Shown here one piece after another: positions 1-64,000 of a DNA stretch of 64,000 bases. The position numbers and the translations under genes were made by a program. Position 1 is the stretch's first letter. Each line of letters opens with the position of its first letter. Where the stretch lies: positions 80,940 to 144,939 of the forward strand of contig CAWEPB010000002.1 in the NCBI GenBank assembly GCA_963810815.1. Direction: 5' to 3'. The notes under the pieces are model-generated. The model ran no database searches. It was given only the letters and a program-made list of their open reading frames with translations, and was not told the origin of the DNA. The stretch is from an uncultured beta proteobacterium (lineage in GTDB: Bacteria; Pseudomonadota; Gammaproteobacteria; Burkholderiales; Casimicrobiaceae).

Positions 1-81
1 AAGATGATCAAGAAGCTCAAGTGCTACGCCGGCGACGCGCACCCGCACGCCGCGCAGCAACCCAAAACCCTGGATATCTGA
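1..81 (+). CDS. rplM: 50S ribosomal protein L13, C-terminal fragment (gene begins upstream of window)
   Basis: Frame 1 reads [26 protein letters not shown] and stops at TGA 79-81, matching the conserved L13 C-terminus. It lies directly upstream of rpsI, as in the rplM-rpsI operon. Confidence 0.8.
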
Positions 82-86
82 ACGGC

Positions 87-479
87 ATGATCGGCAACTA
101 CTATTACGGCACGGGCCGGCGCAAGAGCGCGGTCGCCCGAGTGTTCCTGAAGAAGGGCACCGGCAAGATCGTCGTCAACGACAAGCCTGCCGACGAGTTC
201 TTCGGCCGCGAAACGGGCCGCATGGTGATCCGTCAGCCGCTGAAGCTCGTCAACCACGAGGCGACGTTCGACATCATGGTCAACGTCAACGGCGGCGGCG
301 AATCGGGCCAGGCCGGCGCGGTGCGCCACGGCATCACCCGCGCGCTGATCGACTACGACGCGGACCTGAAGCCGACGCTGTCGAAGGCCGGGCTGGTCAC
401 GCGCGACGCGCGCGAGGTCGAACGCAAGAAGGTCGGCCTGCACAAGGCGCGCCGCCGCAAGCAGTTCAGCAAGCGCTGA
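87..479 (+). CDS. rpsI: 30S ribosomal protein S9
   Basis: ATG at 87 gives [26 protein letters not shown]...[19 protein letters not shown]...[10 protein letters not shown], the S9 signature and basic C-terminus. The track start at 21 is a GTG inside rplM. Confidence 0.95.
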
Positions 480-511
480 CGCCCGCGGGGTCGCACCCGC
501 ACCGCACCGAG

Positions 512-540
512 GGCCGCCGGCGAGGCGGCCTTCGTCTTTT
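512..540 (+). terminator. Rho-independent terminator after rpsI
   Basis: GGCCGCC-GGCGA-GGCGGCC hairpin (512-530) followed by TTCGTCTTTT. Confidence 0.6.
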
Positions 541-652
541 CCGGCACGACGCGGGCCGCGGCGGCCTTTCCCGCGCGGCGGGCCGCCGCGGCGCCAATGG
601 TAAAATCGCCGGTCAAAACGCAGCGACCGCCTGGTCCGAGGAAAACCGCATC

Positions 653-1687
653 ATGACCATCAAGATCGGCATCGTCGGCGGCACCGGCTACACCGGCGTC
701 GAACTGCTCCGGCTGCTTTCGCATCATCCCGAAGCCGAGGTCGTGGCGATCACCTCGCGCGGCGACGCCGGCACGCCCGTCGCCGCCATGTTTCCCAGCC
801 TCCGCGGCCGCTATTCGCTGTCGTTCACGGCGCCCGCCGACACCGACCTCGCGGCCTGCGACGTCGTGTTCTTCGCCACGCCGCACGGCGTCGCCATGGC
901 GCAGGCGCGCGAGCTCGTCGGCGCCGGCGTCAAGGTGATCGACCTCGCCGCCGACTTCCGCCTCAAGGATGTCGCCGAGTTCGAACGCTGGTACAAGCTG
1001 CCGCACAGCTGCCCGGACCTCCTCGCCGAGAGCGTCTACGGGCTGCCGGAGATGAACCGCGAGGCGATCCGGAAGGCACGCATCGTCGGCAACCCGGGCT
1101 GCTATCCGACCACCGTCCAGCTCGGCTTCCTGCCCCTGGTCGAAGCCGGCGTCGTCGACACCGCGCACCTGATCGCCGACTCCAAGTCGGGCGTCTCGGG
1201 TGCCGGGCGCAAGGCCGAGGTGGGGCTGCTGTTCGCCGAGGCGGCCGACAATTTCCGCGCCTACAGCGTCGGCGGGCACCGGCATCATCCGGAGATGGTC
1301 AACGGGCTGGCGGCGCACAGCCGCACGCCGGTGAAGCTGGTGTTCACGCCGCACCTGGTGCCGATGGTGCGCGGCATCCTGTCGACGCTCTACGCCCGGC
1401 TCACGCGGCCGGACGTCGACGTCCAGGCGCTGTTCGAGGCGCGCTACGCCGGCGAGCCCTTCGTCGACGTGATGCCGGCCGGGTCGATGCCCGACACCCG
1501 AAGCGTGCGCGGAGCCAACATGCTGCGGCTCGCGGTCCATCGCCCGGGCAACGGCGACCTGGTCACCGTCATCGCGGTCATGGACAACATGACCAAGGGT
1601 GCGGCGGGCCAGGCGGTCCAGAACATGAACCTGATGCTCGGCCTGCCGGAGACGACGGGGCTCACCGGGTTGCCGCTGGTTCCCTGA
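653..1687 (+). CDS. argC: N-acetyl-gamma-glutamyl-phosphate reductase
   Basis: [25 protein letters not shown]-binding N-terminus, GNPGCYPT active-site Cys motif, 344 aa. Confidence 0.95.
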
Positions 1688-1734
1688 CGGTCCGGGCGCC
1701 GGGTCCGCCGGCACCGGGCTGCGTCACCCAGGTC

Positions 1735-2517
1735 ATGGCCTCCGCTCCCTCATCCTTCTGGCGCCGCCTGCGCCAGCACTTTTCCATCGATGCCCCGAAG
1801 ATGGCGGTGCGCTCGCACCTGCCGTGGCCGTGGCGCGCGGTCGTCGCCATCGCTCTGCTGGCGCTGGTCGGTGGCATGTGGTGGTGGGGCTTTGACTTCG
1901 GGCAGATCTTCGGCGGATTCAACCGCAAGGAAATCGAAACCCGCCTCACCACGCTCGAAGCCGACACCGCCAGGCTGGCGCAGGAAAACTCCGCGCTGCG
2001 CGCGGTCAACTCGGCGCTGGAGAGCGAACTCGCGATGACCCGCGGTGCCCAGGCGACGATGCAGCGGCAGGTCGAGGAGACGACTGCCGAGAACGCCCAG
2101 TTGCGGGAGGAACTCGCGTTCCTGCAGAAGCTGGTCATCGACTCGAACAAGCAGCCGGGCCTGTCGATTCAGCGCCTCACCGCCGAGCGCGGCGGGGAGG
2201 AGGTCTGGAACTTCAGCCTGCTGATCGTCCGTGGCGGCAGTCCGAAGGAGGAGTTCGAGGGGCAGGTGACGCTGTCGGCGACCGTCGCCCCGGCCACCCC
2301 GGCGCCGGGGGCGGGCGCCGCCCGTCCGGCGACGATCAACCTGCCCGAGGACCAGCCGGCGACCGCCCCGGCGCTCAAGCTCAAGTTCAAGTATTATCAG
2401 CGGCTTGAGGGTTCGTTCCGGGTTCCGCCCGGACAGGCGGTGAAGTCCCTGAGCGCCCGGGTCCTCGAGGCCGGGGCGCCGTCGCCGAGGGCGACGCGAA
2501 GCTTGATCATTCCCTAG
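1735..2517 (+). CDS. Membrane-anchored coiled-coil protein of unknown function (upstream partner of bactofilin)
   Basis: One TM segment (AVVAIALLALVGGMWWWGF) is followed by a heptad-like coiled coil (LTTLEADTARLAQENSALRAVNSALESELA...). High GC3 coding signal. The stop lies 9 nt before the bactofilin gene. Confidence 0.6.
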   Translation: MASAPSSFWRRLRQHFSIDAPKMAVRSHLPWPWRAVVAIALLALVGGMWWWGFDFGQIFGGFNRKEIETRLTTLEADTARLAQENSALRAVNSALESELAMTRGAQATMQRQVEETTAENAQLREELAFLQKLVIDSNKQPGLSIQRLTAERGGEEVWNFSLLIVRGGSPKEEFEGQVTLSATVAPATPAPGAGAARPATINLPEDQPATAPALKLKFKYYQRLEGSFRVPPGQAVKSLSARVLEAGAPSPRATRSLIIP

Positions 2518-2526
2518 GAGGCCCCC

Positions 2527-2931
2527 ATGTTCGGCAAGAAGAGTCGGATGCCGCAGAAGCGCATCGACAGCCTGATCGGTGCCGGCACCGTCGTCGACGG
2601 CGACGTCACCTTCACCGGTGGCCTCCGCATCGACGGCCACGTCCGCGGCAACGTGATCGCCGCCAACAGCGAGCCGGGGACGCTGGTGGTGAGCGAGCAG
2701 GCGAAGGTCGATGGCCAGATCCGCGTTTCGCACGTGGTCATCAATGGCACGGTGAACGGCCCGGTCACCGCCGACGATTACCTCGAACTGCAACCCAAGG
2801 CGCGCATCCTCGGGGACGTCAGCTACAAGATGCTGGAAATGCACGTGGGCGCAGTGATCCAGGGACGGCTCGACCATGCCGAACCGGGGACTGCCTCGGT
2901 GGTCGAATTGAAGCGGGTGGGCGCCGATTGA
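2527..2931 (+). CDS. Bactofilin (polymer-forming cytoskeletal protein)
   Basis: Strong RBS TAGGAGG before the ATG. Repetitive beta-helix pattern IGAGTVVDGDVTFTGGLRIDGHVRGNV...VVINGTVNGPV...ARILGDVSY is typical of the bactofilin/CcmA domain. Confidence 0.85.
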   Translation: MFGKKSRMPQKRIDSLIGAGTVVDGDVTFTGGLRIDGHVRGNVIAANSEPGTLVVSEQAKVDGQIRVSHVVINGTVNGPVTADDYLELQPKARILGDVSYKMLEMHVGAVIQGRLDHAEPGTASVVELKRVGAD

Positions 2932-3061
2932 ACGCCCGCCCCCCAGCCGGCCGGAACGGCCGGGCCGCAGCCCTGACCGCGCCAACACCATACGGGCGGC
3001 AGGGTTGCGGTGAAAGGGTGGGGCACCGCATAATCCTTTTGTCGAAATGCAAGGAGCAGTG

Positions 3062-3412
3062 ATGAATGCCATGACCGAAATGCCCGCCCCGCTCGTGTTC
3101 ACCGACAACGCCGCCGCCAAGGTGAAGGCGCTGATCGATGAGGAAGGCAATCCCGAACTGAAGCTGCGCGTGTTCGTCAGCGGCGGCGGCTGCTCGGGGT
3201 TCCAGTACGGATTCACGTTCGACGAGGTCGTCAACGAAGACGACACCTCGATGCACAAGAATGGCGTGACGCTGTTGATCGACCCGATGAGCTACCAGTA
3301 CCTCGTCGGCGCGGAAATCGACTACAGCGAAGGTCTCGAGGGCGCGCAGTTCGTCATCAAGAACCCGAACGCGACGACGACCTGCGGCTGCGGGTCGAGC
3401 TTCAGCGCCTGA
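3062..3412 (+). CDS. erpA: Iron-sulfur cluster insertion protein ErpA (A-type carrier)
   Basis: [23 protein letters not shown] and C-terminal CGCGSSF cysteine ligands. AAGGAG RBS (3051-3056) sits 5 nt before ATG 3062; the track start 3047 contains the RBS. Confidence 0.9.
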
Positions 3413-3436
3413 TCGCATCAGGCTGTCGCGGCAACG

Positions 3437-3464
3437 AACGGGGCCCATGCGGCCCCGTTTTCTT
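3437..3464 (+). terminator. Rho-independent terminator after erpA
   Basis: Perfect 9-bp stem AACGGGGCC / GGCCCCGTT with 5-nt loop, followed by TTTTCTT. Confidence 0.8.
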
Positions 3465-3498
3465 GGACTGCGCCCGGGACCCGTGCGCAGGCGCCGAG

Positions 3499-4134
3499 TC
3501 AGTCCGCCGGCGCCACGTGCAGCACCAGCTGCCGCGACGCAGGGTCGTAGCGCAGCGACACGTCCTTCCGGATGCGGATGAGGTCGATCTGGCCGATCTG
3601 ATCGTCCGGAATGTCGGACAGGTCGATCGCGGCGGGGCGGCCCGCGGGCATGGCGAGCGCGTGCCGATCGAACACCAGCCCGCGCTCGAACCCGGTGCCG
3701 GTCTGCGCCGAAACCCAGAACGCGATGCTGTTGGCGTTCGAGGCGGCGCCGGGGTCGACACCGAGGTCGGACCGGTTCTTCATCACCGCATTGACGGCGA
3801 TCTTCGGATACGCGTTGGTGGGTTCCTCGTTGATCACCGCCGACTCGATGCCGACCAGGATCGAGCGCGAACCGGGCAGCGCCCAGGCCTCGGAAGCGAG
3901 CCCGAACGCCCATTGGTGGACCCCGGCCCCGTTCTGCGCGGTGAACTGCGCCGCGACGGTGAAGTCGCGCAGGCTCTCGGCCGAGCCGCCGATGCGGTGC
4001 AGCCCGCCGACAAACGCGTTGGCGAGGCCCGGCTGCGTGGGCTGCCAGACGGAAACGTACGGCGGCGGATCCGCCCGGGCAACCGGCGCCAGTGCGGCCG
4101 CAGCAATCAGCAGCGAAGCAATTACGGACTTCAT
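3499..4134 (-). CDS. Secreted protein of unknown function (Sec signal peptide)
   Basis: ATG at 4134 is preceded by GGAGAT. MKSVIASLLIAAAALAPVARA is a signal peptide. No motif I recognise. Coding-like GC3. Confidence 0.6.
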   Translation of the reverse strand: MKSVIASLLIAAAALAPVARADPPPYVSVWQPTQPGLANAFVGGLHRIGGSAESLRDFTVAAQFTAQNGAGVHQWAFGLASEAWALPGSRSILVGIESAVINEEPTNAYPKIAVNAVMKNRSDLGVDPGAASNANSIAFWVSAQTGTGFERGLVFDRHALAMPAGRPAAIDLSDIPDDQIGQIDLIRIRKDVSLRYDPASRQLVLHVAPAD

Positions 4135-4210
4135 CGTGGGATCTCCTGGTGGCATCCGAGTGTCCCCGGGGATGCCGCCATCGTAATCCCGAATGCGCCG
4201 GGGGTCCGGG

Positions 4211-5323
4211 TCAGGCTGGCGTGACCGCTCCCAGGACACGCGGGCCGCGGGCGCCGGTCACCGCCGGCAGATTCCCGGGACGACCCGCGATCGCTTCCCG
4301 CGCCAGCCAGGCGAACGCCAGCGCCTCGACGTGGTCGACGGCGACGCCGACTGCGGCGGTCGTCGCGACCGCCCTCGGCGCGAGCTCGCGAGCGAGCGCC
4401 TGCATCAGCGCAGCGTTGCGCGCGCCGCCACCGCAGACCAGCACCGTCGTCGCCCCGCCGCAGTGCGTGCGGACCGCATCGCCGACGCCGCGCGCGGTCA
4501 GCGCGACCAGCGTCGCCTGCACGTCGGCCGGTCCGACCGCACGGCCGAGGGCGTCGAGGCGGGCGTCCAGCCATGCCGCGTCGAAGAGGTCGCGGCCGGT
4601 GCTCTTCGGTGGCCGCCGCGAGAAGTACGGCTCGGTGAGCAGCTGCGCGAGCAGCTCGGCATCGACGCGGCCCGAGCGCGCCCAGGCGCCGTCCGCGTCG
4701 TACGCCCCGCCGCGATGCCGCGCGTGCCAGAGGTCCGACAGCACGTTTCCCGGCCCGGTGTCGAAGCCGCGCACCACGGCGCCCCCGGGGGGCAGGTCGG
4801 TCAGGTTGGCGATGCCGCCGAGATTGACGATGACCCGATGTTCGTCGGCGGCGCCGAATGCCGCCGCATGGAATGCAGGCACCAGCGGCGCGCCCTGCCC
4901 CCCAGCGGCGATGTCGCGCCGGCGGAAGTCGGCGACGACCGCGATGCCGGCGCGTTCGGCGACCCGTGCCGGGTCGTTGAGCTGTATGGTCCACCCCTCC
5001 TCGGGGCGATGGCGGACGGTCTGCCCATGGATCCCGGCCGCCACCACGTCGGCATTCCCGACACCGGCATCGGTGCTGGCCGCCGCCAGGGCTTCGGCAT
5101 AGAGGTCCGCGAGCGCCACGGAAGCCCTCGCCGCGCGCGCGAGTTCGTCGGGGCCGGGCGCCTGCAGCGTCAGCAGCTCGGCCCGCAGTCCCTCCGCGAA
5201 TCGGCAGTGGGCCGAGCCGAGCAACCGGCAGAACGGGCCGGCCGCCGGGAATTCGGCGACGACGGCGTCGACCCCGTCGAGGCTGGTGCCGGACATCACG
5301 CCGGCGTAGATTTCGCGGCGCAT
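4211..5323 (-). CDS. anmK: Anhydro-N-acetylmuramic acid kinase
   Basis: MRREIYAGVMSGTSLDGVDAV N-terminus, DIAAGGQGAPLVPAFH and FDTGPGN motifs, 370 aa. It is embedded in the longer 4211..6724 open frame. Confidence 0.9.
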   Translation of the reverse strand: MRREIYAGVMSGTSLDGVDAVVAEFPAAGPFCRLLGSAHCRFAEGLRAELLTLQAPGPDELARAARASVALADLYAEALAAASTDAGVGNADVVAAGIHGQTVRHRPEEGWTIQLNDPARVAERAGIAVVADFRRRDIAAGGQGAPLVPAFHAAAFGAADEHRVIVNLGGIANLTDLPPGGAVVRGFDTGPGNVLSDLWHARHRGGAYDADGAWARSGRVDAELLAQLLTEPYFSRRPPKSTGRDLFDAAWLDARLDALGRAVGPADVQATLVALTARGVGDAVRTHCGGATTVLVCGGGARNAALMQALARELAPRAVATTAAVGVAVDHVEALAFAWLAREAIAGRPGNLPAVTGARGPRVLGAVTPA

Positions 5324-5349
5324 GGCGGGGCGGGACGCCAGGAGAACCG

Positions 5350-6687
5350 TTATTCGGCCGCGGCCAGCACGCCCGCAGGGAGCGAATGGATCAGGGCCAG
5401 CTGCGCGTTCGCCGGCGCGATGCGCTCGGCGAAGGCGGCGCGATCGGCGGCCGGAAGCGGTTCGCCGCCGGGCATCGCGATCGTCAGCGGGTTGCGCGCG
5501 TCGTTGTTGACGCGGAATTCGTAGTGCAGGTGCGGGCCGGTCGCCCAGCCGGTCTGGCCGACGTAGCCGATGACCTCGCCCTGTGCCACGCGGGCCCCGT
5601 TGGCCACCCGCGGCGCGAAGCGGGACATGTGGGCATAGAGCGTCGAATGCGCGCCCGCGTGCTGCAGATGGATCACTTTGCCATAGCCACCCTGGACGCC
5701 GGCAAAGATCACCTTGCCGTCCGCGGTCGCGCGGATCGGGGTGCCCACGGGCGCGCCGTAGTCGACGCCCTTGTGGGCGCGCATCGTCTGCAGAATCGGA
5801 TGGAAACGGGCGTTGGTGAAGCCGGAGGTCACCCGGGAGAATTCCATCGGCGAACGCAGGAACGCCTTCCGCAGCGCGCTGCCGTCCGCGGCATAGTAGG
5901 ACTCGACGCCGTCGGCGTCGCGCCACAGGAACGCACGGAACACGCGTCCGCGGTTCTCGAATTCGGCGGCGACGATGCGGCCCGTGCCCGCGGCTTCGCC
6001 GTCGATCGTGCGCGACTCGTAGACCACCGCGAAGCGATCGCCGCGCTGGATATCCTTGTAGAAGTCGATGTCGCCGGCGAAGACGTCGGCGAGCTGGATC
6101 GTCACGGCGTCCGGCAGCCCGGCGTCGTCGGCGGCACCGAACAGCGACGAGCGGATTTCGCCGGCCGCCATCTTCCAGCGCGTCTCCACGATGGGCGCCT
6201 CGGTGGACGCGATCAGCCGTTCCCCGGCGCGAGCCACGGTCAGGCGCCGGCCATCGGCCGCGATGAAGCGAAGCGCGCGCATGCGGCCGGCCTCGTCGGT
6301 CTCGACGGCGATCCCGCGACCGGGCCGCAACTGGTAGAGCGGTCGCGCGGCCGGATCGGTGCGCAGGAACGCCATCGTCTCGGGGTCGTCGATGCCGAGG
6401 CGGGAGAGGACGCTGCCGACCGTGTCGCCGCGGCGCACCCGCTCCTCCTGCCAGTAACCGGTGTCGCCGTCGTCGACCGCGGCGACCGCCGGGGCCGCCA
6501 GCGCGCGCTCGATGAAGCGGGTGGGCGCCGGGTCGACCGACGAGCCCGGCGCGATGCCGAATGCCGCCATCCCCGCCAGCGCCAGCACCGCCGCGCCGAG
6601 CCACTGGGCGGCCGACGGCGCGCCGACCGCCCGCCGGGCGGCCGCGATCAGGGTTTGCGCTAGAATTCGTGGTTGGTCGAAGGGCAT
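5350..6687 (-). CDS. M23 family metallopeptidase (MepM/YebA-like murein endopeptidase)
   Basis: N-terminal TM. OapA/LysM-like segment (VRRGDTVGSVLSRLGI). M23 catalytic motifs HKGVDYGAPVGTPI and GPHLHYE. Confidence 0.9.
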   Translation of the reverse strand: MPFDQPRILAQTLIAAARRAVGAPSAAQWLGAAVLALAGMAAFGIAPGSSVDPAPTRFIERALAAPAVAAVDDGDTGYWQEERVRRGDTVGSVLSRLGIDDPETMAFLRTDPAARPLYQLRPGRGIAVETDEAGRMRALRFIAADGRRLTVARAGERLIASTEAPIVETRWKMAAGEIRSSLFGAADDAGLPDAVTIQLADVFAGDIDFYKDIQRGDRFAVVYESRTIDGEAAGTGRIVAAEFENRGRVFRAFLWRDADGVESYYAADGSALRKAFLRSPMEFSRVTSGFTNARFHPILQTMRAHKGVDYGAPVGTPIRATADGKVIFAGVQGGYGKVIHLQHAGAHSTLYAHMSRFAPRVANGARVAQGEVIGYVGQTGWATGPHLHYEFRVNNDARNPLTIAMPGGEPLPAADRAAFAERIAPANAQLALIHSLPAGVLAAAE

Positions 6688-6957
6688 CGCAGGGGAAACT
6701 CGGGCGAGTCCGAGATTCTAGCAAAACTCAAGCCACGCCCTCCCGGCGGCAGAAATTGGCCGCCGGCGGCCCGGCCCCCGGAGCGAGCCTTCCCATGAGC
6801 CTGACCCTCTACGGCATTTCCTCCTCGCCCGCGTCCCGACCGCAGCGGACGGCGCCCGAACCCGAGCTGCCCTGCGGCCTCGTCCCGGATCACGCCACCG
6901 GGCCGGAGGCCGTGGCCGGGAACTCGGCGGCCCGGCGCGAAGCGAAGGCGGCCTGAC

Positions 6958-8160
6958 ATGACCGTGTCCGTCGCCGAGCAGATCGCGATCTTCAAGTACG
7001 GGGCGGACGAGCTCCTGGTCGAGTCCGAACTCGCCGCCAAGCTCGCGCGCGGCAAGCCGCTGCGGATCAAGCTGGGACTCGATCCGACCGCGCCCGACAT
7101 CCACATCGGCCACACTGTCGTGCTCAACAAGATGCGCCGGATGCAGGACCTCGGCCACCATGTGATCTTCCTGATCGGCGACTTCACGTCGATGATCGGC
7201 GACCCCTCGGGGCGCAACGCGACGCGGCCGCCGCTGTCGCGCGAGCAGATCCGCGCCAATGCCGAGACGTATCACGCGCAGGCGTCGAAGGTGCTCGATC
7301 CCGCGCGGACCGAGATCCGCTACAACTCCGAGTGGTGCGAGCCTCTGGGCGCCGCCGGGATGATCCGCCTGGCCGCGTCGTACACGGTCGCGCGGATGCT
7401 GGAGCGGGACGATTTCTCGAAGCGCTTTGCCGCGCACCAGCCGATCGCCGTCCACGAGTTCCTGTATCCGCTGATGCAGGGCTACGACTCGGTCGCGCTG
7501 AAGGCCGACATCGAGCTCGGCGGCACCGACCAGAAATTCAACCTGCTGGTCGGCCGGGAGCTGCAGAAGTCGCACGGCCAGGAGCCCCAGTGCATCCTGA
7601 CGATGCCGCTGCTCGAGGGACTGGACGGCGTCGAGAAGATGTCGAAGTCGAAGGGCAACTACGTCGGCATCACCGAGCCGCCGGGGGAGATGTTCGGCAA
7701 GCTGATGTCGATTTCCGACGAGCTGATGTGGAAGTACTACGCGTTGCTGTCGTTTCGCGCTCCGGACGACGTGGCGCGGCTCAGGCGCGAGTGTGCCGAG
7801 GGACGCAATCCGCGCGACGCCAAGGTCGCCCTGGCGCAGGAGGTCGTCGCCCGGTTCCATTCGCAGGCAGCGGCCGAGGCGGCGCTGACCGAGTTCGAGG
7901 CGCGGTTTCGCGGCGGCGCGATGCCGGAGAACATGCCCGAGATGACGCTGGCGTCCGCCGGCGCCGGGTTGCCCGTCGCGCAGCTCGCCAAGCAGGCGGG
8001 CATCGTGGAATCGACCTCCGAGGCGCTGCGCCTGATCGCCGGGCGCGGCCTCCGGATCGACGGCGAGGTCGTCGCCGACAAGTCGCAGGTCATTCCCGCC
8101 GGCCGCACCGTGGTCGTGCAGGCAGGCAAACGCAAGTTCGCGCGAGTCACCGTTTCCTGA
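6958..8160 (+). CDS. tyrS: Tyrosine--tRNA ligase (type 2)
   Basis: HIGH motif (PDIHIGH), KMSKS motif, C-terminal S4-like domain, 400 aa. Confidence 0.95.
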
Positions 8161-8162
8161 AC

Positions 8163-8387
8163 GGGGTCAGGTCGAATTCAGGGCAACGATCACAATCCGG
8201 TCGCGTTGCGGCCGGGCAGTTTGTGATTGTCGCGGACACTGGTGGCTTCGCCTATCGGCCAGTCGGCCGATGGCGCACCCGTGGGGTGATCCGCAAAATG
8301 TGGCCAGGCGCCCACCGTTGGCACGACGCCGGCGTGCCAGCGTCGGAGACGCTAGACCGGACGTTGTCCTAAATTCGACCTGACCCC
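8163..8387. mobile_element. 225-bp MITE-like element bounded by 26-bp imperfect terminal inverted repeats starting GGGG (Tn3-family-like ends)
   Basis: Left end GGGGTCAGGTCGAATTCAGGGCAACG (8163-8188). The reverse complement of the right end (8362-8387) is GGGGTCAGGTCGAATTTAGGACAACG. That is 24/26 identical, with the first 16 bp perfect. The element fills the whole tyrS/soxB gap and has no ORF of its own. No target-site duplication was seen. Confidence 0.4.
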
Positions 8388-10105
8388 AATCCGGGGTTGC
8401 CGGCGACGCCCTGCACCTCGGGCAGGTTGAGCTTGCCTGGCTTGACGACCGACCTTGCGCGCAGGTGGCGCGCGACGAGCTCCCATACCGGCTCGCCGCC
8501 GGTCGCCTTCGCCTCCTCGGACACCGGCGCCCAGCCCGCGACCTTGTAGGTCTTCGCGGCCTCGATCGGCTTCCCGCGGAGTTGCATCCGGCTGATCCGG
8601 CGCCCCTGCGCCGCGACGGGATCGATCGCGTACTGCAGCCCGCCGACGCGCACCATGTCCCCGCCCTGCTGGTAGTACGGGTCGGGGTTGAAGAGGTTGT
8701 CGGCAACGTCCTCGAGGATCGTCTTGATCATCTCGCCGGAGAGGTTGCTGACGGTCGTGTAGGGATAGGTGATCGCCGTCTGGTCCAGTACGTGCTCCAT
8801 CGTGATCGCCTGGCCGGGCAGCAGCGAGGTGCCCCAGCGGAAACCCGGCGAGAACGCGATCTCGGCGTTCTTCTCCGCCATCAGCGCATCGAGGATCAGC
8901 TGATCGAAGGTGCCGTTGAAGTTGCCGCGGCGGTAGAGCAGTTCCTCGGTCACCGCGAGCTTTTCCTCGAGCTTCGCCTTGTGCGGCGCGCGCACCTTGT
9001 CGATGAGCGCGGCCATGTCCCTGTCGGCCGGCAGCAGGTTCGAGAACACCGGTACGAGGCGGTAGCGGAAATCGGCCACCTTGCCGCCCTTGACGTCGAG
9101 GTCGAGCACACCGAGGAACTTGCCGTTGCTGCCGGCGTTCGTGACGAGCGTCTTGCCGCCGCGATTGGCGATGACCGAAGGCTGCGGCACGCCGTCGTGC
9201 GTGTGCCCTCCGAGAATCGCGTCGAGGCCGGTGACGCGGGACGCGAGCTTCAGGTCGACGTCCATGCCGTTGTGCGACAGCAGCACGACTGCCTGCGCAC
9301 CCTTGCCGCGCGCCTCGTCGATCATCTTCTGCAGGTTGTCGTCCTGGATGCCGAACGTCCACTCGGGCACGAAGTAGCGGGGATTCGCGATCGGCGTGTA
9401 CGGGAACGCCTGTCCGACGATGGCGACCGGCACGCCGTTGATCGGCTTGATCACGTAGGGCGCGAAGACCGGATCGCCGAAGTCCGTCGTCTTGACGTTC
9501 TGGGCGACAAAGTCGACCTTGCCGGCGAAGTCCTTCTCGACGATGCCCTTCACGCGCTCGGCCCCGAGCGTGAACTCCCAGTGCGCGGTCATCACGTCCA
9601 CGCCGAGCAGCTTGGCCGCGTCGACCATGTCCTGCCCATTGGTCCACAGCGCGGTGCCCGAGCCCTGCCATGTGTCGCCGCCGTCGAGCAGCAGCGCCCC
9701 GGGCCGCGTCGCGCGGAGCTTCTTCACCAGCGTCGCAAGATGCGCGAAACCGCCGGTGCGGCCGTAGGCCCGCGCCGCCCGGTCGAAATCCAGGTAGGTG
9801 AATGCGTGAGCCTCCCGCGTTCCCGGCGCGATGCCGAAATGCTTCAGCAGCGCCTCGCCGACGAGGTGCGGCGGCTTCCCGGCGGCTGCACCGATGCCCA
9901 GGTTGACGCTCGGCTCGCGGAAGTAGATGGGCAGCAACTGCGCGTGGCAGTCGGTGAAGTGCAGCAGACTCACGTTGCCGAACGGCGTGATGCCGTCGTA
10001 GAACCTGTCGCCCGCGGACAGATCCAGCGCGGCGCGGCTGGCGATCGGGAGGCCCGCGGTGGCGGCAGCAGCGAGCATCTGGAGGAATTCGCGGCGGTTC
10101 AGCAT
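8369..10105 (-). CDS. soxB: Thiosulfohydrolase SoxB (dimanganese 5'-nucleotidase-family sulfur-oxidation enzyme)
   Basis: ATG at 10105 gives the Tat signal MLNRREFLQMLAAAATAGL. Metallophosphoesterase motifs HFTDCHAQ, DGGDTWQGS and GGHTHD, plus a 5'-nucleotidase C-terminal domain. 578 aa. Lies in the sox cluster. Confidence 0.95.
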   Translation of the reverse strand: MLNRREFLQMLAAAATAGLPIASRAALDLSAGDRFYDGITPFGNVSLLHFTDCHAQLLPIYFREPSVNLGIGAAAGKPPHLVGEALLKHFGIAPGTREAHAFTYLDFDRAARAYGRTGGFAHLATLVKKLRATRPGALLLDGGDTWQGSGTALWTNGQDMVDAAKLLGVDVMTAHWEFTLGAERVKGIVEKDFAGKVDFVAQNVKTTDFGDPVFAPYVIKPINGVPVAIVGQAFPYTPIANPRYFVPEWTFGIQDDNLQKMIDEARGKGAQAVVLLSHNGMDVDLKLASRVTGLDAILGGHTHDGVPQPSVIANRGGKTLVTNAGSNGKFLGVLDLDVKGGKVADFRYRLVPVFSNLLPADRDMAALIDKVRAPHKAKLEEKLAVTEELLYRRGNFNGTFDQLILDALMAEKNAEIAFSPGFRWGTSLLPGQAITMEHVLDQTAITYPYTTVSNLSGEMIKTILEDVADNLFNPDPYYQQGGDMVRVGGLQYAIDPVAAQGRRISRMQLRGKPIEAAKTYKVAGWAPVSEEAKATGGEPVWELVARHLRARSVVKPGKLNLPEVQGVAGNPGLGSGRI

Positions 10106-10125
10106 GGCAATGGGGAGTGGCCCGG

Positions 10126-10617
10126 TCAGGAAACGGCGTAGCGCGCGAGGGCGCGGACATCTTCTTCGAACATCTCGCCGACTTCGCGGCGCAGGATTCG
10201 TCCCGAGCCGTCGACGACGAACAGCACGGGCAGGCCCTTGCGCAGGTCGAACCGGCGCAGCGTGTCGGCATCCGCCAGCGCCGCAGGAAACGTGTATCCG
10301 TTGTCGGCGAGGTAGGCGCGCGCCTTCGCGGCGTCCTTGTCGATCGAGAACGTCACCACCTCCAGCCCGCGCCCGCCGTGCTGGCGGTACAGCGCCTCGA
10401 GCAGCGGATTCTGGCGCTTGCAGAAGGGGCACCACGACGCCCAGAACTCGACGACGACGACGCGACCGGCAAGCCGCGAAGCGGGCAGCGTCGTGCCGTC
10501 CAGGAGCTGCAGATCGCGCCACTCGACGCGGTCACCGATCTCCGCCGCGCGCGCGACTGGCGCGGCCGCCGCCGGGACAAGCAGCGATGCAAGCGTGAGG
10601 AAGTCCCGGCGTTTCAT
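10126..10617 (-). CDS. Periplasmic TlpA/SoxW-like thioredoxin (thiol:disulfide oxidoreductase)
   Basis: Tat-like signal MKRRDFLTLASLL. Thioredoxin-fold active site FWASWCPFC. Located between soxX and soxB. Confidence 0.85.
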   Translation of the reverse strand: MKRRDFLTLASLLVPAAAAPVARAAEIGDRVEWRDLQLLDGTTLPASRLAGRVVVVEFWASWCPFCKRQNPLLEALYRQHGGRGLEVVTFSIDKDAAKARAYLADNGYTFPAALADADTLRRFDLRKGLPVLFVVDGSGRILRREVGEMFEEDVRALARYAVS

Positions 10618-10675
10618 CGGTACGTGGGCACCGGGCGCCGGCGCGAGGGGAGGCGAATCGCGCCGGCGGTGACTG

Positions 10676-11323
10676 TCAATTGTTGACGGGCGAGCGCGGG
10701 TCCAGCAGCAGCGACATGACGTCGCGGATCTGCTTCTCGTCGAGCAGCTTCATGTGGCCGAAGCGGGGCATGTTGGAGCAGGCCATGTAGGCCTTGCTGT
10801 TCCACAGCTTGCCCCAGGTGTACTGGATGACCGCCGCGGACGACGGGTCGGTCACGTTCTTGACGCCGCGGATCTTGCCGTAGTTGTAGAGGCTCGGGCC
10901 GATGGTGCCGAAGGAGATCTCCTTCTTGTCGAGCTGGTGGCAGTTGTAGCACTGGCCCCCGTTGCCCTTGGTGTCGGCGCTCGCGTCGGTCCAGGTCATG
11001 CCGCGGCCGCTCTGGGCCAGCTTCTCTCCTTCGGCCCAGTTGCCGAAGTACTGCCCGCCGGCCGGCCACCTGATGCTGGCCAAGGCTTCGGCCTCGATGC
11101 GCTTGGCCACTTCCGGCGACGGCGGCGTGGCGGACGAACATGCGGACTGTCCCAGATCCTGCTTGATCCGGTCGGCCTTGGCGATGCCCTCGTCGCGGAA
11201 CGAGTTCTTCATCATGGCCGCGAACTCGGCATCCAGATCGGCGCTCGGGCCGACGCTCGCGCATCCTGCCACCAGGGCTGCCACGGCGACGCCGAAGATG
11301 ACATGCTTGGTCTTGAGTTTCAT
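10676..11323 (-). CDS. soxX: SoxX, monoheme cytochrome c subunit of SoxAX (long form, predicted lipoprotein)
   Basis: Single CYNCH heme site. Lipobox LVAGC after the signal sequence. Directly downstream of soxA (13-nt gap). Confidence 0.9.
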   Translation of the reverse strand: MKLKTKHVIFGVAVAALVAGCASVGPSADLDAEFAAMMKNSFRDEGIAKADRIKQDLGQSACSSATPPSPEVAKRIEAEALASIRWPAGGQYFGNWAEGEKLAQSGRGMTWTDASADTKGNGGQCYNCHQLDKKEISFGTIGPSLYNYGKIRGVKNVTDPSSAAVIQYTWGKLWNSKAYMACSNMPRFGHMKLLDEKQIRDVMSLLLDPRSPVNN

Positions 11324-11336
11324 GGCGTCAGCTCCT

Positions 11337-12143
11337 TCAGCGCTTGAGGGCCGGCGCGATGGACTTCGCGCCCTTGGCGTTGACGCCCATGTAGACCGCC
11401 AGGGCTATGGTCACGTCGGAGGCGAAGAGCGGATAGGCGAAACGCTGCAGCCGGAGGCAGTCGTTCAATCGCAGCTGCATGCTCCACATCTGCCCGTTGG
11501 ACACCCGGTACGCCGGCCACGCGGCGATGCCCAGGCCGTCGCCCGGATTCTTGTAGAGGGGGGGCAGGTCCTGCAGACGGATGCGCTTGCCCTCTTCGCC
11601 GTGGCAGCTGGCGCAGGAGAAGTCCATCGGCCCGGCACGGTAATGGAATGCCTTCTCGCCCAGCGCGTAGAACTTGCGCTCCAGCGGATTGTCCTGCGGC
11701 AGCGCAAAGCGCATGTCGCGCGACTGGCCCGAGATCCAGGTGGCCATGGCGGTGATGTTGGCCATCTCGCCCTTGCCGAACGGGGTCTTGGCCAGTTCCT
11801 CGGCGTTGAATCCCTGCAGGGTTGCCATGCAGGTCACCAGCCGCGACTCGACATCCTGGACCCGCCCGGTGTCGGCGAAGTAGCGGGGCAGTTCGACCCA
11901 GGCTCCCTTGACGACCCCCGGCCCCTTGCCGAGATCGCACTTCTCCAGGCTGACCTTCTTCGGTCCGCGCGGGGTCTTCCACAACTCCTCGCCCTTGACC
12001 TCGAACAGCTCCGCGGGGTTGCCGTCGGCCAGCGCCGCCCGATACTTCTCGATTTCCTTGATCGAGTCCTGGCCGAACGCCAGTGACGAGACCAGCGCCG
12101 CCGCCAGCGCGGCGGCCGCCACGCGTTTCACACGATTGCCCAC
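11337..12143 (-). CDS. soxA: SoxA, cytochrome c subunit of SoxAX (single-heme type)
   Basis: GTG start at 12143 with GGAGG RBS 6 nt upstream. Signal peptide. One CXXCH (CASCH) plus the conserved distal Cys context LRLNDCLRLQ. Confidence 0.9.
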   Translation of the reverse strand: MGNRVKRVAAAALAAALVSSLAFGQDSIKEIEKYRAALADGNPAELFEVKGEELWKTPRGPKKVSLEKCDLGKGPGVVKGAWVELPRYFADTGRVQDVESRLVTCMATLQGFNAEELAKTPFGKGEMANITAMATWISGQSRDMRFALPQDNPLERKFYALGEKAFHYRAGPMDFSCASCHGEEGKRIRLQDLPPLYKNPGDGLGIAAWPAYRVSNGQMWSMQLRLNDCLRLQRFAYPLFASDVTIALAVYMGVNAKGAKSIAPALKR

Positions 12144-12212
12144 GTCATACCTCCGGAGTGTGGTGCGCGACCCGCCGCGCGTCGTCGAAAAGGGGCCCGC
12201 TCTCCCGCGCCG

Positions 12213-12653
12213 CTAGGGACGCAGGTAGGCGTAGCCTTCCTTGGCCTGGAGCTTGGAGACCTCGGCGACTCCGGAGGGGACTATCTTGGCCTCGGCGATC
12301 ACCTTGCTCTTGTCGATGTTGCGCGACTGCAGCGTGAAATTGCAGACGCGGAACTCGATGCCCTTCGAGACCAGATCCTGCACCAGCGGCTCGTAGAGGT
12401 TGCCGTTCTTGTCGACGGCGCCGTCGAGCAGGAAGTTGATGCCGGCCGCGTGCGTCACCACGACGATCTTTGCCGTGGGATCGGCGGCAAGGTGGTTCTT
12501 GATGTTGCGCATCGCCGCGGTCGCCTGATCGTTGCCCTCGTTCAGGTGATAGACGACCTTGACCGGACCGGACGGATCGGCCGCGAGGGCCGGGACTGCG
12601 CACATCGCCACCGCGAACGCGGCCGCGGCCGCAGCGTTACGCCATATCGACAT
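12213..12653 (-). CDS. DsrE/DsrF-like family protein with Sec signal peptide
   Basis: ATG at 12653 follows GGAGGAGG. MSIWRNAAAAAAFAVAMCAVPALA is a signal peptide. The VKVVYHLNEG...KIVVVTHAAGINFL...FRVCNFTL pattern resembles DsrE-like sulfur-relay folds. Confidence 0.75.
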   Translation of the reverse strand: MSIWRNAAAAAAFAVAMCAVPALAADPSGPVKVVYHLNEGNDQATAAMRNIKNHLAADPTAKIVVVTHAAGINFLLDGAVDKNGNLYEPLVQDLVSKGIEFRVCNFTLQSRNIDKSKVIAEAKIVPSGVAEVSKLQAKEGYAYLRP

Positions 12654-12746
12654 CGGAACCTCCTCCTGGTCGGGGCGCACGGTGCGCCCTTGGTTGCGCC
12701 CCGCGAGATCGTCGCCTCGTCGGTGCGCGCGCGAAACGGTTTCGCC

Positions 12747-13058
12747 CTACGCGATCGTCGCTTCGTCGGTGCGCTTTTCGCCGCGGTTGTCGGTCCAGGT
12801 GACCTGGACCTTCTCGCCCTTGGCACCGCCCTTGAACTTGAACGACAGGAACGGGTTCTTCGCCACCGCCGGGCCCCACTGCGCGGACAGCACGGTCTTG
12901 CCGTTGTGGGTCGCGGTCACGTTCTGGATGAACCACGCCGGGATCGTCTTGCCCTGCGGGTCCTTTCGCTGGCCGGTCTCCATTTCGTGGCTCATCAGCA
13001 CCTTCACTTCGGTCGAATCGCCAACGACGTTCGCCCGGATTCGCATCGGATCTGCCAT
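12747..13058 (-). CDS. soxZ: SoxZ, sulfur carrier complex subunit
   Basis: MADPMRIRA...VKVLMSHEMETGQRKD...PAWFI is a typical SoxZ sequence. 103 aa. Follows soxY by 35 nt. Confidence 0.9.
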   Translation of the reverse strand: MADPMRIRANVVGDSTEVKVLMSHEMETGQRKDPQGKTIPAWFIQNVTATHNGKTVLSAQWGPAVAKNPFLSFKFKGGAKGEKVQVTWTDNRGEKRTDEATIA

Positions 13059-13093
13059 GTCTTGCCTCCTGGTGGTCGTGTTGGGGGTGCGCG

Positions 13094-13567
13094 TCAGCCG
13101 CCGCAGCCGCCCAGCGTGACCTTGATTTCCTTGGACGCCACGTAGTACTTGCCGTCGGCCTTGACCAGTGCATAGACGTTCGAGCTCTGGCCCATCTTCA
13201 GGCGGGTGGTGATCGCCGGGTCGGTGCCGGCGGGGATGTCGAACGACGCGACCAGCATGTTCGGATTCTTCTCGACCAGGATCGCGATCGACTCGGTCTT
13301 CGGGATCGCGCTCGACACGCCGACCGGCACGACGGCGCCGTTCTCGGCGATGTCGGGCGTCTGCACGAACGTGATGTCCTTGCTCTGCGTCGCACCGCTG
13401 CCGCCCAGCGCCTTGACCGTATCGTCGAGCGTCTTGGTGTCGAATGCGGCCTTGTTCCACGCCGCCTGCGCCGCCGCGTCGCGCGGCAGCCAGCCGGCCG
13501 CCGCGACCAGGGCGAACAGCGTGACCCCGCCGCTTTTCTTCAGAATGTCCCTGCGTTGCGTATCCAT
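13094..13567 (-). CDS. soxY: SoxY, sulfur-binding carrier protein
   Basis: Tat signal MDTQRRDILKKSGG. Diagnostic C-terminal swinging-arm motif VTLGGCGG directly before the stop. Confidence 0.95.
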   Translation of the reverse strand: MDTQRRDILKKSGGVTLFALVAAAGWLPRDAAAQAAWNKAAFDTKTLDDTVKALGGSGATQSKDITFVQTPDIAENGAVVPVGVSSAIPKTESIAILVEKNPNMLVASFDIPAGTDPAITTRLKMGQSSNVYALVKADGKYYVASKEIKVTLGGCGG

Positions 13568-13598
13568 GTCTTCCTCCGACTGCCGAAAATTAGGTGAC

Positions 13599-13628
13599 GT
13601 TATACCCGGTTCCGATTCCAGCGTGCAA
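13599..13628 (-). promoter_or_regulatory. Candidate sigma70 promoter for soxYZ
   Basis: On the minus strand, TTGCAC (13628-13623), an 18-nt spacer, then TATAAC (13604-13599). Lies in a locally AT-richer spacer between soxD and soxY. Confidence 0.3.
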
Positions 13629-13676
13629 CCGGCCGGCCCGACATCATGCCCTGCCGCAACTCTGCCGACCAAGCGG

Positions 13677-14714
13677 CTATTTTGCGCCCTCGAGGATCCA
13701 CTGCACCATCGCCCGCGCGTCCGCTTCCCTGACCTGGGCCTGCGGGGGCATCGGGATCTGGCCCCAGACGCCGGTGCCGCCCGCGCGCACCTTGGCGGCG
13801 AGTTTCGCCTCCGCCGAGGTGTCGCCCGTGTACTTGGCGGCGATCTCGCGGAACCCCGGGCCGACAACCCGGCTGGCCACCGCATGGCACGCCGTGCAGC
13901 CCGCCTGCTTGACCATCGCCGACGGGTCGGGGGTTGCCGCCGGCTTCGCCGGCGACGCCGCTCCCGGCGCCCCGGCCGCCGCCACGGTGGTCCCGGACCT
14001 GGTGCCGCGCGCCGCGCCGGTGCCTTCGATCGGACCGAGGTCGCGGGTCTGTTCGGCCAGGTTGCCATGCGAGTCGCGGGCGTAGTCGGGATATTCCGAC
14101 GACAGCCGGATTTCGGCGCCGCAGTTGGTCATGCAGAGGGTGTTCATCACGTCGGGCTTGCCGTCGCGCCGCATGAAACCGTGGTCGGTGGTGAAGCCGT
14201 CGCGATTGGGCAGCTTCAGCTTCGGCAGCGACTCGCGGTCGAGCGCGGCGTCGGCGGGAAGGATGTCCGACAGGTGCAGCACGTACGCCGTCAGCGCGTA
14301 CACCTCGTTGGGCGTCAGCGTCTTGGGGTTCGTGAACGGCATCGCCCGGTTGATGTAGTCCCAGAGCGTCGTCGCATGGGCGAGCTTGCTGCCGGTGGTG
14401 CGCATCGGCTGGTCGCTCTTGAGCGAACCCACGCCGCCGGCGATCGCCATGTAGTCGGTGCTCTCGCCGAAGGTGCCGTGGCAGCTCGCGCACTTCCGGT
14501 CGTAGATTTCCTGGCCTTCGGCAACGGTGCCGCGACCGGGCGGAAGACCCTTGCCGTCCGGGCGAACGTCGATGTCCCAGGCGGCGATCTGCTCGGGGGT
14601 CGGCGCCTGGCCGAAGCCGTACTTCGGTGCCGACCTGGATTCCGCCGCCAGGACCGGGAAGGCGATGGCAGCCGCAAGCATGCCGACGGCCGCACGGCGG
14701 CCGATCGCACGCAT
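13677..14714 (-). CDS. soxD: SoxD, diheme cytochrome c subunit of sulfane dehydrogenase, with C-terminal c551-like module
   Basis: ATG at 14714 gives a signal peptide MRAIGRRAAVGMLAAAIAFPVLAAE. Heme 1 is CASCH. After an Ala/Gly/Pro linker comes a second domain, GCTACHAV...GVWGQIPMPPQ, closely resembling Pseudomonas cytochrome c551. An alternative ATG at 14753 overlaps soxC. Confidence 0.85.
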   Translation of the reverse strand: MRAIGRRAAVGMLAAAIAFPVLAAESRSAPKYGFGQAPTPEQIAAWDIDVRPDGKGLPPGRGTVAEGQEIYDRKCASCHGTFGESTDYMAIAGGVGSLKSDQPMRTTGSKLAHATTLWDYINRAMPFTNPKTLTPNEVYALTAYVLHLSDILPADAALDRESLPKLKLPNRDGFTTDHGFMRRDGKPDVMNTLCMTNCGAEIRLSSEYPDYARDSHGNLAEQTRDLGPIEGTGAARGTRSGTTVAAAGAPGAASPAKPAATPDPSAMVKQAGCTACHAVASRVVGPGFREIAAKYTGDTSAEAKLAAKVRAGGTGVWGQIPMPPQAQVREADARAMVQWILEGAK

Positions 14715-14736
14715 CCGCGCCCCGGTTCGGACCGGC

Positions 14737-16059
14737 TCAAAGAACCTGGACATTGGACACCTCGCCGGTGGCATCGACGCGCCAGGTCTGGATCGCGTTG
14801 TTGTGGTAGATCGAACGCGTGCCGCGGACCGCGCGCAGCTGGCGCAGCGCCGGCTGCACGTAGCCGGTGTCGTCGACGGCGCGCGACTGCAGCAGCGCCG
14901 GCCCGCCATCCCAGTTCCAGTCGATGCGAAAGCGCGTGAGCGCCTTGGTGTGCACCGGCTCCTGCAGCTGCGCGGTGCGCCAGTTCCTGCCGCCGTCGGT
15001 CGACACGTCGACGCGGCGCACCTTGCCGCGCCCCGACCACGCGAACCCGGTGATCTGGTGGTAGCCCTTGTCGAGGATGACCTGGCCGCCCGACGGCGAC
15101 GTGATGACGCTCTTCGCTTCCTGGATCCACGTGAACTGCCGATGGACGCCTCCCGGGAGCAGGTCGATGTAGTGCAGAGCTTCCTCACGCGTGTACCACG
15201 GCTGGTCGCCGACCTCGATGCGGCGCAGCCACTTGACGCTGGACACGCCCTGCACCCCCGGCACCAGCAGCCGCAGCGGGTAGCCCTGCTCGGGCCGCAG
15301 CATCTCGCCGTTCTGGCCGTAGGCGACGATCACGTCGTCGAGCGCCATCTCGATCGGCACCGTGCGCGTGAGGGCGGCGCCGTCGGAGCCCTCGGCCAGC
15401 ACGAACCGCGCGGCCTTCCGGTCGACGCCGACCTCGTCCAGCAGCGTCGACAGCAGGACCCCGGTCCACTCGCTGCACGCCAGCATGCCGTGCGAGAACT
15501 GCACCGTCGGCACGGCGACGTTGCCCCACTCCATGCCGGTGTTGGCGCCGCATTCGATGAAGTGCACGCGCGACACCGACGGAAAGCGGATGATGTCGTC
15601 CACCGTGAACATCCGCGGGGCCTTGACCATGCCGTGCACCATCAGCCGGTGCTGGAACGGGTCGATGTCCGGAATCCCGGCGTGGTGCCGCTCGAAATGC
15701 AGACCCGAAGGCGTGATGATGCCGAACAGGTTCTGCAGCGGCGTGAACGAGACCGACGAATGCGGCGTGCGGGTGAGGCCGGGGCTTTCGCGCCGGCGCA
15801 CGCTCGCCTCGAACCGCGACGGCACCCCGTACGGCGAGGTCAGGATCGGCGCGCCGAGCGTCTTGCTCCAGTCCGGGACCAGCGCCGACTTGTCCTGTGC
15901 GGCGGCCCGGCCGGGGGCCAGCGCAGCCCCCGCGGCGACCATGCCGCCGGAGAGCGCGGCGGCGCGCCGCAGAAAACCGCGGCGCGCGCCATCCTTCGGC
16001 GCAGACGGCGCCTCGGGTGCCGGGCGTATCCGCCCCGGCACGAGTGTCTTCTCCGGCAT
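14737..16059 (-). CDS. soxC: SoxC, molybdopterin subunit of sulfane dehydrogenase (sulfite-oxidase family)
   Basis: Tat signal ARRGFLRRAAALSGG. The sulfite-oxidase fold includes a conserved Mo-ligand Cys context (HFIECGAN). 440 aa. Upstream of soxD. Confidence 0.9.
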   Translation of the reverse strand: MPEKTLVPGRIRPAPEAPSAPKDGARRGFLRRAAALSGGMVAAGAALAPGRAAAQDKSALVPDWSKTLGAPILTSPYGVPSRFEASVRRRESPGLTRTPHSSVSFTPLQNLFGIITPSGLHFERHHAGIPDIDPFQHRLMVHGMVKAPRMFTVDDIIRFPSVSRVHFIECGANTGMEWGNVAVPTVQFSHGMLACSEWTGVLLSTLLDEVGVDRKAARFVLAEGSDGAALTRTVPIEMALDDVIVAYGQNGEMLRPEQGYPLRLLVPGVQGVSSVKWLRRIEVGDQPWYTREEALHYIDLLPGGVHRQFTWIQEAKSVITSPSGGQVILDKGYHQITGFAWSGRGKVRRVDVSTDGGRNWRTAQLQEPVHTKALTRFRIDWNWDGGPALLQSRAVDDTGYVQPALRQLRAVRGTRSIYHNNAIQTWRVDATGEVSNVQVL

Positions 16060-16133
16060 TCAAATCTCCCTGCGCGATCCGGTCGACCGTCCGGCGGGCG
16101 GACTCGACGGCGAACCGCGTGACGGCGTGGGTT

Positions 16134-16532
16134 TCAGTGGTTCGAAGCGAATTCGATCAGTTCGTCGCGCAGCGGTGCCCGGTCGTCGATCCGGCTCGCG
16201 ATCTGTACGCACACCGTGCGGCAGATCTCGGCGAAGGTCGGATCGTTGACCATGTAGAACACCACGTTGCGCTCCTTCCGGCGGCTGACGACGCCCGCCT
16301 GATGCAGCAGCGAGAGATGCCGCGACACGTTCGTCTGGCTGGCGCCGGTCGCGTTGACGATCGCGGTGACCGAATGCTCGGTCGAGCAGATCGTATGCAG
16401 GATCTTCAGCCGCGTCGGCTCGGACAGCAAGCCGAAATAGCGGGCGACGGCGCCGAAGACGTGGTTCATGTCGGCGGCGGTCGGCGGTACGGTCGAGTTC
16501 GCGAAGTCAGGGGTGGGAAGTGAGTCGTTCAT
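16134..16532 (-). CDS. soxR: ArsR-family transcriptional regulator (SoxR-like)
   Basis: ATG at 16532. The ArsR wHTH is LLSEPTRLKILHTI...SVTAIVNATGASQTNVSRHLSLLHQAGVV. First gene of the sox cluster. The track ORF is extended upstream to 16697. Confidence 0.85.
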   Translation of the reverse strand: MNDSLPTPDFANSTVPPTAADMNHVFGAVARYFGLLSEPTRLKILHTICSTEHSVTAIVNATGASQTNVSRHLSLLHQAGVVSRRKERNVVFYMVNDPTFAEICRTVCVQIASRIDDRAPLRDELIEFASNH

Positions 16533-16543
16533 GATCGTATGAC

Positions 16544-16557
16544 TATATGCACATATA
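16544..16557. promoter_or_regulatory. AT-rich inverted repeat TATATG-CA-CATATA, candidate ArsR/SoxR operator
   Basis: Perfect 6+6 inverted repeat 12 nt upstream of the soxR start codon, in the divergent soxR/dioxygenase-like spacer. Strikingly AT-rich for this genome. Confidence 0.4.
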
Positions 16558-16698
16558 GGCTCCTCGTCAAGAACGCTGCCGATCATCCGGAGGGCCGTGC
16601 CTTGCGCGCCTCGAACGCGCCGCGACGGGAACCGGGGCCCCGCGCCACCGTCCAACCCGGGTCCACCGCTGCCCCCACAGCCGCAACCAGGAGTCACC

Positions 16699-17409
16699 GT
16701 GACCGCATCCCGCCGCTTCCCACCGTCGCCGAGTTGCCCGCCGCAGGCGGCCGCCGCAACCCCTGCGGTCGGCGCGGCGACCGCGGCCAGGGTTTCGGTG
16801 AACCGGCGCCGGGCGCTCGCCGCATTGGCCGTCGGAGCGCTCGGCAGCGCGCTGCCTGCGGTCGCCGACGCCGAGACACGGCCGCTGGCGCCGACCCCTG
16901 CCGACGCCGAGGGCCCGTTCTATCCGCGGAGCCTGCCGGCGGACCGCGACGCGGACCTCACGCGGGTGGCCGGGCGCGGCGGCGTTGCGCAGGGCACGCT
17001 CCTCTACCTCGCCGGCACGGTCCGGCGGACCGACGGAACGCCGCTGCCCGGCACCACGGTCGAGCTCTGGCAATGCGATGCGCTGGGGGTCTACCACCAC
17101 GTCGGCGCGACCGAGGCGCAGGACGAGAACTTCCAGGGCTACGGCGTCGTCGTCACCGATGCCGAGGGCCGCTACGCGTTCAAATCGATTCGGCCGGTGG
17201 CCTATCCGGGCCGGCCGCCGCACCTGCACCTCAAGCTCACCCCCAAGGCCGGTTCCGCGCTGACGACGCAGCTCTACGTCCGGGGCGACGGCGGGCCGAC
17301 GTCGATGTTCGTCGGCCGCGACCGGGATCGGCTGTCGCTGGCGCTCGCCCCGGCGGCTGGACGCGAGCCGGGCGCGCTCGCCGCGGAGTACGACTTCGTG
17401 CTCCGGTAA
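16699..17409 (+). CDS. Exported intradiol ring-cleavage dioxygenase-like protein (protocatechuate dioxygenase beta-like fold)
   Basis: GTG at 16699 lies 5 nt after AGGAG; an alternative GTG is at 16798. Tat signal VNRRRALAALAVGALGSALPAVADA. Dioxygenase-like core EGPFYP...TVELWQCDALGVYHH...AYPGRPPHLHLK. Confidence 0.7.
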   Translation: MTASRRFPPSPSCPPQAAAATPAVGAATAARVSVNRRRALAALAVGALGSALPAVADAETRPLAPTPADAEGPFYPRSLPADRDADLTRVAGRGGVAQGTLLYLAGTVRRTDGTPLPGTTVELWQCDALGVYHHVGATEAQDENFQGYGVVVTDAEGRYAFKSIRPVAYPGRPPHLHLKLTPKAGSALTTQLYVRGDGGPTSMFVGRDRDRLSLALAPAAGREPGALAAEYDFVLR

Positions 17410-17497
17410 GCGGCCGACGCGCGGCGCCCACGGCTCGGGCCGGCCGCGGGCGCTTGCCGGGACCGGGGTACGCCCGGGGCGCGTCGCCAGGCCGGCG

Positions 17498-17761
17498 TCA
17501 GTGCACGGTGACCGGCGAGAAGAAGCGTACGACGGCGCCCGATCGCAGCTGGTAGAGCCCTTCGCCGAGCGGCTGCGCGCCGTCGATCTCGCCGCAGGTC
17601 AGCACGATTTCCGAGTCGCCGTGCTTCGCCTCGAGCACGACGTCGTCGGCCGACGTGTCCTCGTCGGGCACCCGCAGGTACTCGGTCTCGAACATCACCC
17701 CGTCGACGAGAACGTACGCGGCGTCGTGCATGGTGTCGGTCAGCTTGGCAGAGGCGCCCAT
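17498..17761 (-). CDS. Small hypothetical protein (87 aa)
   Basis: ATG at 17761. Acidic 87-aa product with coding-like GC3. 138 nt downstream of speE. No recognisable motif. Confidence 0.4.
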   Translation of the reverse strand: MGASAKLTDTMHDAAYVLVDGVMFETEYLRVPDEDTSADDVVLEAKHGDSEIVLTCGEIDGAQPLGEGLYQLRSGAVVRFFSPVTVH

Positions 17762-17899
17762 GGTCGTTGCATCACTCCGGCGGGCGGCGGAAACGCCACC
17801 CTTCGCCGTGGTAGATGCGGCCCTTCGCCGCTGGTTCAAGGGGCCGGCGCCGGTCGGTGGACCCGCGGCATGAGGCGGGGCGCCCACGGGCCGGCACCC

Positions 17900-18796
17900 T
17901 CAGGCGGTGAGCGTGCGGACGAAGTTCGGCAGCGCCAGCGCGGCGCGGTGCATCTCGCCGTTGTAGTACTGGAGGTCCCGGAGCCCGCGCTGGGCGATGC
18001 GCCGGTCGATCTCGGGCGCCGACGGCTTGCGCGGATCGAGCGCCGTCGAGGCCATCGCCATCATCCACATGCCCCCGTACAGCGGGATCGACGTCAGGTA
18101 AGGCGTGACCAGCGGAAACGCGGCGCGCAGCCGGGAGAGCCCTTCGCGGACGCGCTGGGGGTGCGCGACGGGGCTGGCGACGTGCAGCGTCATCGCGCCG
18201 ACCGGATTCAGCCGCGCGGCGCAGGCGCGATAGAACTCGGTCGTGTACAGCGGCGTCGACGGGCCGCCCGGATCGGTGAGGTCGAGCACGATCAGGTCGT
18301 ACTGCTCGGCGGTCTCGCGAACGAAGGCGAAGCCGTCGCCGATCCTGAGCTCGAGCCGGGGATCGTCGAGTGCGCCGCGGTGGACCGCGTGAAGGTACTT
18401 GCGGGTGATGTCGACGACGGCGAGATCGAGCTCGCACAGCGTCACCGACTTCATCGTCGGGTGCTTCAGCAGCTCCTCGGCCGATCCGCCGTCGCCGCCG
18501 CCGATGATCAGCGCCCGCTCCGGCGCGGGGTGCGTGACCGCCGCCGGATGGACCAGGTTCTCGTGGTAGAAGAACTCGTCCCGTTCCGACGTCATGAAAT
18601 GACCGTCGAGGCGGAACAGCTTGCCGAAGGTCGCGCTGTCGTGAACCTCGACGTCCTGGTGCGGCGAGCGGAACTTCTCGAACGCGCGCGCGGACCGGAT
18701 GTAGAAGCCCCAGTCGTCGGTGAGGTGTTCGGTCAGCACGCCCGGCGCGAGGTCGCCGGCGCCCGGCGTCCCGGATCCGCCGCGACCGTCAGTCAT
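17900..18796 (-). CDS. speE: Polyamine aminopropyltransferase (spermidine synthase)
   Basis: Motifs LIIGGGDGGSAEELLKH and LIVLDLTDP, with the spermidine synthase fold pattern YHENLVHP. 298 aa. Confidence 0.9.
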   Translation of the reverse strand: MTDGRGGSGTPGAGDLAPGVLTEHLTDDWGFYIRSARAFEKFRSPHQDVEVHDSATFGKLFRLDGHFMTSERDEFFYHENLVHPAAVTHPAPERALIIGGGDGGSAEELLKHPTMKSVTLCELDLAVVDITRKYLHAVHRGALDDPRLELRIGDGFAFVRETAEQYDLIVLDLTDPGGPSTPLYTTEFYRACAARLNPVGAMTLHVASPVAHPQRVREGLSRLRAAFPLVTPYLTSIPLYGGMWMMAMASTALDPRKPSAPEIDRRIAQRGLRDLQYYNGEMHRAALALPNFVRTLTA

Positions 18797-19154
18797 CCTT
18801 GCCCCCGCGGTGGATCGAGTGGGAATGCGCCCGCGTGGGCTTCAGCGCGATTTCGAGCGCGCGAAACAGCCGCTCCGCCTTCTCGGTGTTGTCGGTCATG
18901 TAGTTGCAGACGTACACGTCGACGGTGACGAAACCGTGCTCGGGCCAGGTATGGATCGCGAGGTGCGACTCGGAGAGCAGCACGGTGCCGGTGACGCCCT
19001 GCGGTTCGAACTGGAAGAAGCGCTCGCCCACCACCGTCAGACCGGCCGCCGCGACGGCGTCGACGCAGACCTTGCGCAGCGCGTCGGCGCGGGTGAATTC
19101 GGGCGTGTCGGCGGGGCAGCCGTACCATTCGCCTAACAGATGGATGCCGTCCAT
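18789..19154 (-). CDS. speD: S-adenosylmethionine decarboxylase proenzyme (small bacterial class)
   Basis: ATG at 19154. Self-cleavage/pyruvoyl motif LLSESHLAIHTWPE. Its stop overlaps the speE start by 8 nt. Confidence 0.85.
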   Translation of the reverse strand: MDGIHLLGEWYGCPADTPEFTRADALRKVCVDAVAAAGLTVVGERFFQFEPQGVTGTVLLSESHLAIHTWPEHGFVTVDVYVCNYMTDNTEKAERLFRALEIALKPTRAHSHSIHRGGKDD

Positions 19155-19283
19155 CGGTTGTCCCCTTGAGTGTGGCCGGATTGCGGCCCATTCCATCGCG
19201 CCGCAATGCACCGATTCCCGTGCGGGGGGTGCGACAAAAGGTGACGGCGCCCCAGCGTCGGGCGGCGCGAAAGCATTGAATTA

Positions 19284-19312
19284 TTGCACATTTTTGGGCT
19301 CGGCGCGATAAT
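19284..19312 (+). promoter_or_regulatory. Candidate sigma70 promoter for tkt
   Basis: TTGCAC (19284-19289), 17-nt spacer, GATAAT (19307-19312), in an AT-rich patch about 130 nt upstream of the tkt ATG. Confidence 0.4.
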
Positions 19313-19442
19313 TTCAAGCTCCGGCCCGCACAACAACAGCTTTTTGCGGTGCGGCACGGTCCGCGGATCAGGCAGCGGCAAGGTCTTCGATGACGATGCG
19401 CTGCCACCGTTCGCCCCCTCCCGCCGCCCCGACTGCGCCTCG

Positions 19443-21482
19443 ATGACCGCCAACCTCGCCACCGATTCCGATCTCGCCAACGCATTGCGGGCGCTCGCCA
19501 TGGATGCGGTCGAGGCGGCGAAGTCCGGCCACCCGGGCATGCCGATGGGCATGGCGGAAATCGCCGTCGCGTTGTGGCATCGACACCTTTCGCACAATCC
19601 GGCGAACCCGCAGTGGCCCGATCGCGATCGTTTCGTGCTGTCCAACGGCCACGGTTCGATGCTGCTCTACGGGCTGCTGCACCTGTCCGGCTACGACCTG
19701 CCGCTCGACGAGCTCAAGCGCTTCCGGCAACTCCACTCGAAAACGCCGGGGCATCCGGAAGCCGGCGCCACGCCCGGCGTGGAAACCACGACCGGTCCGC
19801 TGGGCCAGGGCGTCGGAAACGCCGTCGGCATGGCGCTCGCCGAGCGGCTGCTCGCGGCGCAGTTCAATCGACCGGGTCACCGCATCGTCGACCACCGCAC
19901 CTGGGCGTTCCTCGGCGACGGTTGCCTGATGGAGGGCGTTTCGCACGAGGCCTGCGCGCTGGCCGGAACGCTCGGGCTGTCGAAGCTCGTCGCGTTCTGG
20001 GACGACAACGGGATCTCGATCGACGGCGAGGTCGAGGGCTGGTTCACCGACGATACGCCGAAGCGCTTCGAGGCCTACGGCTGGAACGTGATCCGCGGCG
20101 TCGACGGCCACGATGTCGGCGCGGTCGACGCGGCGATCCGGGCGGCGCTCGCGGAATCGGCGCGGCCCACGCTGATCTGCTGCCGCACCACCATCGGCAA
20201 GGGCGCGCCGACCAAGGCGGGAACGGCCGATGCGCACGGCTCGGCGCTGGGCGCGCAGGAAATCGCCGCGGCGCGCGCGGCGCTGGGCTGGCCGCACCCG
20301 CCGTTCGAGATCCCCGGGGCGATCGCGAGCGGCTGGAATGCCCGGGCGGACGGCGCGCGACGCGAGACCGAGTGGACCGCCCGGCTGGCCGCGTACCGCG
20401 CGGCGTTTCCCGAACTCGCGGCCGAGTTCGGGCGACGGATGGCGGGCGAGCTGCCGGCCGACTTCGCCGCGACCGTCGCCACGTTCGTCGCGTCGCAGGC
20501 GGCCAAGGCGGAGACCGTCTCGACGCGCAAGGCGTCGCAACAGGCGATCGAGGCCTTCGCGCGCGCGCTGCCGGAAATGCTGGGCGGGTCGGCCGACCTC
20601 ACCGGCTCGGTGTTCACCAACTGGTCGGGCAGCGTTCCGGTGACGCGCGAGCAGCCGGGCAACTACATCCACTACGGCGTGCGCGAGTTCGGCATGAGCG
20701 CCATCATGAACGGCGTCGCGCTGCACGGCGGCTTCATTCCCTATGCCGGAACCTTCCTCACGTTCTCCGACTACGCGCGCAACGCGGTGCGGATGGCCGC
20801 GCTGATGAAGCTGCGCGTGATCCACGTCTACACGCACGACTCGATCGGGCTCGGCGAGGACGGCCCCACGCACCAGTCGATCGAACACGCGGCGAGCCTG
20901 CGGCTGATCCCGAACCTCGACGTCTGGCGCCCGTGCGACACCGTCGAGTCGGCGGTGGCGTGGGCGGCCGCGATCGGGCGGCGTCCCGGCGCGGACCCGG
21001 GGCCGACAGCGCTGCTGTTCACGCGCCAGAACGTCCCCTTCGTCCCGCGCAGCGACCCGCAGATCGCCGCCATCGGGCGCGGCGGCTACGTGCTGGCCGA
21101 CTGGGATGCGGCGGCGCCGAAGCGGGCGATCGTCGTCGCCACGGGTTCGGAGGTGGCGCTGGCGCTGGCGGCGCGCGAACTGCTCGCCGCCGAAGGCATC
21201 GGCGTCCGCGTCGTGTCGATGCCCTGCACGCGCCGCTTCGACGCGCAGGATGCCGCCTGGCGCGCGAGCGTGCTGCCGCCCGGGACCGCGCGCATCGCCG
21301 TCGAGGCGGGGTCCACCGACGGCTGGCGCAAGTACACCGGCGCCGCCGACGATCCGAAAGGGGCGGTCCTCGGCATCGACACGTTCGGCGAATCGGCGCC
21401 GGCCGGCGCGCTGTTCAGGCACTTCGGACTGACTGCCGACAACCTCGCCGCCACCGTCCGGCGCTGCGTGGCGGCGGCCTGA
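19443..21482 (+). CDS. tkt: Transketolase
   Basis: ATG at 19443 gives ...[30 protein letters not shown]. ThDP motif GDGCLMEG. 679 aa. Confidence 0.95.
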
Positions 21483-21489
21483 CCCGGTC

Positions 21490-22047
21490 ATGGCGATGAG
21501 TCCGGCCACCGTCATCCGCCCCGCCGTCGCCGGCGACGCCCGGGCGATCGCGCAGGTGCGCGTCGACGCGTGGCGCGCGACCTATCGCGGGATGATCCCC
21601 GACGCCTACCTCGACGGCATGAGCGTCGACGCGAGCGAGACCGGCTGGCTGCGCATCCTGAGCGCACCGAACCGGGTCGCCGCGGTGTTCGTCGCCGAGG
21701 ACGAATCCGGCGTCGTGGGCTTCGCGTCGGGCCATCGCCTGGCGGAGCCGAAGCACGGCCTCGACGCCGAACTGTCCGCGGTGTATCTGGTACCGACGGC
21801 GCAGCGCGCCGGCACCGGCACGCGCCTGGTCGCCGCGGTGGCGCAGTCGCTCGCGCGGCTGGGCGCCACCGGGCTGATCGCCTGGGTGATCGCCGCGAAC
21901 CGGCGCGCGCGCGCCTTTTACGAAGCGCTCGGCGGCGAACTGCTGCTCGAGCAGCCGTTCCAGTGGGACGGCATGGACCTCGTCGAGGCAGGCTACGGCT
22001 GGCGCGATCTTCCCGCGCTGGCCGTGGCCGGCCCCGTGCTTCAATGA
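21490..22047 (+). CDS. GNAT family N-acetyltransferase
   Basis: IRPAVAGDARAIAQV N-terminus and acetyl-CoA motif QRAGTGTRLV. 185 aa. Confidence 0.8.
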   Translation: MAMSPATVIRPAVAGDARAIAQVRVDAWRATYRGMIPDAYLDGMSVDASETGWLRILSAPNRVAAVFVAEDESGVVGFASGHRLAEPKHGLDAELSAVYLVPTAQRAGTGTRLVAAVAQSLARLGATGLIAWVIAANRRARAFYEALGGELLLEQPFQWDGMDLVEAGYGWRDLPALAVAGPVLQ

Positions 22048-22077
22048 ACCGTCATCGACCCGAAAAGGAGTGACAGC

Positions 22078-23091
22078 ATGACCATCAAAGTCGCCATCAA
22101 CGGCTACGGCCGCATCGGTCGCAACATCCTGCGCGCCCACTACGAGGGCGGCAAGAAGCACGACCTCGAGATCGTCGCGATCAACGACCTCGGCAGCCCC
22201 GAGACCAACGCGCACCTGACGCGCTACGACACCGCGCACGGGAAATTCCCGGGCAAGGTCGAGGTCGACGGCGACGCGATGGTCGTCAACGGCGACCGGA
22301 TCAAGGTCTTCGCGCAGCGGGACCCGGCGCAGCTGCCCTGGGGCACGCTCGGCGTCGACGTGGTGCTCGAGTGCACCGGCTTCTTCACGACCAAGGAGAA
22401 GGCGTCGGCGCACCTGAAGGGCGGCGCGAAGAAGGTGATCATCTCGGCGCCCGGCGGCAAGGACGTCGACGCCACCGTCGTCTACGGCGTCAACCACGGC
22501 ACGCTCAAGGCCGCGCACACCGTCATCTCGAACGCGTCGTGCACGACCAACTGCCTCGCGCCGCTGGTGAAGCCGCTGCACGACAAGATCGGCCTCGTCA
22601 ACGGGCTGATGACGACCATCCACGCCTACACCAACGACCAGGTGCTGACCGACGTCTACCACGAGGACCTGCGGCGGGCGCGCTCGGCGACGATGAGCAT
22701 GATCCCGACCAAGACCGGCGCTGCGGCGGCGGTCGGCCTGGTGCTGCCCGAGCTCAACGGCAAGCTCGACGGCTACGCGATCCGCGTGCCGACGATCAAC
22801 GTGTCGGTGGTCGACCTGACGTTCATCGCCGCGCGCGACACCACCGTCGACGAAGTCAACGCCATCATGAAGGAAGCCGCGGACAGCGGCCCGCTGGCGG
22901 AGGTGCTCAACTACAACAAGGCACCGCTGGTTTCGGTCGATTTCAACCACGACCCGGCGTCGTCGACGTTCGACGCGACGCTGACCAAGGTCTCCGGCCG
23001 GCTGGTCAAGGTCTCTTCGTGGTACGACAACGAGTGGGGCTTCTCCAACCGGATGCTCGACACCACCGTGGCGCTGATGAACGCCAAGTGA
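22078..23091 (+). CDS. gap: Glyceraldehyde-3-phosphate dehydrogenase
   Basis: [13 protein letters not shown] motif and active site [21 protein letters not shown]. Confidence 0.95.
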
Positions 23092-23174
23092 CGCCGCGGG
23101 ACGCGTGAACGCCCCGTCGAACGCAGCGCCCGACCTCCGCCCCGGCGACGCATCAAGTCGCCGGGGCGGTCGTC

Positions 23175-23660
23175 GTGCGCCCGATCGCGATGGCCGACGT
23201 CGAGGGGTTCCGCGCCTGCGTCGACGCGGTGATGAAGGAGCGGCGCTGGCTCGCCTACCTCGAGGCATTCCCGCTCTCCCGCACCGCGGCCTTCGTCGCC
23301 GGCAACCTCGAATCGGGGAACCCGCAGTTCGTCGCCGACGACGGCGGCCGGATCGTCGGCTGGTGCGACATCTGCCGCGAAACGATTCCGACCTACGCGC
23401 ACTGCGGTATGCTGGGGATGGGCGTGCTCGCCCCGTTCCGCAGCCGCGGTCTGGGCACGCGGCTGATCGCGGCCGCGCTCGGCGCGGCCCGCGAGCGCGG
23501 GATCGAGCGCGTGGAGCTGTCGGTCTACGCGCACAACACGGCGGCGCAGGCGCTCTACCGCAAGGCCGGCTTCGTTCATGAAGGCACGCGCGTCCGCGGC
23601 CGCAAGCTCGACGGCGACTACGCCGACATTCACATGATGGGCCTCGTGTTCGCGCGCTGA
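23175..23660 (+). CDS. GNAT family N-acetyltransferase
   Basis: GTG start. Acetyl-CoA motif FRSRGLGTRLI and GNAT C-terminal ALYRKAGF. 161 aa. Confidence 0.8.
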   Translation: MRPIAMADVEGFRACVDAVMKERRWLAYLEAFPLSRTAAFVAGNLESGNPQFVADDGGRIVGWCDICRETIPTYAHCGMLGMGVLAPFRSRGLGTRLIAAALGAARERGIERVELSVYAHNTAAQALYRKAGFVHEGTRVRGRKLDGDYADIHMMGLVFAR

Positions 23661-23684
23661 GCCCCCCTCCGACTGGACACCACC

Positions 23685-24869
23685 ATGGACTTCTTCCGCC
23701 TTTCCGACCTCGACGTGCGCGGCAAGCGCGTCTTCATCCGCGCGGACCTCAACGTGCCGCAGGACGCCAGCGGGGCGATCACCGACGACACGCGGATCCG
23801 CGCGTCGGTGCCCGGCATCCGCGATGCCCTGGATCGCGGCGCGGCAGTGATGGTCACCTCGCATCTCGGCCGGCCCGTCGAGGGACAGTGGAGCGCAGCC
23901 GACTCCCTCGCCCCGGTCGCGCGGCGGCTCGGCGAACTCCTCGGGCGCGACGTGCCGCTGGTGCGCGACTGGGTCGACGGCGGCGCCTGGCACCAGGCGC
24001 TGAAGGCCGGCGACGTCGTGCTGCTGGAGAACTGCCGCTTCAACAAGGGCGAGAAGAAGAACGACGAGGCGCTGGCGCGCAGGATGGCGGCGCTCACCGA
24101 CGTCTACGTCAACGACGCGTTCGGGACCGCGCACCGCGCGGAGGCGACGACCGAAGGCATCGCCCGCTACGCGCCCATCGCGTGCGCCGGCCCGCTGGTG
24201 GCCGCCGAACTCGACGCGCTGACGCAGGCGCTGGCGCAGCCGAAGCGGCCGCTGATCGCCATCGTCGCCGGGTCCAAGGTCTCGACCAAGCTGACCGTGC
24301 TGCGCGCGCTGGCGGCGAAAGTCGACTGCCTGATCGTCGGCGGCGGCATCGCCAACACGTTCATCCTCGCCGCCGGCGGCCACATCGGCAAATCGCTCGC
24401 CGAGCCGGACCTGGTCGGCGAGGCGAAGGCGATCCTCGACACCTTCCCGGGCAAGGTGCCGGTGCCGGTGGACGCGGTCTGCGCCAAGGAATTCTCGGCG
24501 ACCGCCAGGCCCGAACTCAAGGCGGTCGAGAACGTCGAGCCGGACGACCTGATCCTCGACCTCGGCCCGCAGAGCGTGGCGTACATCGCCACCGTTCTCG
24601 CGAAGGCCGGGACGATCGTGTGGAACGGCCCGATCGGCGTGTTCGAGTTCGACGCCTTCGCCGGCGGCACCCGGGCGATGGCCGAGGCGATCGTCAGGTC
24701 CGGCGCCTACACCATCGCCGGCGGCGGCGACACGGTCGCCGCGATCAACAAGTTCGGCATCGCCGACCGGATCTCGTACATCTCCACCGCGGGCGGCGCG
24801 TTCCTCGAGTTCCTCGAGGGAAAGACGCTGCCCGCGATCGCAGCGCTGGAAGCGCGCGCTGCCGGCTGA
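23685..24869 (+). CDS. pgk: Phosphoglycerate kinase
   Basis: RADLNVP, SHLGRP and GGGDT motifs. 394 aa. Confidence 0.95.
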
Positions 24870-24961
24870 TTCCGCGGCGGTGCCGGTCGCCGCGCGCGGT
24901 ACGACCGTCGGCACGCTCGCCGGCAGCTGCCTTGAGCCCTGGTTCGACACCGAAAGCCCCA

Positions 24962-26389
24962 ATGCCCCGTTCCACCAAGATCGTCGCCACCCTCGGTCCG
25001 GCCAGCAATGCGCCGGAAATGCTCACCCGCCTGATCGCGGCCGGCGTCGACGTGGTCCGCCTCAACTTCTCGCACGGCGTGGCGGCCGACCACATCGAGC
25101 GCGCGCGCATCGTGCGCGAGCAGGCCAGGATCCAGGGCCGCGCCGTCGGCATCATGGTCGACCTGCAGGGGCCGAAGATCCGCGTCGGCAAGTTCCGCGA
25201 CGGCCGGATCACGCTGGTCCCGGGCACCACCTTCGTGCTCGACGCGGAGTGCACCGAGGGCGACGCCGAGCACGTGGGCCTCGACTATCCGGAACTCGTC
25301 CGCGACGTCGGTCCCGGCGCGGTGCTGCTGCTCGACGACGGACTCATCAAGCTGGTGGTCGAGCAGGTCCAGGAATCGCGCATCGTGACGCGCGTCGTGC
25401 TCGGCGGCGTGCTGTCGAACAACAAGGGCATCAACCGGCAGGGGGGCGGCCTGTCGGCACCCGCGCTCACCGCCAAGGACATGGAGGACGTCAAGACGGC
25501 GGCGGCGATCGACGCCGACTTCCTGGCGGTGTCGTTCCCGAAGAACAAGGAAGACATGTACATGGCGCGCCAGCTGCTGCGCGCCGCGGGCAGCCGGGCC
25601 ACGCTGCTGGCGAAGATCGAGCGGGCCGAGGCGATCGGCGCGCTGGAGGAGATCATCGAGGCGTCCGACGGCATCATGGTCGCGCGCGGCGATCTCGCCG
25701 TCGAGGTCGGCAACGCGGCGGTGCCCGGCCTGCAGAAGCGGATGATCCGGCTCGCGCGCACGATGAACAAGCTGACGATCACCGCGACGCAGATGATGGA
25801 GTCGATGATCCACAACCCGGTGCCGACGCGCGCCGAGGTCTCCGACGTCGCCAACGCGGTGCTGGACGGCACCGACGCGGTGATGCTGTCCGCCGAGACG
25901 GCGGCCGGCAAGTATCCGGTCGAGGTCGTCGATGTCGTGGGCCAGATCTGCGTCGAGGCCGAGAAGTCGGACGAGGTCGAGACCGACCGCGACTTCTTCG
26001 ACCGCACGTTTTCGCGCGCCGACCAGTCGATCGCGATGGCGTCGCTGTTCACCGCGCACCACCTCAAGGTGAAGGCGATCGCCTCGCTGACGCAGAGCGG
26101 ATCGACGGCGCTGTGGATGTCCCGGCACAACGTCGGCTGCCCGATCTACGCGCTGACGCCGGAGCTGTCGGCGCTGCGCACGATGTCGCTCTACCGCAAC
26201 GTCCGCCCGCTGTTCCTCGAGCAGTCCGGCGACCGCGACACCGTGCTGCAGGCGGCCGAGGACCTGCTGGTGTCGCGCGGCGTGGTCCAGCCCGGGGATC
26301 TCATCGTGCTGACGATCGGGGAGCCGATGGGCAAGTCGGGCGGCACCAACACGATGAAGATCGTCAAGGTCGGCGAGTTGCGGAGCTGA
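24962..26389 (+). CDS. pyk: Pyruvate kinase
   Basis: ATG at 24962 gives [15 protein letters not shown]...[21 protein letters not shown] motif. 475 aa. The track ORF is an upstream read-through. Confidence 0.95.
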
Positions 26390-26496
26390 CGGCCCGGCCG
26401 GCCGCCGGACCACGGCGGCGGGGGTGGCGGAGGAGTAAAATGCGCCCATTGGCGACGCGGCCGCGCCGCCCGTTCCGCACCATCTCGGAGATTTCC

Positions 26497-27561
26497 ATGC
26501 CCCTCGTTTCGATGCGCCAGCTTCTCGACCACGCGGCCGAACATGCGTACGGCCTCCCGGCGTTCAACGTCAACAACCTCGAGCAGGTCCAGGCGATCAT
26601 GGCCGCGGCCGCGGAAACCGACAGCCCGGTGATCATGCAGGCGTCGGCCGGCGCGCGGAAGTACGCCGGCGAGGTGTTCCTGCGGCACCTGATCGAAGCC
26701 GCGGTCGAGAGCTATCCGAACATCCCGGTGGTGATGCACCAGGACCACGGGCAGTCGCCGGACGTCTGCGCCTCGGCGATCAAGCTCGGGTTCTCCAGCG
26801 TGATGATGGACGGATCGCTGCAGGCCGACGGCAAGTCCATCGCCAGCTACGACTACAACCTCGACGTGACGAGGAAGGTCGTCGACATGGCGCACGCTCT
26901 GGGCATCACCGTCGAGGGCGAGCTCGGCTGCCTCGGCTCGCTGGAGACGATGATGGGCGACAAGGAGGACGGCCACGGCGCCGAAGGCAAGATGACGCGC
27001 GAAATGCTGCTGACCGACCCCGACCAGGCTGCCGACTTCGTCAAGCGCACCCAGCTCGACGCGCTGGCCATTGCGATCGGGACGTCGCACGGCGCGTACA
27101 AGTTCTCGCGCAAGCCCACCGGCGACATCCTCGCGATCGACCGCATCAAGGCGATCCATGCGCGCATTCCCAACACGCACCTCGTGATGCACGGCAGTTC
27201 CAGCGTGCCGCAGAACCTGCTCGCCGACATCCGCAAGTACGGCGGCGACATGAAGGAAACCTACGGCGTGCCGGTCGAGGAGATCCAGGAAGGCATCAAG
27301 CACGGCGTGCGCAAGATCAACATCGACACCGACATCCGGCTCGCGATGACCGCGGCAACCCGCAAGTACCTGCACGAGAACCCGTCCAAGTTCGATCCGC
27401 GCGACTTCCTCAAGCCGGCGATGCTGGCGGCCAAGGCGATCTGCGTGGAACGCTACCAGCAGTTCGGGTCCGCCGGGATGGCCTCGAAGATCAAGGCGCT
27501 GCCGTTGTCGGCGGTCGCGGCGAAGTACAAGAGCGGCGAGCTGGCGCAGGTCGTCCGCTGA
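26497..27561 (+). CDS. fba: Class II fructose-bisphosphate aldolase (Calvin-cycle/CbbA-type)
   Basis: ATG at 26497 gives [36 protein letters not shown] and MHGSS metal/active-site motifs. 354 aa. Confidence 0.95.
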
Positions 27562-27623
27562 CGATCGGGTCGGCCGTCGCGCCGGCAACCGCGGCGCCGA
27601 CGGAAAACATGGGGGGAACGGTC

Positions 27624-27881
27624 ATGGGCATCATGGGCATCATCTGGATGATTGTCGTGGGCTTCATCGTCGGCGTCCTGGCGCGCTTCGTCTATCCCGG
27701 CGCCGTGCCCCTCGGCTTCTGGCTGACCGCGCTGCTCGGCATCGGCGGTTCGATCGTCGGCGGGTTGATCGGCCAGATGTTCGGCGGCGACAAGAGCGGC
27801 TCGTTCACGCCCGCCGGCTGGCTGCTGTCGATCGTCGGCTCGGTGATCCTGATCTGGGCGTGGACCACCTTCATGCGCTGA
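27624..27881 (+). CDS. GlsB/YeaQ/YmgE family small membrane protein
   Basis: MGIMGIIWMIVVGFIVGVLARF... followed by Gly-rich TM repeats typical of the transglycosylase-associated family. The ATG at 27624 has better RBS spacing than the track start 27609. Confidence 0.8.
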   Translation: MGIMGIIWMIVVGFIVGVLARFVYPGAVPLGFWLTALLGIGGSIVGGLIGQMFGGDKSGSFTPAGWLLSIVGSVILIWAWTTFMR

Positions 27882-27924
27882 CGGGGCGGCCGGCGGACGG
27901 CCGCCGGCGCGCGCCATCGCCTCG

Positions 27925-29038
27925 ATGACCACGCTCGCCGACCTCGAGGCAGCGGCGCGGCGCGTCTACGCCGCGATGGCGCCGACGCCGCAGTACGCGT
28001 GGCCGCTCCTCGCCCGCCGCGCGGGCCGGGAGGTCTGGGTCAAGCACGAGAACCACACGCCGACCGGCGCCTTCAAGGTCCGCGGCGGCGTCAACCTGCT
28101 CGGCGCGATGGCCGAGCGGGGCGAGCGTCCCGCCGGCATCGTCAGCGCCACGCGCGGCAACCATGGGCAGAGCCTCGCGTTCGCCGCGCGACGGCACGGC
28201 CTGCGCTGCGTGATCGTCGTTCCGCACGGCAACTCGCCCGACAAGAACGCGGCGATGTCGGCGTTCGGTGCCGAGCTGGTCGAATTCGGCCGCGATTTCG
28301 ACGAGGCGCGCGGGCACGCGGCCGGCATCTCCGAGCGCGAGGGGCTGAAATTCGTCGGCCCGTTCGAGCCGGAACTCGTCGCCGGTGTCGGCACCTACGC
28401 GCTGGAGCTGTTTCGGGCCGTGCCCGATATCGACACGGTCTACGTGCCGATCGGCTGCGGCTCGGGAATCTGCGGACTGATCGCCGCGCGCGACGCGCTC
28501 GGGTTGGGGACGAGGATCGTCGGCGTCGTTTCCACCGCCGCCAACGCCTACGCGCAGTCGTTCCGGACTGCGCACCGCGGTCGAGACGGCGACCGCGAAC
28601 ACGCTGGCCGACGGGATGGCGGTCCGGGTGCCGGTGCCGGCGGCGCTGGAGATCATCTGGCGCGGGGCGCACGACGTCGTCGAGGTCACCGACGACGAGA
28701 TCGGACACGCGATCCGCGCGTACCACGACGACACCCACCAGCTGGCGGAGGGTGCGGGCGCGGCGCCGCTGGCCGCCCTGCTCGCCGCGGGCGCCGCGGC
28801 CGGTACGCGCGCCGCCGTGATCCTGTGCGGCGGCAACATCGACCGCGACGTCTACCGGGCGCGTGCATCGGCCAATGAGCGGCCAATGAGCGGTCACCGA
28901 GCGCATCGGCGTGAGCGGCCCACTCAGTGGCGACGAGCCGCGACCGAGCGGCTGCCGGCGCCGGCGGTGAATCAGGGATCGGCGAATACGGACACGCCGG
29001 CGGTCGCGGTGCCGCCGCGGCCATCGCTGATCGTGTAG
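27925..29038 (+). pseudogene. Threonine dehydratase/serine racemase-like PLP enzyme, disrupted by a +1 frameshift near 28573-28577 and with a 3' end altered by an 11-bp tandem duplication
   Basis: The N-part (27925 frame) has the PLP-Lys motif PTGAFKVRG and turns to Arg/Gly junk after ...AYAQSFRTA. The homologous continuation AVETATANTLADGMAVRVP...ILCGGNID is in the +1 frame (track ORF 28616..29038). The true 3' end is uncertain. Confidence 0.6.
28869..28893 (+). repeat. 11-bp direct tandem duplication (CGGCCAATGAG x2.3)
   Basis: cGGCCAATGAGcGGCCAATGAGcgg read directly. The unit length is not a multiple of 3. Confidence 0.85.
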
Positions 29039-31110
29039 GAAAAGCTGTCGTAGCCGACGAAGCCGTTGATCGCCTGGTAGATCAGCGTGTCGTTGGGCCC
29101 GCGGGTGAGCGTGGCCGAGCCCGACCCCGGCATCGTGAACGACACGATGGTCAGCGCGTCGCCGTCGGGGTCGCTGTCGTTGGCCAGCACGGCGATCGGC
29201 GTCGCGACCTGGTAGCCCGTCATCGCATAGTCGGCCTTCGCGACCGGGGCGCGGTTCCGGCGCGCGACGGTGACGGCGACCGAGGCCGCACCCGTGGCGC
29301 CCTTGCCGTCGGCGACGGTGTAGGTGAAGGCGTCCGGCCCGACGTAGCCCGGCGCCGGCGTGTAGAGGATGCGCCCGCCGGCGATCACCGCGCTGCCCTG
29401 CGCCGGCGCCGACACGCTGGCGATCGACAGCGTGTCGCCGTCGGGATCGGCGTCGTTGGCGAGCACGTCGAAGCTGTTGGCGCTGCTGTCCTGGTCGACG
29501 GAGTACGCGTCGCCGACCGGCGCCGGCGCCCGGTTCAGGTACTGCTTCGGTCCCTCGGACACCGCGGTCGTCGTCTGCTGTGTCGTGTAGACGTCGACGG
29601 TGCGCTTGTGCGCGGCCGGACTGACCAGCGCGCGGCGCACCCAGGCGGGCTCGGCGGCCACGACCTCCTCGCGCCACTCGATGCGCGGCGACGGTGCGGC
29701 GGGAACCGGCGCGGCGGCCGAAGGCGGTGCGGCGGGAGGCAGCGTGACCGCTTCCTCGCGCTCGACCACCGTGACGAACTCGATCTCGACGCGTCGGTTC
29801 TTCGGCCGGCCGGCCGCGTCGTTCGGGAAGCGCGGCGCGCGCTCGCCCATGCCTTCGGCGACGATCCGCCCCGCGGGCACGCCCGCGGCGACGAGGTAGT
29901 CGCGCACCGCCGTGGCGCGGCGCTGGGAAAGGGCGAGGTTGTACGCGTCCGGACCGAGGTCGCAGGTGTGGCCGGTCACGCGCAGGTTGCCTTCGTACGG
30001 CGTCGCCGCCAGCCGCGCGGCGATGGCGTCGAGGGCCGCCCTGGCGTCGGGACGCAGCACGCTGCGGTCGAGGTCGAAGAAGGCGTCGGCGGTCGCACTG
30101 GCGGTCGTCTTGACCAGGCGGCGTTCGACCCGCGGTGCCGACTGCGCAGTCGAGGCAGCCGCCGTCGCGGTGGGGGTCGGTGCCGGGATCGCCGCCGGCA
30201 CCTCGACCGGCACGCGCCGGACCTGGGCCGCCGGCTTCCACGCCGCGCCCCCGAACGAATAGCGGTACATCGCCACGACCCGGGCGTCGTTGGCGTCGGT
30301 TTCGAAATCGCCGCGCCGGTGGAGGAACTCGCCGACCACGCCGACGCTGTGCGGCGTGCCGGCGAAGAACTTCTCCGCGCCGAGCGTCAAGGTCGCCTGG
30401 TTCGCGTTGCCTTCACCCCATTCGTAGTCGCCGCCGACGGTCAGCCGCAGCAGCGGCCCCTCGTAGAAACGGCCTGCGCGCACGCCGACGCCGTAGTCCC
30501 ACGCGCGCTCGAAGCTGCGGGTGGTGACCGTCGTCGCGATGTCCTGCTGGTAGGGCCGGCCGGCGTCGACGCCGCTGACCGTCTGCACCGACGACGTCGA
30601 AACCAGGCCGGTCTGCCGCCGCCCGGTGATCGCTGCCGCCGCGTAACCCTCGGCAAACCAGGCGGGCGTTTCGATGCCGCCGCCCAGCGTGATCTTGCGG
30701 TCGCGCCACTCGTTCTGGTCGGCGGCGACGAAGAACTTCCGCACCGCGGCGTCCGCGCCGCCCTGCTCCGGCTGCCACTGGTACGAAACCTTCGCGCCCC
30801 CGGCCGAGCTGGCGGTGGCCCAGAGCTCGCCGATCCACGCCGCGCGCGCGGTCTCGCCGAAGACGAAGAACGCCTCGCCGGCAAGTCCGTTCTCGCTGTC
30901 GTAACCGATGCCCAGGCGGTAGGTGTCGCCGACGAAACGCAGGTCGAGCGGCGCGGCGGCCGGCGCGGGGACGGGTGTCGGAGGCTGCTGCGCGAGCGCA
31001 AAGGGTGCGTACGGCGCCAGCAACGCCAGCGCGAGGGCGGAAGCGACCGGACGGCGGGCGAAACGGCAGCGGCCGGGCAGGGAACGGCGGACGGAAGTCG
31101 GGCGTGACAC
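28972..31110 (-). CDS. Chimeric outer-membrane protein: N-terminal beta-barrel-like domain + OmpA_C-like peptidoglycan-binding domain + two cadherin-like/VCBS-type repeats
   Basis: GTG start at 31110 (AGGA 6 nt upstream); there is no in-frame ATG. Signal peptide ...ALALALLAPYAPFALAQ. The barrel-like alternating segment ends ...VVAMYRYSF. OmpA_C motif NLALSQRRATAVRDYL...NRRVEIEF. Two repeats carry VLANDADPDGDTL and VLANDSDPDGDAL. 712 aa. Confidence 0.75.
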   Translation of the reverse strand: MSRPTSVRRSLPGRCRFARRPVASALALALLAPYAPFALAQQPPTPVPAPAAAPLDLRFVGDTYRLGIGYDSENGLAGEAFFVFGETARAAWIGELWATASSAGGAKVSYQWQPEQGGADAAVRKFFVAADQNEWRDRKITLGGGIETPAWFAEGYAAAAITGRRQTGLVSTSSVQTVSGVDAGRPYQQDIATTVTTRSFERAWDYGVGVRAGRFYEGPLLRLTVGGDYEWGEGNANQATLTLGAEKFFAGTPHSVGVVGEFLHRRGDFETDANDARVVAMYRYSFGGAAWKPAAQVRRVPVEVPAAIPAPTPTATAAASTAQSAPRVERRLVKTTASATADAFFDLDRSVLRPDARAALDAIAARLAATPYEGNLRVTGHTCDLGPDAYNLALSQRRATAVRDYLVAAGVPAGRIVAEGMGERAPRFPNDAAGRPKNRRVEIEFVTVVEREEAVTLPPAAPPSAAAPVPAAPSPRIEWREEVVAAEPAWVRRALVSPAAHKRTVDVYTTQQTTTAVSEGPKQYLNRAPAPVGDAYSVDQDSSANSFDVLANDADPDGDTLSIASVSAPAQGSAVIAGGRILYTPAPGYVGPDAFTYTVADGKGATGAASVAVTVARRNRAPVAKADYAMTGYQVATPIAVLANDSDPDGDALTIVSFTMPGSGSATLTRGPNDTLIYQAINGFVGYDSFSYTISDGRGGTATAGVSVFADP

Positions 31111-31145
31111 GGGAAATCCTGGCGTAAAGAGCAACCCCGCAACGG

Positions 31146-31736
31146 TCAGACGAGGTCGGCGGCGGGGCCCAGGACCTGTTCGCGCAACTCGCGGTAGCGC
31201 GGCATCTGCGGCGGATAGACGCAGATGTACTTCACCTGCGCGGCCTGCAGGCAGCGCTGCTTGATCATCTCGAGCTTCTGGTCGCGCGGATTGACCACCT
31301 GATCCGGTTCCTTCGAGTCGACGATGGCGACGATGGTCATGTCGCGGTCGCAGATGACGAAGCCGACATGCTGGTTCGCGATCTTGCGGAACGCGCGCAG
31401 CCGCTCCATGCCCTGCGGTCCGATCTTGACCTGCAGCACGTCGGAGAGGCGGATGCGGGCGAAGATCTCGTGCCGCGGGAACGCGGCCCGGAGCAGCAGG
31501 TAGACGACGCCCTCGGCCTTGGTGAGGAAGCGCGGGCGCAGCAGGTAGAGTCCGGGAAGCTCGGCCGACGACAGCAGGCGCGTCGTCTCGCCTTCGGTCC
31601 ATTGCGCGACGGTGTTGGGGGAGTCGCCGGCGGACTTGACGCCACCGCCGGCGGACCGATTGCGGCGGACGAGTCCGACGATCACCGCGACCACCAGCGC
31701 GGCGATCGCGATTCCGAACAGGATTCCGGCGTTCAT
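31146..31736 (-). CDS. Membrane-anchored DUF2726-like (PD-(D/E)xK nuclease-fold-related) protein
   Basis: ATG at 31736 (the track start 31742 is TTG). N-terminal TM GILFGIAIAALVVAVIVGLV. C-terminal region LTKAEGVVYLLL...HVGFVICDRDMTIVAIVDSKEP resembles DUF2726. Confidence 0.65.
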   Translation of the reverse strand: MNAGILFGIAIAALVVAVIVGLVRRNRSAGGGVKSAGDSPNTVAQWTEGETTRLLSSAELPGLYLLRPRFLTKAEGVVYLLLRAAFPRHEIFARIRLSDVLQVKIGPQGMERLRAFRKIANQHVGFVICDRDMTIVAIVDSKEPDQVVNPRDQKLEMIKQRCLQAAQVKYICVYPPQMPRYRELREQVLGPAADLV

Positions 31737-32123
31737 CTGCAAGGTAGTGTCGCTCGGCGAAGGTCGCGGCGGCAGTCGGACCTGCAGACAACCGGGCGGG
31801 TGGCGAGGGTCATGGTTCGTTGCGCAGGGCGGGAGGGATGGGCTCCCGAGGTCGCCGCTAGTCTAAATCATTTCTCCGGACGGCTGTTGCGGCGACGACC
31901 GCGGTTCGGCGGCCCGGGCCGGGTTTCGGGCATCGGCGCGACACCCCTCGGCATCGGCGGGCCCCCGGCGACGGCGGCCCGCAGGGCCTGCCGGTGCCTC
32001 ATCGCCGCGCTCGCGCAGCAGGCGCAGGGCGGCGTCGACGACGCGCAGCTTTCGCGCCTGCGCCGGCAGCTCGCGGCCGCGCGTCCGCCGACGCTGCCGC
32101 TCGCCGCGCCGTCTACCTGACCC

Positions 32124-32159
32124 CCACAAAAGACAAAGCCCAGCGCGAGGCCGGGCTTT
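32124..32159 (-). terminator. Rho-independent terminator after groEL
   Basis: The minus strand reads AAAGCCCGGCCTCGCGCTGGGCTTT followed by GTCTTTTGT, about 60 nt after the groEL stop. Confidence 0.6.
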
Positions 32160-32219
32160 GCATTGATGCCGCGGGGCGAACCCGCGTCGCGCGCAACGCG
32201 CGTGCTCGGGGGCGAGCGA

Positions 32220-33917
<1,698 letters not shown>

Positions 33918-34205
33918 TCAGCCGACGATGCCGATGACGTCGTCTTCGCGCATGTGCAGGAGGTCCTGGCCCTCGAGCTTGAATTCCTGGCCGGAGTACT
34001 TGCCGAAGAGCACCTTGTCGCCGGGCTTGACGCCCATCGGGACCAGCTTGCCGTTGTCGTCGGTCTTGCCCGGGCCGGCAGCGACCACCTCGCCCATCGA
34101 GGGCTTCTCCGCCGCCGTGTCGGGGATGACGATGCCGCCTGCGGATTTCCGTTCTTCTTCGAGCCGCTTGACGATGATGCGATCGTGCAGAGGACGCAGT
34201 TTCAT
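33918..34205 (-). CDS. groS: Co-chaperonin GroES
   Basis: ATG at 34205 gives [18 protein letters not shown]...; 95 aa. The track start 34217 is a GTG that overlaps the last base of the RBS. Confidence 0.95.
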
Positions 34206-34314
34206 GTTAGTGCTCACTCCTGTTGGAAATTTCCATTGGAATCAGACGCTTGGGGCCGCGCTCTGGGCGCGGCCCGGCAGGAGCGGCTTGACGGCGTCCG
34301 GACGGACGCCGTTG

Positions 34315-34341
34315 TTAGCACTCACCGCCAGCGAGTGCTAA
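34315..34341 (-). promoter_or_regulatory. CIRCE operator (HrcA binding site)
   Basis: TTAGCACTC-ACCGCCAGC-GAGTGCTAA is a perfect match to the CIRCE consensus TTAGCACTC-N9-GAGTGCTAA. It lies upstream of groES. Confidence 0.85.
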
Positions 34342-34369
34342 TTATAGGGGCGGACTACAGGCGATGCAA
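34341..34369 (-). promoter_or_regulatory. sigma70-type promoter of groESL
   Basis: On the minus strand, TTGCAT (34369-34364), a 17-nt spacer, then TATAAT (34346-34341). The -10 abuts CIRCE, so transcription would start inside the operator. Confidence 0.6.
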
Positions 34370-34451
34370 CCCCGACGGCCGACGGCACGCACCGACCGCG
34401 GCGGTTGCCGGGTCGTGTGATGGGGCCCTGTGCAGCGACCGACGGGCCGGA

Positions 34452-34955
34452 TCAGCCGCCGAGCTGGAGGTCGTCGGCGATGGCCTTGATGCCGGCGCGA
34501 GCGCAGCCGTCGTCGGTCTCGCCGGACGGCGCCCCGGAGATGCCGACGGCGCCGATGATGGTGCCGCCCGCCTCGATCGGGACGCCGCCGCCGACCATGA
34601 CGACCCCCTGGATGTGCCGGATGCCCGACGACAGCTCGCCGGACTGCGTGGCCTTGGCGAGACCGACCGTGTCGGCGCGGAACGAGACCGCGGTCCACGC
34701 TTTCGCCCTGGCCGTGTCCGGCGTGTGCGCGCCGGCGAACCGGTCGCGCAGCATGACCTGGGCGACGCCGCCGCGATCGACGACCGCCACGGCGACCTGG
34801 TAGCCGCCCTTGCGGCACTGCTCGAGCGCGGCCTGCGCCACCTTCAACGCGGCCTCGGGGGTGAGCTGGCGAACCGTGAACGTTGATTGCGCCGCGGCCG
34901 GTGAGGCTGCCGCCAGCGCGATCACCAGCGCCGCCAACGGAAAGGACATTCTCAT
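34452..34955 (-). CDS. GlcG/HbpS-like (DUF336) heme-binding protein with signal peptide
   Basis: GGAGGA RBS. Signal peptide MRMSFPLAALVIALAAASPAAA. Core ...AVAVVDRGG...GGGVPI...GAVGISGAPSGETDDGCA is typical of GlcG/DUF336. Confidence 0.8.
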   Translation of the reverse strand: MRMSFPLAALVIALAAASPAAAQSTFTVRQLTPEAALKVAQAALEQCRKGGYQVAVAVVDRGGVAQVMLRDRFAGAHTPDTARAKAWTAVSFRADTVGLAKATQSGELSSGIRHIQGVVMVGGGVPIEAGGTIIGAVGISGAPSGETDDGCARAGIKAIADDLQLGG

Positions 34956-35030
34956 CGCGATCCTCCTCGGAAAGTCGCGCCGGCAGGGCGGCGCAGGAAC
35001 CCAGTTTCCGCCCCGCGGGCCAGGCGACCG

Positions 35031-35044
35031 TTGACCAGGGTCAA
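35031..35044. promoter_or_regulatory. FNR/CRP-family-type palindrome TTGAC-CAGG-GTCAA
   Basis: Perfect dyad with the TTGA-N6-TCAA core. Centred about 82 nt upstream of the GlcG-like start codon and downstream of the terminator at 35081-35114. Confidence 0.4.
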
Positions 35045-35080
35045 TCGGAAATTGAACACGGGATCGGACGACACCTGGGC

Positions 35081-35114
35081 AAAAAAGAGCCGCCCGGGTC
35101 GCCCCGGACGGCTC
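35081..35114 (-). terminator. Rho-independent terminator after the NapC/NirT-like cytochrome gene
   Basis: The minus strand reads GAGCCGTCCGGGGCGACCCGGGCGGCTC followed by TTTTTT, 16 nt after the stop. Confidence 0.7.
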
Positions 35115-35129
35115 GCTTTCGCGCTGCCG

Positions 35130-36575
35130 CTACTTCTTCGCGTCCTTTTTCGCCGCTTCGGCCGTCTTCGCGGGGGCCGGTTTGGCCGGCTCGGCCGCCT
35201 TCGGCGCATCGGCGGCCGGCGCCGCCGCCTTCGCCGGCTCGACGTTGAGGTTGATCTCCGGCCACGTGCGCCCGTGGCAGGCGGGATTCGAGCAGAAGCT
35301 GCCGCCGTCGTTGCCGAACTTGACCGGGCCGTGGCACATCTTGCAGCTGTCGTCGAGGCTCAGGCGGTGCTCGCGCATCCAGTTCGCCGCGCCGTGGCTT
35401 TCCGGCGGCGTCAGGCCGGGCATCGTCGTCGAAGCCACCGTCTTCAGCGTGCCGTCGACGGTGACCTGCGGGATGTCGTGGCACAGCGTGCACTGCAGCC
35501 GGATCGCCTCGCCCTTCTCGTTGAAGTGCTTGCCGTCGTGGCAGCGGAAGCAGCCGGCCGAGTCCTTGTGGCCGGCGTGGTTCGGGAACGACTTCCAGGT
35601 CAGGTCCTTGGCCTCGAACTCCGACAGCTTCAGGATCTCGAGCATCGTTGCGCTGAACTGCTCCTCGGCCTTCTTCGCGTCGGGCTTGAGCTCGCCCTTC
35701 GGCCGCGCCTCGGCGATGATCCGCTCGAACTGCGGCACCTGCTGTTCCAGCGGCCCGTGCAGCGCCGACGCCTTGTCGATGATCGCCAGGGCGCGCGCCT
35801 TGATCGACGGCAGGTCGCGGCTGATGCGGCCCTCCTGCATCGCATCGTCGACGCGGTCGGCCGGGTTCCGGAACGGGTGGCCCGACGCGTTGTGGCAGTC
35901 GGCGCACTCCATCTTCCGCTTCGGCAGCTGGTCGAGCTCGGCGCGGGCGAGCTTGCTCGACGCGTCGACGTAAGTCGTGGACTTGCCGTCCTTGCCGGTG
36001 ATGCGGACCCAGGGAATGACCCGCTTCTGCTCGTCGACGGTGGCGAACTCGACGTTCTGGTCGACGTGCCAGTGGATGCCGCGCGTCGCGCCTTCGCGCG
36101 CCTCGCCGCCGCCGGTGTGGACGATCAGCCGGGTGCGCGACTCGGTGTTCTTGGCGTCGGTGTCGTAATGGACCTTGGTGCGGACTTTGTCGTCGTGGAC
36201 GTTGGTCGGCCAGTGGCAGTTCTCGCAGGAGTCGCGCGCCGGACGCATCGTCGTCGCGTGCAGCGGCCGCTCGTACCCGGTCAGCATCGCCCAGGGCTCG
36301 CGCCAGTGGCCGACCTTGGCCACCATCAGCTGCAGCGTCGGCAGCCGGCCCATGTGGCACTCGACGCAGTTGACCCGGGCGTGCGCCGAGACCGCGTGGG
36401 CCCGGGGCTCCTCCGGGTGCACCTGGTGGCACGAGTTCGTGCAGAACGCGTTGCTGTTCGTGTACTCCCAGAAGACGATGCCTCCGGCGCCGAGGACGGC
36501 GAGCGCGATCCCGACGACGACCAGCGTCGTCACCGTCCCCATCATCAGCGTCCGCCGACCCAGCTTGATGTTCAT
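35130..36575 (-). CDS. Membrane-anchored multiheme cytochrome c, NapC/NirT-like N-terminus (6 CXXCH + CX3CH + CX4CH)
   Basis: GAGAGGAAGG RBS. N-terminal TM TVTTLVVVGIALAVLGAGGIVFW. Heme sites are CTNSCH (CX3CH), CVECH, CENCH, CADCH, CFRCH, CTLCH, CKMCH and CSNPACH (CX4CH). Ala/Pro/Lys-rich C-terminal tail. 481 aa. Confidence 0.8.
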   Translation of the reverse strand: MNIKLGRRTLMMGTVTTLVVVGIALAVLGAGGIVFWEYTNSNAFCTNSCHQVHPEEPRAHAVSAHARVNCVECHMGRLPTLQLMVAKVGHWREPWAMLTGYERPLHATTMRPARDSCENCHWPTNVHDDKVRTKVHYDTDAKNTESRTRLIVHTGGGEAREGATRGIHWHVDQNVEFATVDEQKRVIPWVRITGKDGKSTTYVDASSKLARAELDQLPKRKMECADCHNASGHPFRNPADRVDDAMQEGRISRDLPSIKARALAIIDKASALHGPLEQQVPQFERIIAEARPKGELKPDAKKAEEQFSATMLEILKLSEFEAKDLTWKSFPNHAGHKDSAGCFRCHDGKHFNEKGEAIRLQCTLCHDIPQVTVDGTLKTVASTTMPGLTPPESHGAANWMREHRLSLDDSCKMCHGPVKFGNDGGSFCSNPACHGRTWPEINLNVEPAKAAAPAADAPKAAEPAKPAPAKTAEAAKKDAKK

Positions 36576-36654
36576 CGTCGCCTTCCTCTCGTCGTTTCGG
36601 TGCCTGCGCCGCCGCCGGACCGCGCCGTTCTCGCGCCGGAGGTGGATACGCGAA

Positions 36655-36676
36655 GGCGGACCGCATGCGGTCCGCC
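36655..36676. repeat. Perfect 22-bp palindrome GGCGGACCGCATGCGGTCCGCC in the cyt b / NapC-like spacer
   Basis: Read directly. Located in the 154-nt gap between two co-oriented genes. No strong U-tract follows on the minus strand (TTCGCGTATCC). Confidence 0.6.
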
Positions 36677-36729
36677 CCAGGGACCCGCGACGGCCGCCGG
36701 CGCGCCGGCGAACGCCACGCGTCAGAGTA

Positions 36730-37608
36730 CTAGAAGATGCTGTACACGATCAACACGACCGTGATCACGCCGAGGACCAGCGCCGTGCCGCCGACGACCC
36801 AGCCGAACCATTTCGCTTCCGCGGTCGGCGCCGTCGTCTCCTTCGCCGCCAGCTTGCCGTCGCGGATCAGCCGCTGGAGTTCGATCTGCCGCTCCTCCTT
36901 CAGCTCGTGCTCGGAAATGCGGCCGGTGAAGATCACCGTGTCCATCGGGAACTTCTCCGGCCGCAGGTGGCCGTTGAAGAAGTGGAAGGTGAAGATGAAG
37001 CCGACGGCGAGCAGCGCCTCCTCGCCGTGGACCAGCGACGCGACGTTGAACATCCAGCCCGGCAGCAGCCTGGAGAAGAACACGGGGAACCACAGCAGGA
37101 GCCCGGAGCCACCGATGATGAACATCCCCCAGAACACCGCCCAGTAGTCGAACTTCTCCCAGTAGGTCCAGCGGTCGAACTGCGGGCGCGGGCCGCGGCC
37201 GACGAACCACTTGAAGTTGCGCCAGATGTCGACGATGTCCTGCGGCTGCGGCACCATCGAATCAGGACCCCACAGCATCGCCATCACCCGGCCGCCGCGG
37301 ATCGCCTTGGAAAAGACGAGCACGACGTGGCTGACGAACACCACGATCATCACGAACGCGCAGATGCGATGGATGAGGCCGGCGCCCTCGAAGCCGCCCA
37401 GCAGCCGCGCCAGCGTCTGCGCCCACCCCTGCTCGGCGTAGATCAGCGGCAGGCCGGACAGCGCGCAGCCGACGAACGTCAGCATCAGGAGCGCATGCAT
37501 GACCCGCTCGATCGGCGTGAACCGCCGATAGTAGCGGTGCGCGGCGCCGGCAGCGCCAGCCTGACCGCCGACCACCGCGGCGGCGACGTTACCGGAAGCG
37601 ATCGACAT
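36730..37608 (-). CDS. Integral-membrane cytochrome b-like subunit (HydC/FdnI / Ni-hydrogenase-b-type-like)
   Basis: ATG at 37608 shares its A with the TGA stop of the upstream cytochrome gene (TGATG). At least 4-5 hydrophobic helices carry conserved His (HALLMLTF, HRICAFVM, HGEEALLAVGFIFTFHFFNGH) plus a C-terminal extra TM. 292 aa. Confidence 0.8.
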   Translation of the reverse strand: MSIASGNVAAAVVGGQAGAAGAAHRYYRRFTPIERVMHALLMLTFVGCALSGLPLIYAEQGWAQTLARLLGGFEGAGLIHRICAFVMIVVFVSHVVLVFSKAIRGGRVMAMLWGPDSMVPQPQDIVDIWRNFKWFVGRGPRPQFDRWTYWEKFDYWAVFWGMFIIGGSGLLLWFPVFFSRLLPGWMFNVASLVHGEEALLAVGFIFTFHFFNGHLRPEKFPMDTVIFTGRISEHELKEERQIELQRLIRDGKLAAKETTAPTAEAKWFGWVVGGTALVLGVITVVLIVYSIF

Positions 37609-38843
37609 CAGTGCCTCTCTTGGCTGTTGCCGCGACCGCGGGCGAGCCGCTCCCGCAGCGAACGGTAGAACCAGAATACGGTGTGCACCCCGAAGAACGA
37701 GAACACGCCGAGCAGCAGGACTTCCATGAACCGCGCCGCCCAGAAGTAGAGGGGGCTGCGCGCCTTGTCGTGCTTGTTCGCGTGCGGATCGAAGCTCGCG
37801 AAATTGGCGCTCGCACCCGGGTGGCATTTCTGGCAGGTCTGCAGCCGGTTCTGCGGTGACACCATCGACGCCGGATTCGACGCCGGCAGCACGTCGTGGG
37901 CGCCGTGGCAGGACGCGCAGGTCGCCATCCGGGCGTACCCCAATGCCGTGACCTGGCCGTGGAACGTGTCGCGGTAGGTCTTGACGTAGTCCGCGTGGCA
38001 GGTCCCGCACTCCTTGATCACGTCGAGCTGGAACTGCGCCGCACCGTGCTGCTGGATGCCGTGCGCGCTGTGGCAGTCGGAGCATCCGGGCGCCGCCAGC
38101 ACGCCGTCCTGCCGCAGCTTGCCGTGCATGCCGTTGTTCCAGGCGTCGAATTCGGGCTTGTGGCAGCTGCCGCAGGTCTTCGGGATGTTCGCGCGGGCGA
38201 CCTTGCTGGCGGGATCGGACTTCGGCCGCATGTCGTGCGTGCCGTGGCAGTCGGTGCACTCCGGCGCCGAGGCCCGGGCCGCGCCCTTCAGCGCCTTGCC
38301 GTGGATGCTGTCGTCGAACTTGCCGCCGATGTTGCCGCCGGGCAGCCCGGCCTTGGCACCCTCGGCGCCGTGACAGCGCAGGCAGGTGGCCTGCAGATTG
38401 GCGTGGTTGGTCCGGGACTCCGGATCCTTCGACGGCCTGATGTCGTGCGTGCCATGGCAGTCGGTGCAGCTTGCCGCCGCGTCGTTGCCGCCCTTGCGCG
38501 ACACCCCGTGCACCGTCGTCGCGTACTCCTTGACGGCCTTGTCGTGGCAGTTCGCGCACTGCACGGGCTTCAGCTTCTCGGCATGCGGCACCTTGCTGGC
38601 CGAGACGTCGGCGTGGCAATCGGTGCACTTCAGGGTCGCGGCGCCGTGGACGGACGCCGCGAACTTCGCGCCGTCGACGGCGATCGACTTGCCGGCAGTG
38701 CTTTTCGCGTCCTTGTCGCCGTGACACATCAGGCAGGTGTCGTTGGCGTTCGGCGCCGGCGCGGCCGGCGCGGCGATCGCTGTGGCGGCAACGCTGGCGA
38801 ACAGCATCGCGAACAGCGACCGGCAAAGCTTGGGGGCAGTCAT
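37608..38843 (-). CDS. Periplasmic undecaheme cytochrome c with C-terminal TM anchor
   Basis: ATG at 38843. Signal peptide MTAPKLCRSLFAMLFASVAATAIAAPA. 11 CXXCH sites: CLMCH, CTDCH, CANCH, CTDCH, CLRCH, CTDCH, CGSCH, CSDCH, CGTCH, CASCH, CQKCH. Repeated CxxCHGxHD paired-motif pattern. C-terminal TM FMEVLLLGVFSFFGVHTVFWFY. Confidence 0.8.
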   Translation of the reverse strand: MTAPKLCRSLFAMLFASVAATAIAAPAAPAPNANDTCLMCHGDKDAKSTAGKSIAVDGAKFAASVHGAATLKCTDCHADVSASKVPHAEKLKPVQCANCHDKAVKEYATTVHGVSRKGGNDAAASCTDCHGTHDIRPSKDPESRTNHANLQATCLRCHGAEGAKAGLPGGNIGGKFDDSIHGKALKGAARASAPECTDCHGTHDMRPKSDPASKVARANIPKTCGSCHKPEFDAWNNGMHGKLRQDGVLAAPGCSDCHSAHGIQQHGAAQFQLDVIKECGTCHADYVKTYRDTFHGQVTALGYARMATCASCHGAHDVLPASNPASMVSPQNRLQTCQKCHPGASANFASFDPHANKHDKARSPLYFWAARFMEVLLLGVFSFFGVHTVFWFYRSLRERLARGRGNSQERH

Positions 38844-38950
38844 GGTTGTCCCTGTGACGCTCGGTTGCGCCGCCACCCCGGGATGCAAGCACGGCGCTCC
38901 CGTCCCAGGTCGGCGCGGATGGAGGATCGCACGGCCCCCTTTCGGGGGCG

Positions 38951-38964
38951 TTGACGTGGATCAA
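38951..38964. promoter_or_regulatory. FNR-type box TTGAC-GTGG-ATCAA
   Basis: 9/10 match to TTGAT-N4-ATCAA. Centred about 114 nt upstream of the undecaheme cytochrome start codon and 38 nt after the stop of the upstream YdiJ-like gene. It abuts a GCCCCC-TTTC-GGGGGC hairpin (38934-38949). Confidence 0.4.
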
Positions 38965-39001
38965 TCGGTGCCGCGGGGCCAATGGCGCCGGTTGAGGCGC
39001 G

Positions 39002-41929
<2,928 letters not shown>

Positions 41930-42174
41930 GTTTCCTCCCCGGCTCCGGCGACACGGACGTGCCCGCTTGCTGCGCGCGCCGCGGCCAAGTGGTGCAGTCT
42001 CGGCCGCGGCCCCGGCCGCCGGTTTGACCGAGGTCAAGCGCGGCGCCGCCGGACGGCGCCAACCGGCGCCTGTCCAGGCAGGGGCCGCCCGGAGCGGCAA
42101 ACCAACCGTCTGTAAGGGCGCGCCACCGGACGCCGCGATTTCGCGCTAGTGTAGCGACGGTCGCCGGAACCATC

Positions 42175-42762
42175 ATGCCCCTGATCGCCCCCGCCCACGT
42201 CGGACACCTCGCCATGCTGCGGTCGCTGATCCGCAGGAGCGCAGCCGAGGGCAGCTTCGACCGCGAGCTCGCGGGGGACACGCCACAGGCCGAGGAGTTC
42301 TTCGCCCGGCTCAAGCGCGCGCTGGTCACCGGCTATTTCGTCGAGACCGACGCGCGGACCGGGCGCATCGACACCGTCGCCGTGCCCGGCTATGTGTTCT
42401 GGCCCGACGGCCGCAATACCGGCTCGGCGCCCGCCGGCTTCGGCCTGTTCCGCGCGCTCGAAGACGGCGGCTACGAGCTGTGGCTCGCCGGACTCGAGTT
42501 CGCCGAGCGTGGCGGCGGCCACGGACGGCCGCTGCTGGCATCGCTGCTGGCGACGCCGCCGGGGCAGAAGACCTGGGTCGTGCGCATCGCGCGGGAATCG
42601 CGCTATGCCGCCGCCGTCGCGCACCTGCTGGACGGGCTGGGCTTCGACGTCGTCGGCGACACCGAGCGGCTGCGCTGGTTCGTCCGCCGCGACGCACCGC
42701 CCGCGCTCGCCGCCCGCATCCGCGGCGGCACGCAGGTGCCGTCGTCCCCCGTCATCAACTGA
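42175..42762 (+). CDS. Hypothetical protein, possibly GNAT-fold
   Basis: 195 aa. ERGGGHGRPLL resembles the acetyl-CoA pyrophosphate-binding loop (R/Q-x-x-G-x-G/A). There is otherwise no motif I can name. Confidence 0.5.
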   Translation: MPLIAPAHVGHLAMLRSLIRRSAAEGSFDRELAGDTPQAEEFFARLKRALVTGYFVETDARTGRIDTVAVPGYVFWPDGRNTGSAPAGFGLFRALEDGGYELWLAGLEFAERGGGHGRPLLASLLATPPGQKTWVVRIARESRYAAAVAHLLDGLGFDVVGDTERLRWFVRRDAPPALAARIRGGTQVPSSPVIN

Positions 42763-42866
42763 ATCGCCCCCCCGGGCGCCTGCGCCCGAAGGCGCCGGCC
42801 GGTTTCGTTCCGGCGACCGGCCGCTCGTGCTAACGTGGTCGCATCGTCGCCCCCCGTCCGAGCGCC

Positions 42867-43670
42867 ATGCCCGCCGAGTTCCCACCGCCGCCGTCCACGC
42901 CGCCGCCGGTTCCCCCGCCGCCCCCCGTGCGTCCGGCACCCGTCAACGGACGAGCCGTCGAAGCCGGCCGTGGTGCGGCGTGGTGGAGCGAGGGCTGGCG
43001 GCTGTTCCTGGCGGCACCCGCGGTCTGGATCGGCCTCCTCGTCGTCTACGTCCTCGTCGTCGTCGGGCTGTCGATGGTGCCATTGCTCGGCCAGATCGCG
43101 TCGGGCCTGCTCGCGCCGGTGCTCGCCGCCGGCGTCATGGTCGGCTGCCGGGAGCTCGATCGCGGACAGCCGCTGCGCATCGCGCACCTGTTCGCCTGCT
43201 TCGACGACCGCCTGGTGTCGCTGCTGATCGCGTCGGCCGTCTACCTCGGCGCGTGGATCGTGCTGTGGCTGCTCGCGGGCCTGTTCGTGTTCGGCGCCGC
43301 GGGCGTCGGGTTCGCCTTCTCGCTGCTCGCGGGCGACCCGTCGGCGCTGGTGTCGTCGGCGCTGTCCGGCCTCGGCCTCGGCGCGCTCGTCGCCATGCTC
43401 GTCGTGCTGCTGCTGTCGATACCGCTGATGATGGCGTTCTGGTTCGCGCCGGCGCTGATCGCACTGCGTGGCGACGAGCCGGTCACGGCGATGACGGCAA
43501 GCTTTTCCGGCTCGCTCGCCAACGTCCTGCCGCTGTTCGTCTACAGCCTCGTCGGGCTGGTGCTGGCGCTCGTCGCGTCGATTCCGTTCGGGCTGGGCTG
43601 GCTGGTGCTCGGGCCGATGCTCGCCGGCTCGGTCTACGCGAGCTGGCGCGACATCTTCGCGCCCGATTGA
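42867..43670 (+). CDS. BPSS1780-like polytopic membrane protein with poly-proline N-terminus
   Basis: N-terminus MPAEFPPPPSTPPPVPPPPPVRP. Then GAAWWSEGWRLF and 5-6 TM helices. Paralogous to 48710..49552, sharing the pattern ...FWFAPALI/V.... Confidence 0.7.
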   Translation: MPAEFPPPPSTPPPVPPPPPVRPAPVNGRAVEAGRGAAWWSEGWRLFLAAPAVWIGLLVVYVLVVVGLSMVPLLGQIASGLLAPVLAAGVMVGCRELDRGQPLRIAHLFACFDDRLVSLLIASAVYLGAWIVLWLLAGLFVFGAAGVGFAFSLLAGDPSALVSSALSGLGLGALVAMLVVLLLSIPLMMAFWFAPALIALRGDEPVTAMTASFSGSLANVLPLFVYSLVGLVLALVASIPFGLGWLVLGPMLAGSVYASWRDIFAPD

Positions 43671-43685
43671 CCGCCGTGCCGGCCG

Positions 43686-46445
43686 TCAGTGCGCCTGTTC
43701 CCAGTTGGGGCCGGCGCCGACATCGACGACGAGCGGCACGTCGAGCCTGGCCACACCGGTCATCTTGCCCGGCAGTTCGCGCTGCACCGTGGCGAGCTCG
43801 GCCGCCGGGACCTCGAGCACCAGCTCGTCGTGCACCTGCAGGATCAGGCGGCTCGACAGCCGCGCCGCGTCCAGCCAGTCCTGGACGGCCAGCATCGCGA
43901 GCTTGACGAGGTCGGCGGCCGTCCCCTGCATCGGCGCGTTGATCGCCGCGCGCTCGGCGCCGGCGCGCCGCGGCCCGCCCGCCGCCTTGATGTCGGGCAG
44001 CCACAGCCTGCGGCCGAAGACCGTCTCGACGTAGCCCTGCGCCCGCGCCCGCTCGCGCGTCCGCTCCATGTAATCGGCCACACCGGGATAGCGCGCGAAA
44101 TACTTGTCGATGAACTGCTGCGCCGCGGCGCGCTCGATGCCGAGCTGCTGCGCGAGGCCGAACGCGCCCATGCCGTAGATGAGGCCGAAGTTGACGGCCT
44201 TGATGTAGCGGCGCTGGTCGGCGGTGACGTCGGCGAGCGGCACGCCGAAGATCTCGGCGGCGGTCGCGCGATGGATGTCGGCGCCCTCGTGGAAGGCGCG
44301 GACCAGCGCGGGGTCCCCCGACAGGTGCGCCATGATCCGCAGCTCGATCTGCGAGTAATCGGCCGAGACCAGCACGTGACCCGGCGGCGCGATGAACGCC
44401 TCGCGGATGCGCCGGCCCTCCGCGGTGCGCACGGGAATGTTCTGCAGGTTGGGGTCGCTGGACGCGAGCCGCCCGGTCACCGCCGTCGCCTGCGCGAACG
44501 TCGTGTGCACGCGGCCGGTGCGCGCGTTCACCATCTGCGGCAGCTTGTCGGTGTACGTCGACTTGAGCTTCGACAGCGCGCGGTGCTCGAGCAGCACCTT
44601 CGGCAGCGGATAGTCGGCCGCCAGCTCCTGCAGCACCTCCTCGTCGGTCGACGGCTGACCGGTCGCCGTCTTCTTCACCGTCGGCAGTCCCATCCGCGTG
44701 AACAGGATCTCGCCCAGCTGCTTCGGCGACGCGAGGTTGAACGGCTGGCCGGCGATCTGGAACGCCTGCTGCTCGAGCGCGACGACGCGTTCGCCCAGCT
44801 CGCGGCTCTGGCGCGCCAGCAGCGCCGAGTCGATCAGCACGCCGGTGCGCTCCATCCGGAACAGCACCTCGCGCACCGGCATCTCGATCGCCGCGTAGAC
44901 GTGGAGCAGCCGCGGATCCTTCGCGAGGCGCGGGTGCAGCGCGTGGTGCAGCTGCAGCGTGATGTCGGCGTCCTCGGCGGAATACTCGGCGGCGGCCTCG
45001 ACGGGGACCTGGTCGAAGCCGATCTGCGAGGCACCCTTGCCGGCGACGTCGGCGTAGCTGATCGTCTTGACGTCGAGGTGCCGCCACGCGAGGTTGTCCA
45101 TGTCGTGCGGCTTGTGCGACTCGAGCACGTACGACTCGAGCAGCGTGTCGTGCGCGACGCCCGCCAGCGCGACGCCGTGGTTGGCGAGCGCGTGCTGGTC
45201 GTACTTGACGTTCTGTCCGAGCTTGGCGCGGGACGGATCGGCGAACCACGGCGCCAGCGTGGCGAGGGTGCGGTCGCGATCGAGCTGGTCCGGCGCGCCG
45301 GTGTAGCGATGCGCGAGCGGGATGTAGCACGCGCGGCCAGGTTCGACGCAGAACGAAAGCCCGACGATCGACGCCGCCATCGGGTCGAGGCTGGTCGTCT
45401 CGGTGTCGAAGCACACCAGCTCGGCCGCGGCGAGCGCGTGCCGCCAGCGCTCGAGCGCGGCTTCGTCGACCACCGTTTCGTAGTGGCGCGGCGGGTGCTT
45501 CTTCGGCGCGTGGGCCGGAGGATCGTCGGGCGCGAACAGGCGTCCGGTCTCGCGCGCCGCCGCGGCGGCGATGGCGCCGGCGGGATCCGCCCTGGCCGAG
45601 TCGCTCCTGCGGTCGCGCAGCCAGCTCCTGAATTCGAAGCGCTCGAACAGCGCCGCGAGCGCGTCTTCGCGCGGCGGCGAGATCGCGAGGTCGGCGGGCC
45701 CGACCGGCAGCGCGCAGTCGGTCTTGACGGTGAGCAGCCGGCGCCCCTGCGGCAGCCACTCGCGCGCCGCGCGCAGGTTCTCGCCGACGACGCCGCCGAT
45801 CTCGTCCGCGTGGGCGACGATGGCGTCGAGGCTGCCGTACTGCGCAAGCCACTTGGCGGCGGTCTTCGGGCCGACCTTCGCCACGCCCGGCACGTTGTCG
45901 ACGGCGTCGCCGGTGAGCGTGAGGAGGTCGAGCACCTGGTCGGCGCGGACGCCGAACTTGCCGACCACGCCGGGCTCGTCGAGCGTCTCGTTGCTCATCG
46001 TGTTGACGAGCGTGATGCCGGGGCGCACCAGCTGCGCGAGGTCCTTGTCCGACGTCGACACGACGCAGTCGATGCCCTGCGCGGCCGCCTGCGTGGCCAG
46101 GGTGCCGATGACGTCGTCGGCCTCGACCCCGTCGATCACCAGCAGCGGCCAGCCGTGCGCGGTGACCAGTTCCTTCAGCGAGGGCAGCTGCGCGACGAGG
46201 TCGTCGGGCATCGGTGGCCGGTGCGCCTTGTACTCCGGATACCAGTCGTCGCGGAAGGTCCTGCCCGGCGCGTCGAGCACGACGGCGAAGTAGTCCGGCT
46301 TGCCGTCCTCCACCATTCGGCGCAACATCGACACGACCCCGCGGAGCGCGCCGGTGGGTTCGCCGCGCGACGTGCGCAAGTCCGGCAGCGCATGGAACGC
46401 GCGGTAGAGATACGATGAACCGTCCACCAGCACGAGCTTAGGCAT
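43686..46445 (-). CDS. polA: DNA polymerase I
   Basis: ATG at 46445 gives MPKLVLVDGSSYLYRAFHALP (5'-nuclease domain). 3'-5' exonuclease and polymerase motifs (DYSQIELRI, QVHDELV). 919 aa. Confidence 0.95.
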   Translation of the reverse strand: MPKLVLVDGSSYLYRAFHALPDLRTSRGEPTGALRGVVSMLRRMVEDGKPDYFAVVLDAPGRTFRDDWYPEYKAHRPPMPDDLVAQLPSLKELVTAHGWPLLVIDGVEADDVIGTLATQAAAQGIDCVVSTSDKDLAQLVRPGITLVNTMSNETLDEPGVVGKFGVRADQVLDLLTLTGDAVDNVPGVAKVGPKTAAKWLAQYGSLDAIVAHADEIGGVVGENLRAAREWLPQGRRLLTVKTDCALPVGPADLAISPPREDALAALFERFEFRSWLRDRRSDSARADPAGAIAAAAARETGRLFAPDDPPAHAPKKHPPRHYETVVDEAALERWRHALAAAELVCFDTETTSLDPMAASIVGLSFCVEPGRACYIPLAHRYTGAPDQLDRDRTLATLAPWFADPSRAKLGQNVKYDQHALANHGVALAGVAHDTLLESYVLESHKPHDMDNLAWRHLDVKTISYADVAGKGASQIGFDQVPVEAAAEYSAEDADITLQLHHALHPRLAKDPRLLHVYAAIEMPVREVLFRMERTGVLIDSALLARQSRELGERVVALEQQAFQIAGQPFNLASPKQLGEILFTRMGLPTVKKTATGQPSTDEEVLQELAADYPLPKVLLEHRALSKLKSTYTDKLPQMVNARTGRVHTTFAQATAVTGRLASSDPNLQNIPVRTAEGRRIREAFIAPPGHVLVSADYSQIELRIMAHLSGDPALVRAFHEGADIHRATAAEIFGVPLADVTADQRRYIKAVNFGLIYGMGAFGLAQQLGIERAAAQQFIDKYFARYPGVADYMERTRERARAQGYVETVFGRRLWLPDIKAAGGPRRAGAERAAINAPMQGTAADLVKLAMLAVQDWLDAARLSSRLILQVHDELVLEVPAAELATVQRELPGKMTGVARLDVPLVVDVGAGPNWEQAH

Positions 46446-47169
46446 GCGTCCTACCAGCAAGATTCCCGAACTTGTCGATCCGCAGGCGATGTACACGAGC
46501 AACGGGCAGGAAGCCTGGCGGTTGCTGGGGATTATGGCAGAGTTCGCGAGCGCGACCGACCGGCTGCGCGGCATCCGGCCCGCCGTCAGCGTGTTCGGCA
46601 GCGCGCGGCTCGGTCCCGACAATCCGTGGTACTCGAAATGCGAGACCATCTCGCGGCTGCTCTCCGACGCGGGCTTCGCCGTCATCTCCGGCGGGGGGCC
46701 GGGCCTGATGGAGGCCGCCAACCGCGGCGCCCACGGCGGCCGGTCGCCGGCCATCGGGCTCAACATCGAACTTCCGCACGAGCAGGGCGGCAACGAATTC
46801 CAGGACGTCGGCATCCGCTTTCGCTACTTCTTCGCGCGCAAGATGATGTTCGTGCGCTTCGCCTCCGCGTACGTCGTCCTGCCCGGCGGCTTCGGCACGC
46901 TCGACGAGCTGTCCGAATGCCTGACGCTGGTCCAGACCGGCAAGTCGCGCCGCATCCCGATCATCCTGGTGGGCGGTGATTTCTGGCGCGGCCTGATCGA
47001 CTGGATGCGCGAGCGCCTCGTCGGCGACGGGTTGATCGGAGCACAGGATCTCGACCTGATGCGCGTCATCGACGACCCGCCCGCGATCGTCGAGGCGATC
47101 TTCGATTTCTACGAATCCCGCGGCTTCACCCCGACGCGCGCGGAGCGCGACAGAATGCTGCACCTGTAG
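46444..47169 (+). CDS. LOG-family (TIGR00730) Rossmann-fold nucleotide-binding protein
   Basis: Motifs VSVFGSARL, GGGPGLMEA and PGGFGTLDEL. An alternative ATG at 46489 would remove the overlap with polA. Confidence 0.85.
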   Translation: MRPTSKIPELVDPQAMYTSNGQEAWRLLGIMAEFASATDRLRGIRPAVSVFGSARLGPDNPWYSKCETISRLLSDAGFAVISGGGPGLMEAANRGAHGGRSPAIGLNIELPHEQGGNEFQDVGIRFRYFFARKMMFVRFASAYVVLPGGFGTLDELSECLTLVQTGKSRRIPIILVGGDFWRGLIDWMRERLVGDGLIGAQDLDLMRVIDDPPAIVEAIFDFYESRGFTPTRAERDRMLHL

Positions 47170-47230
47170 CGGGGCCGTGAAGGGGCGGCGGGCGGCGCGC
47201 TCTGCTAGAATCGGCATCACGGATTCCGCC

Positions 47231-47644
47231 ATGGCCTGCCACCTCCCCGCTCCCGTGTTCCGCCCCGCGTTCCCTCGGGCCGCGGCTCGCGCATCGGCGC
47301 TCGCCGCCGCCGTCTGCCTGTCGCTGGCGGTGTCGGTCGCCGGGCCCTCCGGCGTGGCGCTGGCCCAGCCCGTGCCGCCACCGAAGCTCGAGCCGCTGCC
47401 CGAGATCCCGCCGCCCGACATCGCCCCCGATCCGGAGCTCGAGCCGCAGGTGACGATCACGCGGCGGGAGAACGAGACGATCGAGGAGGCACGCGTCGCC
47501 GGCAGGGTCGTCTGGATCAAGGTGACGCCCCGTCACGGGCGCCCGTATTTCCTGGTGCCCGGCCGCGACGGCGAGACGTACCTGCGTCGAGACAGCCTCG
47601 ATTCGGGGCTGCGCGTCCCGCTGTGGATCCTCTTCTCGTTCTGA
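47231..47644 (+). CDS. DUF2782-like secreted protein
   Basis: ATG at 47231. Signal peptide ...AAAVCLSLAVSVAGPSGVALAQ. Pro-rich linker, then TITRRENETIEE...VWIKVTPRHGRPYFL. Sits between polA and thrB as in many proteobacteria. Confidence 0.6.
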   Translation: MACHLPAPVFRPAFPRAAARASALAAAVCLSLAVSVAGPSGVALAQPVPPPKLEPLPEIPPPDIAPDPELEPQVTITRRENETIEEARVAGRVVWIKVTPRHGRPYFLVPGRDGETYLRRDSLDSGLRVPLWILFSF

Positions 47645-47714
47645 TCCGAAGGCCCGACTCCGTCCCCCGCCACGAACCCGTCGGCGCGCACGTCGCCGCG
47701 ATCCGCGCTGCCTG

Positions 47715-48713
47715 ATGTCCGTCTACACGCCCGTCACCACCGAGGAACTCGATGCCTGGCTCGCGCGCTACAGCGTGGGCGGCCTGGTCGAGCTCGCCCC
47801 GATCGCATCGGGCATCGAGAACTCGAACTACTTCGTCACGACCGGGAACGGCCGGTACGTCCTGACGCTCTACGAACGGCTGCCGGCGACCGAGCTGCCG
47901 TTCTACCTGAACCTGATGGCGCACCTCGCCCGCGCCGGCGCCGCAGTGCCGGCCCCGGTGCCGGACCGGACCGGGTCGCTGTTCAGCCTGCTCAACGGCA
48001 AGCCGGCCGGACTGGTCGAGCGCATCGACGGCGCGCCGGTGCTCGCCCCCGACGTCGACCACTGCGCCGCGGTCGGCGCGGCGCTGGGCCGGCTGCACGT
48101 GGCGTCGCGCGGGTACCGTGCGCGGCTCACCAATCGCCGCGGTCCGGGCTGGTGGCGGCAGGCGGCGCGAGCGGTCAAGCCGTTCCTCGACGCGGACCAG
48201 AACGCGCTGCTCGCCGAGGAACTCCGGCACCAGACCGGGTTCGGCAAGGGCACGATGCCGCGAGGCGCCGTGCACGGCGACCTCTTCTGCGACAACGTGC
48301 TGTTCGCCGGAGCCGCGGTGGCCGGCATCATCGACTTCGGCTTTGCCGCCACCGACTTCCTCGCCTACGACCTCGCGATCGCCGTCAACGACTGGTGCAT
48401 CGTCCGCGAAGGCGCGGAGGCAGGGGCGCTGGACCCCGGGCGGGTCGGTGCGTTCGTCCGCGCCTACGAACAGCAGCGCCCGCTCACCGCCGAGGAGCGC
48501 GAACACTGGCCGTCGCTGCTGCGCGCGGCGGCATTGCGCTTCTGGCTGTCCCGGCTGTACGACCTTCACCTGCCGCGCGCGGGCGAACTGGTCCACGCGC
48601 ACGACCCGGCGCACTTCGAGCGCGTGCTGCGCGACCGTGTCGCCCGACCCGCGCGGCTGCCGCCGGCGCCGGTCGACGCCGCCTCGGGCGCGGCGGCGCG
48701 GGTGAAGCTGTGA
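47715..48713 (+). CDS. thrB: Homoserine kinase (ThrB, aminoglycoside-phosphotransferase-fold type)
   Basis: MSVYTPVTTEELDAWLARY...GIENSNYFV N-terminus. Kinase catalytic HGDLFCDNVLF and IDFGF motifs. Confidence 0.9.
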   Translation: MSVYTPVTTEELDAWLARYSVGGLVELAPIASGIENSNYFVTTGNGRYVLTLYERLPATELPFYLNLMAHLARAGAAVPAPVPDRTGSLFSLLNGKPAGLVERIDGAPVLAPDVDHCAAVGAALGRLHVASRGYRARLTNRRGPGWWRQAARAVKPFLDADQNALLAEELRHQTGFGKGTMPRGAVHGDLFCDNVLFAGAAVAGIIDFGFAATDFLAYDLAIAVNDWCIVREGAEAGALDPGRVGAFVRAYEQQRPLTAEEREHWPSLLRAAALRFWLSRLYDLHLPRAGELVHAHDPAHFERVLRDRVARPARLPPAPVDAASGAAARVKL

Positions 48714-49552
48714 CCGACGCGACGCCGGCGCCCTTCGTCCGGCGCGACGCAGCGCGCGGCGTGCACTGGCTGCGCGAGGCCTACGCGCGGCTGTCCGCCC
48801 AGCGGCTGCCCTGGCTGCTGCTGCTGATGCTCTATTACCTGCTGCTCGGACTCGTCGATCTGGTGCCCATGGTCGGCGGCGTCGTCGCGCCGTTGCTGAA
48901 GCCGGTGTTCGCCGTCGGCTTCCTCGCGGCCGCCTGGACGCAGGAACGCGGCGGCACCCCGGAACTGAAGCTGCTGTTCCGCGGCTTCACGGCCAACGTC
49001 CCGGCGCTGCTGGCGATCGGCGTCGTGTTCGTCGGCGGCGTCGGTCTCGCGCTGCTGGCGACGGCGCTGGTCGACGGCGGCAAGACGCTCGACCTGCTGT
49101 CGGGCAAGCTCAAGCCCGACGAAGCGGCATTCGCGACCGGCGAGGTCCAGCTGGCGATGCTGTTCGCCGCCGTCTGCGCGACGCCGGTCGTGCTGGCGAT
49201 CTGGTTCGCGCCGGCGCTGGTCGTCTTCCAGGGCTTCGGCCCGGTGCGCGCGCTCGTCACCAGCCTGCGCTGCTGCCTCGCCAACTGGCGGGCCGTCTCG
49301 GTCTACGGTCTGATGCTGTTCTTCTACGGCGGCGTCGTGCCGGGGATCGTCACGGGCCTCGTGGCGATGGTGGCGCCGCGCGACCTCGCGTTCACCGTGG
49401 CGCTGCTGGTGCTGATGCCGTACTTCTTCCTGTTCGTGGCAACGCTGCACATCAGCGACTACGTCAGCTACCGGGATCTCTTCCACGCCGACGAGCCGGC
49501 CGATGCCGTCGGCGCCCCGACCGACGCCCCACCCGGCGATCAGGCGGGCTGA
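48710..49552 (+). CDS. BPSS1780-like polytopic membrane protein (second paralogue)
   Basis: GTG at 48710 overlaps the thrB stop (GTGA). [12 protein letters not shown] is followed by multiple TM helices. Similar layout to 42867..43670. Confidence 0.65.
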   Translation: MTDATPAPFVRRDAARGVHWLREAYARLSAQRLPWLLLLMLYYLLLGLVDLVPMVGGVVAPLLKPVFAVGFLAAAWTQERGGTPELKLLFRGFTANVPALLAIGVVFVGGVGLALLATALVDGGKTLDLLSGKLKPDEAAFATGEVQLAMLFAAVCATPVVLAIWFAPALVVFQGFGPVRALVTSLRCCLANWRAVSVYGLMLFFYGGVVPGIVTGLVAMVAPRDLAFTVALLVLMPYFFLFVATLHISDYVSYRDLFHADEPADAVGAPTDAPPGDQAG

Positions 49553-49633
49553 CGCGGCGCGGTGCCGCGCCGGGCCATCGGCCGACGGCCGCCTTCACGA
49601 CCTCGACGACGACGGGCGGGGCGACATCGACGG

Positions 49634-51910
49634 TCAGACGGGCTCGAGCTTCGCGTACTCCAGCGCCAGCCACTTCATCCCGGCCTCGCGAAAGTTGACC
49701 TGCACGCGGGCGTCGGCACCGCGGCCCTCGGCATCGACGATCACGCCGGTGCCGAACTTGGCGTGGCGAACGCTCTGGCCGATCTTCCACCCGGGACCCG
49801 CCGCCGCTCCCTCGCGCGCCGGGGCCTCGGTCCCCGCGCCCGCGCCACTGCCGGCGAAGCGGCCCCACTCGCTCTCGTCGAACTCGATCGCGCGTCGCCG
49901 TGACGACAGCCACGTGACAAGCTCGCGCGGCAGCTCGTCGAGGAATCGCGAGGCGATGTGGTAGCGGGTCTGGCCGTGCAGCATCCGGCTCTGCGCCAGC
50001 GTCAGGTACAGCCGCCGCTTGGCCCGGGTGATGGCGACGTACATGAGCCGCCGCTCCTCCTCGACCCCGGCGAACTCGTTGAGGCTGTTCTCGTGCGGGA
50101 ACAGGCCTTCCTCGAGCCCGGTGACGAACACCGTGTGGAACTCCAGCCCCTTGGCGGCGTGCACCGTCATCAGCTGCAGCGCGGCGCGGCCCTCCGCCGC
50201 CTGGGTCTCGCCGGCCTCGAGCGCCGCGTGCGTGAGGAACGCGGTCAGCGGATCGGTCGCGCCTTCCTGCGCACCGTCGGCGGGGGCCTCGTCGGGATTG
50301 GCCGGATCGGCGGCGACGCGCTCCGACAGCATCGGCGCGTCGGTGGCGATCTCGGCCTCGCGCACGAAGCCCTGCGCCGCGTTGACCAGCTCCTTCAGGT
50401 TGTCGACGCGATCCTCGCCGTCCTTCTCGGCGCGGTAGTGCGCGAGGAGACCCGACGCCGCGATCACGTGCTCGACCGCCTCGGGCAGCGGCAGGCCCGC
50501 GGTCGCGGCGCGCATCGCCTCGATCGTCCGGACGAACGCCCCGAGGCTGGTGCCGGCCTTGCCGGTCAGCGCGCCCGAGCAGGCCGCCTGCCACAGCGGC
50601 ACGCCCTGGCCCCGAGCCGCGTCCTGCAGCGACTCGAGCGTGCGCGCACCGATGCCGCGCGGCGGAAAGTTGACGACGCGCAGGAACGCGCCGTCGTCGC
50701 CGGGCGCCGCGATCAGCCGCAGGTAGGCGAGCGCGTGCTTCACTTCGGCGCGCTCGAAGTAGCGCATGCCGCCGTAGACCCGGTACGGCACGCCGGCGTT
50801 GAACAGCGCGTGCTCGAGCACGCGCGACTGCGCGTTGCTGCGGTAGAGGACCGCGACCTCGTCGAGCGCGATGCCGTCGGCCCCGGCGCCCTTGACGACG
50901 TCGACGATGAACGCCGCCTCGTCGAGGTCGCTGGGGGCGGCGAACGCGCGCACCGGGTCGCCCTTGGCGTCGGCGGTCCACAGGTTCTTGCCCAGCCGCG
51001 TCTGGTTGTGGCGGATCAGCGCGTTGGCGGCGTCGAGGATGTGCCCCTGCGACCGGTAGTTCTGCTCGAGCTTGATCAGGCGAACCGCGGTCCCCGCGGT
51101 GGCGAAATCGCGCTCGAAATGCTGCATGTTGGCGACGTTGGCTCCGCGGAACGCGTAGATCGACTGGTCGTCGTCGCCGACGGCGAACACCGCGGTCTCC
51201 GGGCTCGCCAGCTGCCCCAGCCACTTGTACTGGAGCACGTTGGTGTCCTGGAACTCGTCGACCAGCAGGTGCGAGAACCGGCGCCGGTAGTGCTCGCGCA
51301 GCCGCTCGTTGCCGGCAAGCAGCTCGTAGCTGCGCAGCAGCAGCTCGGCGAAGTCGACGACCCCCTCCCGCTGGCACATCGCCTCGTACAGCGCGTAGTG
51401 CTCGACCTGCCGGCGCGCGAACTCGTCGCCGGCCTCGACCGCGTTCGGGCGCAACCCCTCCTCCTTGGCGCCGGCGATGAACCACTGCAGCTGCTTCGGC
51501 GGGAAGCGCTCGTCGTCGAGGTTGTGCGCCTTGTACATCCGCTTGATCAGCGACAGCTGGTCCTGCGTGTCCATGATCTGGAACAGCTGGGGCAGGTTGG
51601 CGTCGCGGTGGTGTGCGCGCAGCATCCGGTTGCACAGGCCGTGGAAGGTGCCGATCCACATGCCGCGCGTGTTGACCGGCGTCAGCGTCGACAGCCGGGT
51701 CAGCATCTCCTTCGCCGCCTTGTTGGTGAAGGTGACGGCGAGGATCGACAGCGGCGACGCCTGGCCGGTGGCGAGCAGCCACGCGATCCGCGTCGTCAGC
51801 ACCCGCGTCTTGCCGCTCCCGGCGCCGGCGAGGATCAGCGCCGACTGGTGCGGCAGCGTGACGGCCTCGAGCTGTTCCGGATTGAGGTTGGCGAGGAGTG
51901 GCGAGGCCAT
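49634..51910 (-). CDS. uvrD: ATP-dependent DNA helicase UvrD/Rep family (DNA helicase II)
   Basis: ATG at 51910. LNPEQLEAV...ILAGAGSGKTRVLT Walker A, DEFQDTN, and SF1 motifs through VHAAKGLEF. 758 aa. Confidence 0.95.
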   Translation of the reverse strand: MASPLLANLNPEQLEAVTLPHQSALILAGAGSGKTRVLTTRIAWLLATGQASPLSILAVTFTNKAAKEMLTRLSTLTPVNTRGMWIGTFHGLCNRMLRAHHRDANLPQLFQIMDTQDQLSLIKRMYKAHNLDDERFPPKQLQWFIAGAKEEGLRPNAVEAGDEFARRQVEHYALYEAMCQREGVVDFAELLLRSYELLAGNERLREHYRRRFSHLLVDEFQDTNVLQYKWLGQLASPETAVFAVGDDDQSIYAFRGANVANMQHFERDFATAGTAVRLIKLEQNYRSQGHILDAANALIRHNQTRLGKNLWTADAKGDPVRAFAAPSDLDEAAFIVDVVKGAGADGIALDEVAVLYRSNAQSRVLEHALFNAGVPYRVYGGMRYFERAEVKHALAYLRLIAAPGDDGAFLRVVNFPPRGIGARTLESLQDAARGQGVPLWQAACSGALTGKAGTSLGAFVRTIEAMRAATAGLPLPEAVEHVIAASGLLAHYRAEKDGEDRVDNLKELVNAAQGFVREAEIATDAPMLSERVAADPANPDEAPADGAQEGATDPLTAFLTHAALEAGETQAAEGRAALQLMTVHAAKGLEFHTVFVTGLEEGLFPHENSLNEFAGVEEERRLMYVAITRAKRRLYLTLAQSRMLHGQTRYHIASRFLDELPRELVTWLSSRRRAIEFDESEWGRFAGSGAGAGTEAPAREGAAAGPGWKIGQSVRHAKFGTGVIVDAEGRGADARVQVNFREAGMKWLALEYAKLEPV

Positions 51911-51999
51911 GCGGGAAGGGAAACGGGTTCGGCCCGCGATTATAGAGGTCCGGCGGGCGCTATAATCGGCCCGCCTCCAACTTCCGCCCCGACGCCCGC

Positions 52000-53349
52000 A
52001 TGCCCCGCGCACCCGACGCCACGCCGCCCGTCAATTCGGCGACGATGCGGGCGTTCGTCCACTGGATCCGTGCCGCGGCGCCGTACGTCCACGCGTTCCG
52101 CGGCCGCACCTTCGTCATCGCCTTCGGCGGCGAGGTCGTCGCCGACGATTCGTTCCTCGGCGTCGTCCACGACGTCAACCTGCTGGTGAGCCTCGGCATC
52201 CGCCTGGTCGTCGTCCACGGCTGCCGGCCGCAGGTCGAGACGATCCTGGCGCAGCAGGGCTACGAAAGCCGCTACCACCGCGGGGTGCGGATCACCGACG
52301 CCGATGCGATGGACTGCGTGCTCGAGGCCGCGGGCCAGGTGCGCGCGCGGATCGAGGCGCTGCTGTCGCTGGGGCTCGCCAACTCGCCGATGGCCGGTGC
52401 GCGCAACCGCGTGTCCTCCGGCAACTACATCACGGCCAAGCCGATGGGCGTGGTCGACGGCACCGACATGCAGCACACCGGCGAGGTGAGGCGCGTCGAC
52501 ACCGAGGCGATCCAGCAGCGCACCGACGACGGCGACATCGTGCTGATCTCGCCGATCGGCTACTCGCCCACCGGCGAGATCTTCAACCTCACCGTCGAGG
52601 AAGTCGCCATGCAGGTCGCGGTGCGCCTGAACGCGACCAAGCTCATCTTCCTGATGGACACCGAGGGCGTGCGCAACAGCCGCCGGCAGCTGCTGACCGA
52701 CCTGTCGACGCGCGACGCGGAGGCGCTGCTCGCGCACCCGGAACGGCTTGCCCCCGACGTGCGCGTCTACCTGCCCGCCGCGGTGCGCGCCTGCGACAAC
52801 GGCGTCAAGCGTGCGCACCTGATCAGCCGCCTGCACGACGGCGCGCTGCTGATCGAGCTGTTCACCCGCGACGGCGTCGGCACCATGGTCGCCTCGTCGG
52901 CGCTCGCCAACCTCCGCAGCGCGACGATCGACGACGTCGGCGGCATCCTCGCGATCATCGCGCCGCTCGAGGAGCAGGGCATCCTGGTGCGCCGCTCGCG
53001 CGAGCGGCTCGAGGCCGAGATCGAGCGCTTCGTCGTCGCCGAGTACGACGGGCACATCATCGGCTGCGCGGCGCTGTACGCGTTCCCCGAGGACCGGCTG
53101 GGAGAGCTCGCCGCGCTGGCGGTGCACCCGGATTTCCGGCGCGAAGGCTACGGCGAGGCGCTGATGACCGAGATCGAGGCGCGCGCGCGGAAGCTGAAGC
53201 TGTCGCAGCTGTTCGTGCTCACCACCAAGACCGCGCACTGGTTCCAGGAGCGCGGCTTCCGCGCGGCGGCGGTCGGCGACCTGCCGCAGCAGAAGCAGGC
53301 GCTGTACAACTACCAGCGGAAGTCGCAGGTCTACCGCAAGATGCTCTGA
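52000..53349 (+). CDS. argA: Amino-acid N-acetyltransferase (N-acetylglutamate synthase)
   Basis: N-terminal AAK domain (FRGRTFVIAFGGE) and C-terminal GNAT domain (FRREGYGEALM). 449 aa. Confidence 0.9.
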   Translation: MPRAPDATPPVNSATMRAFVHWIRAAAPYVHAFRGRTFVIAFGGEVVADDSFLGVVHDVNLLVSLGIRLVVVHGCRPQVETILAQQGYESRYHRGVRITDADAMDCVLEAAGQVRARIEALLSLGLANSPMAGARNRVSSGNYITAKPMGVVDGTDMQHTGEVRRVDTEAIQQRTDDGDIVLISPIGYSPTGEIFNLTVEEVAMQVAVRLNATKLIFLMDTEGVRNSRRQLLTDLSTRDAEALLAHPERLAPDVRVYLPAAVRACDNGVKRAHLISRLHDGALLIELFTRDGVGTMVASSALANLRSATIDDVGGILAIIAPLEEQGILVRRSRERLEAEIERFVVAEYDGHIIGCAALYAFPEDRLGELAALAVHPDFRREGYGEALMTEIEARARKLKLSQLFVLTTKTAHWFQERGFRAAAVGDLPQQKQALYNYQRKSQVYRKML

Positions 53350-53391
53350 CCGCCCTGGCGCGGTCCCACCCATTACCCGCAGGAGCAGACG

Positions 53392-53661
53392 ATGGCAAGG
53401 ATGGTTCATTGCGTGAAGCTCGGCCGCGAGGCCGAAGGGCTCGATCTTCCGCCGTACCCGGGCGAGCTGGGCAAGCGGATCTACGAGAACGTGTCGAAGG
53501 AAGCCTGGCAGCAGTGGCTGCGGCAGCAGACGATGCTGGTCAACGAGAACCGGCTGTCGCTCGCCGACGCGCGCGCGCGGAAGTGGCTTGCCGAGCAGAT
53601 GGAGAAGCACTTCTTCGGCGGCGGCGCCGACATGCCGCAGGGTTACGTGCCGCCGGCCTGA
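53392..53661 (+). CDS. yggX: Fe(2+)-trafficking / oxidative-damage protection protein YggX
   Basis: [42 protein letters not shown] is near-canonical YggX. 89 aa. Confidence 0.9.
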
Positions 53662-53683
53662 TCCGCGCACCGGGAGGATGGCG

Positions 53684-54271
53684 ATGACTGCGCAGCAACC
53701 GGTTTCACGCTGGCCGGTGCCCCGGCTCGAGGACCTGCCGGAGGACATCCGCGCGCGGATCGTCGAGGTCCAGGAGAAGGCGGGCTTCGTGCCCAACGTG
53801 TTCGTCACGCTGGCGCATCGCCCCGAGGAGTTCCGCGCGTTCTTCGCGTACCACGACGCGCTGATGCTGAAGGAAGGCGGGCTGACCAAGGCCGAGCGCG
53901 AGATGATCGTCGTCGCGACGTCCGGGGCCAACGACTGCCTGTACTGCATCGTGGCCCACGGCGCGATCCTGCGCGTCTACGCGAAGAACCCGCTCGTCGC
54001 CGACCAGGTCGCCGTCAATTACCGCAAGGCCGACATCACGCCGCGGCAGAAGGCGATGCTCGCGTTCGCGCTGAAGGTCGCCACCCGCAGCAGCGAGCTC
54101 GTCGACGACGACTACGCGGCGCTGGCCGCGCACGGCTTTTCCGGCGAGGACGTCTGGGACATCGGCGCGATCGCGGCGTTCTTCGCGCTGTCGAACCGCA
54201 TGGCCAACCTGATCGGCATGCGCCCCAACGACGAGTTCTTCACGCTGGGGCGGCTGCCGCGCAAGGCCTGA
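53684..54271 (+). CDS. Peroxidase-related AhpD-like/carboxymuconolactone decarboxylase family protein
   Basis: ATG at 53684 lies 6 nt after GGGAGG. CxxC-type motif ANDCLYCIVAH is typical of the AhpD-like family. Confidence 0.8.
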   Translation: MTAQQPVSRWPVPRLEDLPEDIRARIVEVQEKAGFVPNVFVTLAHRPEEFRAFFAYHDALMLKEGGLTKAEREMIVVATSGANDCLYCIVAHGAILRVYAKNPLVADQVAVNYRKADITPRQKAMLAFALKVATRSSELVDDDYAALAAHGFSGEDVWDIGAIAAFFALSNRMANLIGMRPNDEFFTLGRLPRKA

Positions 54272-54352
54272 CCCCGCGCCCGGCCACGCCGGCTGCGCGC
54301 CGGTCCCGAATCCGCCTGGGCGCGCCGATGCGCCACCCGGCAGCCGCCGGCC

Positions 54353-56194
54353 TCAGGCGCGGCAGCGCGCGACGACGAACGCCGTCAGCGCATCGACGCA
54401 GGCGGCGACGTCCTGCGTCTCGGTGTCGACGACGAGGTCCGGCGCGTCGGGCGGTTCGTAGGGGCTGTCGATGCCGGTGAAGTCGCGCAGTTCGCCGGCG
54501 CGCGCCTTGCGGTACAGCCCCTTCGGATCGCGCGCCTCGCAGACCGCGAGCCCCGATTTCACGTGCACCTCGAAAAAGCGGTGCGTGCCGGCGGCGGCGC
54601 GGGCGCGCGCGCGGTCGTCGCGATACGGCGAGATGAACGCCGTGACGCACACCGCGCCGGCGTCGGCGAACAGCGCGGCCACCTCCCCGATGCGGCGGAT
54701 GTTCTCCTGCCGGTCGTCCGGCGCGAAGCCCAGGTCCGCGTTGAGCCCGCGGCGCACATTGTCGCCGTCGAGCGTGTAGACCTGCCAGCCGCGGTCGAAC
54801 AGGCGCCGCTCGACCGCCATCGCCAGCGTCGACTTGCCCGCGCCCGACAGGCCGGTGAGCCAGACCACGGCACCGGCGTGGCCGGTGCGCGCCGCCCGCT
54901 CGACGCCGGTGACCGAATGGCCCACCGGCGTCAGGTGATCGCCGGCGGCCCGCGCATGCCGCAGGTCCGGATAGCCGCTGGCGTCGGCGACGCCGCCGCC
55001 GACGATCGCGTGGTCTTCGATCAGCACGAAACGCGCGCCGTTCGGGTGCGCGGCGTAGTCGTCGAGCGCGATCGTCGCGTCGCAGCGCAGCGTGACGCGG
55101 CCGACGCTGCCTTCGGGCACGGCGACCCCGGCCCGCGCGGCGAAGGCGTCGTCGTCGAACACCTGGTCGACGGCGACGACGTGCGCGCCCACCTCGCGGG
55201 TGCCGACGCGCAGCCGCAGCCGGCGCCCCGCGGCGAGGTCCCCGGCGCCGAGCCAGAACAGCTCCGCGTCGAACACCGCGGTGAGCTTCGGCGGCGAGCC
55301 CGGGTCGCACAGGAGGTCGCCGCGCTCGACCAGCAGCGGCAGGTCGAGCACGACGCCGGCGTTGTCGCCGGTGTCCGCGGCGGCCGGGGGCTGCGGCCAC
55401 CCGGTCAGCGCCTCGACGCGCGCCGCGAGTCCCGACGGCAGGACGAGCACCCGATCGCCGGCGCGCACCGTGCCGCGCGCGACGCGGCCGGCGACGACGC
55501 GGCGCTCGCCGTCGCGGTAGACGTCCTGCACCGGCATCCGCAGCGGACCCGGCGCCGGCGCCACCGCGTCGGGCAGCGCCTCGAGCGCCGCGATCAGCGT
55601 CGGGCCGGCCCACCAACCGGCGCGGCAGGGCCGCACGAGATTCTCGCCGTCGCGCGCGGCCACCGGCACGATCGCATGCGCGACCAGGCCCAGGCGCGCC
55701 AGCGCGTCCGCGAGTTCGTCGCGGACCGCGCCGAAGCGCGCCGCGTCCCAGTCGACGAGGTCCATCTTGTTGACGGCGACGACCAGGTCGCGGACGCCGA
55801 GCAGCCGCAGCAGCGACAGGTGTCGGCGCGTCTGCGCCTCGATCCCGGCGTGCGCGTCGACGACCAGCAGCCCGGCCTCGGTGTCGGCGGCGCCGGTGAC
55901 GAGGTTGCGGATGAGCTGGCGGTGTCCCGGCGCGTCGATGATGACGAACTCGCGCACCGGCGTGGCCAGCCGGACGCGCGTGGTGTCCAGCGTGATGGCC
56001 TGGTCGCGCTCGACCTGGAAGGCGTCGAGCACGAACGACCATTCCAGCGGCACGCCGCGGCGGGCGCTCGCCGCCTCGAGCGCGGCGACCTTGCCGTCGG
56101 GCAGGAGATCGAGCTCGTGCAGCAGGCGACCGAGCAGCGTCGACTTCCCGTGGTCGACGTGGCCGGCGAGGCAGATCGACAGCGGGGCGGCCAT
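54353..56194 (-). CDS. cysNC: Bifunctional sulfate adenylyltransferase subunit 1 / adenylylsulfate kinase (CysN-CysC fusion)
   Basis: ATG at 56194 overlaps the cysD stop (TGATG). GTPase motifs [15 protein letters not shown] and NKMD. The C-terminal APS kinase has the P-loop GLSGAGKST. Confidence 0.9.
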
Positions 56195-56991
56195 CACATG
56201 TAGCCCGCGGCACGCAGCCGCTCGAAGGCGTCCTCGCGCTCGTGGTCCATCGCGCGGCCCGCCCGCTCCTCCGAGCGCGTGCTCTCCAGCTCGCGGATGA
56301 TCTCGGCGACCGTCGACGCCTGCGACGGCACCGGATGCGTGATGTCCTTCTCGCCCAGCGAACGGAAGCGGCGGCCGTCGCGGGCGAAGTAGAGCTCGCA
56401 GACCGGGATGCTCTCGCGCTGCACGTAGCGCCAGATGTCGAGTTCGGTCCAGGCGAGCAGCGGGTGGACGCGCACGTGGCCGCCGGGCGGCGGAACGCTC
56501 TGGAACTGTCCCCACAGCTCGGTGGGCTGCGTGCGGAAATGCCAGGTGCCGTCGGCGTCGCGCGGGCTCATCCACCGTTCCTTGCCGCGCACCGGCTGCT
56601 CGTCGCGCCGGATGCCGAGCACGACGCCGGCGAACTTCTCCCGTCCGATCAGCCGCTTCAGGCCCAGCGTCTTGCGCGCGGCGGCACGCGCCGCGGGCGG
56701 CAGCGTGGTGTCGGTCTCCTCGACGCCGGGACACTCGGCGTTGATGTAGTCGAGTCCCCACTCGCGCACGTAGCGGTCGCGGAACGCGTAGACCTCGTCG
56801 AATTCGTTGCCGGTGTCGAGCAGGATCACCGGAAACGGCACGCGGCCCCCGAACGCCTTGCGCGCGAGCCAGATCATCGTGTTGCTGTCCTTGCCGAGCG
56901 ACCACAGCATCGCCAGCGGCTTCAGCCGCGCGTACGCCTCGCGCAGGACGTAGATCGATTGCTGCTCCAGGGCGTGCAGGACGTCGGACAT
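56194..56991 (-). CDS. cysD: Sulfate adenylyltransferase subunit 2
   Basis: PAPS-reductase-fold motif MLWSLGKDS. 265 aa. Translationally coupled to cysNC. Confidence 0.95.
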
Positions 56992-57085
56992 CGCGACGAT
57001 GTTACCAGAGCGCGGGGCGGCGACCGCGCAGGAAAAGGGGCGGCGGGATCGCCCCCGCCGCCCCCGATGGCTGGCGCCGCCTGCG

Positions 57086-57958
57086 TCAGCCGAGGTATTG
57101 CTTGAGTGCGGCCGTCGCGCGCTTCCAGCCGTCCTCGGCCTTGTCCTTGCGGTAGCTCGGCCGGTAGTCGGCGTGGAACCCGTGCGGCGTGCCGGGGTAG
57201 ATGACGAACTCGGATTTCGTGTTGCCGGCGGCCTTCAGCGCCGCGGCCATCTTCTCGACCGTGTCGCCCGGAATGCCGGGGTCGTCGCCGCCGTAGAGAC
57301 CGAGCACCGGCGCCTTGATCTGCGCCGCGACGTCGAGCGCGGTCTTGTCGCCGGGGAAGTACGAGCGGGCGACGGGGCCGTACCAGGGCACCGCGATCCT
57401 GACGCCCGGATTGTGCGCGGCGTACATCAGCGTCGTCCGCCCGCCCCAGCAGAAGCCGGTGATGCCGAGCTTCGCCGTGTCGGCCTTGCCGCTCGCCTTC
57501 GCGAACGCGACGGTGGCGTCGAGGTCGGCCATCACCTCGGCATCCGGCGTCCTGGCGACGATGTCGCGGAGCAGCGCCTGCGTGTCGGTCACCTTGCCGG
57601 CATCGCCCTGCCGCGCGAAGAGCTCCGGCGCGATCGCGTAGTAGCCCAGCTTGGCGAGCCGACGGGTGACGTCCTTGATGTGCTCGTGCACGCCCCAGAT
57701 CTCGGGCACGACCAGGACCGTCGGGAAGTTGCTTCCGGTCGCGGGCATCGCGCGGTACGCCGGCATGTCGCCGCCCTTCGCCGGCACCTTGACCTCGCCC
57801 GCGATCAGTCCGTCGGCGGGCGTCGTGATGGTCAGCGCCGACACCGGCAGCACGGCGAGCGCGAAACCCGCGCCCAGCGACGTGACGACGAACGAGCGGC
57901 GGTCGAACTTCTGCTCTCCGAAGAGGCTGCGGATCTCCGGATCGACGACAATACCCAT
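57086..57958 (-). CDS. Dienelactone hydrolase family protein, Tat-exported
   Basis: Tat motif FDRRSFVVTSLGAG. Nucleophile context GITGFCWGG. C-terminal HGF. Confidence 0.85.
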   Translation of the reverse strand: MGIVVDPEIRSLFGEQKFDRRSFVVTSLGAGFALAVLPVSALTITTPADGLIAGEVKVPAKGGDMPAYRAMPATGSNFPTVLVVPEIWGVHEHIKDVTRRLAKLGYYAIAPELFARQGDAGKVTDTQALLRDIVARTPDAEVMADLDATVAFAKASGKADTAKLGITGFCWGGRTTLMYAAHNPGVRIAVPWYGPVARSYFPGDKTALDVAAQIKAPVLGLYGGDDPGIPGDTVEKMAAALKAAGNTKSEFVIYPGTPHGFHADYRPSYRKDKAEDGWKRATAALKQYLG

Positions 57959-58022
57959 GCGCTTTCCTTTCTGCGCCGCGTTCCGCGGCGTGTTTCGTTG
58001 GATCGACGCGCCGGATGGCGCG

Positions 58023-59298
58023 TCACGCTTCGTGGACGACCTGGCCGCCGACCAGCGTGTACCGGACCCGGCCCGGAACCTCGAGACCGGCGAAGGGCGT
58101 GTTCTTGCCCTGGCTGCGCAGCGCCTTCGGCTCGACCCGCCAGTGCTCGTTCGGGTCGAACACGCAGACGTCGGCGGCGGCGCCGACCGCCAGCTGCCCG
58201 GCGTCGAGGCCCAGGACCCGGGCCGGTGCCGAGGTGATCGTCGCCAGCGCCCTGATCAGCGGCACCTTGTCGGCGAGCCGCCCATTGGAGTGTCAGCGGC
58301 AGCAGGAGTTCCAGGCCGGTGGCCCCCGGCTCCGCCTCGCCGAACGGCACCGCCTTGGCGTCGTCGTCGACCGGCGCATGGTCCGAGCAGATCGCGTCGA
58401 TGGTGCCGTCGGCAAGCCCCGCCCGCAGCGCCGCACGGTCGCGCGTGCCGCGCAGCGGCGGCTCGAGCCGGCACTGGGTGTCGAACCAGCCGAGGTCGAC
58501 CTCGGACAGGTGCAGGTGATGGGCGGCGACGTCGCAGGTCACCGCCAGTCCTTCGGCCTTCGCCGCGCGCACCAGCGCGACGCCCTCGGCCGACGACAGC
58601 CGGGCGATGTGAACGCGGCTCTTCGCCTGCCGGACCAGGGCGAAGATCGTCGCCAGCGCCACCGTCTCGGCAGTGACGGGAATCCCCGGCAGCCCGAGCC
58701 GCGTGGCGACTTCCCCGTCGTGCGCGACCCCGCCCCGGGCAAGGTGCGGATCCTGTGGCCGCAGCCAGACCGCATGCCCGAAAGTCGCCGCATACTGCAG
58801 CGCCCGCAGCAGCACCTGCGTGTCGACGAGCGGCCGGTCGGCCTGCGAGAACGCCACGCAGCCGGCCTCGGCCAGCTCGCCCATCTCGGTCAGCGTCTCG
58901 CCGGCAAGTCCCACCGTCAGCGCCCCGACCGGGTGGACGTGCGCGCGATTGGACAGCCGCGCGCGCTGCTTGAGCATTTCGACGAGACCGGGCTCGTCGA
59001 GCGGCGGGTCGGTGTCGGGGGGGCAGGCGAGGCTGGTCACGCCGCCGGCCACCGCCGCGTCCATCTCCGATTCCAGCGTCGCCTTGTGTTCGAGTCCGGG
59101 CTCGCGCAGCCGCGCGGCGAGATCGACCAGTCCCGGCGCCACGATGCAGCCGGCGGCGTCGAGCACGCGTCCGGCCTGCCAGCCCGCCGGCGGCGCGCCG
59201 ATCGCCACCACCTTGCCGGCGGCGAGGTACAGCGAGGCGGCGCGATCGACCCCGTGCCTGGGGTCGACGAACCTGCCGTTGGCGATTTCGATTTTCAC
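58023..59298 (-). pseudogene. Dihydroorotase-like protein PyrC' (non-catalytic type) interrupted by a +1 frameshift near 58278-58281
   Basis: GTG start at 59298. The N-part reads ...APGLVDLAARLREPG, where the HxH metal ligands are replaced, as in inactive PyrC'. It turns to junk after ...LELLLPLTLQWA. The continuation LADKVPLIRALATITSAPARVLGL... is in the other frame (track ORF 58023..58265). Confidence 0.7.
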
Positions 59299-59323
59299 GA
59301 TCTGCGCTTCCGTCGGCGTTGCG

Positions 59324-60286
59324 TCATCCGGCCAGCATCGACATCACGGCCATCCGCACCGCGATGCCGAAGGTGACCTGCGGCAGGATCACGGCGCGCG
59401 CACTGTCGGCAACGGCGGAGTCGATCTCGACGCCGCGGTTCATCGGCCCGGGATGCATGACGATCGCGCCCGGCTTGGCCACCGCCAGCTTCTCCGGCGT
59501 GAGCCCGTAGTGCTTGAAGTACTCGCCGGCGGAGGGCAGCAGCGCGCCGCGCATCCGCTCGTTCTGCAGCCGCAGCATCACGACGACGTCGCAGCCGGCC
59601 AGTCCCCGCCGCATGTCGTGGTGGACCTGCACGCCCATCGACTCGATCGCCGTCGGCAGCAGCGTCTGCGGGCCGACGACGCGGACTTCGGGCGTGCCGA
59701 GCGTCGTGAGCCCGTGGATCAGGCTGCGCGCGACGCGCGAGTGCAGGACGTCGCCGACGATCGCCACGGTGAGCCGGCGGAAGTCCTGCTTGTAGTGACG
59801 GATGGTGAACAGGTCGAGGAGCCCCTGCGTCGGGTGCGCGTGACGGCCGTCGCCGGCGTTGACCACGTGCACGTGCGACCGGCCGGTGCGCGCGAGGTGC
59901 GTGGCGATCAGGTGCGCGGCGCCGGACTGCGCGTGGCGGACGACGAACAGGTCGGCGTCCATCGCGACGAGGTTGTCGACGGTGTCGAGCAGCGTCTCGC
60001 CCTTGGTCGTCGACGAGGCGCCGATGTTGAGGTTGATGACGTCGGCCGACAGCCGCTTGGCCGCGATCTCGAACGTCGTCCGCGTCCGCGTCGAGCTCTC
60101 GAAGAACAGGTTGAACACCGACCGGCCGCGCAGCAGCGGCACCTTCTTGACCTCGCGCTCGCCGATCGACACGAAGGGCTGCGCGGTGTCGAGGATGCGC
60201 ACGATCATGTCGGCGGGCAGCCCCTCCAGCGTCAGCAGGTGCGCGAGCCGGCCCGACGCGTCGATCTGCGGGTTAGCGGCCGGCAT
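59324..60286 (-). CDS. pyrB: Aspartate carbamoyltransferase catalytic subunit
   Basis: ATG at 60286. STRTR carbamoyl-phosphate motif, HPTQ and HPGP motifs. 320 aa. Confidence 0.95.
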
Positions 60287-60842
60287 CGGTGGAAGCCTCG
60301 GTGGTGAGCGCCAGCCGGCCGTCGTCGGCGCGGGACAGGACGATCGACAGCCCGCGCGCAACGGCGAGGCGCGTGCCGACGTAGGTGGCCTCGATCGGCA
60401 GCTCGCGGCCGCCGCGGTCGACGAGCACCGCGAGTTCGATCGCGGCGGGCCGGCCGAAATCGAACAGCTCGTTGATCGCCGCGCGGACGCTGCGGCCGGT
60501 GCAGAGCACGTCGTCGACCAGCACGATCGTCGCCCCGACCACGTCGAACGGCAGGCGCGTCGACTTGACCTCCGGCTTCAGGCCCTTGGCGGCGAAATCG
60601 TCGCGGTAGAACGAGACGTCGACGTAGCCGACCGGGTGGTCGCCGGGGATCGCCGCCGCAAGGCGCTCGGCCAGCCACGCGCCGCCCGAGTAGATGCCGA
60701 CGAAGCAGGCGTCGTGCGCGACCGCCCCGCGCATCCGCTCCGCGAGCTCGGCGACGAGGGCTTCGGCATCCGGCAGCTCGGCCCCCGGAAGCAGGGTGGC
60801 CGGCAGGTCCGGGCGGGGCGCGGGCGGCTCAGGCGGATTCAT
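60273..60842 (-). CDS. pyrR: Bifunctional pyr operon regulator / uracil phosphoribosyltransferase PyrR
   Basis: PRPP-binding motif [12 protein letters not shown]. Overlaps the pyrB start by 14 nt. Confidence 0.9.
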
Positions 60843-61329
60843 GGGGCGATTCCGTGGTGGCGGGCGTCACGCTGCCCGCCGGGTCGTCGAGGTACGTCTG
60901 CAGGATGATCTGCGCGGCAACCTCGTCCTGCGCCGCCTTCCGTGCGCGCCCGTGCACGCCCGACGCGACCAGCGCGTCTCCGGCGGCCCGCGTGGTCAGT
61001 CGCTCGTCGACGCGCGCCACGGGCAGCCCGTAGCGTCCCTCGAGCTGGCGCGCGAAACGCTCGGCGCGGGCGGTCATCTCGTGCGCGACGCCGTCCGCGT
61101 GCGTCGGGCGGCCGACGACCAGTGCGTCGGGCCGCCACTCGTCGAGCAGCGCGGTGATGGCGGCAAAGCGCACGGCAGCGGCCTCGGATCGGATCGTGGT
61201 CAAGGGGTGGGCGAGGCGGACGGTGGTATTGCCCACCGCGACGCCGATTTTCCGGGTGCCGAAATCGAAAGCGAGCACCGTGCCCTCGCCGGCGCCGGGG
61301 CGGCGGGACGGTTCAGGCGTGGCCGACAT
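60829..61329 (-). CDS. ruvX: Holliday-junction-resolvase-like putative pre-16S rRNA nuclease RuvX/YqgF
   Basis: [17 protein letters not shown]-terminal RNase H-fold motif. 166 aa. Confidence 0.9.
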
Positions 61330-61879
61330 CCTCGGAGAGTCGGGAAAAGTCGATGCCGAGCAGCTGCATCGCGGCGGGCAGCCGCGCTTCGGGCGGCATG
61401 TCGAACATCACGTCCGGGTCGGCCTCGACGGTCAGCCAGGCGTTCTGCGCAATCTCGTGCTCGAGCTGGCCCGCCGACCAGCCGGCATAGCCCAGCGATA
61501 TGAGCACGTCCTTCGGCCCGTCGCCCCGGCCGACGGCCTCGAGCACGTCCTTCGACGTCGTGAGCCCCATGTCGTCGCTGATCGCCAGCGTCGAAGTCCA
61601 GTTGCCGAGCGGACGGTGCAGCACGAAGCCGCGGTCGGTCTGGACCGGCCCGCCGAAATGCACCGGCGATTCGCGCAGCGCCGCGTCGCCGAGCGGCACG
61701 TCGATCTGCTCGAACAGCGCGGACAGCGTCATGTCGGTCGGCTTGTTGACGACCAGTCCCAGCGCGCCGTCGCCGTTGTGCTCGCAGACGAAGGTCAGCG
61801 TATGGGCGAAACGCGGATCGGCCATGCCCGGCATGGCGATCAGGAAATGGCGCGAGAAGTTGGCGGGGTCCGCGGGCAT
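61313..61879 (-). CDS. YqgE/AlgH family protein
   Basis: ATG at 61879. [13 protein letters not shown]...VNKP...GGPV motifs. Overlaps the ruvX start. Confidence 0.85.
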
Positions 61880-61991
61880 CCGTGCAATTGTAATCGTCGC
61901 GACCGGGCGGCACAATTGACCGGGTTTGCCGCGACCCTGCGTTCCCGCGATTGCTTCCCGCGGGCCACTCCGGCCCCTTCCGTCCGTCCCC

Positions 61992-63431
61992 ATGCCGATG
62001 ATCGCCCACCGTTCGTCCCTTCGCGCACTCGCCTTCGCCGGCGCGATCGCCCTCTGTCTCGCGGCGCCCCCGACCGCGGCCCGGCTGACGCTGATGCACG
62101 GTTACGCCGACATCACCAGCGCGCTGCTGTGGATCCAGGCCGACACGCCGGGATCGATCGACGTCGAGTGGACGCCGGAGGGCGAGGCGACTCCGCGGCG
62201 TGCCAGCTTCGACGCCGCGGCCGCCAACGAGAACGTCGTCGTGGCGCGGCTCACCGGAATCGCCCCCGGCCGCGCCGCGACCTATCGCGTCGCCGGCGAC
62301 GGCGAGGTCCGGGAAGGCCGGCTGCGGACGCAACCCTACTGGACGAAGGCGGCGGAGGCGCGCGAAATCACGATCGCCCTGGGCAGCTGCTTCTTCCTGG
62401 CCGACCCCAATCCGCTGTTCTCGCGGCCGGGATACGGCGGCGGGTTCGACATCTTCGGCACCATCGCGGCGCAGAAGCCGGACGTGATGCTCTGGCTCGG
62501 CGACAACCTCTACCTGCAGGCGCCGGACCTGCTGGATCCGGCGTCGATGTCGGCGCGCTACCGGCGTCAACGCGGCTTCGCGGAGCTGCAGCCGGTGCTG
62601 ACCGCCACGTCGCATCTCGCCATCTGGGACGACCACGACTACGGTCCGAACGACGGCGACCGCTCCTACGCGCTGAAGGGCGAGACGCTGAAGCTCTTCC
62701 GCCGCTACTGGGCCAACCCGTCCTGGGGCCTGCCCGACGTCCCCGGCACGTTCGGGGTCGCCCGCTACGGCGACGTCGACTTCTTCCTCCTCGACGACCG
62801 CTACCACCGATCGCCGAACCGCGCGCCGGACGGCCCGGAGAAGACGATGTTCGGCCGCGACCAGCTGGAATGGCTGAAGGCCGCGCTGATCAACTCGCGC
62901 GCGCCGCTCAAGGTGATCGCCGGAGGCAGCCAGTTCTGGAACCGGGCGAGCCGCTACGAGGGCTGGCACCGGTTTCCGACCGAGCAGCAGGCGTTCGCCG
63001 CGTGGCTCGCGGGGCAGCGCATCAACGGCGTGCTGTTCGTGTCCGGCGACCGGCATTTCACCGAACTGCTGCGCGTCGAGCGGCCCGGTGCGTACCCGCT
63101 CTACGAATTCACGTCGAGCCCGCTGACGTCGCGGGCCTGGGAGCAGCCGGACAAGGCCGAACGCGAGAACCCGGATGTGGTCGCGGGAACCCTGGTCGGC
63201 AAGCGGCAGTTCGGGTTGATCCGGGTGAGCGGTCCCGGCAACGACCGGCGCATCGCGCTGGAAAGCTACGACGCCAGGGGCGACCGGCTGTGGCGGCACG
63301 AAATTCGCGCGCGCGACCTGCGGATGCCACGGTCGGGCAGTGCAACGGGGGCCGCGGCGGTCGGCACTGCCCGCGGCCCGACGGGGGCCGCGTCGGTTTC
63401 GGTGCCCGCGGAGGCCGAGGCCGACGAATGA
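61992..63431 (+). CDS. PhoD-like alkaline phosphatase/metallophosphoesterase, exported
   Basis: ATG at 61992 gives a signal peptide ...[18 protein letters not shown]. Metallophosphatase motifs [17 protein letters not shown] and SGDRH. Confidence 0.8.
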
Positions 63432-64000
63432 CGAGGACCGCCGCAGCGCCGGTGCACGGACGGGCGCTGGTCTGGTTCCGGCGCGACCTGCGCGACTTCG
63501 ACCACGCGGCGCTGCACCGGGCGCTGACGTCGGCCAGGGCGGTCTACACGGCGTTCGTCTTCGACCGCGAGATCCTCGACGCGCTGCCATCGAAGGACGA
63601 CCGCCGCGTCGAGTTCATCCTCGAGAGCGTGCGCGAACTCGACGCGGCGCTGCGCGCCCATGGCGGTGGGCTGATCGTGCGCCACGCGCGTTCGCGCGAC
63701 GAGATTCCGGCGCTGGCGGCCGCGCTCGGCGTCGACGCCGTCTACGCCAACCACGACTACGAACCGGCGGCGATCGACCGCGACGCCGCGGTAGAGCGCG
63801 GGCTCGCCGACCGCGGCATCTCGTTTGTCACCACCAAGGATCAGGTGATCTTCGAGCGCGACGAGGTGCTCTCGCTCGCCGGCAAGCCGTTCTCGGTGTT
63901 CACGCCGTATCGGAACGCCTGGCTGAAGGCGCTGACGCCGGCGCAGGTTCGCGCGCATCCGGTGGAGCGCCACGCGGCCGCGCTGGCCCGGCCGCCCCGG
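63428..64000 (+). CDS. phrB: Deoxyribodipyrimidine photolyase/cryptochrome family, N-terminal part (runs off window)
   Basis: ATG at 63428 overlaps the phoD-like stop (ATGA). LVWFRRDLRDFDHAAL and the alpha/beta photolyase N-domain pattern. Open to the window end, so absent from the ORF track. Confidence 0.8.
   Translation, partial: MTRTAAAPVHGRALVWFRRDLRDFDHAALHRALTSARAVYTAFVFDREILDALPSKDDRRVEFILESVRELDAALRAHGGGLIVRHARSRDEIPALAAALGVDAVYANHDYEPAAIDRDAAVERGLADRGISFVTTKDQVIFERDEVLSLAGKPFSVFTPYRNAWLKALTPAQVRAHPVERHAAALARPPR

Follow-up and report, generated by a model that had tools for sequence, protein, structure and literature searches.

The window – the whole 64-kb stretch of DNA that was analysed – carries at 35130..38843 three minus-strand genes in the same orientation, encoding a multiheme cytochrome c (gene (i)), a cytochrome b (gene (ii)) and a NapC/NirT-like cytochrome c (gene (iii)). 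An earlier note on this DNA had drawn this layout correctly, and profile searches along the lines it suggested matched gene (i) to multiheme Pfam families, gene (ii) to PF01292 and gene (iii) to PF03264. The features of the locus are as follows.

38951..38964, minus strand: FNR/CRP-family-type palindrome TTGATCCACGTCAA (TTGAT-N4-GTCAA), starting 121 nt upstream of the gene (i) ATG
37608..38843, minus strand: gene (i), periplasmic 11-heme cytochrome c (411 aa; 11 CXXCH)
36730..37608, minus strand: gene (ii), FdnI-type diheme cytochrome b with 5 TM helices (292 aa; PF01292, E 4e-12)
36576..36729, minus strand: intergenic spacer of 154 nt with a GC-rich 10-bp hairpin at about 36654-36677; not a conserved element
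35130..36575, minus strand: gene (iii), NapC/NirT-like membrane cytochrome (481 aa; one N-terminal TM helix)
35087..35114, minus strand: strong intrinsic terminator that closes the operon (12-bp stem, 10 G-C pairs, then a T-run)
34452..34955, minus strand: possible accessory gene for a secreted HbpS-like heme-binding protein (PF03928, E 1.4e-32)

Gene (i) begins with a hydrophobic signal-like segment and ends in a TM helix: the signal peptide, 11 CXXCH sites and single C-terminal TM anchor previously described are all borne out by sequence analysis. The anchor helix carries His387 (in an FFGxHT motif), a residue that is invariant across phyla and present also in fused relatives. Gene (ii), cytochrome-b-like as had been proposed, overlaps gene (i) in the expected manner, its ATG (37608-37606) and the TGA of gene (i) (37610-37608) sharing base 37608 to give TGATG. 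The gene (ii) family profile aligns along the full length with E. coli FdnI (1kqf_C; E 3.5e-6), with H38, H80, H194 and H209 aligned to the FdnI heme ligands H18, H57, H155 and H169, and an AF2 model of gene (ii) (pLDDT 81) has 1kqf_C as its sole significant Foldseek match (TM 0.76). Among solved structures, the one nearest to the b subunit is E. coli formate dehydrogenase-N (FdnI plus the FdnH anchor, PDB 1kqf); it shares the four conserved heme ligands and a partner subunit that gives one C-terminal TM helix. However, its periplasmic partner is an Fe-S/Mo enzyme rather than a multiheme cytochrome, gene (ii) has an additional fifth TM helix, and the window pair has further invariant histidines (H94, H214 and the anchor-helix H387). 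In JGI records the b subunit carries the label 'thiosulfate reductase-like'.

Most of the best 150 representatives among matches to the b subunit are fusions of about 450-1100 aa, in which a multiheme c domain is followed by a TM helix and the b domain; the gene (ii) b domain is 40-51% identical to such fused proteins. The window pair is collinear with one of them (P0135): gene (i) aligns to residues 25-323 (E 2e-39) and gene (ii), at 51% identity, to the b domain at residues 343-613. Fused proteins of this kind are the CbcL/MtoC/MtrH family, defined with motif tables by Zhong and Shi (2018, PMC6295460), whose members include G. sulfurreducens GSU0274 (CbcL), Dechloromonas Daro_1404 (MtoC) and Rhodoferax Rfer_4073. 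Family members, like the window pair, have a periplasmic multiheme c domain and, after it, six TM helices that include a HydC/FdnI-like diheme b. In TM spacing the window pair matches the MtoC/MtrH clade, as it does in the last five heme spacings (in gene (i) the last ones are 30, 25, 30 and 28, those of the clade in the published motif tables). By these alignments and spacings gene (i) corresponds to the c domain and first TM helix of the fused proteins, gene (ii) corresponds to TM helices 2-6, and together they are a split form of these normally fused bc-cytochromes. The differences are that in the window a break behind the first TM helix gives two genes coupled in translation, that gene (i) has 11 hemes where CbcL/MtoC has 9, and that the pair is co-operonic with an ImcH-type gene and has no conduit nearby in the window, while some family members adjoin mtrAB/mtoAB. 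The links to CbcL/MtoC, and those to ImcH below, run through published motif tables, fused metagenomic intermediates and a counterpart in the acidobacterial locus L033, rather than through direct alignment to GSU0274, Daro_1404 or GSU3259.

Gene (iii) is, as had been claimed, TM-anchored and NapC/NirT-like: it matches PF03264 (NapC/NirT N-terminal; E 1.6e-10) and NrfH (PDB 2j7a_C; E 2.8e-8), both matches being confined to its N-terminus. Its motifs are a CX3CH (residue 45; heme 1, beside the membrane helix), six CXXCH and a CX4CH (residue 428), thus the eight heme sites proposed. ImcH (GSU3259) is a NapC/NirT-like seven-heme quinol oxidase required for high-potential acceptors. It shares with gene (iii) the atypical CX3CH right after the membrane helix, a NapC/NirT similarity limited to the helix and first hemes, and six CXXCH at near-identical spacing (25, 47, 107, 118, 20, 49 in gene (iii); 24, 49, 106, 117, 20, 38 in GSU3259). 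The L033 counterpart, at the equivalent position in its locus, is 34% identical to gene (iii) (E 5e-60) and matches a published ImcH homologue, OFW24447.1, in organism, length and motif positions. On the strength of the hallmark CX3CH, the spacing and this match, we assign gene (iii) to the ImcH family, although none of the ImcH homologues in the 2018 survey tables bears a Betaproteobacteria or Burkholderiales label (PMC6295460). Gene (iii) departs from ImcH in its single TM helix (ImcH has three), in its clade-specific C-terminal CX4CH heme and low-complexity (Ala/Pro/Lys-rich) tail, and, on an inferred register, in the likely replacement of the proposed distal heme-1 ligand Gln by Glu in the Burkholderiales clade.

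Conservation was surveyed in 81 related loci from metagenome assemblies (the 80 loci of the genome survey all bear the MAG label). Homologues of genes (i) and (ii) are adjacent in 80, the remaining locus being cut by a contig end; the junction is a 1- or 4-nt overlap in 43 loci and an outright fusion in 9. Pairing of the multiheme c with the cytochrome b is far above chance, and the conserved overlaps and natural fusions back the earlier proposal that the two are translationally coupled and form a stoichiometric complex. The trio is likewise co-conserved: all 20 Burkholderiales-type loci and 33 of the 35 Acidobacteriota loci keep it, with the CX3CH of gene (iii) conserved in both phyla. Rokubacteria and Elusimicrobia have non-orthologous PF03264 cytochromes at the gene (iii) position, and Thioalkalivibrio and Nitrospirota loci have the pair without a third gene or conduit.

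The spacer ahead of gene (iii), described before as structured, proved not to be specially so: its MFE of -78.8 kcal/mol lies within that of shuffles (-80.4 +/- 4.2; z = 0.38), it is unconserved and 0-550 nt long in relatives, and an Rfam search with it gave no match. The palindrome upstream of gene (i) is the sole site in the 64 kb with one mismatch or fewer to TTGAT-N4-ATCAA, and TTGAY-N4-RTCAA stands upstream of the orthologous gene in 18 of 20 Burkholderiales-type loci (background 0.12 per 400 nt). TTGAT-N4-GTCAA is of the box type that FNR/ANR/Dnr regulators use at promoters for anaerobic respiration and denitrification. The palindrome is a putative site, which a low-oxygen- or NO-responsive activator, probably of the FNR family, would bind.

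Neither a catalytic partner for the trio nor a further multiheme gene is found anywhere within the 64-kb window, and MtrA/MtrB/MtrC outer-membrane conduit genes are also absent from it; the earlier note was right on the first point and on the want of a porin-cytochrome partner nearby. The Sox context that it reported was recovered as SoxA-, SoxB- and SoxC-like genes at about 8-16 kb of the window, and transketolase, GAPDH and PGK genes are present as well. The host is apparently a Sox-positive lithotroph, and its quinone is probably ubiquinone, unlike the menaquinone-based metal reducers in which the CbcL/MtoC and ImcH families have been studied. The PF03928 gene lies directly downstream of the operon, and homologues lie upstream of the trio, divergently oriented, in four related loci (L012, L013, L015, L016); a link between this gene and the trio is possible, as a recurring neighbourhood only.

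Genes for an MtrA/DmsE decaheme, an MtrB/PioB porin and OmcA/MtrC adjoin the trio in 22/81 related loci, and these Mtr-type conduit genes are its only recurrent neighbours. Many Acidobacteriota relatives have a complete MtrC-MtrA-porin set, typical of reducers; among Burkholderiales relatives, both MtrA and MtrB have homologues in L003 and L010, and the L001 locus ends in an MtrB homologue; the flanks covered showed no MtrC homologue in any of the three. The conduit neighbours point to a likely role in extracellular electron transfer, for which the Geobacter CbcL-type and ImcH members are genetically characterised quinol oxidases.

Together these data show that the locus is an operon pairing two known inner-membrane cytochrome types, each of which connects the quinone pool with carriers outside the cytoplasm. 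We consider it somewhat probable that a split CbcL/MtoC-type device and an ImcH-type device, co-transcribed, link the quinone pool to periplasmic multiheme cytochromes. Against this reading we count the absence of conduit and other multiheme genes from the window, the absence of a conduit within about 8 kb in 59/81 related loci, the single TM helix and Gln to Glu change of gene (iii), and the Sox/ubiquinone profile of the host as compared with the menaquinone metal reducers.

The mechanism that we infer – complex formation, quinone-site positions, regulation, electron-flow direction and terminal substrate included – would involve the two devices as follows. In the first, genes (i) and (ii), the 11-heme subunit would be held to the b subunit by its C-terminal helix, as FdnH is to FdnI. 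The b hemes would be ligated by H80/H194 toward the periplasm and H38/H209 toward the cytoplasm and, by analogy with FdnI, the quinone site would lie near the cytoplasmic face, so that electrons would cross the membrane. The membrane potential would assist quinol oxidation by this route, whereas quinone reduction would build it up (on the energetics of N-side and P-side sites see bioRxiv 10.1101/2022.08.31.506072 and 10.1101/2023.05.03.539133). The second device is gene (iii), which is of ImcH type and related to NrfH/CymA. By analogy, its CX3CH heme would trade electrons with quinol on the periplasmic side, and seven more hemes would carry them on, with no charge moved across the membrane. 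Both would be co-transcribed, probably under an FNR-family activator at low oxygen. They would exchange electrons, in one direction or the other, with carriers in the periplasm and, should the genome encode one at another place, with an outer-membrane conduit of the Mtr/Mto type.

The direction of electron flow cannot be read from the sequence. It is possible, if rather unlikely, that the module reduces quinone with electrons from a donor in the periplasm or outside the cell (Fe(II), a cathode or reduced sulfur carriers, for example). The FdnI-type arm would then act as the potential-generating half of a redox loop, a role proposed for the MtoC of iron oxidisers. The Sox, transketolase, GAPDH and PGK genes of the host fit this, as does the conduit content of L001, L003 and L010: iron oxidisers usually have an MtrAB pair and no MtrC. 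So does the heme spacing of gene (i), which is that of the MtoC clade, MtoC being described as a putative quinone reductase in Betaproteobacteria that oxidise Fe(II) (PMC6295460, PMC8805035). However, the 2018 survey reports ImcH homologues solely from Fe(III) reducers and found no feature separating oxidase from reductase members (PMC6295460), and the full conduit sets of many Acidobacteriota relatives are those of reducers.

That the trio has no part in extracellular electron transfer is unlikely. It would then be a low-oxygen quinol:cytochrome c bypass to soluble periplasmic reductases (e.g. of denitrification), or balance the periplasmic cytochrome pool, in keeping with the conduit-free window and 59 related loci, the Thioalkalivibrio and Nitrospirota pairs, and a box of a type used at denitrification promoters. 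Yet 19 hemes are far above the need for reducing a soluble cytochrome, and nir, nor and nos genes are not recurrent beside the trio in the related loci, where only conduit genes are.

Orthology of genes (i) and (ii) to Geobacter CbcBA (Cbc5), a quinol oxidase working near the thermodynamic limit, is very improbable: gene order and split are identical (c subunit gene upstream of the PF01292 b subunit gene), and the His-bearing C-terminal helix of the c subunit and the JGI label of the b subunit fit too, but CbcA has 7 hemes where gene (i) has 11, and CbcB, as described, falls short of gene (ii) in TM helices (4 against 5) and in ligand histidines (3 against all 4 of FdnI). The six-TM total and histidine distribution of the window pair fit the published CbcL description. 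CbcBA is also under sigma-54/BccR control, and no sigma-54 BccR-like regulator is present here; the published CbcB tree (seed GSU0593) lacks Rokubacteria and Thioalkalivibrio and has one Acidobacteria-labelled sequence and one Holophaga, whereas the window family is abundant in Acidobacteriota. This suggests that CbcBA belongs to a different PF01292 subfamily.

The earlier analogy – a split Cbc-type pair with an ImcH-like cytochrome – thus holds, and the module is not an orphan. To call it an uncharacterised system of unassigned function was an overstatement in that both components belong to named families with genetically characterised Geobacter members; as a whole it does not fully coincide with one named complex of known substrate, CbcL/MtoC-type and ImcH-type cytochromes in one operon or complex being undescribed in the literature searched (Geobacter imcH, GSU3259, and cbcL, GSU0274, are not in one operon, their locus numbers being far apart). 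The arrangement is widespread among uncultured soil bacteria. The most likely role of the trio is to tie the quinone pool, under induction by low oxygen, to electron transfer in the periplasm or out of the cell.

The three minus-strand genes that the earlier note picked out are real, and they fall into two named families. Judged by architecture and by heme and TM spacings, genes (i) and (ii) together are a split version of the fused inner-membrane bc-cytochromes CbcL (GSU0274), MtoC (Daro_1404) and MtrH (Rfer_4073), while gene (iii) belongs to the family of ImcH (GSU3259). The analogy first drawn – a split Cbc-type oxidoreductase joined to an ImcH/CymA-like quinol dehydrogenase – was correct. 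Being built from two named families, the trio is not an orphan system, and to call it unassigned and uncharacterised is an overstatement. The features of the operon, all on the minus strand, are as follows.

38951-38964 (-): FNR-type palindrome, TTGATCCACGTCAA, starting 121 nt upstream of gene (i)
37608..38843 (-): gene (i), 411 aa, with 11 CXXCH motifs, a signal-like N-terminal segment and a C-terminal TM helix
36730..37608 (-): gene (ii), 292 aa; its ATG and the TGA of gene (i) have one base in common (TGATG)
35130..36575 (-): gene (iii), 481 aa, anchored by a single TM helix at the N-terminus; six CXXCH motifs, CX3CH at residue 45 and CX4CH at residue 428
35114-35087 (-): terminator, a 12-bp G+C-rich hairpin followed by a T-run, which ends the operon

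Pfam assigns gene (i) to generic multiheme families, gene (ii) to PF01292 and gene (iii) to the N-terminal part of PF03264 (NapC/NirT); NCBIfam holds no specific model for any of them. The flanks are without redox partners: upstream lies a gene for a cytoplasmic FAD/Fe-S oxidase, and downstream lie genes for a secreted HbpS-like protein and groES/groEL. The earlier statement that no outer-membrane porin-cytochrome partner is nearby stands, there being no other multiheme gene, MtrB-like porin or mtrAB/mtoAB-type conduit gene in the 64 kb window. A simple scan for a sigma-70 promoter found none, and a tblastn search of PLSDB for plasmid carriage of the module gave no match. The HbpS-like (PF03928) secreted heme-binding protein is encoded at 34452-34955 (-), directly downstream of the operon; homologues lie divergently upstream of the trio (~5850-6350, reverse strand) in four Burkholderiales-type loci (L012, L013, L015, L016), and the protein could be an accessory heme or redox-sensing component.

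Assignment of genes (i) and (ii) rests first on the b subunit. A profile of its family aligns over the full length of E. coli FdnI (1kqf_C; E 3.5e-6), placing H38, H80, H194 and H209 of gene (ii) opposite the FdnI heme ligands H18, H57, H155 and H169, and the AlphaFold2 model (pLDDT 81) has 1kqf_C as its sole significant Foldseek match (target-normalised TM 0.76). An exhaustive cluster search covering 1.84 billion representatives returned 2357 related clusters; most of the best 150 of these are fusions of 450-1100 aa carrying 5-22 hemes ahead of the b domain. This architecture is that of the CbcL/MtoC/MtrH group, defined as 3-23 CX2CH followed by six TM helices on one polypeptide, with a HydC/FdnI-like b region and a length of 416-1034 aa (PMC6295460); the group has many betaproteobacterial members, some beside mtrAB/mtoAB (PMC6295460). 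Gene (i), with 11 CXXCH, lies inside the published heme range, and gene (ii) is of the HydC/FdnI-like diheme b type (PF01292, all four ligand histidines aligned). The difference is one of packaging: the six TM helices are divided between two genes, one in gene (i) and five in gene (ii).

Fused and split forms both occur among close relatives. The metagenomic protein P0135 (615 aa, 9 hemes), a fusion of multiheme c, TM helix and b domain, is collinear with the window pair: gene (i) matches residues 25-323, anchor helix included (E 2e-39), and gene (ii) is 51% identical to residues 343-613. Its heme spacing resembles that of the GSU0274 entry in the published motif table. For the pair itself, the spacings between TM helices (42, 74, 34 and 82 residues) and those of the last five hemes (30, 25, 30, 28) match the published rows of Daro_1404, Rfer_4073 and Galf_2006, a comparison made by motif table. 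An invariant histidine in the anchor helix of gene (i) (FFGxHT) is present in every lineage and in the fusions; gene (ii) has an invariant H94 and an H214 that varies little if at all. A histidine from the first or partner helix also features in descriptions of CbcL and CbcBA. The split form of the pair appears to be new.

The split Geobacter Cbc5 complex, CbcBA, is the other system with which the pair might be equated, since it too is encoded by separate genes, and orthology with it is unlikely. CbcA has seven hemes, CbcB has 4 TM helices and 3 ligand histidines, and expression is under BccR/sigma-54 control; the window pair, in contrast, has 11 hemes, 5 TM helices in the b subunit and 4 canonical ligands, and no sigma-54/BccR-type activator motif was found in the window. 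In a published tree with GSU0593 as its seed, the taxa where the window's b family is abundant are missing.

Fold searches with the model of gene (i), in which the N-terminal 100 residues are poorly modelled, gave weak HAO-like matches only (TM ~0.3). The N-terminal five-heme module (residues 35-164, window ~38350-38740) matches PDB 28pb_A, a 278-aa "Cytochrome c" with 7 CXXCH visible (phmmer 3.6e-10; profile E 1.2e-18). The chain might be Geobacter CbcA, whose structure is given in one review as "PDB 2BPB", perhaps the same entry; yet a database search with the 28pb_A sequence recovered only a 59%-identical Nitrospirota fragment, and the identification is not used here.

Gene (iii) bears the hallmark of ImcH, an atypical CX3CH beside the membrane region plus six CX2CH (PMC6295460). 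Its CX3CH (C45-TNS-C49-H50) lies ~7-10 residues past the helix and is kept in 15 aligned homologues from Burkholderiales and Acidobacteriota loci. The CXXCH motifs follow at 70, 117, 224, 342, 362 and 411; successive spacings of 25, 47, 107, 118, 20 and 49 compare with 24, 49, 106, 117, 20 and 38 in GSU3259, whose motifs are tabulated at 132, 156, 205, 311, 428, 448 and 486 (PMC6295460). Unlike ImcH, gene (iii) has one TM helix instead of three; three N-terminal helices are typical of the family, and one-helix exceptions have been published (PMC6295460). In L033, a locus of Acidobacteria bacterium RIFCSPLOWO2_12_FULL_66_21, a gene in the same position (ATG at 8985) encodes a protein of 455 aa with motifs at 130, 155, 204, 313, 428 and 448 and three N-terminal hydrophobic stretches that coincide with the tabulated TM segments of OFW24447.1. 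Organism, length (455 aa), motif positions and TM positions all match OFW24447.1, which is listed as an ImcH homologue from that organism (PMC6295460, Table S3). Gene (iii) is 34% identical to the L033 protein across 378 aa (E 5e-60), and every heme motif that the two share is aligned.

The Burkholderiales clade of the family no longer has the first two helices and has acquired a CX4CH heme at its C-terminus; such a single-helix, eight-heme clade appears to be new. The proposed heme-1 pocket of ImcH comprises K173, Q179 and Y188 of GSU3259, with Gln as distal ligand. In a register inferred by equating H137 with H50, K87 and Y101 appear to fit the pocket Lys and Tyr, and in the same register the distal Gln would be kept in Acidobacteriota homologues, with Glu93 in the Burkholderiales clade. 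The tetraheme quinol dehydrogenases NrfH, NapC and CymA have four hemes, heme 1 in CXXCH(xM) and ~160-200 aa; gene (iii), by contrast, has 8 heme sites, CX3CH at heme 1 and 481 aa, and its similarity to them is confined to residues 15-143.

Public data contain thousands of relatives of the b subunit. Those nearest to it (74-94% identical) were recovered from metagenomes of soil and groundwater; the few with an organism name carry Burkholderiales, Betaproteobacteria or Casimicrobiaceae labels. The earlier note had suggested a survey of gene-neighbourhood conservation, and in a sample made up of 80 loci from species-representative genomes and one from a metagenome the linkage held up: a gene (i) homologue lies directly upstream of the gene (ii) homologue in 80 of 81 loci, the one exception being cut by a contig end. 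At 43 junctions the two genes overlap by 1 or 4 nt, and at 9 they are fused in frame; four of the fusions are in MFD-labelled assemblies and could be indel artefacts if, as we assume, these assemblies are long-read. The heme count of gene (i)-type proteins follows lineage: 11 in Burkholderiales-type loci and Acidobacteriota, 13 in Rokubacteria and 9 in Nitrospirota.

Where enough downstream sequence is available, a gene (iii) homologue follows the pair in all 20 Burkholderiales-type loci and in 33 of 35 from Acidobacteriota; none follows it in Rokubacteria, Nitrospirota or Thioalkalivibrio loci. Rokubacteria and one Elusimicrobia locus have a different PF03264 membrane cytochrome in that position. 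Flanking genes are not conserved, save for close synteny with L004 and L006 and the HbpS-like gene in four loci, and the trio is thus a self-contained module. A non-exhaustive search of full-text literature found no description of the trio arrangement, and conserved operonic linkage of the CbcL/MtoC-type and ImcH families in two phyla appears to be new.

Other lineages place the pair in other company. In five Nitrospirota loci (L059, L063, L066, L078, L079) the genes that come next are not ImcH-like: they encode a UbiE/COQ5-type methyltransferase and, after a small ORF, a B12-binding radical-SAM protein. These neighbours hint at a link of the pair to quinone modification. In the Elusimicrobia locus L080 a second, fused 11-heme-cytochrome b paralogue comes right after the first pair, and then a 13-heme NapC/NirT-type membrane cytochrome (8833-10701, 10934-12673). 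On L082, a 3.4-Mb metagenome contig with relatives in Acidobacteriota, the family again stands within a group of cytochrome genes: at L082:2341-5864, upstream of a fused nine-heme CbcL-like gene, are genes for three multiheme cytochromes and one monoheme c.

The flanking sequence of all related loci, as far as 8 kb to either side, was scanned for conduit genes. In 22 of 81 loci the trio is directly adjoined by decahemes of the MtrA/DmsE family, porins of the MtrB/PioB family and decahemes of the OmcA/MtrC family: 17 from Acidobacteriota, three of Burkholderiales type (L001, L003, L010) and single weak matches in L080 and in L048 (Thioalkalivibrio). Among NCBIfam models, TIGR03507 is matched in L031 (E 2.5e-147), TIGR03508 exceeds its cut-off in L030 and L010, and TIGR03509 (E 1e-51 to 6e-54) stays under its curated cut-off yet is highly significant. 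The usual layouts, on one strand, are mtrC-mtrA-porin-trio or trio-mtrA-mtrB.

The palindrome TTGATCCACGTCAA is the sole site in the window that departs from the FNR consensus by no more than one mismatch. Of 20 Burkholderiales-type loci, 18 have TTGAY-N4-RTCAA upstream of the gene (i) orthologue, the background rate being 0.12 per 400 nt; none was found upstream of the gene in Acidobacteriota loci at up to one mismatch. We take this to be a putative FNR/ANR/Dnr-type site through which the operon would be induced at low oxygen or by NO, and its presence at this operon appears to be new. Just downstream of the palindrome and ahead of gene (i) (window 38920-38950, -) is a short inverted repeat, GCCCCC-GAAA-GGGGGC; another, GTTGA-CGCGCC-TCAAC, extends over the stop codon of the FAD/Fe-S oxidase gene upstream.

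The 154-nt spacer between genes (ii) and (iii) is the part of the original three-gene observation that did not survive: it had been called structured, and it folds no better than shuffled sequence (z = 0.38). Nor is it a conserved element, its length ranging from 0 to 550 nt across relatives with no conservation of sequence, and it has no match in Rfam. A structured spacer or riboswitch is rejected on the shuffles, the length variation and the Rfam result. The spacer does contain a hairpin at 36654-36677 (-), a perfect 10-bp G+C stem with a 4-nt loop (GGCGGACCGC-ATGC-GCGGTCCGCC) and no T-run; a comparably strong one is found in L002, a related locus, whereas few other relatives have it. Its role may lie in processing or stability, or it may be a repeat.

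The lithoautotrophic setting proposed for the host fits the rest of the window. A Sox-type cluster at ~8369-16059 includes SoxB-like, SoxA/TsdA-type and Mo-cofactor SoxC-like genes plus a DsrE-like gene, and transketolase, GAPDH and PGK genes lie at 19284-24869 (judged solely from ORF N-terminal sequences). A bifunctional CysN/CysC-like gene is found at 54353-56905.

By analogy with FdnI and CbcL, the bc arm formed by genes (i) and (ii) would have its quinone site near the cytoplasmic face, so that electrons pass from one side of the membrane to the other; gene (iii), on the model of NrfH and ImcH, would react with quinol at the periplasmic face, electroneutrally. A cytoplasmic-face site has been argued for CbcL and a periplasmic-face site for ImcH (bioRxiv 10.1101/2022.08.31.506072, 10.1101/2023.05.03.539133). 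Co-expression would then link the quinone pool to multiheme carriers of the periplasm by two routes, differing in energy yield and usable potential range; in Geobacter the two run through imcH and cbcL, which are separate and unlinked genes. Direction of electron flow (towards extracellular acceptors or by uptake), terminal substrate and any assembly of the three proteins into one complex are matters of inference; given the Sox context and the MtoC-like features, the module may serve electron uptake. A bolder reading, which we think improbable, is one supercomplex in which an ImcH-type periplasmic and an FdnI-type cytoplasmic quinone site are wired by a 19-heme periplasmic chain, switching between electroneutral and potential-assisted operation with acceptor potential, maybe with a Rieske-free Q-loop or Q-cycle-like reaction. 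If so, one operon with its supercomplex would do the work of Geobacter's separate ImcH and CbcL. Two phyla keep the trio tightly together in one operon, and in two others unrelated NapC/NirT cytochromes have repeatedly been recruited to the place of gene (iii), which hints at functional coupling.

In Geobacter, whether ImcH or CbcL is needed is set by the redox potential of the acceptor, a central and mechanistically unsolved trait of extracellular respiration. The trio joins homologues of both in one operon, apparently oxygen-regulated, and the arrangement is conserved in abundant uncultured Burkholderiales and Acidobacteriota of soil and groundwater, often adjoining Mtr conduits. Genome surveys that look for CbcL only as a fusion, or for ImcH only with three helices, can be expected to overlook the split, single-helix form; if they have, the inner-membrane entry points to extracellular electron transfer in soil bacteria may be undercounted. 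As a compact two-route system, the operon bears on how the face at which quinone reacts sets energy yield and potential range.
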